A program made the position numbers and the translations under genes. From assembly GCA_951406725.2 (NCBI GenBank), contig OX597833.1:56544001-56608000 (forward strand): DNA of 64,000 nt, written 5' to 3'. The stretch comes from Octopus vulgaris. Taxonomy: Eukaryota. Positions within the stretch are counted from its first letter, which is position 1; the number at the start of each line of letters is the position of its first letter. Under the pieces are notes generated by a model, which worked only from the letters and a program-made list of their open reading frames with translations, searched no databases and had not been told where the DNA came from. Shown here piece after piece: positions 1 through 64,000 of this stretch.

Positions 1-1798
1 GTGCCACTGTCTTTTATTCAACTCAAGCATATACACACATGAAAAATATATGAAAAATGTTGTGATCATGATTCATTGATTACAATGCAGTAATCTTTGA
101 ACAGAAGACATACATTCAAAATCCTTCATAAGTTGAAAGACTGCCCACCCACCCAAAAGTTTAGTTTTATCCCTTAAGATGATTCCTCTGGTTCAATTTC
201 CAGGAGATAGTTTATAATAATTCTTATCTTGATTAACTAACACAGTTCTAACGCAATGTGATGCTAAGCTATTAATATGTTAATCCTCTGACTTCAACAA
301 GAAATTCATATTTTCTGTATTTCCTATTACTGGGTTGGATAATTCTGCAAATTTGAATATTTGTATATAAATTATTAGAGCAGTTATTTTTAAAGTTGAG
401 TGCCTTAACTACTCAACTTTGAAATTTATGCAGCATAGAAGACATAAGGAATAAGAATAATGGTTATATAATATACACTAAATTTATATTCAATGTATTA
501 TATTTAAAGATCACTCATAAAATACAGTGTACTATTATAAATAATGGGTGAGATTTTGATGGAATAACAATAGGATTTAAGGAATAACAATAGGATAACC
601 TTTATACTTTAAACAAATATTTGAACAAGTATGTAATTTACAACCCTGTAAACTAATGTTCTCACACCAATATTATTATAAATGTAAGTTCTTGGTTATT
701 TTTCTCTTAACCTTAATTTTTAGTGTGATTATTGTCAAATTATACTGTATTATTTCTATCCTTCGTGTTGTTACTGCTTATTATTGACTCATAAAACCAT
801 TTTAATAATGAATTGCTAGGAAAACTAAGATTAATCTCAATAATTGAATAGCAGCAATCAGGAACACAGAGTTGACATTACGTAGTTATTTATGTAAATA
901 AAACAAGAAAAGGTTGTACGGAATGAAATTATATAAAGTAAAGTTCTCAGTAGATTTGAATGATAACAAATTTGAAAGTGAAAATAAAATGGGACAAAAC
1001 AATTATAAAAATTCTAAAAAATATTTATAGTCAGAATATTAAGATGTATGTAGAGAAGAATGTAGTCGTTATTTGAAAAGAGCTTATCTTAGAAAATTTC
1101 AGGCTTACATTTGTAAGAAGTCTGTTGGTGTAATTGCAATACATTAAATGAATTGGGCCAAATTTTTATTTTTAAATTAACTTATAATTTCATTACACAA
1201 ACTTAACATCTATAATGACTTGTTAATTAAAACATCTGTGACTGAACAGTTATTTGACATCAGTTTATATATGAGCAGGTTTGTGCATGTGCATGCTTGC
1301 ACACATTGATGCTGCTATAACTTTCAATGTAAAGATGAAGAATTATACACACATAGATTCATCTACATCTATATAAGGTAGTATTCAATAGTACTCATAT
1401 ATACATACATATTATATAGATATTCATAATCATATCTCTTGTAGATAATTATACATACATGCAGACAACTATGTAAGTATTTGTCCTAATTCTATATAAT
1501 GTATTCTACAGTCATAAAAGCATACGTACAAATAATATTCCAGATATATTTGAAAACTCTACAAAACACTTCACACGGAAATATAAGCATGTCTTTCAAT
1601 AACAAAAAACACACAAAAAAAAAAAAAACTCAACAAAGGTTCAAATAAATTAAGTTCCGTGGATGATAAAGCGGAGAAGGACTACTGATGGAGCATAAAA
1701 TCATCTTCAAAACGGGTGACTAAAACAGCAAAATGTTGCGAAGTCAGTCTATGGGCAAAGGAGATCTATGGAGCAAGTCTATTGGCAAGAAAGTCAAC

Positions 1799-2281
1799 TC
1801 ATGTTTCATGCTTGCCTACCCTTGAGGTATCCTTGTGGTGGCTTTTTGAAGGTTTGCCATGGGACCCTCCATGTCCACGATGTCTGTTATGTCCATGTCT
1901 ATTCTGAAGTTTGAGCACCTTCATCTCTTTACGAGCTTTACGGCCCCGAATCATGGCCTGAATTTTTGTCGCAGCCTCATGAGCTCTTGGGTCTTCTGGA
2001 TCAACCGGTGGCAGTGTTTTCTCTGCATTTGCCTTCACTTTCATCACTTTCATTTGCTGGCGAGCTCGGAAACCACGAAACTGTGCCTGGATCTTGGTAG
2101 CAGCATGGTGGACATTTGGATCGTGGAGAAGCACATTTTCATCCTGGGTTTGTGGCGACTCTGGGTTCATGCGCTTGTGGTGGACATTCTGCTGGCGAGG
2201 ATTGTGCTGCTGGTGCATGTGTTTGTGGGAGTGGTGATGGTGGTGGTGGTGGTGGTGATGTCCCTGTTGAGACATTTCATC
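1799..2281 (-). CDS. His-rich double IQ-motif (calmodulin-binding) protein, GAP-43/neurogranin/PEP-19/Sp17-like IQ repeats; single-exon ORF from ATG 2275 or a spliced terminal exon from 2281
   Basis: 158-aa ORF with two canonical IQ motifs (HAATKIQAQFRGFRARQQMK; EAATKIQAMIRGRKARKEMK), each preceded by DP. N-terminal poly-His, His/Gly-rich C-terminus. GC-richer than flanks. Acceptor-like cttatcag|GAT GAA ATG is in frame. AATAAA on minus at 1165-1170. Confidence 0.85.
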   Translation of the reverse strand, partial: DEMSQQGHHHHHHHHHHSHKHMHQQHNPRQQNVHHKRMNPESPQTQDENVLLHDPNVHHAATKIQAQFRGFRARQQMKVMKVKANAEKTLPPVDPEDPRAHEAATKIQAMIRGRKARKEMKVLKLQNRHGHNRHRGHGGSHGKPSKSHHKDTSRVGKHET

Positions 2282-3089
2282 CTGATAAGATTGACAAACA
2301 ATTTCTAAAACTGAGAACAGTTTCTACATAGCGATATTATGTATATTGACAAAAACAAAGAAGGATCTCAAATAGTTACTCTAGAAAATATTCCTCTTAA
2401 TATGACACAAAAGTATGTACTGATTCTCTTACAGTTATCATAGCTTTTAAATTATTGAAAGAATATTCTCTTTTTGTTTCAAAAATACAGTATTTTTAAT
2501 AAAAATGATTCAAAATTATATCAATGTAAAAGGTTTGTCTTACAAAATATATACTTTACAGTGATATTATCATATATTTTACTATTAAATAAAATTTATT
2601 TTCACATTTTGTTAGACATATATTAATTGTAAACAAAATATAAGAGAACAAGCTAAAAGGAAGTTATCTACATATCCTTACTTACATGCGAGGTTAGTAG
2701 AAACAATGCATAGGGTAATGGAATAAAAAAATGTGTTTTTAGAAAGAATTTGATGCATCTAAAGTTCACTGTTTCGATTTACATAAATACAACTAAGTAG
2801 ATTGTAACGTTTCACAGGTTATTATGAAACCCCCTACACACAAATATGCATGTTTGTGTGTATGCATGTGTGTGTGAATGGATGCATATATATGTGTGGG
2901 TGTGTGTGTGCAAGTATATGTGTATGTGAATGCATGTATGTGTATATATCATACACACACAAGCGCGCATGGCAGCATGGAACATGGTTGCTAAATGACG
3001 ATACATATTTTTTCTTTTATGGCACAAAAATGAATTTCTTACATCATCATATATATACATATAAGTTTGTAGCTGTTTCCTACACCAGC

Positions 3090-3523
3090 TTCACATAGCA
3101 GCTCCAGCCCATCCAAAGTGCCTTGGTTCGCAGGATGGCCTGCTGTGCCTGAGGAGACCTATTGAGTCAAGTACATCAACATCAAAATAAAAATCAAATG
3201 GAAATTGTAGTTGTGATACCCGTGCCGGTGGTATGTAAAAAGCACCATTCGAACGTGGCTGATGCCAGCGCCGCCTTGACTGGCTTCCGTGACAGTGGCA
3301 CGTAAAAAGCACCAACTGATCATGGCTGTTTCCAGCTTCCACTGGCATGTAAAAAGCACCCACTACACTCACGGAGTGGTTGGCGTTAGGAAGGGCATCC
3401 AGCAGTAGAAACACTGCCAGATCAGACTGGAGTCTGGTGCAGCCTCCTGGTTTCCCAGACCCCAGTCAAACTGTTCAACCCATGGTAGCATGGAAAACAG
3501 ATGTTAAACGATGATGATCATGA
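3090..3523 (+). mobile_element. RTE 3'-UTR fragment with (GAT)n tail
   Basis: Contains GAGTGGTTGGCGTTAGGAAGGGCATCCAGC...GTTAAACGATGATGAT, the reverse complement of 3941-4130. Confidence 0.85.
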
Positions 3524-3531
3524 TGTGTGTA

Positions 3532-3896
3532 TACTCTTTTACTCTTTTACTTGTTTCAGTCATTTGACTGCGGCCATGCTGGAGCACCGCCAGTACTTAT
3601 TCTATCGGTCTCTTTTGCCGAACCACTAAGTGACGGGGACGTAAACACACCAGCATCGGTTGTCAAGCAATGCTAGGGGGACAAACACAGACACACAAAC
3701 ACACACACACATATATATATATATATACATATATACGACAGGCGTCTTTCAGTTTCCGTCTACCAAATCGACTTACAAGGCATTGGTCGGCCCGGGGCTA
3801 TAGCAGAAGACACTTGCCCAAGATGCCACGCAGTGGGACTGAACCCGGAACCATGTGGTTGGTAGGCAAGCTACTTACCACACAGCCACTCCTGCG

Positions 3897-3898
<2 letters not shown>
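3532..3898 (-). mobile_element. tRNA-derived SINE family A (CORE-like CTTGGGCAAGTG, internal TA/TG microsatellite, AAAAGAGT tail)
   Basis: On minus: A-box TGGCTGTGTGG, B-box GGTTCAGTCCC. Near-identical to copies at 25.4, 51.9, 54.7 and 58.6 kb. Confidence 0.85.
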
Positions 3899-3940
<42 letters not shown>

Positions 3941-3943
<3 letters not shown>

Positions 3944-5829
3944 TCATCATCATCATCATCATCGTTTAACGTCCGTTCTCCATGCTAGCATGGGTTGGAC
4001 GGTTCGACCAGGGTTCTGGGAAGCCAGAAGGCTGCACCAGGCTCCAGTCTAATCTGGCAATGTTTCTACAGCTGGATGCCCTTCCTAACGCCAACCACTC
4101 CGTGAGTGTAGTGGGTGCTTTTTACGTGCCACCTGCACAGGTGCCAGGCGGGGCTGGCAACGGCCACGGTCAGATTGGTGTATTTTATGTGCCACCGGCA
4201 CGGAAGCCAGTCGAGGCGGTGCTGGCATCGGCCACGAGTCGGATAGTGCTTTTTACGTACCACCAGACCAGGGATCCTGGCTGGTTCAATTCGATTTCGA
4301 TTTCGCTTGCCCCAACATGTCTTCACAAGCAAAGGGGGTTGGCATGGGTGCCTGTCGTACGGTCGCATTGGAGTATTTTACGTGCCACGGCCGCGAGTCG
4401 GATAGTGCTTTTTACGTACCACCAGACCAGGGATCCTGGCTGGTTCAATTCGATTTCGATTTCGCTTGCCCCAACATGTCTTCACAAGCAAAGGGGGGTT
4501 GGCATGGGTGCCTGTCGTACGGTCGCATTGGAGTATTTTATGTGCCACGGCCACGAGTCGGATAGTGCTTTTTACGTACCACCAGGCCAGGGATCCTGGC
4601 TGGTTCAATTCGGTTTCGATTTCGATTGCCCCAACATGTCTTCGCAAGCATGGGGGGATGGCATGGGTGTCTGTCGTCGGGTGAGGTTCTATATCGACTT
4701 CGCTTGCCTCAACCGGTCTTTGTGTCCAAGGGAGGAAAGGCATTCATAAGTGGGCTGGGCTCACTTGTCCTGCCTGGTCTTCTCACGTACAGAATATTTC
4801 CAAAGGTCTCGGTCGCTGGTCATTTCCTCAGTGAGGCCTAAAGTTCGAAGGTCGTGCTTCACCACCTCGTCCCAGGTTTTCCTGGGTCTACCTCTTCCAC
4901 GGGTTCCCTCAACTGCTAGGGATTGGCACTTTCTCACACACCCATCTTCATCCATTCTCGCCACATGACCATACCAGTGCAATCGTCTCTCTTGCACACC
5001 ACAACTGATCCTTCTTAGGTACAACATTTCTCTCAAGGTGCTAACGCTCTGTCGAGTATGTACACTGACATTACACATCCATCGGAGCATACTGGCTTCA
5101 TTCCTCACGAGCTTACGCATGTCCTCAGCAGTCACGGCCCATGTTTCGCTGCCATGTAGCATGGCTGTTCGTACACACGCATCATACAGTCTGCCTTTTA
5201 CTCTGAGCGAGAGGCCTTTAGTCACCAGCAGAGGTAAGAGCTCCCTAAACTTTGCCCAGGCTATTCTTATTCTAGCAGTTACACTTTCAGCGCACCCACC
5301 CCCACTACTGACTTGGTCACCTAGATAACGGAAGCTATCAACTACTTCTAGTTTTTCCCCCTGGAAAGTGACGGAAGTTGTTTTCTGCAGATTTTCGGAG
5401 GTTAATGCTCCCGAGCATCTGCCACATACAAAAACTATCTTCCCAGTTAGCCTACCTTTGACATTGCTGCACCTCTTATGTGTCCATAGCTTACACTGGG
5501 TACATCTTATAGAGTTTCTACCTACACCTTTTCTACAGATCGAGCAGGGCCATCTTCCTGAAGATAATTGTGGATTGTCTACCTTTCTACTTATTAGTAC
5601 TTTGGTTTTAGCTAGGTTGACTCTAAGGCCCCTTGATTCTAAACCCTCCTTCCACACCTGGAACTTCTCCTCCAGTTCTGATAGTGACTCAGCAATAAGA
5701 GCAAGGTCGTCAGCGTAGAGGAGCTCCCAGGGACAGCCTGTCTTGAATTCCTCCGTAATTGCCTGGAGTACTATGATAAATAGGAGGGGGCTGAGTACTG
5801 AACCCTGGTGGACCCCAACCTCTACTTTG

Positions 5830-5832
<3 letters not shown>
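3941..5832 (-). mobile_element. 5'-truncated RTE-clade non-LTR retrotransposon (RT C-terminal part, 3' UTR, (GAT)n tail)
   Basis: Uninterrupted frame to stop at 4761 with GVHQGSVLSPLLF, YADD (5706-5717), FRYLG and RTE-type C-terminus (LHWYGHVARM...RGRGRPRKTW). About 800-bp 3' UTR ending in (GAT)n. (TA)n on both sides. Confidence 0.95.
4230..4678. repeat. ~159-bp tandem repeat (about 2.8 copies) in the RTE 3' UTR
   Basis: Units begin GGCC(A/G)CGAGTCGGATAGTG at 4230, 4389 and 4549. Confidence 0.9.
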
Positions 5833-5889
<57 letters not shown>

Positions 5890-6072
5890 AGAAAAAATTC
5901 CATTTTTGATATATATTTTTTAATGGTTGTCAGGGCAAGCTTTTACAGCAATTTAAACGGACTGTTTTCTGCTACACAACTACTTGAAAAAAATACTATG
6001 AGCTTATATGAAGCTGAATTCACAATCTAGTTTCAATTTTTAGCTGTAACAGTTTCATTTCACTTATCTTAC

Positions 6073-6187
6073 TGATGTCTTTGACAAAGCTGTGACTGTC
6101 CCAACCTTCTGTAACCCCATTCCATCAATCAATGTAACACTCAGAGAATTTGGTGAATAGTTAATTGTAAAAGGCAAAGACAATATT
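6073..6187 (-). CDS. Candidate internal exon (ILSLPFTINYSPNSLSVTLIDGMGLQKVGTVTALSKTS)
   Basis: ctaattcatttccatag acceptor and TCA|gtaaga donor flank an open frame ending in phase 0. No recognisable homology. Confidence 0.25.
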
Positions 6188-6839
6188 CTATGGAAATGAA
6201 TTAGCTTGTAATAAATCCATTTTCTTCTTGAATTGATTATCTTTATCAGCATGTTACTTTGTCCTTTTCCATAATTAAGCACAGATAACAATGTACTCTT
6301 AGATTCATATCTCAAGATTTGTAAGATGTATTAGCTTCGAGAGTGTGTGAAAGTTTCATTGATTCAACTGAAATCAAATCTCTGAATGCATGAAGTATGC
6401 TAAACAGCTAAATTCTATACGACAAGCTTTACTTTGTAATCTCTTTTGTCCAAGTCTATCTAAGAAATGAGTTAAGGATAGAGAAAGTAATGCTCAAATA
6501 CAGTTGAGATAAAATGATTGATTGAACACAGTATATGTATAATTAACAATTAAAGGACTGTTAAGTCAAATTCTACTGAAAGTATTCCATTGTCTTTAAG
6601 TAAAACACTAGATTCTACAGGAGAATAGGTTTATATTAGGCTTTGTGGGAGAAGTTATCAATGATGTCAAGTACACTATTCACAAGGAATATTTATTCTC
6701 CATCCATTAAGGCTGTAGAAATTGAATATCAGGGGTACAGGCCCTATGAATCCCTATTAAATAAAAACTGTAAAATAGTGAATTCTGCTTTAACCACCTA
6801 TTCTAAGAATATGCAAAACATGCTGGTATGGAAAAACAG

Positions 6840-7256
6840 GGATCTTTTCGGTTTGAACGGCAGTTTTTTCTAGCAGTGTCATATGAAATTGTCACCCATA
6901 ATTATGACCCTAGAATCGATCTATTGCATTTCAATATGTTTTAGGGTTAGGGTTAGGGGTGGGAGGAAGGGTATCTTTTTTTCTTCACAAATGTAAATAA
7001 ACCCAATCTGTTTCTTAAACGAGGGACATATTCATACGGCACAGAATGCTTTTTAACTCAATAGACATCACTGATTGGTTGAAATTGCAGAAATTGAAGA
7101 AAAAAAACAACAAATATCTTACAAACTATAGAATTTTCTCAATAAAGCCAAGAGAAAAAAATGTTTTATAAACACATTCTACCAGTATACGAAGTTTAAC
7201 ATTTTTTAGTTACCTAGAAATTATGTTAAAAACTGCCGTTCAAACCGTAAAGCTCC
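6840..7256. mobile_element. MITE with 29-bp TIRs and 8-bp TSD (Merlin-like), internal TTAGGG repeats
   Basis: TIR GGATCTTTTCGGTTTGAACGGCAGTTTTT vs AAAAACTGCCGTTCAAACCGTAAAGCTCC (2 mismatches). TSD AAAAACAG at 6832-6839 and 7257-7264. Confidence 0.85.
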
Positions 7257-8618
7257 AAAAACAGATGATGATGGCAGCGATGGTGATAACAATGAAATAA
7301 ATCTGTTAGTCTGAGCTCTAAATGAATATAGGGAAGTTAATGCAAAATTAAAAATTACATTTCAATCTAGCTGATACTTTCAAGAAACTAACATGAATTA
7401 CCTTTAAAATCTGTTTGAGAATTCAAATACAATCTAGCAAGGAAAGATTCACATAGCTAAAGGAAAAAGCTAAAATGATGTTTACCAAATCTTATAGCAA
7501 ACATTATTTGAGTTAATCAGAAGCTATATTAATGGAAAAGTGTTACATTCAAGATTATTCATGATTAGTTGAAAAGTAAATTTAACTACATTAGAACTGC
7601 TTAGAAATGTTAAAAACCGTTTATATTTACTTATATTGAACTAGCTAAAATACTCAGATATTTCCAAAGACATTAGATGTCTTAATGCATAATATCCTTT
7701 GGATCAGTCATGGGTGGCCTGCAGTACTTTCTGAACAGCATGTCTAATGATAAATTATCTAGAATTTTTTTTAGTAGTATGGCCCACCTTATGATGAGCC
7801 ATGTCTCATATGGTCGACTTCTTGAAAAAGATTGCCTATGCCTGCTTTAGACATTACTGATGTGACATGTTTTACATAACTACCACTAAACTGTGATTTG
7901 ATTATTACTTAAGTATTGAAAAAAAAAAAAGCTACTAGAATGGCTGTACAGATATTTTTATTTGAATGTACACTTCAATATAGACTTCCATCAGGTAAGG
8001 ATAGTATTTTCTTCTTGTTAAGCACCTGGAGAAAATACTGACTTTTTAAAACCTTTTTTAGATCTCTGATAATCTTTTGTAAAGTTAAACAGTTGAGAGA
8101 CAAACAACCTCCTACATAAGATGTGTATCTCCCAAAGATTGCTTTGGCATTGAGAGAAGTCAACAATGAAATACAAGGGGTTACCCATCCATCAGTTAAT
8201 TAAACACTTTGTACACACATAGTGCTGATGACAAAATATGAACTGACAATCTCTTGCCTTTATGCTCAGTACCTTATAAACTTGGCCGTTTGTGATTTCC
8301 TGGCCATTCACAAAATACTAAAAGAGAGTAATATTGAATAATTCTAATTTAGCTTTCTGAACATTGCTTCGTTTGAGAAGCTACATATATGATAACCCCA
8401 AACCACTAAAATTTATTTATCAACATGTTAAAGCTTGCCAAGGATTTTTGAACTTAACTTTAATGTAGCCTGAAATGTATAGTACAAAATTTATTTATAA
8501 ATATGTTTTTTTTTATATTTCTAAGCAAGCTCACTGTATTTAGATTTTATAAATATTTCTTCCAAATTCAATTTACTTCAATTTTATTGAAAATGTAAGA
8601 AAAATATTATGTGTGTGG

Positions 8619-8653
<35 letters not shown>

Positions 8654-10139
8654 CATACACATATATATGTATATATACACACACACATATATATTGTGTC
8701 TATGCAGAAAAACACATACACACATTTATGTGTAAGTGTGCACACATGTGTGTTCATGCATGTATATATACAAACACACACATTTTAAAGAGATTGTAAT
8801 TCAAATATGCTTGCAACTAAGAGTTTATCTAAGAATGGTTCTCCTTAAAACATGGCTAAATTTCAATGCAATTTTCCATTTAATGTTTTGAGTTGGTTTT
8901 GATTTTACTAGACATTCCTTTGAGAGTGAGAGGAGGAAAAAAAAATGAGAGCTGCTGATTTTGAAGAATGCAAAATTACAGAAAGTAAATAGATTTAACA
9001 TCTGGAAGAATCTTGATTACCATAACTTTAGATAACAACAAATTTAAGATTCATTAAAATAAATAAAAACAAAAACAAGACAAGCATTATTAGTTGATTA
9101 CCAAATTACCAAAAGAAAAAAATGTAAGCACAACAAATATTAAAAACCATGCGGGATTAAGAGATGCTTGTCGAAGATTTAGATGTTTTTAATATTTTTT
9201 TTAAAATTGAAGTTAACTGAAGGCAAATGGGGTTCGTATAAAGAGATTCAAAGAAAGTCTCTAATGATTAAATCAAGATCTAAGATGGGAAGTAAAAAAA
9301 AATATATATATGTATAATGAAAATGAAAATATTCATTAAAGGACTTCAAAGGTGCCTTGGTTACATTTCTTTTAGTAAATAAATATACTTTGATTAGATT
9401 TCCTTAGGCAAATGGCTATATATAGATATAGAGTTTTTGGTGGGGTACCTTCATCAGTTCTACTAAAGCAAATCAATTGAATATTTGATTGATATTTTTC
9501 ATTTTGGTTACACTTGTTTTTGAGGTAGTTTTAACATTAGGAAGTTTATAATGGGAAATCTGACTACTATATTAAGCAGATTCAATCATAACATGGAAGT
9601 TCTCACAGCTTAATTACAAATACTTGTCATTATTTAGCAACAAGTCAATCCTAGTCATATAAAACTATGAATAAAGGCATGCCAGTCATGACCATCCAAT
9701 CTTTTAAGAAATATGTAAGGCTATATTATACAATGTATGCTATATATTTTTTAAACAATAAAGCATTTTTTGATGGGGATTTGACTACTATTTCTAGCAG
9801 GTTAAATCAACACCTAGCAGCTTTCTTGTAGGCTTGCAATTACATGTGGTAATTGGTGAAGTTGTAACAGATATATAATTAATGCTGTTGCATCCAGATG
9901 TATCCTTAGTTAATGCATTTCAATGCTGTAGTTTTTGCAGTAAGATGCACACATACAACTTAAGGATTAGTATCACAATAATTTAGCTTACATCCATTAA
10001 ACCACCTAGAAATAAAAAAAATAATAATCACTGCAATATTCACAATTTCTTAGAAATTAATAACTATGGAGTATATAAATAAATACTCAGGTATAAGAAC
10101 AGGTAAGTGGATCTGATAATGGACTCACAATTCATTTGT

Positions 10140-10290
10140 CTGGAGTTGGCCCCAGATCAACCCTGACTGAGCAGACTTATGATCAAAGACATTCCAACCA
10201 TGACCATTTTGATTTTTTTAAGACTAGTAGGACTATACTGTCTAATGCTCTTTCTTTAATTAACATGTAAGGATGTAATCTGAGAGTTTT
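10140..10290 (-). repeat. Degenerate interspersed repeat (SINE/LINE-tail family; related pieces at ~9650-9840, 23510-23680, 33370-33555, 39700-39780, 40110-40210, 54000-54080)
   Basis: Shared motifs GATCAAAG(A/G)CATTCCA(A/G)CCATGACCAT and CAAATCTYCCTYAAATCAC. Confidence 0.5.
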
Positions 10291-11856
10291 TTTGTTTTTT
10301 TTTAAGCAAGTCAAGCAACCATGTAGGTGCTTGCATATTAGTCCACAGTTTAATTCACAAGTGTCCCTTGCTAATACCCTTAATGTCAAATGTTTCCGTT
10401 TCCCTAACTGTTGGGAAATCTTCAGGGAATGTTACCCTTCACAATCTGATAGCCTGTCCAAGGAAGATTTATTTCCCATTTTCTTAATAGCAAAACATGA
10501 AACTAAGCATTAGGCTGGCATCATGAGTCTCTGAAAACATATATGATAACACATGTCAGTATCAGACTGAAAGAATTCAGTCAACACAAGACTGATGGAT
10601 AAATAATTCTTTTTAATATGATTGTATCAATTTCCTAGCACCATTGGTTTCCTGCAGGGCTAATCTGCATTTATTCAACCAGGGTTTGAAATACTCTTCT
10701 CTACTAAATTTGACTCTCATCAAATCTAATGGTAGGCAAATTATTAAAATGTATAGCAACATATACATAAATATATGGGGTCTTTGACTAATCTTTTTCT
10801 CCACGGTACTTAATGTTTTTGCAACTCCATAAGAACATAGTAAAAAAGAAGATTGTTCAGTAAGTATGTTTAAAGGTGTGTGTGTGTGTGTGTGTGTGTG
10901 TGTACATGAAGGGATAGTTTATGTAAGAGAGTCTTGAATCATTAACCAAAGTATCTTGTTTTATACTAGATGCCAGATGGCATATTTCTTTTCTTCCAGC
11001 CTAAAGAGTTAAGCTGGCTTGTTAGTTTTAATGGAAATATATTGTAGATTTTATAGGAAAACTACCTACCTAGTCTGCTGCAATAAATGGCTTCACCCTA
11101 ACACCAACCAAACATTCAACTTCCATACTGCCAAGCTGATTATGAAACCACATTGAACATTTAAGGTTGATGTTTATCCAATAATTGAGAAAGCATACAA
11201 GCTGAAATTTGGTGTTAGTTTTCTCACTGTGTCTGTTGACTAAATCTGGTTATTTACAGCACTCTGGCTGTGCCTGTTGACTAAAGGGATTTATTCCAGA
11301 CATTTCTATCAATATCAAAGATCTAAAAGTATTTTCTTTTAGCATTTCTACCTAATTCATTAACATTTTTAGCAAATCCACCTAACTAAAAAATGCTTAC
11401 TTTTAGTATATCTAGCAATTTAAGTTGGTTAAATATGCTTTTATAATGCAAAGTTTGTAAATTTACATAACTTTGTCTGCAGTAGGGAAAAAAGAGGACT
11501 GATATTTTGAGCTAAAATCCTTTATTGGAGAGAAGAAATAATTTAGAAACGACTATAAATATTTCTTCTATATGCAGTAAGATGTATGTTGACTTAAGTA
11601 AGGAGATGAAAGTTTAAGTTCCATGAGGTTCCCAAATTCTTATTCTTGCTCATATTCCCTGTATATCTGTGTGTTTTACATCACACACACATATACATGA
11701 GAGAAAGAAAATAGAAATTTGACAACCTAGTGGGATTCAAACTCTTGCCTACTCATTATGGCCTTGATGAAATGAACCCATGCCAGTATGGAAAGCGGAT
11801 GTTAAACGACGACGACGGTGATTACATGTATTCTACTAAATACACGCACGCGCATG

Positions 11857-11877
11857 CACACACACACACGCACGCGT

Positions 11878-11938
<61 letters not shown>
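11857..11938. repeat. (CA)n microsatellite
   Basis: Long CA run. Confidence 0.95.
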
Positions 11939-11941
<3 letters not shown>

Positions 11942-12391
11942 CTTCTGATCCCCAGTTGGACTTTCTGTCAATCAGTGAAATCAACTGATTGGACCTCTCA
12001 AACTATATATTCATTCAGTACAGTTGATTCTCCAAAACCGTCATACAGTCAAAACACAACAATCATAGTATATTTTTAATCTAAAACTATTTGGTTACTT
12101 CACTTAATAAACTCACATATATGAAATAATAAAACAATCATCCATAAACAATTGAAAGAAAAAATAATAATCAAAAGAATCTATATAATCAAGAAAGGAA
12201 TAATTTGAGATGAAAGAACTGATTGATTGAAACACCTTTATCATCTCTTTTATTATATCTTTCCTCATAACATTTCATTATTTAGTTCCAATCTTTTTCT
12301 TTTTCCTCTGCGCTATTTTAGGTTTTGATAAAAACACTTGGCTAAGATGACTGTAAGCAATAAAGTGGGGAGGGAGGGATATTAGTAGTTA

Positions 12392-12426
<35 letters not shown>

Positions 12427-12915
12427 ATTATGTGGAAACCTATAAATGTAAGAGTTCTATATAGAATCTATTAGTACGAAGATGAAACAATAACTAATAT
12501 GATTAAGCTCTCTGATGAAGCAAGTTTTATTCAAGGAAAGAATTTATGACATAATGTAGATGAGAAGAGCCTGGGCTAATATTGATTGAGAAACTGATGC
12601 TACAAGCAGAGTTTCACTATTAGTAAATATTTATAAAAATAATCCACACACACAAAAAAAAAAAAATATCACACCATTCTTAGAAAGAAGGAATGTATAT
12701 TCACTATCAAAAACTTGGTTTGGATTCAAAAGTTGCTTGTGAAATAGGTAAAGTGCATAGATTCTTAGTTCATAAGTTGAAAACTAACTAAAATAAGGAT
12801 TAATGATAGTTAACCCTTTTGATGCTAAACCACCTGAGACTGCCCTTGTTATTTTTATACAAAATAACCATTTTAAAGTGTTCTACTGAAATTTAATATT
12901 ATTTATATTACAAAT

Positions 12916-13235
12916 GGATGGAAGCACTCCGTCGGTTACGACGATGAGAGTTCCGGTTGATCCGAATCAACGGAACAGCCTGCTCATGAAATTAACGTGT
13001 AAGTGGCTGAGCACTCCACAGACACGTGCACCCTTAACGTAGTTCTCAGGGATATTCAGCGTGACACAGAGAGTGACAAGGCCGGCCCCTTGAAATACAG
13101 GTACAACAGAAACAGGAAGTAAGAGTGGAGTGAGAGAAAGTTGAGGCGAAAGAGTACAACAGGGTCGCCACCACCCCCTGCTGGAGCCTCTGGGAATCGA
13201 AACCGCGATCCTCCGACCACGAATCCGCTGCCCTA
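12916..13235 (-). mobile_element. tRNA(Arg)-like-headed SINE (octopus OR-type) with 11-bp TSD
   Basis: Head TAGGGCAGCGGATTCGTGGTCGGAGGATCGCGGTTTCGATTCC. TSD ATATTACAAAT at 12905-12915 and 13236-13246. Confidence 0.8.
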
Positions 13236-13986
13236 ATATTACAAATACCAGCTACTAAATCAATTTTTAATTCGTTTGATAGCAATACTTGAGGATTTGG
13301 CTTGTTAAATGCAATAGGTTTCTCTAGCTGGATCAAACACTGAAAATGTCTTCAAGTTTTTCTTTTAAATGCTTACTTCATATTCTAAGATAAGAAAATC
13401 TAATGAATTGTAATTCAAATGTGAATATTTTTCTTAAGACAGAAGACAATGATTAAATCATGAATAATGTACAAGAGTTAAAGAGAAAATCTTCACACTA
13501 ATCTACATCACACTTTTCCCTTTTCCTCTCTTTCTCCCTCCCTGTTGTTCATTGTGTTTGAAACTGATCTCTGTTACAGGTTGAGAGTCCTCTGATAAAT
13601 ATACTACTAAATACAATACTACACTGTTATTAACAAGGCGGTAGTCTGTTTGTAGACAGCTTTTTCTTTATATATATATATAATCTCCTTTTGAGAAATG
13701 CTGTTTTAACTCAACTTCTCTCTATCTTATCTTATTCCTAAAACAGACATTTCTTACCAGCTGGAGTAATCTATTGTAGTAGACTCAACAGAAAGGGGTT
13801 TACTCTATATTTTCTCATCAGTTCTAATGAGTTATTTTTCTGCTCCTTAGTATATAACTCCTCAGATATAGTTAGCCATAGTGGATCTTCCTTGCTGAGC
13901 CAAAGTCTTCATCTGTGTGCTATGACTAAGCCATGAGGATTGGTTTGTAATGAGTAATAGTCATTGCGATACTCTTGTAATACTCT

Positions 13987-14998
13987 TGTAGCGTACCCGT
14001 AGTGAAATTCATCCTCTCCCTCTGACATATATAGCATAAATACGGATGTAGCAGATAACAGCTAACCTTTGACCGCTCGGGCCATGTTGTGTCCACTACT
14101 CTGATTGGTTGGTATTAGCACAGTTTGTCTCTTGCTGTATTATGCGCCAATGTGCGACCCAACCAATTACAGCCTTCTGATAAGGTCCCGTGACACAGTC
14201 TTCTAAATTCTCTGCTGGGGCTTATAATTTGCTATAAAACAGCGATTTATCAAATCGACTATCTTTGGTTCTCACCACTGACCACAGAGCACTCAGCCAT
14301 GTTCCAGCGACACACAGCCAGTTCCAGCGACTCAGCCAATTCCAGGGACAGACATCACCACTAGCAATATTTCTGGACCTCCACCTACATCACCATCTTA
14401 ATGTCATCTCCACCACCGTCACCTTTATCTTAACGACACCAACAGCAACTTTGCCTATGTTTAACTTCTCACTGTTTGTGAATACTTCACCATAGTTAAC
14501 AGTAAGCTCAACCTGCGAGTACTTTCTGTGCCAAGTAACCCGGCACAGCATAGCAGCCACAACTGCTACACGACGTGTTCAACCAGCTCTGCCTTGTGAC
14601 CTCAACTTCATTGTTACAGAATTTCTACTACTGTGTACTTTACTACGGACTGTTATTTAGCTTCAACTTGTGTCTGAACTTCTAGCATCCTGTTATAGAC
14701 TCATTTCTATGCTCTGTATTTTATCTCACATGCATACACCCTTGTTTGTACACACATACACATTATTGTATGCCTGACGACCTGTCTATTATTATTGTTC
14801 TTATTATCATCATCTTTAACATCCGTTTTCCATGCTAGCATGGGTTGCACACATGTACACACACTCTGCTACCCACAAGCTAACATCTAAATAAACCTTT
14901 CTCTTAAATATACTATGGTTGTATTGTCTTCTCTTTTCCTTTCTGGCACCTGTATTTATTTATCCATATTTTGGCTTTTATTCTAAGGCGACCGTGCA
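13987..14998 (+). mobile_element. Possible solo LTR
   Basis: About 1 kb, CpG-richer than flanks, TG...CA ends, TATAAAA at 14233, AATAAA at 14890. No matching TSD found. Confidence 0.35.
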
Positions 14999-15002
14999 GT
15001 GT

Positions 15003-15482
15003 TTGACCCTTTTGTTACTAACCCAGCCAAAACAAGCTCTGGCTCTGTGGTAAAATGTCTTGTTTTCATAAGTTTTGAGTTAAAATCTTCCACCAAACCT
15101 TAGTCACAATTTATGTTCCTAACACTAGCTCAATGATAACTAAGTTATTTTACTAAATTCTTTCTTATATTTAAAATAATTGAAAGAAACACAGAGCATC
15201 TCAAAATAAATACAGTAACGAATGGATTAAATATATAATAGAGGAACAATTCTTAACCCTTTTGATACCAACCCAGCTGAAACTGCCTCTGGCTCTGTAG
15301 TACAAATGTCTTGTTTTCATACGTTTTGAGTTAAAATCTTCCACCAAACCTTAGTCACAATTTATGTTCCTAACACTAGCTCAATGATAACCAAATTATT
15401 TTACTAAATTCTTTCTTATATTTAAAATAATTGAAAGAAACACAGAGCATCTAAAAAATAAATACAGTAGTGAAAGGGTTAA
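15003..15482 (+). mobile_element. piggyBac-like MITE head-to-tail dimer
   Basis: Two ~228-bp units (TT(A/G)ACCCTTT...AAAGGGTTAA) at 15003-15230 and 15253-15482, joined by a 22-bp spacer. Confidence 0.85.
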
Positions 15483-18400
15483 AGGAGTCATTCATTCGTC
15501 ACCTCTCCTTTTGAACGGTCGTTCTACAAGTTCCTTTGCAATTTCTGACTGTAACACAGTGTGGTAACTCTTATGATATGCTGGAGACACATGAAAAAAA
15601 TTTAGTAGCTGCTTTATTTGATGTATATGCCTGAATAGTACAGTAAAAATGTTATCCAGTGGTGGATGAGAAGTGAAATCTAAAAGATGACAGGATGCTA
15701 AGATGATGGAGTCAGATGCCAATGGATATAAAATTATTTTATTTTCAATATTCACTAACATTCCAGTTTGGTTTTATGCTCTAAGCCGATTGTAGGTAGA
15801 GTTTTATGTCCATGTGATATCAGAAAATATTAGTCAGTGTACCGATACTTAAATATGATGGAATTATTGATGCTTAGAAACTTCAGGTGTTGAATAGGAT
15901 TCATATTCACCCTGGAATCCAAATGATTCCACAATATTTTCTATCCTTGGGTATGAATAATGTTTTACACAGAAAAAACATAGTTCCATGAGCTTTCTCC
16001 ACTTTTCTTCAGTGGGAGAATTGTTATATATAGAATGAAGACTATTATACTACATTTTACATATCTTTGAGTTAGAGCATTGTTATATATATACAAAGAT
16101 TGGTTTCCATTGGGTTTTCATATGTTTTCAAAAGGTTTCCTTATTCATAGCAAGGAGTTCACCCCACTGTATATCAATGTCCTTCAGTGGGAATATTGTT
16201 TCACACAGAAGGAAAATGCTAAAGAAGATCAATACCACATGTACACCTACTTCTATATACTTCATAAACACAAGATTTAGTATACTAACAGTCAACTTGA
16301 TGATCATTCTCTTGTAAAACTCATACAGTTGACAAATTTTCATATATTGTTGTATTCTCAGTATTTTGTTAAAAGCTCACATACACACATGCATGCACAC
16401 CTGCACACACACACACTCACGACCATAAACATAATGTAGTTTATGTCACTCTTCCTGTAAGGCCTGTACTGTACACCAAAATTCCTGCTAATTACAAATC
16501 TTCCCAAGCTACATTGCTTTCTCGATAGCAAATCTTTACCACCAACCACTGTAAGAATTTTAACATCATCATCTTCACTGTGAATATTCCTGTAGTACAC
16601 AGAAGGAGAAAGTCTCTGCTCCTACTATACACGTCTCTTAATTTTACATAGTCATGTTTGCATCTCCTTCTTTCTTCTTCCACTGGTTTCAATCATGACA
16701 CTATGGCTGGGTTGGGGTGCTTTTATTACTGAGACCCACAAAATAATAGATCGCTTATATAAACAGGAAGAAAGACTATGAATAGGGACACTTCAACCCT
16801 GATTTAGAATCTCAGCATAGATAAAGCCAAAATCAAAAAGATTTGCTGTGTTTTGAAACTTTAGTGACTGAGTAAACTTCTGGTAAAAGACTGAGGGAAT
16901 GGCAAATGGTTACAAACTCATATAGAATACAGTGGTTAACTGGAACCACTACTTTAATATCAATTGATTCTCCATGCAGAGATGTACCTCAACATTTCTT
17001 GGTGTCAAGAAGGGCATCCAGTTGGATAAAAATCTGCCCCAACTTACATTTGTCAAATCCATAAAAGCATGGGAAAGATGATACACACACACATATACCT
17101 ACATACATGCATACATACATTTTATACACATATACAGTGGCGTTAGGAAGGGCATCCAGTTTGGCGTTAGGAAACTCTGCCAGATCAAGATTGAAGCCTG
17201 GTGCAGCCAACTGGTTCGCCAGCCCTTTAAGGAATTACTGAAGGTGCCAAGTGCCTTAGTCTCCAAAAGCCTGTCACAATAAATCTTCTTTAGTTTCAGC
17301 ATGGGGAAATAACAAGACAATTGCAGCCTGAATCTTTATAGTTTTTGGCAGAAGCAAATTGTATGAAGATCACCAATTTCATTTTTTGTTTTTAATAATA
17401 AACTGTGAATATGTATCTATAATCTAAAACATGAACCCCAGTACTCTATTAATGAACCAAAATCCAGTTACTACATTCACACAAACAAGAAGCAAATATA
17501 CATAATCGTGTGTATATAATAGCGGGCAAACAGAGCTGGTAGACTGGCATTCAGACAGGTGTGTATATTTGGCTCAAACCAGTTAGATAAGGTCAAATAA
17601 GCATTTCACGTTCAAATGCTGTATAGGTGCCAAAGAAATTTAACAATATGGAGCCAAGTCTGCACTACTTGGCAGACACATCAAGAATGTCTTGTTCAGC
17701 GGGCAAAAAATTTTAAAATGTAAATCACTGCTAAATATATTGCAATACACATGGAGAAATTTGCATAATTATGTGTTAATTGATGCATCTATGTATAGAG
17801 TGAATTGTATGCATACACACTAATTGGTGTTTTATCTATAAACAAAATTTATGGTTTCAAATTACAAATATAGTAACAAGAAAAGTAACAAACATTACGA
17901 ACGGTTAATTTATATCCACAATGTGCATGTACAGGCGCACTTAAGTATGATGCTGTCGATGATGATGATAGTCGTTACCTCATTATCATCTTCATCACCA
18001 TAAACAAGACAGCAATCATGACAAGATGATTTGTCATGACCATCCTGTGTAGTCTAATAATCTCGATCATGTTTATAATTGAAGAGTATGATTATGATGG
18101 CTACAAAGATGAACATGGTGGCAATAATGACAACGATGATCATGCTCGTACTAATACTGATGATGATTAAGATTTTAATTCCTATGGCCAATTTTTCAGA
18201 ATGCATACTTCCATCAGCCATTAACCTAACGATCATCATCATTATCAATGCTACCACCATCACTAACTATCATAGTCACATCCAATAACTCCCTCATTAT
18301 CATCAGCAGCTTTATTTTTCTCTCTTTTTTTTCTGTGGGAAACTAGTAAAATCCACTAGATACAAACATAAATCATACTCAAATACAACCACAGACGAAA

Positions 18401-18768
18401 TAAGCTATGTAAGCAACCTGATGTTAAAAGTCAAACAATTTTAAATTTGGTGATTATCATGTCGTTATTTACATCATTCCCTTGATCACTTGCCGCCTGC
18501 TACAAAAACATGGCATCATCACATCACTATCATCACTTCATTCAGAAGATTAGGCTGAGAAATGAATAAATAAATGAATGCACACACACACATGAAGATC
18601 CACTGCAAGGCAGCTTGCACAAGTATATCTACTATAGTTCCAGTGGATTTGGTAGACAGAAACTAAGAAGCTTATTGTGTGTGTATGTGTGTGTGCTTGT
18701 GCATATGGGTGTGCTTATAGTTCCTGTTGCCTTTACATATGTTGGATGGTTGTAAACACAGGCCTCAT

Positions 18769-19217
18769 ATATTTCTTTACTGCCCACAAGGGGCTAAACA
18801 TAGAGGGGACAAACAAGGACAGACAAAGGGATTAAGTCGATTACATCTACCCCAGTGCGTAACTGGTACTTAATTTATCGACCCCGAAAGGATGAAAGGC
18901 AAAGTCGACCTCGGCGGAATTTGAACTCAGAACGTAGCGGCAGACGAAATACTGCTAAGCATTGCGCCCGGCGTGCTAACGTTTCTTATTTTTTTATTGC
19001 CCACGAGGGGCTAAACATAAAGGGGACAAACAGGGACAGACAAAGGGATTAAGTCGATTACATCGACCCCAGTGCGTAACTGGTACTTAATTTATCGACC
19101 ACGAAAAGATGAAAGGCAAAGTCGACCTCAGCGGAATTTGAACTCAGAACGTAATGGCAGACAAAATACAGCTATACATTTCACCTGGCGTGCTAACGTT
19201 TCTGCCAGCTCGCCGCC
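18769..19217 (-). mobile_element. SINE family B (Deu/Nin-domain-like core), two tandem copies
   Basis: On minus GCCTTTCATCCTTTCGGGGTCGATAAATTAAGTACCAG occurs twice. B-box GAGTTCAAATTCC. AAAGAAATA tail. Confidence 0.8.
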
Positions 19218-19490
19218 TCATAAGCAAACAGTGTCATTTGCGTGCAACCCGCCATGAAAGCATGTCTGGGCTTCATGACATGTCTTTCCATGGTGTGGAC
19301 TGTTTGTTGTTTGACAGACTGGGAGATTATTACCTTGCTTGGAAACAGGTATTCACTTGGTGTCAGGAAGGGCATCCAGTTGGATAAAAATCTGCCCCAA
19401 CTTACATTTGTCAGACCCATAAAAGCATGGAAAAGATGATACGCACACTTACATACATACATGCATACATACATTTTATACACATATACA

Positions 19491-19681
19491 TTGGCGTTAG
19501 GAAGGGCATCCAGCTTGGCGTTAGGAAGGGCACCCAGCTTGGCATTAGGAAGGGCATCCAGCTTGGTATTAGGAAGGGCATCCAGCTTGGTGTTAGGAAG
19601 GGCATCCAGCTTGGCATTAGGAAGGGCATCCAGCTTGGTATTAGGAAGGGCATCCAGCTTGGCGTTAGGAAGGGCATCCAG
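19491..19681 (+). repeat. 24-bp minisatellite x8 derived from the RTE 3' UTR
   Basis: TTGGYRTTAGGAAGGGCAYCCAGC repeated 8 times without spacers, continuing into the RTE tail to ~19806. Confidence 0.95.
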
Positions 19682-21261
19682 GTGTAGAAACTCTGCCAGG
19701 TCAAGATTGAAGCCTGGTGCAGCCAACTGGTTCGCCAGACCCCCTCAGTCACACGTCCAACTCATGCTAGCATGGAAAGCGGACGTTAAACGATGATGAT
19801 GATGATACATATATGTTGAGCAAGAACTGCTTGACAATTTGCAAATTCTGAATATTACAGAACAAAGAAGAAGAAAAAAACCAGCAGCCATTCAGCTTAG
19901 AATTGATAGAATTTAACAGCAGATAATTAGATAGTTAATAAGTAGGTTGCAATAAAATTGAAGAAGAATTTGTGAAAAGTGGGGGAGGAGGGGGGAGGAA
20001 GAAAGAAAATACAGAAAACAGGGAAAAATATCTATAGATATTATATAATTAGAAAATGTTCAACTGAAGATAAAAATTTTAAATGTTTGTTGTGTCTTGT
20101 TTTATTTTATAATGGGATGGATAAAAGCAGTTGAGATTTTTTTTTGTCAGTCACAAGATTTACACTGTTTATAGCTTTAAGGAAGTTCAGAACTACATAT
20201 TTCTCTATGCATAAGGACTATACATATTCACATTGCATGCATGTGTATGTGTGTCTGTGTGTGCGTGTGTGTGTGCGTGCACGCGTTTGCATGCCTGTCG
20301 GTCTGTTTACTTGTAACATATCTCTCTCTCGTATATCTGTATAGTGTATCTAAGTATGTGCGTATGTACGTATTTATTCCTGTAATTATTGCAAGCTAGC
20401 CAATTCTTAACTATATATTCATCTGACTGTTTTCTTATCTATCTTTAAATCTTTGGCTGTTCCTTCACCAAACCAGCTGCCTCCTCCCAATACACCATCC
20501 ATGCATCCATTCATTCATTTACCCATCTGTCTATCTATAGATTCATTATTTATTATTTTTTTATTTTTTGCCTGTACACTAAAGTACACAATATTTGATA
20601 GTATCCTTTTCAGTAAATGCTTCCAGTTTTTCCGTCCTTTAATGAAACCCAATGTCTGTAAGAAACAGAGTTCTAGGAAACTGTCTGAGGTTAGTATCAG
20701 CAAAAAAAGTATACAGTGACCTTTCTTTGGCCATCGGTTACGACTTGTTCTTTGGATTGCAAAAATGACACAAAATATGTCTGTTGTAATAGTAGTAGTA
20801 GATTTTAACATTACTAATACTAAATAATGATGATTTCTTTTGGTTAAGTATACAATAACTGTGGGCAAGATATTGAGACCAAACAATATATTTCTGGTAC
20901 TTATTTACTGACCTCTATGGGATGAAAGGTAAAAATCCTCAAACAGAAATTTCACAAAGCCAATGCTGTTTGGGTGGGGCAGGTATGGTTGATATTTATT
21001 TCACCAATACTAGTACCTGTTTTATGAAACCCACAAGTGTGCATTTCATTGAATCCAGAAGGATGAAAGGCAAAATTATTGCAGTGAGATTTAAGCACAT
21101 AATGAGTAGTAGTGAAACCAAAAAGTGTAATGTATCTAGTTAGAATCCCCAACTTTCTAACAATATAAAACTCTTAAAAATATTTAACAATAATGATTTA
21201 TATCCTCGTTTAAGCCCAGATATTATGGTGGTGGATATAATTAATTCAACCAGTCACATTA

Positions 21262-21482
21262 CGATGGGGTGCTAAAAAGTTCCTGTCTTTAGGTAAAAGA
21301 AAATACAAGAGGATCAGTTAATTGTGATTTTATCCAACATATTCCCCTTTCAGATTTACACACTTATTGCAGCAGCAGTCATTCAGTTTTGTTAAGCCCT
21401 GTAAAAGAACCCAGAAGTTTTGGGCTTCCAACCAGGCCTTTCGTGATATGCTTAAAGCCAGGAACTTTTCAGCACCTCCTCG
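21262..21482. mobile_element. mariner-like MITE
   Basis: TA|CGATGGGGTGCTAAAAAGTTCCTG ... CAGGAACTTTTCAGCACCTCCTCG|TA: ~30-bp imperfect TIRs, TA TSD. Confidence 0.8.
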
Positions 21483-21569
21483 TATTTGACAGTTACTTGT
21501 TTATCAACCCCATTAGGATAAAAAGAAAAGTTGATTCCAGTTGTATTCAAGCTAATGTAATGGTATAAA

Positions 21570-21948
21570 ATCAAATCAAAATCAAAATCGATCAGTATCA
21601 ATGGAATTTGTAGTTGTGGTACCAGTGCCGGTGGCACATAAGAGAACCATCCGAACGTGGCCATAGCCAGCACTACATCGACTGGCCTCCGTGCTGGTGG
21701 CACATAACAAACACCACTCGATCGTGGCCGTTGCCAGCCTCGCCTGGCCTACGTGTCGGTGGCACATAAAAAGCACCCACAACACTCACGGAGTGGTTGG
21801 CGTTAGGAAGGGCATCCAGCTGTAGAAACACTGCGAGATCTGACTGGCCTGGTGCAGCCTTCGGGTTTCGCAGACCCCAGTTGAACCGTTCAACCCATGC
21901 TAGCATGGAAAGCAGATGTTAAACAATGATGATGATGATGATGATGAT
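21570..21948 (+). mobile_element. RTE 3'-UTR fragment with (GAT)n tail
   Basis: Same core and tail as 3090-3523. Confidence 0.85.
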
Positions 21949-23334
21949 CACAAGACATAGAGTCTGGCACTTTACTGGCTTTGTGATCCAGATGAATGAA
22001 AATAAGATAAAGAACAACAACTATAATAATAATTATAATCTCTCCTGACGTATTGTAAATATTATTTTCTTTTACTATATTCTTGTATCATGAATATGAC
22101 GTGAAGGAAAAAACATAATAAACTGAAACAAACTGCATATAGAGAGAAAATAGTTGATCAACTTTGATGAAACAATAATGAAGAACAGAATAACGAGGTA
22201 GTGGCAGAGGAGGGGAGTAAAAAATCAAAAATGGTCTTCAACTTTGAATACAAAATCACCTGATAAACATAATTAGTAGCTAGGCTGTGTGTTTGGACTG
22301 AAACTATTTCGCTTGTTTAATCTTAACAGATGTTTTTAACCAATACAATAACGATGATAAACAATTTGATGAGAAAGTTTGCCACAAAACATTTGGCAAC
22401 AAATTAACTACTTGGAATGTATTAATTTCATGAAGTTTATACGGTTCCTTTACAGAAACTATTATTAATTTCTGTATTGATGATTATTCTTTTTTGTTTT
22501 GTCTGCGTACATTTTTTTCATTCTTGCACAGGTCGTATGATATTGCAAATTTAGGTTTATACATAAATTAGGCCCAAAACGAAGCTGTTAGTTGTTGGCA
22601 ATTTTCTGGTTAGCTGTCAGTAATTTTCTGGAGAGAGGGAAAACCTTAAGCTTTAATACTCTATTCTATTACAGTTATACCAATTTCTCAGTCATTTCTG
22701 AGTGTAAGATACTTTCAGTAGAAAAGGTTTCATTGAATAGATCTGAATAGAAAAGATTTCATAGAACAGAATGGTTCAAACGTATGTTCATCCACCCCTC
22801 AACCATTCCCAAACTTTATAGTCTGTCTCCTCATCCTTTCATCTTCTGCTATTCCTACAATCTTGCAAACCACTCATCTACCCACTTCTATTCACCCTGT
22901 GGGGCCACCTGGGCTCCTTATTGATATAATCTATCCCTTTGCAGCTCCTACTAATCATTTTCTTTTTCTTCTCCCTCTCCATCCCCTACTAAATGTGTAT
23001 AGCCATACCGGTCCTCTACAAGAACCTGCTCTGACATCCTTGCTTCTCAAAGTTTAACACCTCATCTCCTGGCATGAAGATGACCTTACTTTACTCACTT
23101 CCCCCAGAGTTTGTAGTCTTGCAAGCTGTATGGCAACCTCAATAGAGCAGGTGGCATAAAAAAAGCACTCAGTATACACTGTAAAGTGGCTGGCATTAGG
23201 AAGGGATCCAACCAGTAGAAACCATCCCAAAGCAAACATTAAAGTACAATGCAGTGCTTGGACTCATCAAATCCTGTTTAACCATCCAACTCATGCCACC
23301 CTGGGACACAGACGTTAAATGATAATGGTGATGG

Positions 23335-23369
<35 letters not shown>

Positions 23370-24298
23370 GTACATTATTTACAATGGACGGATAAGTGTC
23401 CTCATCTTGCTTGTTGTTACCACAACATTTCAAATGATGTACCCGCCATCTTTCATCAGGTGTTCTGGTGGAATTTCGAACCCAACCTTTGTTTCACTAA
23501 AAAAACTGTTTGTTTTAAGACATTCCAGTTATGACCATACAATTTAAAAATTTTATTGGAGGTGAGTGGGTGGGGCATAGATTGCCCTCAACTGCATTAT
23601 CTAATGTGTCCCCCCCCCCTTTTTTTTTCTAAGATTGTAGGGTGTGGTTTGGGGGAGATTAGGCTGGCATTTGAAGCAAGCCAAGCCAAGCCACCAAACT
23701 GATACTTCATTATTGGTGGCTGTTGTTGTTTGTGATAATAATTTTGATGATGACAATGATGATGCAGAAACCAGTAAAGTTCTTTATTGCTACACTGTAT
23801 AGTTACTTATTATCAATGTCTTTCTTTCTCTTCTTCATTGTGTTTGTCCAGCCTTCAGTTGATATGAGAAACTGCTGAAATCCCAGGTCCACTTTATCCC
23901 AGTTTCCTGATAGCATGAAGCATAGTGTCTCTGGTTTTTTTCTAAATAATACTTGTCAGTTTTATATTTATGTCGAAAAACAAGATTATAGAAGTTATTT
24001 TTGTTTGCTTGTACATTTTCCTTTCTCTTTCCATTGGAGATGTCTAACAATTGTTATGTAAATGGACACTTGGTCACAAATACCACAGAATGACATTTGC
24101 ACGGAATTATAGCTGCCCCTGACAACTGGTTGATAACTAGAAACACTTTGGGAAAAAATGAATAAAATGAAGCAAATACATGTTTTTATTCATACTAAAT
24201 TCATGCCATTTAATTTTATTTCATTTAATGCATAACCTCATCCCACCCCATAACTCAAAGACAAAACAAGTAGCATGATTACAGTTTGTCAAGAATGT

Positions 24299-24778
24299 TT
24301 AACCCTTTCGTTACCAACACAGCTGAAACCGGCTCTGGCTCTGAGTACAAATGTATTTTTTACATAAGTTTTGAATTAAAATCTTCCACCAAACCTTAAT
24401 CACAATTTATGTTCCTAACATTAGCTTAATGATAACTAAGTTATTTTACTAAATTCTTTGTTATATTTAAAGTTAATTGAAAGAAATACAGAGCATCTCA
24501 AAATAAATACAGTAACGAATGGATTAAATATATAATAGAGGAACGATTCTTAACCCTTTTGATACCAACCCAGCTGAAACCACCTCTGGTTCTGTAGTAC
24601 AAATGTCTTGTTTACATAAGTTTTGAATTAAAAGTTTCCACCAAACCTTAGTCAAAATTTATGTTCCTAACACTAGCTTAATGATAACTAAATTATTTTA
24701 CTAAATTCTTTGTTATATTTAAAATAATTGAAAGAAACACTGAGCATCTCAAAATAAATACGGTAATGAAAGGGTTAA
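24299..24778 (+). mobile_element. piggyBac-like MITE dimer (second copy)
   Basis: TTAA-bounded units at 24299-24527 and 24550-24778 with the same spacer as at 15.2 kb (1 difference). Confidence 0.9.
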
Positions 24779-25014
24779 GATAGGTAAGTATGCTGCTTGG
24801 TTATGGGGAAAGAGATTTTTCTATGAACTTGACATATTTTTCGTTGACTCTCAAAGATATTAATTTTTTTTATGATGTTGGGCTTATGATGTAAAATTAT
24901 ATATAATTTGCAAATAAATGCCAGAGACAGAGGAAATTAGTGATGGTGTACATCAACAAAAATTATCGTTGATAATTTTCATCAGAGGAGAGATCTTTCT
25001 CTGATCTTCTATCA

Positions 25015-25813
25015 TTTTACTTGTTTCAATCATTGGACTGTTGCCATGTTGTTGGAGCATCACCTTTAAGGGTTCAGTTGGACAAATTGACCCCAGTACT
25101 TATTTTTAAAGTTTGGTATTTATTCTGTCTCTTTTGTTTAAGTGCTAAGTCATGGGGACATAAGCCAATACTGTTAGTCAAGCAGTGAGGGTGAGGACAA
25201 ATACACCCCCCACACACACACACAGGCGTCTGTCTGTCTACCAAATACACTTACAAGAGTTTGTTCAGCTCAGGGCTCTAGTAAAAGACAGTTGCCCAAG
25301 GTGCCCTACAGTGGGACTGAACCCAAGACTACATGGTTAGGAGTAGGCTTCTTACTCACACAGCCATGTTCACACCAAACTTACCTGAACTGGTGAACAT
25401 TGGTTGACTATTAGATACTCTTTACTTGTTTCAGTCAGTTGACTGTGGCCATGCTGGAGCACCGCCTTTAGTCGAGCAACTCGACCCCGGGACTTATTCT
25501 TTGTAAGCCCAGTACTTATTCTATCGGTCTCTTTTGCAGAACCGCTAAGTGACGGGGACATAAACACACCAGCATCGGTTGTTGGGGGGACAAACACAGA
25601 CACACAAACATACATGCACACACACATATATATATATATATACATATATACGACGGGCTTCTTTCAGTTTCCGCCTACCAAATCCACTCACAAGGCTTTG
25701 GTCGACCCGAGGCTATAGTAGAAGACACTTGCCCAAGGTGCCACGCAGTGGGACTGAACCCGGAACCATGTGGTTGGTAAGCAAGCTACTTACCACACAG
25801 CCACTCCTGCGCC
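25015..25813 (-). mobile_element. Two SINE family A copies (old 25015-25367, young 25416-25813)
   Basis: Homology to 3532-3898. Confidence 0.8.
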
Positions 25814-26280
25814 TAGATAGATCACAAAGTAAAAAAACCCAAAAAGTTTTTAAATATATTAAAATTGAAAATGTAGCTAAATAAGTTGCACACTAGTTAC
25901 AATGAAAATCGAGTAGGTAAATGTTCTTAGTTCAAACAGTCTTCTAAAACATTTCAAAATATATTCTAAATAAAAGCATTTGAAGTTACTGATAATTTCT
26001 CAAGTAAATATAATTATTTTTACTAGTATTTAGTTAAAATGTAATCCATTTAATTTTAATCACTTAGTCTGCAGAAATGTTTTATTTTTACGAAGATTAT
26101 TAAGGATATTTCTTCTGGAATCTCTCTTGTTTTATCAATTTTTGAGCAGATTTCAAAATCTTCTGGTATCACAATCATCTAATCTGCCTTTATGACTGAT
26201 GATCCTTCAAAATTCTCTTGTATTTGCAAATGTTCTTTCCTGGTGCTACTATTTAGTTCTCTGAAAGATGATCTGAGAAG

Positions 26281-26499
26281 GTGGCGAGCTGGCAGAAACG
26301 TTAGCACGCCGGGCAAAATGCTTTGCGGTATTTCGTTCTGAGTTCAAATTCCGCCGAGGTCGACTTTGCCTTTCATCCTTTCAGAGTCGAATTAAATAAG
26401 TACCAGTTATGCACTGGGGTCGATATAATAGACTTAATCCGTTTGTCTGTCCTTGTTTGTTCTCTCTGTGTTTAGCCCCTTGTGGGTAGTAAAGAAATA
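26281..26499 (+). mobile_element. SINE family B
   Basis: GGCGAGCTGGCAGAAACGTTAG...GCCTTTCATCCTTTC...AAAGAAATA. Confidence 0.85.
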
Positions 26500-26734
26500 G
26501 GTCTGAGAATCAGACCATCTTACAAGATTCTTTCCCTTTTTCACTATAAGCCCTTACTTCTTTGATTTTATACATCCTGTAGATGAGTAAACCTGTTTTC
26601 CTCCTTGCTGTTCAATTTTTTGGGTACATGGTATGTGAGAATTCGTTTAGAATACAATATCAATGTTATCACATTCCTCTTCCAATCACTTTTCCTTTTT
26701 ATCTCTCTGTACTGCTCTCCCACCCACCATAAAT

Positions 26735-27480
26735 TTAGATAGAGGGAACTTATATTGACGACAAACAGTAGCAATCACAATTGGAAATGAAATAGGGAAA
26801 TATGAGAGGATCAAGAGAAGACTATGACAAAGGCATGTGTTATCATCAGGCCTGTTTTTATTATACAGTGAAATAATTATGCAATCTTTTGAACATTTAC
26901 CAGTGATATGGATAAGAGGACAAAACATCAATAATCATTGTGCAGATGACAAGGTCCTCCTGGCAACATCAGAGAAAGATCTACAAGCTATTATTAATAA
27001 AAGATTGGCTTGAGTTTTAACAGCATAAAACAGAGACATCAACAATTTGCGACATAAGAGTTAATCGAACAACTTTGAAAAAGTCAAAGCTTTAAATTAT
27101 TTGGGAACTATTATTACATCAATTGGGAAAAACATCAAAGAAACTAAATCAAAAATTCAACAGGTGAAAACTACTTTCAATGAGATCAAAAATAAATGGT
27201 GATCCATATGATCGAGAAAAAGTCCTAGGGGTATACACGAACCACATTATTACATATGACTCTGTGACCAGGAACACCAACAAATGAATGCAAAAGCTTT
27301 TCAATGTTGCAGAGATGTAATTTTTTAAATGGTTAGTGAAGATATCCTATAAGTAAGAAAGGTTGAAGTCCGTAGATGAACAGAGATCATGAGAAAATTT
27401 TAATAACATCAGGAGACAACAGGTTAATTTCATTGGACATCCACTTGGTGGAACACTGACAGAAGCTGAAGAAGACAGAG
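26735..27480 (+). pseudogene. Decayed LINE reverse transcriptase (RTE/BovB-like, no PHD insert)
   Basis: Translates as NLY*RQTVAI...KRRL*QRHVLSSGLFLLYSEIIM...GQNINNHCADDKVLLATSEKDLQ...FEKVKALNYLGTIITS, with stops and indels. Confidence 0.8.
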
Positions 27481-28885
27481 GGGGGAAATACTTGATAACT
27501 TTACCAGTTGACAAGAGAAAGACCAAGCCAATAACTTGCTGTCTATAGGAGAGCAGGGATGGAGGGGTTTTTTTTTTTTGCAGATGTCTGTAGATAAGGT
27601 ACATAAATGAAAAACTTTGCTCTACCTTGCTTGTACATTTCCATAAAACTTATGACATACAAATTGTTGATGAATTATTTTAAAGCAGAGTGGCTGTTCA
27701 TCAACCAAGACACGAACAGTTATTCATTCAGCCATTAGTGAGTTGTTCGGTTCAACAGACATGGTATCATGAAAACAAATCACCCAAGTTGGAAAAGAAG
27801 TAATTTAGTGAACTATCAAACTGACTTGTCATTCTCTTCAGCTTTTCATAAGTTTACCTACTTCCAGTCTGCTTCACACAAAGATGAATAAACATACGAA
27901 ATAGGGTTGTAAAATGGGGAAACAGTGACTCGGAGAACAACCACATAAGATCCAGCTGCTCTTTATTTCTAGTAAATTCCCCCTCCAGCTTCCAGTCCCA
28001 ACTTAACCACCCTCTATCCTCTACCATTTATCAGAATTAAATCAAAGACACTACTATTTGTTTTATTCCAAATTGCTTAAAGGAAATCTTCAAGGTGAAG
28101 TAAGTTTTCTTGAAAAAAGAAAACAATAACATATATATTTGATTAGAAAAACAAAAAGGAAATCTTTCATCCCTGAAACTGAAACATCAATTACTTTTAC
28201 CTGCCACAGGTGTGTTTTTATGATTAACAAAGATGTTTTCAACAGGTTTCACTCCTTTTAACATGTTACTATCTATTTTGCCTTTAAATAATGAAAAATG
28301 TTTTGTATATTTATCTTTTTCATTCAATGACTTCATTTTTTAAAAAAACTTTCTTTTAAATGTACAGAGTATAAGATAATTAAAGTGATAACGATGTTAT
28401 CAGAGCTCCTATATCATAATGTTTAGTTTATTTTCTTAACCCTGAAATAACAGAATGGTGTCTAGAGTTACCTAACCAAGTAACCAAGAAAATAAAAAGT
28501 GAGGCTGTTAGAAAGAAAATACCAAAAACAAAATAGTTAAAGATAAAATGAAACTCATAAAATATAGAAGACAAAGCGGCTCAAAATTGAAACAAGATCT
28601 TCTTAATTCTCAACCAGGCCCTTTAAAATGAAATTTCTCAATCAAAATTTTGTTAATGACCAACTGTCCTAACTATTAGTCACCAATTCTTTGACTTTAA
28701 AGAACAAATAGGAAATTAGTTAATTAATTAATCAATTTATAAATTGCTTGGGGTGTGGTGATCTGGTGGAAATGGGAAAGTACTGAATTAATAACATACA
28801 GTATTCCAGTAAATTGTTACATTCCAGTAAATTTTGAATTAGAATTCTGATTTTGTCTTGATATTTTCAAATCTGGAGTCAATAG

Positions 28886-28924
<39 letters not shown>

Positions 28925-30282
28925 ACCCATACACAGTCATGGAAAGCAGACCTAGAAAGATGATGATGATGATATATTATAATTCAGTCTTAACTTAATT
29001 CAAGACTATCTAGAACCCCAGGGGGCTCTTAAAGACTTGTATTTAGCTCTGGTTTTAACAGTATTAAGTGTTGATTTTAATAAAAACTTCTTATGTGCCT
29101 GTTTTCAGGTTATATTAGAGACAATTATGACAAAGTACAAATTATCAACTTTCTTTTCCACTCCCAGAGGGTGTATGAATTTTATGAAGCAAGCATTCCA
29201 ATATGACTCATAAACAATTCCTTGGTTATACTTTATTGGCAACTAGCATTAAGAAACTTATTTCAGAATCATTCATATAATGCTGGGCTGAATACAGATG
29301 ACAATAATTATTGACATTATTCTTTCTGGAGCCAGTTTTAGTTTGTTTATCGATTTAGTTTCCATATCTTTTGGCTTTTCACTATAGTATTAATTTGAGT
29401 AATCCCCTCGCCCCCTGTTTCTCACTTTAATCTTTGAATTTCTATACTCAAGTATGACTGTATAGTTAAGAAGTTTGCTTTGCAACCATGATTCCATCTT
29501 CAGTCCCACTGTGTGGTATATTGGACAAGCATCTTCTACTATTGCCCCAGGCCAACCAATGGAATTGATACACAAAAACTGTACAAAGCTCATTGTATAC
29601 ATTATATGTGTGTGTATGTGAGAGAGAGAGAGAGATAGAAAGAAAGAGAGAGTATGGTAACATGTATCGTGCTTTCACTGAATGTTTTGGGGGGGGCTTA
29701 TGTTGTTACAAGCAAACACAGACATCTAATTGACTCCCTCTCTTCAACCCAGTGAGACATCACTCCTGTGACAGTTGTAGGAAGAGAGAGTTGCACCAGA
29801 ACTTCACTTGTACTCCTTTTGAGCTGACTAGACTGAAGCAATGCAAAATGAAATGCCTTGCCCAAGGACAATGTACAACCCAACCTAGGAATTTAACCCA
29901 TGGTATTATGATCATGAGCCAAATACCCCCAATAATTGCACCATGTATCATGCACATAGACACACATGTATATGTGTATACACACACACACATCAGAATT
30001 TTTATCCTTTTATGTCCATTTTCAACGTTGGCATGGATAGAATGGTTCAACTGGATTCAGTGGGTTGGAGGAACTTGTCTAGTTCCAAAGTCTTAATTTT
30101 GGCATAGTTTCAATAGCTGGATACTCTTTCTAAAGCCAAGCACTTGGCAGAGCCTACTGGGGGCATTTTCTCATGTCACTAAAAAACAAGTGGTTGCTTT
30201 ACTATCAGCAAAACTAAAGAGCCCCCTTAGGCCCTGTGTTGTCACAGTAGGGATTGACTACCAATCATTTACAGGCTGTACA

Positions 30283-30513
30283 GGTGGCGAGCTGGCAGAA
30301 ATGTTAGCATGCTGGGTGAAATGCTTAGCGGTATTTTGTCTGCCGTTATGTTCTGAGTTCAAATTCTGCTGAGGTCAACTTTGCCTTTCATCCTTTCGGG
30401 GTCGATAAATTAAGAACCAGTTGCGCACTGGAGTCGATGAAATCGACTTAATCCCTTTGTCTGTCCTTGTTTGTCCCCTCTACGTTTAGCCCCTTATGGG
30501 CAATAAAGAAATA
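30283..30513 (+). mobile_element. SINE family B
   Basis: Full-length homologue of 26281-26499. Confidence 0.85.
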
Positions 30514-30815
30514 AGGGTGCTTTTTTTGTCACACCAGCACTGTTGAGTACCAACTTGCAGCTTGCAAAGTGAAAGAGAGCCTTCATGAATGGTGGAGCAG
30601 ATTTATTATTGTGGGAGGATAGTAACAGAAAGAAAAATAGAGGGAAAAGTGGTATGGTAGGAGTGATGAAGACACAAGAAAGAAGAAGGGGAAGAGTAAT
30701 GTGTGAAGAAGTGAAGGAGACAAAGTGGTTATGGTGTTGTGGTAGGTTGAGTAGGCAGACTCAGTGATAAGATGATTTAGTTCATCTGACATTTCAGATT
30801 ACTTTTATTCTAAAG

Positions 30816-31049
30816 CTGTGGTCATCAACCCAAGGTCTATATAAAATTTTATTTCTAAAATTTATCTGCAATAAATTGGTTATACTTCTACAATATACAA
30901 AATATTTTAACAATTTTTCTTATATAATTCCTAATGATATCTCATTATAAAAATGCTTTTTTAAAACATCGAATGGCTAGGAGGATTCACTTGCATAAAA
31001 TAGGAATCAAAAGGGCCCATACATATAAAAAAATGATTGAGAAACACTG
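30816..31049. mobile_element. hAT (Charlie-like) MITE
   Basis: Ends CTGTGGTCATCAACC and GATTGAGAAACACTG. 8-bp TSD TTCTAAAG at 30808-30815 and 31050-31057. Confidence 0.75.
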
Positions 31050-31946
31050 TTCTAAAGCAATCACGATTCTGATAACTTTTATTTTTCTGTCTAAATAAAA
31101 GACCAATGTTTTGTAAGAGTGAGTTTTACTTTATTTTGTTGACCCTAATACATTGCTAGCACTATTTCACTGACCCAGATAAGGTTGATCCAGTGGGAAT
31201 TGGACTCAAAACAATGTGGCAGTGAAGTAGGTTTGATAGAGAAAGTATCCATTCTGAGACTAGAAAATGGCACGACTGCTTTTGATTCTATGTAGCAAAT
31301 CATTGTTAGGTAGTTAGGAAGGAACAGACATTCTTTTGTAAAAACACTCTAATGAGGCCAACATTTCCAGTACCATTCCAACCATTATGAAATAGAAAGG
31401 GAGATACATACAGAAAATAGAAAAACTTCCTGCTTTCAGTCTTTTAGTCATAATTCCCTATGCTTAGTGTATCCAGGTATGTATAAGTGATTTATTTAAG
31501 TGCTTTGTTAGAATATTTAAATTCACCTGCTACTTTCTTAAAATGTCATCATCCTACTACTGTTACCAATCATAAAAAAAAAAAACTGAAATCAATTTAT
31601 GCATCTTTTGATCAAGATACTATGCCTGTTAGCAATCTGGAATTAAAGTTGAAATAATCAAATCTGTATTTCCTGAGAATAATTCATTCCTGGTAAATGA
31701 ACAGCAGAAACAATAGCAACAGAAGGCAGTATCAAATCAACTGAAATATTCTCTTAACTGTAACTTATTTATGTGAAGTCTGGTGACCTAACATAGAAAT
31801 GGGAAATAACTGAAATCACTTAAATTACAGGTGAATTGAAAATAACAAAGAAATTGGATACTTATATGAACAAACTACAGTTTCTCAAACCATCAAGGGA
31901 AATTCTTCATTGTTACTTGACCTACCAGAAGTAGTTGTAATTTCCT

Positions 31947-32162
31947 TTAACCCTTTACTCTATCAAATGTAATGCTTGTTTATTCATATTGTTTTGAATT
32001 TACCATGCATTATCTTGTAGCTTAGAGATTTCAATAACATGATTGATAATTTTTAGAATGATATTGTTGGGCAGGTGTGAGAGGCCAGGTTTAGCCAGTT
32101 TGACTATAAAACTGGTAGGATATTTGGGCTAGCTACAGCCAGTTTAAATACTAAAAGGTTAA
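31947..32162. mobile_element. piggyBac-like MITE (second family)
   Basis: TTAACCCTTTA ... TAAAAGGTTAA ends. Confidence 0.55.
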
Positions 32163-35100
32163 CTAAAAACTTATTTCCTTATAATATAGTTCTAGATACA
32201 CTGTGTCTGAAAGGAAAAATATAAATGGCCAAGGCTGGAATGTCTTTGATCTTAGATTATTTGAAAAAGAATTTTGCAGCTGATATCCTTCCTGACACTT
32301 ATAATACTGATCCATTTTGACAAAGCCAAATAGTTTAGGTTTGAGGTCAATCACTTGATTCAATATGAGTATAATACTGGTACAAACTTTAATGATCATC
32401 TAAAGCAGGGATGTAAAACTGTTTACCTAGACTCAAATTTGAAAAACCCACTGATAAAGCCTCTTAAAAACACAGATAAAAATGGGAAAAGTTTGAATTC
32501 TATGATCAAAACAGCTATTTTATATAAGTTGCATATCTATGGATTTATAAAATTAAAAATACATTAGTTTTTGCAGCACACACACACACTCCCACAGAGT
32601 GCACTAGCAGTTTGCTCTCTGAACTGAAAAGGTTCCCAACCTCTGCACTGTAGGAACGAAAAGAAATTTGCTCCTGACATAGTTTGAACTCATGTCTGCA
32701 AAAGACATAAACTGGATATTTAATACTGTTACGCATTCCATTTACGACTGCTTCAGCCATCCCTGCCACCATTAATAATGTTGCTGTTGCTGATGAGGTG
32801 GAGGAGGAGGATGTTGTTGTTGACAGTGATGATAATATTTGTACATTTTCGTAAATGACTCTAAGTTAATTATGTGATGTTATTGATTCAAAAAGTAGAT
32901 AAACACTATTAAATCTGATATCACGTCTCCGATCTATATTGGTAACCAATACCAATGCTTATATTTCACAAAACCGTACACTCTTTAAAAAGTGGAGCAA
33001 ATTTTAGAAAATTGTGCAGTCTTTAGGAACTTATCAATAGTGTGGTAATGACTGCCAGATATAAATAGGCGATTTTAATTTGGCTTCAGAGCAGAATAGT
33101 TGAACATCAATGTGGAAATGTTATGTGTGCTTCTGGTGTTGGCAGTTAGCAGTGACTTTGTAGCTTACTTGGTACTTGGGTTCTTTATTTTTTTTTTCAT
33201 TCTTCGTTTGGGGGAAACATTATTTCTTTTTCTCTATTTTCTCAAACTTCTCCAATTTCTCCATCTCCTTTTTCTACTTCTGTCTTCTAACTCCTATCTT
33301 TACTGTAATCTATTTTTTCACATTCTTCCTGACCTCATAACTGTATTCAGTTGAACCAAAGGAAAGGGCTTCTACGTGGCCACTCAAGACTTTAAAAACA
33401 ACAGCTAAATCACCTTACTTGCCTTTAAAAAGGACACAAGGTATAAGGTAGTTCTAGATACAAGGACAACTGTGAAGAAAATGATAGGATGATTTGACCT
33501 GGAATACTTTTGATCATATGTCTGCATGATCAAAACCTAGCTGAATTAAAACAACTTTATTCAGTATTTCAGTCCCAAACTCACAATATATAATTATTCT
33601 TTCAAAAAGTGTCTAATAGATTACTAGTCTTTGCAAAATTTTTATTCGGTTTAAGAGTTAGATATTGATAAGTAACACTTAATCCAGCTTTCTTAAAGGC
33701 CTAGACATGCAGTTTGTTGTTTTTATATCATTGAATAACTTCAGTCAAATCAGCTGCAGCAGAACTTGACATAATAGTTTTATAGTAATTTAGAAGTCTT
33801 ACACCCAAAATAACCAGTCTATTCCAGAACCTTACTGAACAATCAGTGAGCAAGGTTTAGAGTCATATCTCTCTGCAGCTAATTACCTATTAATTACACA
33901 CTAATGATCAAAACCCTTTAACTAAGTCATTATCATTCTGCTCTTGGAGAATACTGGGCTAATCTTTTTAAAAAGGCTGTTCTGCTTGTGTTTGTATGCT
34001 ATCTTACAAATTAGGATTTAGAAAACATCAGTCCCCAAACTTAACACAATACAGATTTGAAAGAAGTAAAATTTAACTGATTGAATTAATTTAAGCACAA
34101 AAACTATGAGGTGATGAACAACTGGTCACATGATCATAAGTTCAAATCTTGTACCAGCTTGTGTGTTGTATCACACTAAATATCACAAAGCATATAGCAA
34201 TTTATGACATTTAACTCAGAAAATGGGTTGTCCATGCTGGCATGGGTTGTTATAGTTCAATAGGAACTGGCAAACCACAGGATTGCACCAAGCTCCAGTA
34301 TCTGTCTTGGCATGATATCTATGGCTGGATGACTCTCCTAATGCCAACCATTTTACTGAATGTACTGGATGCTTTTTACAAGATACCAGTATCAATGAAG
34401 TCACCAAATAACTTGCAAGGCAAGAACCTTCAGCTGAGGTAGGGAGTAGAATTGAGGGTGGTGCCTTTGTGCTAGGTGACAAGAGGTAAAAGTATGACAG
34501 AGGGAGAGAGAAAGGTGTCTTGCTGTAGAGGAGATACATGGCAACCCCAGTTTGAAAAAAGAGAGATGATGGTGGAGAAGATGTGTCTGGGCATACTCTC
34601 AAATTACACAGAGGTGAATATAAGTGGTTATATCTAAATTATTCTAGAAGTATAAGGTTAATTTTAAAATTTTGTATAGTAAGTGTTATCATCAATTTTG
34701 TATAGTAAGCCAAACTAACAAGACCCAAACATATCACTAGATATGATACTAGCAGGATTTGAGCTTAAAACAGAAAGAAATGAAAATAAATTTGAAATTG
34801 CATTTTGTTTGCCTTTGATTTTCATGACTGTCTTAATACACATCCAAAATATAGCAATAAACGATAAATGTTATATTGGCATTATTCATAGCTGTGATTT
34901 TGTCAAGGAATAAAACTTTAATGTATAATTTGAATTTGTTGACAGAGTTATGCAATTAGAAAAGTTACTAAAGAAACATAACACATTCTAAAAAATGGTC
35001 AATTAAGGAAAATTTGGTATCATATGAATTATTAGAATTTTCATTAGAAATTCTCAAATAGTACAGATTAATTGATATAATGATGATATTTTATTACTAA

Positions 35101-35975
35101 TTTTTGTTGTTGCTGCAATTATATCTTTAAATTGTCTGTGAGAAAACTAGGTTAATAACATATTTCCGATACAAAATGGAATGGTTTCTGATAGTCTCGT
35201 CACTGAAATGCATTCATAAAGATAAACAGAAGTGATAAAACTAAAGAACTTTTGCAGATAACCATTAATGAACTATTTGGTCAATACTATAATTTTCTTT
35301 AGGTTTTGATGGTAGAAATTAAGATAGAAGTAAATCAAGACTTCAAGAGTATATTTCAGGAACCATCACTCTATCCAAAGATATCATCAAACTTTGTACT
35401 GAATTATATATCTAACTTTCTACATTAATCATAAAAATAGTAATGACAAGGATAATTATACTCTGAGATTGGACAGAGATGCTGAGAGTGCATGAATTAC
35501 TAGTAATTTATAACATGGTTTTCCATGGCATTCAAACATCTTATAATGTGTAAAAAGTACGTATGTAATTTGATTGAGTTTCCCAGCTACTTTACAGCAT
35601 TTTAGAATTCAATAAAGTAACACATGAAAATCTTCAATTGATATTACAATAGGTGACTGAGTCAGCAGAGTGCTACACAATAGGCAAGAAGAACATAGGT
35701 CATATATCTTGTCGTTAGCGTTGCAGTGTTCCTAGCTAAGACACTTGATTCTTAAATAACAAAGTCAAGCATTAGAGAAAAGAACAAAAGGAAATTAGTG
35801 AAGGCCTGCTTCAGTAAAAATCAATTCAACAATGTTCAGGAAATTGAATAAGTTTTGGAACCACAAAGAGAAAATAATTCTAATATTTGGGGCACAGTTC
35901 TTCATGGGAGAAGTGAATTGGAAGATATAAAAGAGAATTACTTCTAATGAAAATATATGTGTGTGTGTGTGTGTA

Positions 35976-36282
35976 GGCGCAATGGCCCAGTGGTTAGGGC
36001 AGCGGACTCGCAGTTGTAGGATCGCGGTTTCAATTTCAAGACCAGGCGTTGTGAGTGTTTATTGAGCGAAAACACCTAAAGCACCATGAGGCTCCGGCAG
36101 GGGGTGAGGGCGATCCTCACTGTACTCTTTTGCCACAACTTTCTTTCACTCTTTCTTCTGTCGGCCTGCTCGCTTAGCCAGTGAGGTGGCGTCATTTGAA
36201 GGCTAAAACGATGCAAAGTGCATTGTGACCAACGATGTGGAGCAACATCTGATAGCCTGGTCGGTCACGGTGGTCACGGTGA
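35976..36282 (+). mobile_element. tRNA(Arg-TCG)-like-headed SINE (OR-type), different 3' half from the 12.9-kb copy
   Basis: GGCGCAATGGCCCAGTGGTTAGGGCAGCGGACTCGCAG head; ends in (GGTCACGGT)2. Confidence 0.8.
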
Positions 36283-36344
36283 TATATATACATACATATA
36301 TTTTTTAAACTAATGTATATTGATATACATTTACATGCAGATGC

Positions 36345-36635
36345 ATGGGCCTAATGGTTAGGGTGTTGCACTCGTGATTGTGAGATCATGGTTTCAGTTT
36401 CTAGACTGAGTGATGTGTTGTGTTCTTGAACAAAACACTTCATCTCACATTGCTCTGCAATCACTTTGACACATGACATGTGGTATACCATGCACCTGTT
36501 CAGGCAATGTCGATTTGATTGTGGGAGTGAACTAATGTACAGCACATATATTTGATCACTATAAACAAATCATTTGTGTAGGTTGTTCAGCAAAAGCTGA
36601 ACACTTATACATCATCTTCGATGGGAGAGTCCATG
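36345..36635 (+). mobile_element. Old tRNA-derived CORE-like SINE (relatives on minus at ~29840-29920 and ~63490-63610)
   Basis: TGGGCCTAATGGTTAGGGTGTTGCACTCGTGA head, then TGTTCTTGAACAAAACACTTCATCTCACATTGCTC. Confidence 0.55.
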
Positions 36636-38361
36636 ATGCATTTAATAAAAATTGATAACTTGTCATGAAAACTGCTTAATGTATATATTTACTGTCAATC
36701 AAATTAATTTTGAGATCCATGTTTACAGTTCCTTAGGCCATTATCTTAACAAAGATTTGAACTATCAGAAACTTCTATACTTTAGCACAAAGTTTAAGTC
36801 AGAACATTCCAGATATATAAAATAACTTTGTAATATATATCTTCATGGTATAAACATGGCAAAAATATTAAAACAAATATAGTGTCAGTTGGTGAATAAG
36901 TTTGAATCATATAAGTTGGGTGGATGGTTTATTTACAGAGGGGCTTCAAAACATTGGACTATACTAATAAATTTTCACAATCTTAAGATTACTAATCTAA
37001 TTTTGTTATATCCATTTCTGATGTCTATATATGAAACATAGAAACACTTAACAGTTCTATACCATGTTGATATCGGTTAGCAATTTAGAAGAAATATTAG
37101 GAAAAGATTATGCATATTTTATAAGATATGTCTTAGTTTCAGGATATTTCAAAATATAGGATTTCCTTATCATGGCATGCAGTAACTGTGGGAGGTTTGA
37201 TAGTTGTTTCAAATAACAAAATTGGATTTCAAGAATCGTAAACCAATTCTTAGCACAGTTGAAAGTGATATTTTCTTATACATTATGATGTAAAGAATGT
37301 CTTTCTAACAATTAAAGTTTAACACGGTTGTTTTGTATCATTTCTGACTTGCAATTTCTCTTTAATATTTGATGATGCTACAACACAGAACCATTTTAAA
37401 TTCAATCATAGCATTTGAAAGTGTTTGACAAATACTTTAAATTAAGTTATCTTTAGCAATCATGTAATGTGTTTTTATAATTGTTCCTTGAAATAATTTC
37501 ATGAAAGTGCTTAAAATATAAAATATTTTAAAGTGATTTATTATGATCAATATCTTCGGAACTGTTTATGTAATATTGAGATTAAATTAGATTGTGGAGT
37601 TGCTTCAGAAATAAAGTGAATATTTAACAATTGAATTTCATAATTCTTTGTTCAAATCCCCCAAATTCTGTGGTTTTCATTAAGTTAGTAGCCATAATAT
37701 ACTGTAGTTTAGCAGACTGACTATACCACTTCCTCTTCAAGAAGGCTGTTCAGGCTTCAGTGAACATACAATGAAGCCAAAATAATTACTTTGAAGAAAT
37801 AAAAATATTAATCCATTACATTTGCTTGAACCTCAGACTACTTACAAATGTGTAAGCAAAAATATAATATTGTAATTTGGGTTAATAGTCTAATATTCTT
37901 GTTTCTAACCTTTGTAACATATGTAGTTTATTTTGGAGAAAAAAGCCCAAACACCAAACAAACAATAAACTACTTTATGTGAAACCCAATAATAATCAAT
38001 GTTGTAAAATAGAAAGTTTTCAGTATGTGTTATCCTTATTACTGATATGTTTTCTGTAAACTATAGATTTTTTTCCTTAAATAAATAATAAAAAAAAAAA
38101 GTATTTATTGTTCAATGTTTTATTAAGTGTCTATTTAGAGTGAAAACAGTTATAAATGGAATGTTTTTTCTTGGTGGAGTCATAGTTTGAGATTCATTTA
38201 GACTGTTTTAGACAAAACATGTCTGCCAATCTTTATCTCGCTGTCTCACGTACACGAAACATTTTCTGAAAATCATGCTAACTACAAATAAGTTAATCAA
38301 CATTTTGTTGTCAGAAATCCAATGAAAAATGGCTGGAATAATTATGCATTCTCTAAACCAT

Positions 38362-38584
38362 TTCCTAATATACACATTGTCATCCATCAAATTTCAAATC
38401 CACAAGTAGGTTACATGTCAGCATAATAAAAAAAATGATTCTATATTATAATGACTGAAAAAAAGTAAGAAATATTGATTTACTTAAATACTAAGGGAAC
38501 AAACCGAAATACTTTTTTATTATGCTGACATGTAACCTACTTGTGGATTTGAAATTTGATGGATGACAATGTGTATATTAGGAA
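38362..38584. repeat. Perfect 72-bp inverted repeat with 79-nt spacer
   Basis: 38362-38433 is the exact reverse complement of 38513-38584. Confidence 0.95.
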
Positions 38585-38741
38585 TATTTCTGGGAAGAGG
38601 GTATTTTCAAGTTAAAGGAAAGATGGAGACACATTGTGCAACAAAATGCTTCATATTTGATTGCTTAAAAATGTAATGGCAAGTATTTATTGACCTTTTC
38701 CTTTCCTTTAAAAATCGGCACGAACTTTCCAGACAACCCAA
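38585..38741 (+). mobile_element. mariner transposon 3' end relic
   Basis: FWEEGIFKLKERWRHIVQQNASYLIA* resembles the mariner transposase C-terminus; TIR-like AAAATCGGCACGAACTTTCCAGACAACCCAA|TA. Confidence 0.75.
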
Positions 38742-38768
38742 TATTATTTTTTTATTATTTATTATATT

Positions 38769-38888
38769 AGACCTGATGAGTGACTATATTTTTAAATAGA
38801 ATTAATTTTAGATCGATTTAATTTTAAATCGAATTGATTTTATTATTATTATCTATTTGAAAATATAGTCATGAAACATGTGTAGTCT
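38769..38888 (+). ncRNA. Type I hammerhead ribozyme-like motif (Penelope/retrozyme-type)
   Basis: AGAC-CTGATGA-[20-bp stem II, 38780-38799/38853-38872]-GAAA-C-ATGT-GT-A-GTCT. Stem I AGAC/GTCT; predicted cleavage after A38884. Confidence 0.65.
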
Positions 38889-39012
38889 TTTTACTACTAT
38901 TTACTATTTATTGTACTTTATTGATTTTTAGAATAAGGTTTTTATAGTATATGTTTTCTATATGGTGTGAATAACATCGTTCATTATTGAATTAATAGAG
39001 GATTTTCTCTAA

Positions 39013-39054
<42 letters not shown>

Positions 39055-39134
39055 ATAAATATTAGGGAATAAATCCAAATTTACAGGGGAAAAAATCAGA
39101 TTTAGGATTAAATCCAATTTTATAGTAAAATATT

Positions 39135-39230
39135 ATATAATATTAATTCAAGACAAAACCACTATTATATTATATTTCTTTCCTGGTTTGTTTTGCAAAA
39201 TAGTGGCTTTGTCTCGAATTAATATTATAT
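39135..39230. repeat. 32-bp inverted repeat, possibly Penelope-like terminal-repeat pieces
   Basis: 39135-39166 vs 39199-39230, 2 mismatches. Confidence 0.7.
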
Positions 39231-39333
39231 ATATATATATTTATATATGCATGTATATATACATGTAGATGTCGGTACGTACATATATGTTTGTATGTAT
39301 GCATATATTTTATTTATTACACTATATATATAT

Positions 39334-39442
39334 ATATCACGTTGAAAGCACCGGTTCTCGTATGATCACCGAAGTTAAGCAACGTCGAGCCTAGTCAGTA
39401 CTTAGATGGGTGACTGCTTGGGAAACTTAGGTGCCGTAAGCA
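39334..39442 (+). pseudogene. 5S rRNA-derived sequence lacking about the first 10 nt
   Basis: ATATCACGTTGAAAGCACCGGTTCTCGT..GATCACCGAAGTTAAGCAACGTCGAGCC..AGTACTTAGATGGGTGACTGCTTGGGAA..GGTGCCGTAAGC matches metazoan 5S. No oligo-T terminator. Confidence 0.9.
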
Positions 39443-39834
39443 TAGCACATTGTTCAGCAGTGGTGCCCCAGCATGGCCACGGCCTTCAGGCTAAAACATT
39501 TTAAGGATTTAAGGATATATATATATATATATACAAATATATAAAAACACTACACTCATTATTATATTAGGAGATAGTAACATATAATAACAGTTTCAAT
39601 AATGAGTACAATTTTAAAAATAAAAAGAAAAGAGCAAATGCCAAGATAAACATTGAAAAAAATGAAAAATACCAACAATAGAAATAACCACTGAACACAA
39701 TATTTGAGCCAATGGTAGAGCCTCTGTACGGTAATTTGACTAGCTAGAAATGGAAGCCAAATCTTCCTTAAATCACATCCTGCCATCATCAGCAGCATCA
39801 CCACCACCATGACCATCACCACCACCACCACCAT

Positions 39835-40070
39835 CATAATTTAACGTCCATTGTCCATGCTAGTGTGGATTGGATGGTTTGACCAGGGCTGGCAAGCCAG
39901 AAGGCTGCACCAGACTCCGGTCTGATTTGACATGGTTTCTATGAGTGGATGCCCTTCCTAACACCAACTACTCTGAGAGTGTAATGGGTGCTTTTATGTG
40001 CCATTGGCATGGGTGTCGTTTGTGTGACACCGGTATCTGCCATGAATGTGATTTTGCTTGGCTTCATGGG
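39835..40070 (-). mobile_element. RTE 3'-UTR fragment
   Basis: TTTAACGTCC..CCATGCTAG..GGATGCCCTTCCTAA core. Confidence 0.75.
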
Positions 40071-41046
40071 TCTAATGGATCACATGAAAATACACATGGC
40101 AAACAGGGAGAGATATAAAAAGGACACATTGCTAATGTAGTCCTGGTTACTCCTGTAGCTGTAAACACCATTAATCATAAATCTGATCAGGGTTGATGGC
40201 TGCAACAAACATCAAACATTACATGTATAGTGAAAACAGTTGGGAAAGAATTCAAGTTAATAGAAAAGACACAGCCCGTGGGTACCCTAAACTGATGGTG
40301 TCCACAGACTGTAACTTATATAAGATACAAGCGATGAAATGTTAACAATGGAAGGCAAAGACTAGAAGAAGCTGGAAAGAAGGAAAATGTAAAGAAGCAG
40401 TAACAAAAGTCAATGGATGTAATGAAAAAAAATGTGTGGAATTTGACATTGTTAGGAGAAATAATCTGATTATATCCTATAAAGGGGTATACAGTAAAAA
40501 TAAGTGTTTTGCTTGTAAAATATGACCACCCTAGTAAACTTTACTTGTCAGCACATATTTTCTTTTCCCAAATCACTAATTTCCTCAGGTTCTACTATTT
40601 CATTTATAGATATCAATTTTACCAATAGATTCTACATGAATGCTGTGTCAAGTTTCATCTTTGAAGACAAATATTTCCTTAATTTTTTCTGCAAACTTCT
40701 CCTTGTGTATGTGTGTGCGAGTGTGTGTGTGAGTGTGTGTGTGCATGCGTGTTCATGTGTGTGTATGTAAAATATTTAGGCACCAACAGACTTTAATGGA
40801 AGACTTGAAATTCTGTATATATTAGTGGTGGTGGTGGTGGTGGCAGCATGATTGTCATTATCATCCCTATTTTTACATTCCCTTTCCCATGCTGGTCAGA
40901 AGGGACTTTAAGGATGTGTTTTACCACCGGCTGCCCTGCCTGATGCCAATCTTTTTAATTGCATCATATGATACACATGTATATGGTGTAACTATCTCAA
41001 AACTGGGATATACAGAAGTTATACATGTGTGTGTGTATTATATATG

Positions 41047-41293
41047 TGGCACATAAAAAACACCATTTGAGCATGGCCATTGCCAGTACTGTCTAACTGG
41101 CTCTCATGCCAGTGGCACATAAAAGCACCCACTACACCCTCGGAGTGGTTGGCGTTAGGAAGGGCATCCAGCTGTAGAAACTTTGCCAGATCAGATTGGA
41201 GCCTGGTGCAGCCATCTGGTTCGCCAGCCCTCAGTCAAATCGTCCAACCCATGCTAGCAAGGAAAGTGGACATTAAACGATGATGATGATGAT
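41047..41293 (+). mobile_element. RTE 3'-UTR fragment with (GAT)n tail
   Basis: Same core as 3090-3523. Confidence 0.85.
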
Positions 41294-41295
41294 AA

Positions 41296-41364
<69 letters not shown>

Positions 41365-41589
41365 ATATAGTGCACAATACAGTATCAATCAGGACTGAAA
41401 TATATTTGGGTGAATTAAATGTTAACACATTTTTTCTATGCTTTTGATGTATGAAGAAAGAGTGGGAGAAGTCTTCTGTATGTGTACGGGTATGAGCAAA
41501 TGCTTGTATTTGATCTTTTGTATTATCATCATTAACATTATTGTCACACATATTTCTCTATGTTTGCATGAGTTGGTTGGCTGGGCCTT

Positions 41590-42075
41590 CCCAGGCACCT
41601 TGTGAGCTTCAGCCTTTTGAAAATAGCTTTCACAACTTCTTCATATGTATTCCTTGGGTCACCGCATTCATAAGATCCTTCCACTTGGCTCACTTGACAC
41701 CCATTTATGCAGCTGTTATTGTCAATATTCAGCACATATTCATTCATACCAGCACAGTCTTCTCTCTTGAACACTATTTTTGATTCCTTCTCAACCTAGT
41801 TTTGTTATAAGCTCATTTTTGCTGTTATTCATGCACACATGAATCACACATCACACATCCAATGGAGCATGTTTAACTCATTTCTTCCCAGCCTTCATAA
41901 ATCCTCTTCATGTATACACATCATACAGTCTGCTCCTCAAATTGGAGTAAGAACCTTGTTTCATACAGGCAGAAATAATAGCACTCTGAACTTTATCCAT
42001 GCCATTATTACTTTGGCTATTATGTCCTTAGAGCAACCCTGTACACTGTTAAATAGGTTTCCTAGGTAACAGCTG
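41590..42075 (-). pseudogene. Old RTE RT relic (C-terminal part)
   Basis: CYLGNLFNSVQGCSKDIIAKVIMAWIKFRVLL...LGRNELNMLHWMC...QVEGSYECGDPRNTYEEVVK aligns by eye to the 4761-5832 protein. Confidence 0.75.
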
Positions 42076-42227
42076 CAAAACTACTTTTGAAGAACCCTCT
42101 TAATATTTAAAAGAATTATTTTGATTGAAACTCTTACTGCTAAGTACTCTTTTGCATAAACTAGTCTATAAATTAAAACTGACCTCAAAAAGACATAAAA
42201 ATCAGTGACAGGCAGGGTCTTCTTGAT

Positions 42228-42476
42228 AATTTTAGTAACTTCGAAGCTGAAATAGAGACATGTTCTTTGTCTATCTCCTTAACTTCTTGGAGATTTTAGG
42301 TATAATCATACTAATGTGTCCATCTGTTCTAATTTAATTAAATTCTATGTGTTTGTGCAGCTGAAGATTGCTCTACATTTTAAATTGATGTAATGATTGC
42401 ATTGTTCAATTAAATGGAGTTGCATGAAACGATCGTACTGCATTACCTCTGGATATCCTTGTTGCTTATTTTGATT
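42228..42476 (+). repeat. ~250-bp direct duplication, partner at 50398-50649
   Basis: Near-identical AATTTTAGTAACTTC...GTTGCTTATTTTGATT at both sites. Confidence 0.9.
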
Positions 42477-42596
42477 ATATATAAATATGTATATATATAC
42501 CAACTCACTTGGTGCTTCTAAGTATATTTATAAAAAAATATTCTCACATTCCAAAAGATATTATTTAGCATAATAAGAGAAGGTATTTGTTGTCAG

Positions 42597-42674
42597 GGGT
42601 TGCTTAGCTTAATTGATACAGGGCACTCAGCTGGAATTTGAGAGGGACAGGGTTTGATTCCCTCTAGTGGCTCG
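42597..42674 (+). tRNA. tRNA-like pseudogene or SINE head (GGA anticodon, short variable loop)
   Basis: Cloverleaf with acceptor GGGTTGCT/AGTGGCTC (several G-U), anticodon arm CTCAG-CTGGAAT-TTGAG, T arm AGGG-TTTGATT-CCCT. T7 run at 42683-42689. Confidence 0.55.
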
Positions 42675-42785
42675 CTAGTCACTTTTTTTCTATCCTCCAA
42701 GGGTATTTAACCGATCCTATTTTGCATTTGAGGTTTACTTCATTTTCTGTAAAATACCAACTCACTCAATGCTTCTAAGTTTATT

Positions 42786-42819
<34 letters not shown>

Positions 42820-42989
42820 TTATGTGTGTGTGCATATACACATGTACTACAATCTATCACAACTGGTTAAATACTGGCCTCTAACAGACAAAGTAAATAT
42901 ACTGGTCTGTGATGAAGTCATATATATATACATACAACAAAAGAATTTGATGCATAAAAATAAAATAAATGTGAATATAGAACTGTATG

Positions 42990-43240
42990 TCTCCACCACT
43001 GAGATCCCACTCTCACTGCACTGCTTGTGTTCCCATTGTATAGCATATGCCGAGCAAAACTACATCCCAAAGTGTACTGGGATTTTCTCCTCTCTATTGT
43101 TAATTACTCCTTTGATATTTGCTATGTTGACCTTTAAGGTCTTTGGAATTCTATATCATTCTTTCAAGCTGAGGACTTTCTCCTCAACTCTTCAACAGAA
43201 TGTACAATGAGAACCAGGTCACCATCCTGTATAAAGTTCT
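42990..43240 (-). pseudogene. Old RTE RT relic (upstream part with PHD remnant)
   Basis: EEKVLSLKE..LKVNIANIKG..QWEHKQCS resembles EEKFQVWKE..LRVNLAKTK..LWTHKRCS. Confidence 0.5.
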
Positions 43241-43736
43241 CATGTTTTCCCATTTCTGAACTCCTCTTTTATTACATTTTTGCAATGAAGTTTTAATACT
43301 ATTTATTCGAGGGAGCTTAATTTCTATAAGTACTACCTAAACTTGTTCTAACACTGAAAATTAAATATCTCTTTCATATACATTCTTAGTTATAGCTTAT
43401 GCCGGTGAGGAAAGATTTAATCCATATTGTTAGTACATATACATACATTTTTATGTGTGCCTTATATAGGAGTTTAATGTAGGGTTTTGGGTAAAGTATA
43501 TATGTTTACATGCTATAACTAAGGAGGACATTTAGATGCTAGATATTTGAAACTGGTATGATACTGAGATAGTGTATCAGTTTCAAAGCTAGAATTAAGT
43601 AGTAAGTACACCCATATCACTTTCTGAAAAGAAGAAAATTTAGATAACTTATGATCAAGAAATAGTGATGAAATGATTGGATAGTGATAACTCCTTCTAA
43701 ATCTGATTAATGTCATCTGTGCATCTAGCATACTTA

Positions 43737-43738
<2 letters not shown>

Positions 43739-43817
<79 letters not shown>
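43739..43817. repeat. (CA)n microsatellite
   Basis: Long CA run. Confidence 0.95.
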
Positions 43818-43818
<1 letters not shown>

Positions 43819-44412
43819 TTTATTTATTGTGCTCCTAATATTATTGGGCATGAAATTGTCTAAGATTTCTGACATACATATCAAACAGTCCACCTCCAAC
43901 CATTCGTTTTATTATATAAATATACGCACACGCATAACAGTATGGTATCGAAATGATTGGTTTGACATGTAGGTAGTATTTAATCAAATATTTAGAAGCA
44001 AAAATAAAAGCTGTATTAGGAAATTACAATACTACTTACTAAAATGTCATAGACACACTTAGCAAAACAAATGTTTTCAAACTAAATTTGTTGTGAAAAG
44101 CTAAGATATAAAAATCAATTATATTCAGATACATATACAGTTAGTACACTGAATTTGGCACACAGAAAAACACAGAGATCAAACACAAACAAGCAATGAA
44201 ATGCGTATTAGTGGTTTAGTTGTTACTTAAAAGCAAGAGTTGAGTAGCTACTTTTAAACAACTAGTTGTATTGTTGAAGGCTTTTCAAGCTGAGATTAAT
44301 ATTTGAAGCAGATTGTTGAAAGATTATGCTTTTGGAAAGAACACTTCAAAAAGCAGTTTGGTAAATAAGGCTGTGAGAGGGCTGGAGCTCAAGCATGGGA
44401 TCACACTTTTAC

Positions 44413-44490
44413 CTTCATTGTCTTGATCTTTTTACGTGTAAGGTGACCTCGTATGCCAGCTTGAATCTTTGTAGCAGCATTCGTTTTCAT
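44413..44490 (-). CDS. Short IQ-motif exon MKTNAATKIQAGIRGHLTRKKIKTMK (reads on to VKV-stop at 44401 if the donor is not used)
   Basis: Hand-translated. Matches IQxxxRGxxxR and closely resembles the GAP-43 IQ ([20 protein letters not shown]). Bounded by ttgcttag acceptor and AAG|gtaaaa donor; 78 bp, phase 0/0. Confidence 0.7.
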
Positions 44491-47400
44491 CTAAGCAATA
44501 TCAGGGTAACGTGAGTACATTTGAGAACAGTTTCATTGTTTTAAAATGACATCTTAAACAATGAATGGCTTTGAAATAATGGGAAATTTGACATAGGAAC
44601 AAAATAAGAAAATGGACAAAGAAAGTATTTCACAATTACAAAAGTTTGAAGTTCATTTTGACAAGCACTAGGACAAAAGAAAGGCAAAATAACAGCCAAA
44701 GGTAAATGTCACTATAGACATAATAATTTATAACTTACACAATTGTATTTCATGAGGTTGATAAGTTAAATGATGTAAAAGAATAAAATATATATACAAA
44801 CTCAATGAAAATATGCAGTGTGTGACAGTCCTCCATTCAAAATGATGAATAGAGGAATAAGTTGTAGTATAGAAGCAAAAAAATTCAAGTGGCAAGTGAA
44901 ATTTTACTGCTACTGGTAGCAGAGATGAGATTGTTGCCATGAGAAACAGAAAATTTATTATAAAACCTTTAAGCCGTAATGGTAAATGGAAATGATTACA
45001 AATAAAATATTTTACAGTAACTGGCTACAAACAAACAATTAAAGAAATTGACATGTGAAATATTGGAATTTTGACCAATGGATCAATGATCTGAAATGAA
45101 ATTTTAAACAATGGAGATTGATTTGCAGTTGTACAAGATTGTTTATGTAGGAACTACAAAGCTATCTCTCTCACAGTTTTGAACTATCTTTACTCTGTTG
45201 ATCTTCAACATCAGAAACTTGTGGAATGACAATACACTGACTGACACTGTGAATCTAACTTAATAGAGTACTGCTATTTATTTTATCAATCCTACAAGGA
45301 TGAAAGGTAAATTCAATCTCAGACAGAAGACTTGGTCCGAATGCTCATATCGGAATGAACTTCAGGTGGTGATGCTAAACAAAGTGATGTGTTGTCTATC
45401 ATCCAGTGTAATGTAATGACATTCCACAAGTTTCTGGTGGAGATGAGAGATCAGATCCTCCATAGTTTCTCCAGCACCCCCCCCCCCTAGTTTGTTCCTT
45501 GCATCACAGCTTCTGTAGAAGGAGCCATTATTCAACCAATGAACAACAATATACCAACATGGAACAACACAATCCAGTGTCAACTTAATAGGTTAATGAA
45601 TTAAATATATTTTTATAATATCCTCCTTCTCCATCAATTTATCGACACTCCACAGGTCGCTTGTATTAAACTATTAGATGTAGGAATATAGTTGTATTAA
45701 AAAAAAAATATTTGAAGCAAGAATCAATACACACGGAAGGAGCATGATGACTTCAATGCTTTCTGAGAGTTAATTTGCCAAGCTGAATGCTATTCAATCT
45801 AAAGTATGTTTCATTTTGTATAATTTTAGAGAGTTTATTTATTAATTTGTTCATATTTTTTTTTCAGTAATCTGTGTTATTTCCGGCGTAGTTTAACTGC
45901 TGTGAATTTTCTCTGCTATTTCCTCCACCTTAGATGTTCACAAAGCTTTTTAATGAAAATTTGCATAACTTACACTCTTACAATATATAGATAGATACTA
46001 GTGAATGCTCAAGGCATTGAACTATTTTGGAAAGAAGAAAAAAAACAAAACAATTGCATTGGAATGGTAATATCTAACAAACAGTAAAACAGCTGCTACA
46101 AAAGGAAGAAACTTATTAAAGTAAAAAAAAAAAAATGAAATAAAGTGTTTATATTATATTTTATTTGTATTAAAAGTTTTATTACATATATTTTATGCAT
46201 GATAGTGATCCTATTAAATATTTCTGTGAGAGTGTATGTAGGAACACATCCTCAGTCTGTGTGTGTGTGTGTGTGTGTGTGTATACACAAACACACAAAA
46301 AGATGAATCAAAGTAATGCAAATAAAAATTGCGTTACTTTTTGACTCACCCTTGTATGTGGATGTATGTATATACAATATATACACACATACATACATGC
46401 ATGTATGATGATAAGCAAGCACGCAAATACACACATGCAATAATTTTCCATAAAATTGTTCTGTCTGCATCTATACGAAAATCTGCATTAAATCTCAATT
46501 ATTATATAAATTAATGTATGCATTTGTTTACACATATACGTGTGTGTGTGTGTGTGCGCAAACACACACATCATTAAATGTCTACATGTATACATATTCA
46601 TACATGAAGACATTTATGTAGATCTATTGATAAATATATAAACTAATGCAAATTGGATGCTCACACTCTTCCAGTATGGCGTATGCATGTTGTGTGAAGA
46701 ATATCGGCACATTGATAATTTAATATTTCTATTCATGTAACTATAGCATTATTTATATGTATCTTAATGTACACCATACATATACACACTTAAATGAAGA
46801 TAGCATCTTTAGAAAATTCAAATCCGAATGGACATATACATCTTTACTTGTGAACATATAATACATGCATATCTACATAAACTCATTACCTAAACAGCTT
46901 TTTATGACTATATACTAACATGTATATATATATTTATAGATATATATATAGAGTGATAAACTGAAAGAGAGAGAGAGGATTAGAGACAGAAAAAGCAGGA
47001 GAGATATCCATAGTTATCTAGGTGTGCCTAATTTCATGCAGAACAAGATTTGTTTCTGCAAGAAATAAGCCAAATAAAAATGAAAATATATTTTACCAAG
47101 GAGTGAAAAACAGCTCTGAAAAATCATTTAAAATATCAATGAGAGCTTCAGTAGAAATAAATAATTAGAATTGTTTCATTCTTGTCAATGCTGTGTCAGT
47201 TAACAGTAATAAACTTTATGTTAATATTACTACTATTATTATTATTTGATAGTAGCACATCTGCTTCCAAGTGTTAGCTTGCTATGACAACATTATAGCA
47301 TCGTGGGAGGATAGACTGAAAAATCTTCCTGTTGTTATTGTTATCTTCAGGTTGTCTTGAAGCTCAAGAGGAGCTGTAAGATTTGATGCAAATAAAAATA

Positions 47401-49369
47401 GTCTGTTAGCAATATCTCATCAGGCTGAGTTCATGACAGTTTCAATTGCCATAAATATATATTCTTTTATTTGTTTCAGTTATTTGACTGTGGCCATGCT
47501 GGAACGCCAAATATATATTTGCTAATTTGTAACTGCAAGTTATAGCCATAGACAATGATATGGAGAGAGATGTCCTCTACTAAATTAATTTACTGTTGAC
47601 ATACCATATGAAGTAAAATCTTTTTGCTGTGACATGCAATTTACTATATTCTATAGAATATTTTATTTCTATTTTGATAAAAAGCATATAACATTAATGC
47701 TTTTTCCAAGAATATTTAGAATCAAAACTAAGTCACGAGCTTGGTTCCCAGTAGCTTACCTTGTTCTCTATGATTCAGCAAATTGCTATATGAGTGTATT
47801 ATAACATCAGAATCTTAGCTTAGGGGAGTAATAGTTGGGTCAGGATATATGTCAGCAGTCATCCAGAATTAGCTAATTTCTGTTGTTGACATGCAGTGAC
47901 GAAATCCTAATGGCAGTATGGTTAAAATGTTCGCTTTACAACCACATAGTTTTAGGTTCAGTCTCACTTCATGACACCTTGGGCATGTGTCTTCTACTGC
48001 AGCCCTCGGACCATCCAATGCATTGGGAGTAAATCTGGTAGATAGAATCTGTACAAAGAACATCATTTGTGTGTAAGTGTGTGTGTGTATGAGGGCTTGT
48101 ATTCTGTGATCGCATGAAAAAAAAATCACTGAGCTATAGCAAGTGTTCTTAGTCAAAATAAAAATCACCTAGTAGCCATGTGTATTCAAAGATTAAAGGA
48201 GCAAAAGTCCCTCACTTGAAATGACATTAAGGATTAGTGGTAGGAAGAACAACTGGCTATAAAACACTGCCTCAGGATTATGTATTCATCTAATGAATGC
48301 TAGCAAGAAATAACAAATATTAAAAAGAATGAACAATAATATATATCATTGTCATCATCATTTTACATATACTTTCTGTGCTAGACTGGTTTGGAAGATA
48401 CATCATGAACTAAAAAACTTTTTAGTTCATTAACAGGCATTTAATGAAGTTCAAAGTAATAGATGTCTATATTAAATCAAAAGGTTAATCCATAGGAAAA
48501 AATTATAGGAAAATAAAAAAAAAACGTCCAGTATATATTAGGACAGTTATTCCTTATCCAGGGTTAAAAACTTGAAGTAAAAGTGATTAAAATAAAAATT
48601 TACTTTATTCGAAAAAAAATATGCTCTAGCCTGCAGCATCATTCTCTAAAATAATATATTCCATACAGCATTCCAAGTTGTATGGGTCTGGTTTAGACAG
48701 ATGGCAATGTTCTACACATGTACACATACAAAGTCACATAAACATACATTGAAACATATACAATTTTTTTGGGTATATAAATTTTACAAGACTACCATTA
48801 TTGTTACAATCATCATTAATATATATTTTTTACAAATGTTGTATTATGCCACTGAACTGACATCACCCCTACCGCTGCCACAGCCACCATCATTATTCCA
48901 TATAATAGTGGTGATAGTACAAAATCAAAATGAATGACAGCATGCCATTCAGTTAGGTTTTCTACCATTATGACCATGAGGTCTAATAATCTTGAATCTG
49001 AACATTTATTCCAATATCTTCATTGTCTGACTCAGTGATAATTGCCTTCCATTGTCAATATTTAGTAATTTTTCATTCAGCAGGTGTCATCCATTTTCAT
49101 CAGGTGTCCATAACAATAACACTCTCACTCCTCCACATGTCCACAAGCATTTTTAATGACTAACCACTTTCTCAGCTGGTTTTTCATACAAGTCAATGTT
49201 AAAAATCCAATGGATCAAACATTTTACACATTACTACATCTGTATTTTCTGCAGACAGAAACATTTATACTTGAAATGAGGAAACAATTTCCTAAACTTC
49301 ATCCACCTCTTCTTACTATACTGCAACACCCAACTATCCTAACTACATTTCACATGTTACTTTCTCCGT

Positions 49370-49992
49370 GCTAGCAGGCTGCAAAGAGCACCATATGAGC
49401 ATGATCATTGACAGAGCAGCTAACCGGCTTCTGTGCCAGTGGCACTTAAAGGGCACAATTCGAGCATGTTCATTACCTATTTCTTTATTACCCACAAGGG
49501 GCTACAATTTGAACTCACAACATAACGCAGACGAAATACCGCTAAGCATTTTGCCCGGTTTGCTAACGTTTCTGCCAGCTTGCCGCCTTATCATTACCAG
49601 CGTCGCTTTACTGGCACTCGTGCCTGTGCTAGTAGGGTGCCAAGAGCACCATCCAAGTGTGATCATTGCCAGAGCAGCCAACTGGCTTCTGTGCCAGTGG
49701 CACGTAAAAGGGCACCATTCGAGCATGATTGTTACCAATGTCGCCTTACTGGCACCTGTGCTGGTGGCATGTATAAAAGGATTCAAGCGAGGTCATTGCC
49801 AGCACCACCTGACATGTAAAAAGCACCCACTACACCCTCGGAGTGATTGGCATTAGGAAAGGCATCCAGCTGTAGAAACTCTGCCAAATCAAGACTGGAG
49901 CCTGGTGCAGCCATCTGGTTTGCCAGCCCTCAGTCAAAATCGTCCAACCCATGCTAGCATGGAAAGCGGACGTTAAACAATGATGATGATGA
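49370..49992 (+). mobile_element. RTE 3'-UTR fragment interrupted by a deleted SINE B (~49477-49588, minus)
   Basis: RTE core and GAT tail; TCATTACC duplicated around the SINE piece. Confidence 0.75.
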
Positions 49993-50765
49993 CTTCTGTA
50001 ATAATTGCCATATCTAATATCTTTGTTACATGTTAATTTCCTAGATATCACATTGCACTTACTGTGTAACTGCTGCTTGCACTGACTGCTCAGTATAGAG
50101 TTTCATGGCAAGACCAATTCTCTAATGGTTTCAATTTTTCTACTCTTAGCTACTAACTAGTGCTGCAGATTTCCTTGCTTTGACTTTTGGTCTTTAGCCT
50201 TTGTACCATTCTTACATTGGAAATATTTTATGTAATTCTTTATGTAATTTAGCAATGGGAACCAATATTCACTCCTCCTCAGCTCATAAGTGCTTTCTCA
50301 AGAACTACATTGATAAGAAAATGGTTGAGAACACAATTTTTCTTCAAATGTCTTTACTCTGGGTGGTATTTTCAAATAACATTCGTTGTATTTCATAAAT
50401 TTTAGTAACTTCTATGCTGAAGTAGAGACAACATGTTCTTTGTCTATCTCCTTAACTTCTTGGAGATTTTAAATATAATTATACTAATGTGTCCATCTGT
50501 TCTAATTTAATTAAATTCTATGTGTTTGTGCAGCTGAAGATTGCTCTGCATTTTAAATTGATGTAATGATTGCATTGTTCAATTAAATGGAGTTGCATGA
50601 AATGATCGAACTGCATTACCTCTGGATATCCTTGTTGCTTATTTTGATTTTAATCACCATACTTTGAAATTGTATGGATAATACCGTACTAAATTCTGGT
50701 GCCTCAACCATATTCATCTGAATCTAAATTTTTGATGAACTCATCTACCATACCCAAAGTATAAG

Positions 50766-50798
<33 letters not shown>

Positions 50799-51869
50799 AT
50801 GTATATATATTTGTCCCTACTCACCATCACTTGGCAATTGATGATGGTGTGTTTATGTCCCTGTAACTTAGCGATTTGGCAAAAAGGAATGATAGAATAA
50901 GTACTAGGCTTACAAAGAATAAGACCTGGCATCAATTTGTTCAACTAGAGGCAGTGCTCCAGCATGGCCATAGTCAAATGACTGAAACCAATAAAAGAAA
51001 ATAAAAGAAAGTTATCATGCTTAACCTGCAACTCCTGGAGGAAGTCATAGGAATGCTCCTGTGAAATACAATATCTTAGGCACCTAAAGATGGTGGAGTC
51101 TATCCTTCATCAGTTTTTTGCTATAGTTCGTTTCTTTAAGAAAGAGAGAGAGAGAGAGGAGGAGGGAATGGGAGAGAGTAAGGGAGAGAAGAACATGTCT
51201 CAGTACTAGACTGGTTCTTTATTTATTGACCCTGAAAAGTTGAAAGGCAAATTTGAACCCAGTAGGATTTGAACTCCGCGCACAAAGGGCCAGAATGAAT
51301 ACCATAAAACACTGTATTCAATGCTTTATCAAATCTACCAGTTCCCAATGCTTGTCATTCTTATCAATGAACGTTTTTGTCAATCTCATTCAATTATTCT
51401 GTGTGGAATTTCAAATGAACTATTATTGCAGTCCGACCTTCATGAAAGGAAAAAATATATTAATACAACCTTGTTTAATTAACACTCTATTGACTTATCT
51501 GGTAAAAAAAAGAAAAGAAGAAAGAAATAATTGATATCAATCAATGCAATAATTTACTTTTCAATGTATAGCATCACCGTTTTCATGCTAGCATTGATAT
51601 GATGCAGTTTGTTAAGTAGTTGCTTCAGATGTTTTTACAGTTGAATGTCCTCCTTACAAATCAGTCAATAGCAAAACTAAGAGTGAAATTATTAATAATA
51701 ACATATAAAAATTATTATTTTTTTAAGCAGGGTCATCTGTGTTGTTCAGAGTCCATAGTGAGGTTTGAACTTATGACCATGTTATCATAATAATTCTTTC
51801 TAACATTGAAGAAAAGACAAGTTAATTAATTACAACAACCCTAGTATGTGACTGGTATTTTATTTTATA

Positions 51870-52318
51870 GGTGTAGGAGTGGCTGTGTGGTAAGTAGCTT
51901 GCTTACCAACCACATGGTTCTGGGTTCAATCTCACTGCGTGGCACTTTGAGCAAGTGCCTTCTACTATAGCCTCGGGCCGACCAAAGCCTTGTGAGTGGA
52001 TTTGGGAGACAGAAACTGAAAGAAGCCTGTCGTATATATGTATATATATATATGTATGTGTGTGTATATGTTTGTGTGTCTGTGTTTGTCCCTCTAACAT
52101 CACTTGACAACCGATGCTGTTGTGTTTACGTCCCCGTAACTTAGCAAAAGAGACCGATAGAATAACTTAGCAAAAGAGACCGATAGAATAACTTAGCAAA
52201 AGAGACCGATAGAATAAGTACTAGGCTTACAAAGAATAAGTCCCGGGGTCGATTTGCTCGACTAAAGGCAGTGCTCCAGCACGGCCACAGTCAAGTGACT
52301 GAAACAAGTGAAAGAGTA
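51870..52318 (+). mobile_element. SINE family A with an internal 26-bp triplication (52137-52214)
   Basis: TAACTTAGCAAAAGAGACCGATAGAA x3. Confidence 0.85.
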
Positions 52319-52692
52319 ACCTCAAAAGGATAAAAATAAGTTGAAATCAGCAGAATCTGAACTCAGAATGTAAACAACCAGAAGAAATGTTGTTAAGCGT
52401 TTTGTCCGACATGCTAATGATTCTGCTAGCTTGCTGCCTCGATAATAATGATAATTATCTATAATATCAGGACAAGGCTACAAATTTAAGGTGGGAGGAA
52501 AGCAGTTGATTATAGTGACCGTGTGCTTGATCAGTACTAATAGAGGGACAGCACCATGGATGTGGTAGAGGAGGAAAAGCTGATTGTATCAATGGAATAT
52601 GTGACTGGTACTTTATTCATCAACCCCTAAAAGATAAAAAGCAAAGATAACCATGGCGACACTTAAATACAGAATGTTTTGAGCCATATAAT

Positions 52693-52743
<51 letters not shown>

Positions 52744-53438
52744 CGTAGGAGTAGCTGTGTGGTAAGTAGCTTGCTTACAAACCACATGGATCTGGGTTCA
52801 TTCCCACTGTGTGGTCGCTTGACAACCAATGCTGGTGTGTTTATGTCCCCGTAATTTAGCGGTTTGGCAAAAGAAGCCGATAGAATAAGTGCTAGGCTTA
52901 CAAAGAATAAGTCCTGGACCCATTTGCTCGACTAAAGGCAGTGCTCCAGTAAGGCCACAGTCAAATGACTGAAACAATTAAGAGAGTAAAAGAGTAAAAC
53001 CTTTCTACAATAGCCACAAGTCTTGAAATTTTGATCGAGGGGGCTTGTTGATCACATCAACCCCAGTGCTGAAATGGTACTTATTTTATTGACCCCAAAA
53101 GTATGAAAGGCAAAGTTGACCTCAGTGGCATTTGAACTCAGAACATAAAGATGGACGAAATACTGCTAAGCATTTTGCCCGGTGTGCTAACGATTCTGCC
53201 AGCTCACCGCCTTAGCAATAATATTAATAGTTTCAAATTCTGGCACAGGGCCAGCAGTTTTTGAGGGGAGGGGAGGAGAGGTCAATTACATGGACCTCAG
53301 CACTTGACTGGTACTTATTTCATTGACCAACCCAAAAAGGATGAAGGGCAGAGTCAATCTGGGCAGAATTTGAACTCAGAATAGAAAGACAGACAAAATG
53401 CCACTAAGCATATTGTTTGCCACACTACCAGTTCTACC
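52744..53438. mobile_element. SINE cluster: internally deleted family A (+, 52744-52997) and two family B copies (-, 53045-53212 and 53280-53438)
   Basis: Homology to other copies in this window. Confidence 0.75.
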
Positions 53439-54700
53439 AAAAAAAAAAAAAAAAAAAACCCATAAGGATTTCATTGTAAGATTGCATAGTTGGAGGTGGG
53501 TGATGTGACCAATATAATTGTTTTCAGCATATCACCACTTGAAGGATGATCCCTAGAAGAAATTGAACTGGAAATGTTTAAATACAGAACTAAATACTGA
53601 ATTTCTATTATTTTTACTACAGTAACTGCAGCTTGAAGGAGGGGAGGAGGTTTGGTAGCAGTAGCATCATACTTCAATAAAGATAGATTATTACAGAGAT
53701 TCATTTAGAATTTTGTGATGGGAAATTTAACCATGACAATAACATTTCTTCAACAACAAAACACAAAGCAATAAAGGAAAGAAGGAAATAATAATGCAAT
53801 AATCTTCTAGATCTCTCTCTATTTTTCTTACAGTTTTTTTTATAGAATTTTAATTGTTTACATTGAAACACTTAATCTTAAAGTAAATTGCATTTTTATT
53901 GTTGTAATTACCATTGTATCTGCAACAGTATTACTAAATAAATACGATAATTTTACAAGTCTTCCGACTACACACAAAATATAACATTCCAGCAAGCCAT
54001 TGAAAGAGCTTCTATGTGATATTCAACATAGAAATAGTAGTCAAATCTTCCTCAAATCACACCTTATAGTCTAAAGAAAAGATACAATATCATCATTTAA
54101 CATCCATTTTTCCATGCTTGTATAGAAAAGTGCTGAGACAGATTTTCTATGGCTGAATGCCCTTCCTGTTGCCAACCCTCACCGGTTTTTCAAAGGGAAT
54201 ATTTTTCTACAGCTAGATAAGATTTTCATGGAAGAATGGAAATGAACAATCCTGTTTGTATAACAATGATTTTCATTTACAACCATCATATGTCTCAACA
54301 AGGGTATACACACACACACACACAAACCACAACACACCACACCACATCATGATGGGCTTCTTTCAGCTTCTGCCTATCAAATCTAATCACAAGGCTTTGG
54401 TTGGCCAGGGACTGTAGTAGAAGATACTTGCCTAAGATGTCATGCAGTTGGACTGAACCCAAGACCATCTGGTTGGCAAGCAAAGCTCCTTGACCACACA
54501 GCCACACCTATGCCTACAGCAAACAAATAATACGGTCTGGAACACATAATGTTTGAAAAAGAAAAAACGAGATGGTTATGGCTGGAATAATGTCCATTAT
54601 CGATCTGCTTGATCAAGTCAAACAAGAACAACTGTAGCAGTAACAACTGCAATTATTACATCAACAACAACTTTCCTAAACCATGTCTTTATTTAGATTT

Positions 54701-55101
54701 CTGTGGCTGTGTGGTAAGTAGCTTGTTTACCAGCCACATGGTTCCAGGTTCAGTCCCACTGCGTGGCACCTTGGGCAAGTGTCTTCTACTATAGCCTCGG
54801 GCCGACCAAAGCCTTGTGAGTGGATTTGGTAGACGGAAACTGAAAGAAGCCCGTCGTATATATGTATATATATATATGCGTGTGTGTGTTTGTGTGTCTG
54901 TGTTTGTCCCCCCAACATTGCTTGACAACCGATGCTGGTGTGTTTACGTCCCCGTCACTTAGTGGTTCGGCAAAAGAGACCGACAGAATAAGTACTGGAC
55001 TTACAAAGAATAAATCCCGGGGTTGATTTGCTCGACTAAAGGCGGTGCTCCAGCATGGCCGCAGTCAAATGACTGAAACAAGTAAAAGAGTAAAAGAGTA
55101 A
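54701..55101 (+). mobile_element. SINE family A (an older inverted partial copy lies at 54340-54516)
   Basis: Near-complete copy with AAAAGAGT tail repeats. Confidence 0.85.
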
Positions 55102-55868
55102 AAGTGTATGACACCCATCTTCCCCTCCCTCCCTCCCTCTTAATTTAAGTATTGCAATTTATTAGCCCTTGCTTTCTTTTTTTTTTTGTTTTTTGGCAAA
55201 TCCATACACCACTCAACTGTCTTCAACTTGCCTCAATACTTTGTGATCTTCAAATGCTGCCTCTGCACTCTTTTCATGTTCATCGGTTATAACAGAATTC
55301 TTTTTTGGCCGTACAACAGTCAAAGGATAAGTAAAATTATAAGGCCATACGATAAAACATGTCTGTACCCTAATTACAAAATACATTCTGTTTGGTTGCA
55401 TTTAAGATAGAGATGACTCATTTCTTGTATAGTGAGTCATTCTATAGCCGGAGAATTCTGGAACTTGGAGAGAAAATGACAATTCAAACTTCCATTTTGG
55501 AGGTGCATCTTAGAAAGATGGAATGGCTATTGTTATATATTTCCCCTCTCCAACTACACAGAGACAGGCATGCAGAAAAAAGATGGCAACATTATTGCAT
55601 CTTGAACTCTTTTTTGATTTGCTGCAATAACATTTGCTTTCGTTCATTGGCTTAGAGACTATTTCTTAGTACTGAGAAAATTATCTTCAGTTCTTCCAGG
55701 CAATATATGTTGCTTATAAGGTTCTTATAAGTTTATGTTTTCAGAGATCATGAGAAAGATTTTCATCAATAAATGTGTTTTTAAGACTGAGCCAGTTATT
55801 TAGAGAGGACGTATATTTTTGGTCTACTTTACAATATTGATCACAAACATTATCTTATGATATGCACA

Positions 55869-55897
<29 letters not shown>

Positions 55898-55899
<2 letters not shown>

Positions 55900-56345
55900 C
55901 ATCATCATCATCATCATCATCGTTTAACATCCGCTTTCCATGCTAGCATGGGTTGGACAATTTGACTGAGGACTGGTGAACCAGATGGCTGCACCAAGCT
56001 CCAGTCTGATCTGGCAGAGTTTCTACAGCTGGATGCCCTTCCTAATGCCAACCACTCCGAGGGTGTAGTGGGTGCTTTTACATGCCACTAGCATGAGGGC
56101 CAATTAGGCGGTACTGGCAACGGCCATGCTCAAATAGTGTTTTTTACAAGCCATGTGTATAGGAGCCTGTCCAGTGGCACTCCGAGGGTGTAGTGGGTGC
56201 TTTTACATGCCACTAGCATGAGGGCCAATTAGGCGGTACTGGCAACGGCCATGCTCAAATAGTGTTTTTTACAAGCCATGTGCATAGGAGCCTGTCCAGT
56301 GGCACTGGCAATGACCTCTCTCGAATGTTTTTCATGTGCCACTGG
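55898..56345 (-). mobile_element. RTE 3'-UTR fragment with 125-bp tandem duplication (56053-56302)
   Basis: (CAT)n tail and core; CACTCCGAGGG unit starts at 56053 and 56178. Confidence 0.85.
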
Positions 56346-56639
56346 TACACACATTATATATATATATATATATACACACATAAACTTCGTATCTTCACCC
56401 GCCCTGCCCACCCCCACCACCAATACCGGATATCTCTATATTTTGCTCCATCTATACCGGATGTCGCTTCTCCCACCACCATTATAGGTGTCTACTCTTC
56501 GAACCCCCCTCTTCAATACGCTATTTCACCATGCATTACCCCTCTCTCGATATCCTACGTTCTACTTGCCTAGAACCTGTCATCATTTCTCTGAACCACC
56601 CCTCCCCACTGGTGCTCCCCTATATTTCTGCACCACCCC

Positions 56640-56866
56640 CCACATAAAAAGCACCATCCGAACGTGGCCGATGCCAGACCCCTCTGGCACCTGTGCAGGT
56701 GGCACGTAAAAAACACCCACTACACTCGCGGAGTGGTTGGCGTTAGGAAGGGCATCCAGCTGTAGAAACACTGCCAGACTAGATTGGAGCCTGGGGCAGT
56801 CCCGAGCTCCCCAGACCCCGGTCGAAACCGTCCAACCCGTGCTAGCGCGGAAAACGGACATTAAAC

Positions 56867-56902
<36 letters not shown>
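56640..56902 (+). mobile_element. RTE 3'-UTR fragment with (GAT)n tail
   Basis: Same core, inverted relative to the 55.9-kb copy. Confidence 0.85.
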
Positions 56903-57269
56903 ACACATATCTGATAGATAGCAAAAGCAAGTGGTTATATTCCCATCTTTTCTATTTATCTTGATCAATTGAGGCTAGTCCTATCACATCTTGGAACACA
57001 GAAAAACCAGGATTTAAAAACATTGAGGTACACATATTGAAATGATATCTAGCTATCTTTCAATGCTTCATGCTTTGCATAAGTGCACATTGGTGGATGA
57101 GGTGAAATTGTGATTGTGGAACTAAAAATGTCTCCGAATCAGAAGTTGATATTCTTTGGTTTTGAAGAAGTAAGGCAATAATTACAATTTTCAATTTTAA
57201 ACTGATATATTTGAAATAGTTGTTTTTAATTTTGCAAGAATTATTAGTTCCTATTGGATTACCATTTGT

Positions 57270-57496
57270 AAAGCCATTCGTTACTGTATTTATTTTGAGA
57301 TGCTCTGTATTGCTTTCAATTATTTTAAATATAACAAAGAATTTAGTAAAATAACTTAGTTATCACTCAGCTAGTGTTAGGAACATAAATTGCGACTAAG
57401 GTTTGGGGGAAGGTTTTAATTCAAATCTTATGAAAACAAGACATTTGTACCACAGAGCCAGAGCCGTTTTGGCTGGGTTGGTAACGAAAGGGTTAA
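57270..57496 (-). mobile_element. piggyBac-like MITE monomer (same family as 15.0 and 24.3 kb)
   Basis: Reverse complement of one unit; ends GAAAGGGTTAA. Confidence 0.85.
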
Positions 57497-58632
57497 AGAT
57501 GTAGAACCTGTTCAGGAGTGCCAAAATGGGTAGCCAATAACTAAATGCCTGGCAGGTTTAATTTACATTTATTTGATAAGGGAAGGACAGTACCAAACAA
57601 TGTTTTAAACATAACATACTAGGAAGAGGTATGACTCCATGGCCTAGGAAAATCTTAGGACACCTAAAGCCATCTCTCAAATTAGCTAAGTAATGAAATA
57701 AAGTATTTTTATAGTGAGAAAGCAATTTCAATATGAATTTTGTTTATATTTATTTTGCTACAAGAGATTCTCACACATCTGTTGTTGGTTTATAATGTAG
57801 CTATATCAATTTCCAGTCATTTACTCTTTTACTTCCTCTTCTGTGTATTTCTAATTAAATATCTAGCCATTACAACTATGAAGATACATCAAAATTGCTT
57901 TCTGTTTTTGCTTTCTTTTTATTGTTGTTCTTTCTCTCTCTCTCTCTCTCTTTGCACACCTACACAATGTACAAACAATTTGCTATGTATTTACGTGTAG
58001 GCAAACTCCACTCAGTTTCCTTTGCTTGCATCAACTGCTAAGTAGTAACAGCATCACTCACCTACCTCTTACGTATCAACAACGTTGGCATGGACTTGTA
58101 ATTCCTGCCCACATTGTGATAGTGATAAAGTACTGTTGTTAGAGTGTTGAGGAGAAGTTAAGTAAATAATAACTAATCAGAGAATGTTTTCTGCTATAAT
58201 GCAGACATTTTCCATTGTAAGATCTTCACAAATAGATACATTTTGCTAATGGCATCACTAGAAGTAAACATGTTTTAAACTTATCAAGTAAAGAGATTGA
58301 GATTATGTAAAGAACAAGCAGCTTAATTGCATAAACTAGAACATCTTTGAGAATATTTTAGACTTACAGCAATTCTTCATAAATAATGCTTCATTTCCAA
58401 GGTATTACTTAAAAGTACTAAGTTAAAGGACATTCAGATGTCCTTATGAAAAATAAAGCAACTAAATACAAATGTGAAAATTTTGTTCTACCGTTTCTTA
58501 TTCATACCATAGGGAGAATGATAAAAAAGATCAATATTTGTTCAGTCTTGTATTTCCTTAATTAAGTTTCTGCAATTAAATATCCATATACAAATACACC
58601 TAAAAACAAACACACACACACATACATCTTCA

Positions 58633-59024
58633 CAGGTGTGGCTGTGTGGTAAGAAGTTTGCTTCCCAGCCATGTGGTTCTGGGTTCAGTCCCACTGCGTA
58701 GCAGCTTAGGCAAGCATCTTCTACTATAGCCATGGGCCAACCTAAGCTTTGAGAGTGGATTTGGTAGTTGGAAACTGAAAGAAGCCTATCGTATATATAC
58801 ATGTGTGTATGTCTTTGTGCCTGTTCATCCACCACCCTTGCTTGACAACTGCAACTGGTGTTGGTTTGGTTACATCCCTGTGCAGTTCAGCAAAAGAGGC
58901 TGATAGAATAAGTACCAGGCTTTAAAAAAAAAAAGTATTGGGATTGATTCACTCAACAAAAATGCTTCAAGGCAGTGCCCCAGCATGGCCGCAGTCTAGT
59001 AACTGAAACAAGTAAAGGATAAAA
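58633..59024 (+). mobile_element. SINE family A (older copy)
   Basis: Homology to 54701-55101. Confidence 0.8.
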
Positions 59025-59747
59025 AATATATATACATATATATATATAAGCATGGAGATGGCTCTGGTGACTTCACTGGTTGCAAACTTTAGTAAGTGGA
59101 AGTTTAAAGTATCAAGTCACTTGCAAGTTGGCTTTCATTTGCTGAAATACTCTCCATTAAATGCAAATATTTCAAATTTGTTCTTTGAGGGGAAAATTGT
59201 ATTTTAGAAAAATTTCAGATATTGAAATAGTCAAAATTCAATTAAAGATGCTGTAAATAGTAACATCCAATTGTCAATCAACACTTTTATTAAAAAAAAA
59301 AAAAAGGGAGTATCTACTGAACCCTCCCCTTGTAAACAACTGTCAATGTGATGCAACGCCTGCTACATAGTAAATATTACTGGAGGGTGGATCCAAACAC
59401 GAAATCCAACCTGTCACTAAGTGACACCCACACTGTGGTAGGCTTTCAACAAAGTGGGTGTATGAAGGTAAAGGAATAATTTGATCAAGTTAAAAAAAAA
59501 AGGTACCCTATAGTTTATCATCCTCAATATTATCCTCAAGTATATTCAGATAAAGTCTAAATTTATGGTTTTACTTTTTAATATTTTTGACATGTTAAAA
59601 AAAAGTATATAGCAATTTGTTATCCCATATCTTGACTACATCAGTTGCTGTGAATTATCTTGATGGAGAACTTATTTTGATATATCTACATATATATATT
59701 TACAAATATGTTTAATTTACACTCTAATACTGCTGTTTAGAAATACA

Positions 59748-59804
<57 letters not shown>

Positions 59805-60835
59805 CCACAAACATTATGAAGATATACAGCATTATGACACTGATTTATTTCAACTGAAGTAACACATATATCAATGTAAATTATTGTTTAATATGAAGAG
59901 TTCCATCTAACATGCAGCTCTTTTACAAGGGGGATGAAAATTCTTCTTATTTAATTTTTGTTGTTGTCTTTAATCTATGACTAATGATATCTAAGTACAA
60001 ACTCTTAAACAATTCACATTAGTCTGTTGTTGCACTATATGATATCCATAAGTACAGACTAAGCTGGAAAGAAAACTACACAGTAGATAGAGTTTGAGAT
60101 AATGAATGTTTGATAAGAGCAATCAACAAATGGCATTGTTCAAATCAAAGTGAGAATAAAAAAATATAGAAAATAAAAATAATAAAAAAAAAAACACAAG
60201 AAATAAATGTTTAAAAAGCAACCTTAATATAACACATTTATATCAAAATAAATAGAGTATTTTGTGAAGAACTTGACTAGAAGTAAACCATAAATCATGT
60301 ACTACAAACACACAGAGATAGAGAAACTGAAGACAGTTATATACGAGTGGATCACAAAAAAGAAAGATCATATAGATAATACATATAAAAGGTATGAAAT
60401 GAATGAAGAATAGCAAACCATCAATAATAAAACTAATAATATTCTCATGATAATAAATAATAATTTAACAGCAGTCTAGAAGCCACAACATTTACATTTC
60501 AAAGTGTGGAAGAATAAGATGTTATAATGGAATATAAATTTAGAGTATCTTTCGCCACCTCTCTGTTTTTTTCTTCTTTCTCTACATTACACGTGCACAC
60601 ACAGAACGGAGATACATACACACACTCACATGTATTTGTACACATTTTTTTTTTCCTTTCTTACTCCCCCTCACTCTCAACATTTATCTTGTCTCCATTT
60701 TAGCTTGTCATAAAAATCTTTAGATATAATGTATTTTTTTTTTCCATGTATTCAATAAATACTTGATAAATATTCAAGTAAAACTGGACAAAATTTCTAT
60801 AGTGAAAAGGTTATTAACAATATCGTTGTTCTTAC

Positions 60836-60853
60836 CTGATCGTTAGAATTCAT
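60836..60853 (-). CDS. Candidate micro first coding exon MNSNDQ
   Basis: aaaataATG followed by a strong CAG|gtaaga donor in phase 0, compatible with the phase-0 IQ exons. Could be chance. Confidence 0.15.
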
Positions 60854-61053
60854 TATTTTAAAATTTCTTATAATGTCAATTTATATATGTATGTATATGT
60901 GTGTATGTATATGTAAATATTTTTCAATTCTGGCTCTATATACAAACATATACTTATGTATGTATGGAATTCAACTTCAGTGTATTGATTAGTCTAAGAA
61001 AGAATACAGGTAGGCACAGCTATATATATATATATGTATACATATATATATTC

Positions 61054-61086
<33 letters not shown>

Positions 61087-61118
61087 GATATATATATATA
61101 GGTATATATATGTATATA

Positions 61119-61161
<43 letters not shown>

Positions 61162-61961
61162 TATTTATACATAAATAATAAAACAAAAAAGTTCTTATTA
61201 GGAGAGATACAAGATTCAAGGAATAAAAGCAATTTTAAGGTTTGGTATAGGTGAAAATTTAGGAGGAGCCAGAAAATCCCGCCTGGCAGCTGTCATTAAA
61301 GTTAAGACTGGTTTTGGATGCTTCGAAAAATTTCTAGCAGAAAACGCAATTAACTGATAGTGAAGGATGGCAGGTTTAGATGGCTGAGCGGGTTGAAATA
61401 TTACTCCATTCACAGTTTAGCTAGTTTATGTAAACAACTAGCATGTTTCTCAGCAGCAGCAATAGCAGCAGCAGTACCACCAGAAGATAGTAGAAGAAGT
61501 GTGTGGGAAGGTGGAGGTTGCAAGAAGGTGGAAGGGAAAGACCATTTATAATAATAGTTAGAAGATAAATACAACAAAGTGAAAGACTAATTGATTGCAA
61601 CTGAAGCAGCTTCCTTGAGAGTGAGAGAAGGTACAAACCGCTGTTTGATAAGCTTCAGCAAGGATTCTAGAGACCCAACATACGTAAGCAAATGCTTGTA
61701 GGTGAAGCTATTTTCAGATGAATGTATATTCTTCTTTCAGTAATACTTACAAGACTATTTCCACCTTGGTGAGCAGTTGCCATAAAACTTATACACTTAT
61801 CATATCAAACATTCTGAAGACTATAGATATTATTTCAGACATCATTCCGTCTATTTTTAACAGAAATAATATCTTTTCTTGAACTCTTCCCCATTATTGA
61901 ATGTTAGATCTCTCTATATATTGCTCTGTATCTTCCCTTTTCTTACTTTCTTTCTTGATGC

Positions 61962-62002
<41 letters not shown>

Positions 62003-62147
62003 GTATGCACAGGTACGCACACACACAAACTTACTTTTGGCTATCTTCTTTAGATAAATGTTGGAAACTAATATTTCTTAATCATGCAAGAAATTCAGAT
62101 CATAAGTATATACGTAAATTCCCCACTACACACCCACACATAGATGC

Positions 62148-62351
<204 letters not shown>

Positions 62352-62890
62352 TGTATATAAATTTAAATTTAATAATAAAGGGTGGAAAATTAAATATTAA
62401 TTTGATTAATATCAATTTAACACCAGTGGTCTAGCATATAGAAAAATCTGAAGATTCAGAAAAATGTTATTATATATATATATAAACACGTTTAATGTGT
62501 ATGTTCACAAGCGTATATGTGTGTGGTGTGCATCATCCGTTGATCATTTCATATCTGTTTTCCATGCTGGCATGTGTTGGACAGTTTGGCAGGATCTACT
62601 AGGTGGTCTTGCTCCACTGTTTCAGTTCTGTCATGGTTTCTATGTATAGATACTCTTCTCAATCCCAACTACTTTACAGAGTGCACTGGGTGTTTTTTCT
62701 TTGTTGTTGTGGCACCAGCCCTAGTGAGGTCACCTTCTAACGTACAAAACTAAAAAGCCCCCACCACAACTGAAAGGGAGAAAAGGAGAGCGGGAGGCAG
62801 TTTTATGTGTGGTGTTGAGAGCTTAAAACATGATGGGAGGAACAGAAACAGGCTTATTGTTGAGGAGGAAATTCAGGATCCTCCTCCTGC

Positions 62891-62949
<59 letters not shown>

Positions 62950-64000
62950 GTGGGCAGAGATGAATGTAGCAGTGCCAGAAAGAGAGATAAAGATGGTAAT
63001 GATGAGGTGCTAGAAGATACTCTTGAAGTAACATGCCCAAGAGGTGAACAGAAGAGAGCATGGAGAAAGAAGGGTCAGGAAGGGTGAGTAATGGTTGCAA
63101 GCATATGGGTAGCAATAGTGGTGGTGTCAATTTGTATGACTAAAATTCTCCAAAGCAGTGCCCCAGCATGGCTGCAGTCTCATGACTGAAACCAGTAAAG
63201 ATAGAAATAGGAGTGGAGGTGGTCAAAGTTACATACAACTAGTGGGACAATAAGAATGAGGGATGAATGTCAATAGGGGATGATCCAAGGGAGAAGGAGT
63301 GATAACTAGTAGTACAAAAAAGGGGAATATATATATGCATACGTGTGTATGTGTGTGTGTAGTAACAAGTTGTTTTCATTAATTAGGATAAAAGGGTAAA
63401 GCTCTTTCCCAAGCAATACAGACTCATAGCGATGGTTTCCCACAGGATGGGATGCTGGTCAGTTGTAGGAATAGTAATTTGTGCTAGCTGAGTGGACTGG
63501 GGCAACGTGAAATGAAGTGGTTTGCTCAAGAACACAATGCATCACCTAGTCCAGGAGTCAAAACCACAATCTTATGATCATGATGCTGACACCCTAACAA
63601 CTAAGTCACACACCTTTCATTAATTACAACAGTTGATAGAAGAATGATGGAAGGATAAGAGGTAGGGAGATGAAAGAAAGGAGGAAGAAGCACATGTAGA
63701 TTTGGTAGGGACATAGAGTGATGGACCCAATTATGTACATACACATTATGCTTTCCAAACATAAGTTTTGCACAGAGAGAGAGAGAGAGAAGGGGTGCAA
63801 GGCAGACATAGATATGTTAAATATATACATAAAAAAGAGGATCCCTATCAGTTTGTGATAGAGATCTCTATCAGTCGTGAGTATTCCAGTTATTTGATCA
63901 GCTGAAGTGCCTAATCATTGAATTAAGTGACTGAATATTCCACAGACATTTGTATCCTTAACATAATTATCAGGCAGAATCAGAATCAGCAAGACAGCAC

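What the first reader, a model, noticed from the sequence alone, without database searches (positions are those of the whole stretch)
44401..44534. Hidden GAP-43/neurogranin-like IQ exon 42 kb upstream of the double-IQ ORF, same strand and phase
Seen: minus-strand 44490-44413 encodes MKTNAATKIQAGIRGHLTRKKIKTMK between an AG acceptor and a GT donor, and reads through to VKV-stop. It is absent from the ORF track. Its end (TMKVKV) echoes IQ1 of the 1799 ORF (VMKVKA). Known: the GAP-43 IQ is [20 protein letters not shown], and small IQ-only proteins buffer calmodulin in vertebrate neurons (Drosophila igloo is an invertebrate analogue). Inference: a cephalopod calmodulin-buffer gene with very long introns. 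This exon either splices in frame onto the 2281 exon (K|DEMSQ, giving 3 IQ motifs) or is an alternative last exon (1-IQ versus 2-IQ isoforms).
Basis: partly seen in the sequence, partly recalled or inferred. Interest (0 to 1): 0.8.

Follow-up and report, generated by a model that had tools for sequence, protein, structure and literature searches.

The report
Octopus SPA17 exon; switchable N-terminal anchor
This stretch is a real, spliced internal exon encoding one of seven predicted calmodulin-binding IQ motifs of the octopus SPA17 (sperm/cilia scaffold) gene, not a separate GAP-43 gene, and the same gene has an alternative start, shared with snails and clams, that likely swaps its docking domain for a predicted membrane anchor.

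Summary
The interpretation does not hold. It is exon 5 (IQ2 of 7) of a ~482-kb SPA17/Sp17-type gene with an RIIa docking/dimerization (D/D) domain, and it is already in public models of four cephalopod species. The 2281 exon is itself an internal cassette exon. The VKV-stop ending is minor at best (depth 2.8 against 64-290). GAP-43's Pfam domains and PKC serine are absent. What looks new is a 55-nt alternative first coding exon that replaces the D/D domain with a Gly2/Ser6, polybasic, myristoylation-type N-terminus. The same swap appears in abalone, mussel and clam models. One gene would then give a ciliary, AKAP-docked form and a membrane-tethered multi-IQ calmodulin buffer that works like GAP-43 or igloo. 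That junction rests on gene models, not reads. Tissue and calmodulin binding are untested.

The parts
44413..44490 (-). Exon 5 of the SPA17-type gene: 78 nt, phase 0-0, encodes IQ2 (26 aa). It is a bare IQ with no acidic leader and no PKC serine, 26 residues after IQ1. The other exons (1a, 1b, 1c, 2-4 upstream; 7-11 downstream) lie outside the window; their genome coordinates are in the full report
   Evidence: spliced contigs; present in P0004, P0005, P0009, P0010, P0128, P0130, P0131
44491..44492 (-). Acceptor AG of exon 5
   Evidence: upstream junction from gene models only
44491..64000 (-). In-window part of the 51,953-nt intron between exon 4 (IQ1, G000:C20:56640444-573, outside the window) and exon 5
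44401..44412 (-). Donor GTAAAA; if unspliced it reads VKV-stop (minor or pre-mRNA)
   Evidence: one contig 44259-44417 at depth 2.8; one unspliced contig at depth 6.6 in a run with depth in 27 of 30 bins
2282..44412 (-). 42,131-nt GT-AG intron, filled with repeats
1820..2281 (-). Exon 6: 462 nt, phase 0-0, His-rich, IQ3 and IQ4. Cassette exon, skipped in model P0130
1799..1819 (-).
1..1819 (-). In-window part of the 12,163-nt intron between exon 6 and exon 7 (G000:C20:56533606-656, outside the window)
   Evidence: junction from gene models only

Best explanation
The stretch is exon 5 of the octopus SPA17/Sp17-type gene, spliced in frame onto the exon at 2281, and it encodes the second of seven IQ motifs that likely bind calmodulin. 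Shown: the exon, its downstream junction, its conservation and the exon map of the gene. Inferred mechanism: the protein is a mostly disordered, acidic string of IQ motifs. It holds calmodulin (most likely the Ca2+-free form) and releases or re-tunes it when Ca2+ rises. Exon 5 is in every full model seen, while the phase 0-0 exons 6, 8 and 9 are included or skipped, which sets the number of IQs. The first coding exon likely decides where the string sits. Exon 1a gives the D/D domain, which would dock it with ROPN1L/AKAPs on cilia and sperm flagella. Exon 1c gives a predicted myristoylated, polybasic N-terminus that would tether it to membranes, like GAP-43 or igloo but without their PKC switch.
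For: Junction: 131-nt contigs carry 81 letters on 44412-44492 plus 50 others in 3 of 4 laid runs (depth 64, 290, 93). In the two runs whose loose end is listed (two studies) it equals the reverse complement of window 2251-2280. Gene: P0004 maps exon by exon, in order, on one strand of C20 and has Pfam RIIa (44.5 bits) plus 7 IQs. Its best PDB hits are Sp17, E 1.5e-24 over residues 1-136, against 3.5e-5 for PKA-RII. One strong D/D locus was found in G000. Conservation of exon 5: 26/26, 24/26 and 22/26 against O. bimaculoides, Argonauta and Sepia, the highest of 8 exons compared in all three. Exon 1c: a matrix built from four non-cephalopod N-termini ranks it 1st of 8,960 ATG stretches in 514 kb, z 5.8. 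All three first exons end in phase 1, matching exon 2. In 4 of 4 non-cephalopod species the MG-type and D/D-type models share 276-314 identical residues from exon 2 on. Of 12 fetched proteins that carry the exon-2 motif without a D/D domain, 11 start Met-Gly, and 6 more Met-Gly starts appear among 45 new hits. IQ6 with its acidic leader matches PEP-19, E 4.2e-6. Oyster Sp17 is expressed in male gonad, gills and palps (PMC3348941, passages).
Against: No laid run is on record as RNA, and tissues are coded. The junctions exon 4>5 and exon 1c>2 were not seen in reads and rest on gene models. Those models can be wrong here: the exon 1b>2 splice of four O. sinensis models was not seen, because contigs read straight through that donor in 4 of 4 runs. 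The O. vulgaris models P0129 and P0132 split the gene, and P0132 ends after IQ1 without exon 5. 4 of the 11 Met-Gly proteins are the doubtful exon-1b models. One of four runs (X1) showed only an unspliced contig over the exon. Calmodulin binding, myristoylation and AKAP docking are all untested.
Confidence: 0.8

Rival explanations
1. One reading: a small, dedicated neuronal calmodulin-buffer gene (GAP-43/neurogranin/igloo-like) with 1-3 IQs, made of these two exons.
For: The 26-mer matches the neuromodulin IQ (E 1.1e-4). The short MG-type model P0132 has arthropod neuromodulin/igloo clusters as its nearest Atlas look-alikes (0.87, a lead only).
Against: Four more IQs and a D/D exon lie in order on the same strand and are joined in models of several species. 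Sp17's IQ scores the same as neuromodulin's. No neuromodulin Pfam domain was found. 0 of 7 IQs carry the PKC serine.
Confidence: 0.04
2. Exon 5 also serves as a regulated alternative last exon (VKV-stop), giving a two-IQ short form.
For: One contig at 44259-44417 (depth 2.8) in X3 and an unspliced 44153-44592 contig in X1. AATAAA at 43913.
Against: The spliced form has depth 64-290. X1 has depth in 27 of 30 bins, as pre-mRNA or DNA would give. No fetched cephalopod model ends there. AATAAA is common in this AT-rich DNA.
Confidence: 0.1
3. Ordinary ciliary/sperm SPA17 only: exon 5 is real, but the Met-Gly first exons are rare or artefactual products of annotation and have no function.
For: The exon 1b>2 splice was not seen in 4 of 4 runs. 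The 1c>2 junction is not read-verified. D/D-type models outnumber MG-type ones 80 to 9 among proteins fetched.
Against: Invariant Gly2 and Ser6 plus a basic cluster are joined at the same residue in 5 species of 3 mollusc classes. Exon 1c is recovered blind in the octopus locus. A transcriptome-derived protein (P0147) and an unnamed Logan protein (P0189) have acylation-type starts on the same core.
Confidence: 0.2
4. A pseudogenised duplicate of an IQ exon lying in an intron.
For: It resembles IQ3 (60% identity).
Against: It is spliced in contigs, intact, and the most conserved exon across the cephalopod models compared.
Confidence: 0.01

Closest known systems
SPA17 / Sp17 (R2D2 subgroup of PKA-RII-like D/D proteins; PDB 7MY4, 8J07, 9FQR)
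   Same: N-terminal RII-type D/D domain with the extended 1-75 region, followed by an acidic linker and IQ. These are the best PDB hits. SPA17 is conserved across metazoans (PMC8339350).
   Different: Seven IQs instead of the one in the 147-151-aa solved chains; modular phase 0-0 exons; a ~482-kb locus; and an alternative first exon that removes the D/D domain.
GAP-43 / neuromodulin
   Same: Near-identical IQ core; acidic, low-complexity body; a predicted lipid-anchored N-terminus in the 1c form.
   Different: Gly and Ile where GAP-43 has Ser41 and Phe42, so no PKC release switch (PMC3589724). No Neuromodulin_N or Neuromodulin Pfam match. Many IQs. A myristoyl/polybasic anchor rather than the dual-Cys palmitoyl anchor (the latter is recalled).
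PEP-19/PCP4 and neurogranin (acidic/IQ proteins)
   Same: IQ6 with its acidic leader aligns to PEP-19. In PEP-19 that leader tunes Ca2+ binding to calmodulin (PMC5122967, abstract).
   Different: Exon 5 itself has no acidic leader, and the protein is large and carries many IQs.
Arthropod igloo / 'neuromodulin-like' proteins
   Same: Three to five IQs with the same acidic-leader repeat, and Met-Gly-Cys starts in some of the fetched proteins. Igloo is called the invertebrate GAP43-like gene (PMC6917273).
   Different: 0 of 8 carry the SPA17 exon-2 motif, none is listed with a D/D domain, and 6 of 7 counted have a serine at the PKC position.

Membership tests
SPA17/Sp17 | N-terminal RII-type (R2D2) D/D domain: Gly at the start of helix I, second loop Pro replaced by a hydrophobic residue, YF in helix II | tested here: met
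   Pfam RIIa 48 bits on G000 exon 1a; features read against PMC8339350 section 5
SPA17/Sp17 | Extended D/D region (about residues 1-75) closer to SPA17 than to other D/D proteins | tested here: met
   P0004 1-71 against 7my4_A E 5e-20; PKA-RII 3.5e-5 or weaker. Tested against PDB only
SPA17/Sp17 | IQ motif C-terminal to the D/D domain | tested here: met
   7 IQs; IQ1 aligns with the Sp17 IQ
SPA17/Sp17 | One-to-one orthology (reciprocal best hit, synteny, tree) | tested here: inconclusive
   One strong locus in G000 plus one weaker D/D hit at 45% (3 candidates scored); no reciprocal proteome search or tree was run
SPA17/Sp17 | Dimerizes with ROPN1L, binds AKAPs, sits in cilia and flagella | not testable with these tools
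   Known from PMC8339350; run tissues are coded
GAP-43/neuromodulin | Neuromodulin_N (PF10580) or Neuromodulin (PF06614) domain | tested here: not met
   No match in P0004, P0005, P0128, P0129 or P0132
GAP-43/neuromodulin | PKC serine inside the IQ motif (Ser41; Ser36 in neurogranin) | tested here: not met
   0 of 7 G000 IQs; Gly in exon 5; importance from PMC3589724. O. bimaculoides has Ser there in 2 of its 7 IQs, not in exon 5
GAP-43/neuromodulin | Single IQ in a small stand-alone gene | tested here: not met
GAP-43/neuromodulin | Neuron-specific expression and apo-calmodulin binding | not testable with these tools
   No tissue labels and no binding assay
Neurogranin/PEP-19 acidic-IQ proteins | Acidic leader directly before the IQ | tested here: inconclusive
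   Met for IQ6; absent for the exon-5 IQ
Neurogranin/PEP-19 acidic-IQ proteins | Small (60-80 aa) IQ-only protein | tested here: not met
Arthropod igloo | Shared ancestry marker beyond the IQ repeat (SPA17 exon-2 motif) | tested here: not met
   0 of 8 igloo-type proteins hit by the exon-2 HMM
Arthropod igloo | Synteny or intron-position match | not testable with these tools
   No animal relatives of G000 are held

The most novel reading that the evidence does not exclude
Molluscs, and probably other lophotrochozoans, get their GAP-43/neurogranin-like membrane calmodulin buffer not from a dedicated gene but from SPA17. A first-exon switch conserved across cephalopods, gastropods and bivalves replaces the AKAP-docking domain with a myristoyl/polybasic anchor. 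Cassette IQ exons, alongside this cephalopod-type GAP-43-like one, then tune the buffer in neurons. In the boldest form, such an isoform is the ancestral template of igloo-type small IQ proteins (about 0.1 on its own; one search gave no support).
Probability: 0.3. Interest if true: 0.7.

Novelty: new variant of a known kind. Interest (0 to 1): 0.38.

Why it matters
The exon itself is ordinary and already annotated, though under misleading automatic names (golgin, ASPM-like, triadin-like, IgA1 protease). The gene family is not labelled SPA17 in most of those records. If the first-exon switch is real, it names a testable molluscan counterpart of the vertebrate calmodulin buffers GAP-43, neurogranin and PEP-19, which are central to plasticity models. 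It would also show one gene moving a calmodulin scaffold between cilia and membranes. I found no paper describing it in the searches run, but most subscription papers are outside this library.

Tried and rejected
(1) One search listed no holder on record as RNA, which is no evidence either way. 8 of 24 runs held a share of 0.19; only 2 of them (X7, X10) were laid on exon 5, so the other 6 are not counted. (2) I first took the 835-codon Met-Gly-Cys exon (1b) as the conserved alternative start. I rejected it as the main form: 4 of 4 runs read through its donor at depth 55-344 with no loose end there. Contigs drop rare forms, so a minor splice is not excluded. That test used the second and last read-laying run, before exon 1c was found, so 1c>2 and 4>5 stay untested. 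(3) The igloo-from-SPA17 test with an exon-2 HMM hit 0 of 8. (4) Atlas structure searches gave nothing at TM 0.5 or above. (5) dN/dS was not computed because no relative genomes are held. (6) No calmodulin complex prediction was run: an IQ-calmodulin pair would pass by likeness to solved structures. (7) Poly(A) signals downstream of both read-through stops are uninformative in AT-rich DNA. (8) Earlier findings of this scan: none returned. (9) The Sp17 'three domain' paper is not held, so only its title was seen, in a reference list. No supplements were consulted; the ortholog lists in the PMC8339350 supplement might already show multi-IQ invertebrate SPA17.

Full report
OBSERVATION. On the minus strand, 44490-44413 is an open run of 26 codons between an AG (44492-44491) and a GT (44412-44411); without splicing it continues VKV-stop. 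Pfam IQ scores 32.3 bits against a cut-off of 20.3. A strict IQ pattern occurs 3 times in the window (this exon and the two IQs of the 2281 exon) and 0 times in 200 shuffled windows. The exon at 2281 also begins in phase 0.

THE GENE IS MUCH LARGER THAN THE WINDOW. The window is G000:C20:56544001-56608000. A search of G000 with the exon peptide returned 5 matches, all on C20 minus: itself, the two IQs at 2281, and one IQ exon on each side of the window. The double-IQ ORF led to a 734-aa partial O. bimaculoides model, P0004, which carries Pfam RIIa (44.5 bits) and 7 IQs. Its best PDB matches are three Sp17 chains (E 1.5e-24, 4.8e-23, 5e-20), far ahead of PKA-RII at 3.5e-5. Mapping six cephalopod models, and then P0132, on 514 kb of fetched DNA gives a colinear exon series of roughly 482 kb on C20 minus: 1a 56969681-56969528 (D/D, GC donor); 1b 56809708-56807203; 1c 56751626-56751572; 2 56672472-56672402; 3 56660563-56660511; 4 56640573-56640444 (IQ1); 5 56588490-56588413 (this exon, IQ2); 6 56546281-56545820 (the 2281 exon, IQ3 and IQ4); 7 56533656-56533606; 8 56520409-56520248 (IQ5); 9 56516718-56516113 (IQ6 and IQ7); 10 from 56493935 (long repeat); last exon 56487375-56487304. 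Exons 5-9 are all phase 0-0. Exon 5 is present in 4 of 4 IQ-bearing O. sinensis isoforms fetched, and in the O. bimaculoides, Argonauta and Sepia models; isoform X5 skips exon 6, and others skip 8 or 9. Two O. vulgaris models (P0129, P0132) cover only upstream pieces and do not include exon 5. The organism is an octopus of that group, judged by protein identity. Named relatives with D/D plus many IQs are common among the 120 listed hits (molluscs, an annelid, a nemertean, a holothurian, a copepod), mostly under misleading names; three are named Sp17.

EXPRESSION. One search listed 24 runs, none on record as RNA. Four guessed-RNA runs were laid on 40501-48500. Three of the four (X3, X7, X10) have a 131-nt contig with 81 letters on 44412-44492 and 50 letters elsewhere, at depth 64, 290 and 93. 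For X7 and X10, which come from two studies, the listed loose end is the exact reverse complement of window 2251-2280. X3's loose end is not among the rows shown (185 were omitted). This is the predicted junction across 42,131 nt, and no intronless copy was found in G000. Evidence for read-through is weak: one 159-nt contig at depth 2.8 in X3, and an unspliced contig at depth 6.6 in X1, a run with depth in 27 of 30 bins. Contig depth is a rough measure. The upstream junction was not displayed; all three contigs begin at 44492, which marks an unresolved branch.

CONSERVATION. Exon 5 is 26/26, 24/26 and 22/26 identical to O. bimaculoides, Argonauta and Sepia. That is the highest fraction among 8 exons compared in all three, ahead of the D/D exon at 49/51 and 46/51 (the Sepia model lacks that exon). 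The best ungapped match among other fetched proteins is 17/26, so this IQ copy looks coleoid-specific within the sample.

IS IT GAP-43-LIKE? The 26-mer scores 24.0 bits on the neuromodulin IQ, 23.7 on Sp17's IQ and 20.7 on neurogranin's, so the likeness does not discriminate. It has Gly-Ile where neuromodulin has Ser41-Phe42. Ser41 is the PKC site whose phosphorylation blocks calmodulin binding (PMC3589724, passages). 0 of 7 G000 IQs have that serine. No neuromodulin Pfam domain was found. Membership fails. Functional likeness remains plausible: IQ6 with its acidic leader aligns to PEP-19 (E 4.2e-6), whose acidic sequence tunes Ca2+ binding to calmodulin (PMC5122967, abstract), and most IQs of other molluscan members carry that leader.

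ALTERNATIVE STARTS. Some models replace the D/D exon with a Met-Gly start joined to exon 2. I first followed the 835-codon acidic exon 1b of the O. sinensis models. The reads went against it: in 4 of 4 runs from 4 studies, contigs pass straight through its donor at depth 55-344, with no loose end there. It is mainly a stand-alone nested transcript matching P0129. A third start then appeared, in model P0132: an 18-residue exon, 1c, with a phase-1 GT donor. It aligns with the Met-Gly starts of two Haliotis species, Mytilus trossulus and Ruditapes, with invariant Gly2 and Ser6 and a net charge of +3 to +6 over residues 2-18. A matrix built only from those four ranks exon 1c first of 8,960 open ATG stretches on both strands of the 514 kb (25.7 against 17.0 for the next; z 5.8). 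In each of the four species the Met-Gly and D/D models share 276-314 identical residues from exon 2 onward, so they come from one locus. An exon-2 HMM hit 94 of 249 fetched proteins; of the 12 without D/D, 11 start Met-Gly (4 of them the doubtful 1b models) and one is the truncated Sepia model. One of these, P0147, is a complete ORF from a transcriptome labelled as a gregarine; I infer animal-host carry-over. A profile search of 1.84 billion representatives gave 54 hits, 45 of them new: 10 D/D-type, 6 Met-Gly-type, and 29 others, mostly short ORFs opening in the intron before exon 2. One hit, P0272, has a long acidic Met-Gly start, then a 1c-like segment, then exon 2, the same order as in octopus; its start resembles P0129 weakly (27%, E 8e-4, low complexity). 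That Gly2/Ser6 plus a basic cluster signals N-myristoylation and membrane binding is established knowledge, recalled and not tested here. The 1c>2 junction was not tested in reads.

MECHANISM. Shown: the exon, the 5>6 junction, the gene map and the conservation. From known families: SPA17's D/D domain dimerizes and, with ROPN1L, binds AKAP18 at 82 nM (PMC8339350, abstract, passages and section 5); oyster Sp17 is high in male gonad, gills and palps (PMC3348941, passages); IQ motifs of this class bind calmodulin. Inferred: an acidic, disordered multi-IQ string (Atlas model pLDDT 0.46) stores calmodulin; cassette exons set its capacity; and the first exon sends it either to AKAP-based ciliary and flagellar structures (1a) or to membranes (1c). 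Whether the 1c form is neuronal is unknown. Arthropod igloo-type proteins share the repeat and are the nearest Atlas look-alikes of P0132 (0.87, a lead only), but 0 of 8 carry the exon-2 motif, so descent is unsupported.

LITERATURE. Searches: igloo/GAP-43/Drosophila, 4 papers (passages of PMC6917273 read); Sp17/IQ/calmodulin/AKAP/neuromodulin, 7; SPA17/AKAP/calmodulin/evolution, 6; SPA17/D-D, 5; Sp17/mollusc, 3; GAP-43/octopus, 14; SPA17/myristoyl, 3; PEP-19 set, 22 with 12 listed; Sp17/calmodulin-binding/GAP-43, 0. PMC9110779 was read in passages. Apart from the six papers cited, I saw listings only. None of them describes a D/D-less, acylated SPA17 isoform by title or abstract start; subscription literature and supplements were not seen.

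VERDICT. The remaining interest is the apparently undescribed, mollusc-wide first-exon switch (about 0.75 that it is real; about 0.3 that it makes a neuronal GAP-43-like buffer). Interest 0.38.

Noticed in passing
G000:C20:56807203-56809708 (L027, L073): A nested same-strand 838-aa acidic, low-complexity ORF starting Met-Gly-Cys in intron 1, with no Pfam match. It is covered as a stand-alone transcript at depth 55-344 or more in 4 of 4 runs. A similarly placed long acidic Met-Gly ORF appears in P0272.
   Followed up: partly
G000:C20:56969528: The D/D exon uses a GC donor at the head of an intron of about 297 kb.
   Followed up: no
P0093 residues 673-811; also P0050, P0054, P0057, P0074: SPA17-type models of four Mytilus species carry a C-terminal Pex19 domain (E 1e-16): a fusion or a read-through.
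   Followed up: no
window 2282-2310 and 1799-1819 (-): The intronic flanks of cassette exon 6 are conserved enough to translate alike in the unnamed, Sepia-like records P0002 and P0003, which suggests splice-regulatory elements; a GCATG lies just downstream of the donor.
   Followed up: no
window 44492: Spliced contigs of three runs all start exactly here, implying two different upstream sequences: a second upstream exon, an allele, or intronic reads.
   Followed up: no
G000:C20:56627048-56627104: A 19-codon terminal exon after IQ1 in model P0132, between exons 4 and 5; a possible true short one-IQ membrane form, or a model artefact.
   Followed up: no
window 4761-5942 (-): A non-LTR retrotransposon reverse-transcriptase fragment (RVT_1, E 1.3e-13) in the intron.
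   Followed up: partly
window about 19440-19790: A tandem array with a 24-nt (8-codon) unit, seen in ORF translations.
   Followed up: no
G000:C20:56493935 downward (L029): Exon 10 opens a 556-codon frame with long Ser/Pro-rich tandem repeats.
   Followed up: no
G000:C5:146858362-146858481 (+): A second RII-type D/D exon (45% identity to exon 1a), probably another D/D family member such as ROPN1L.
   Followed up: no
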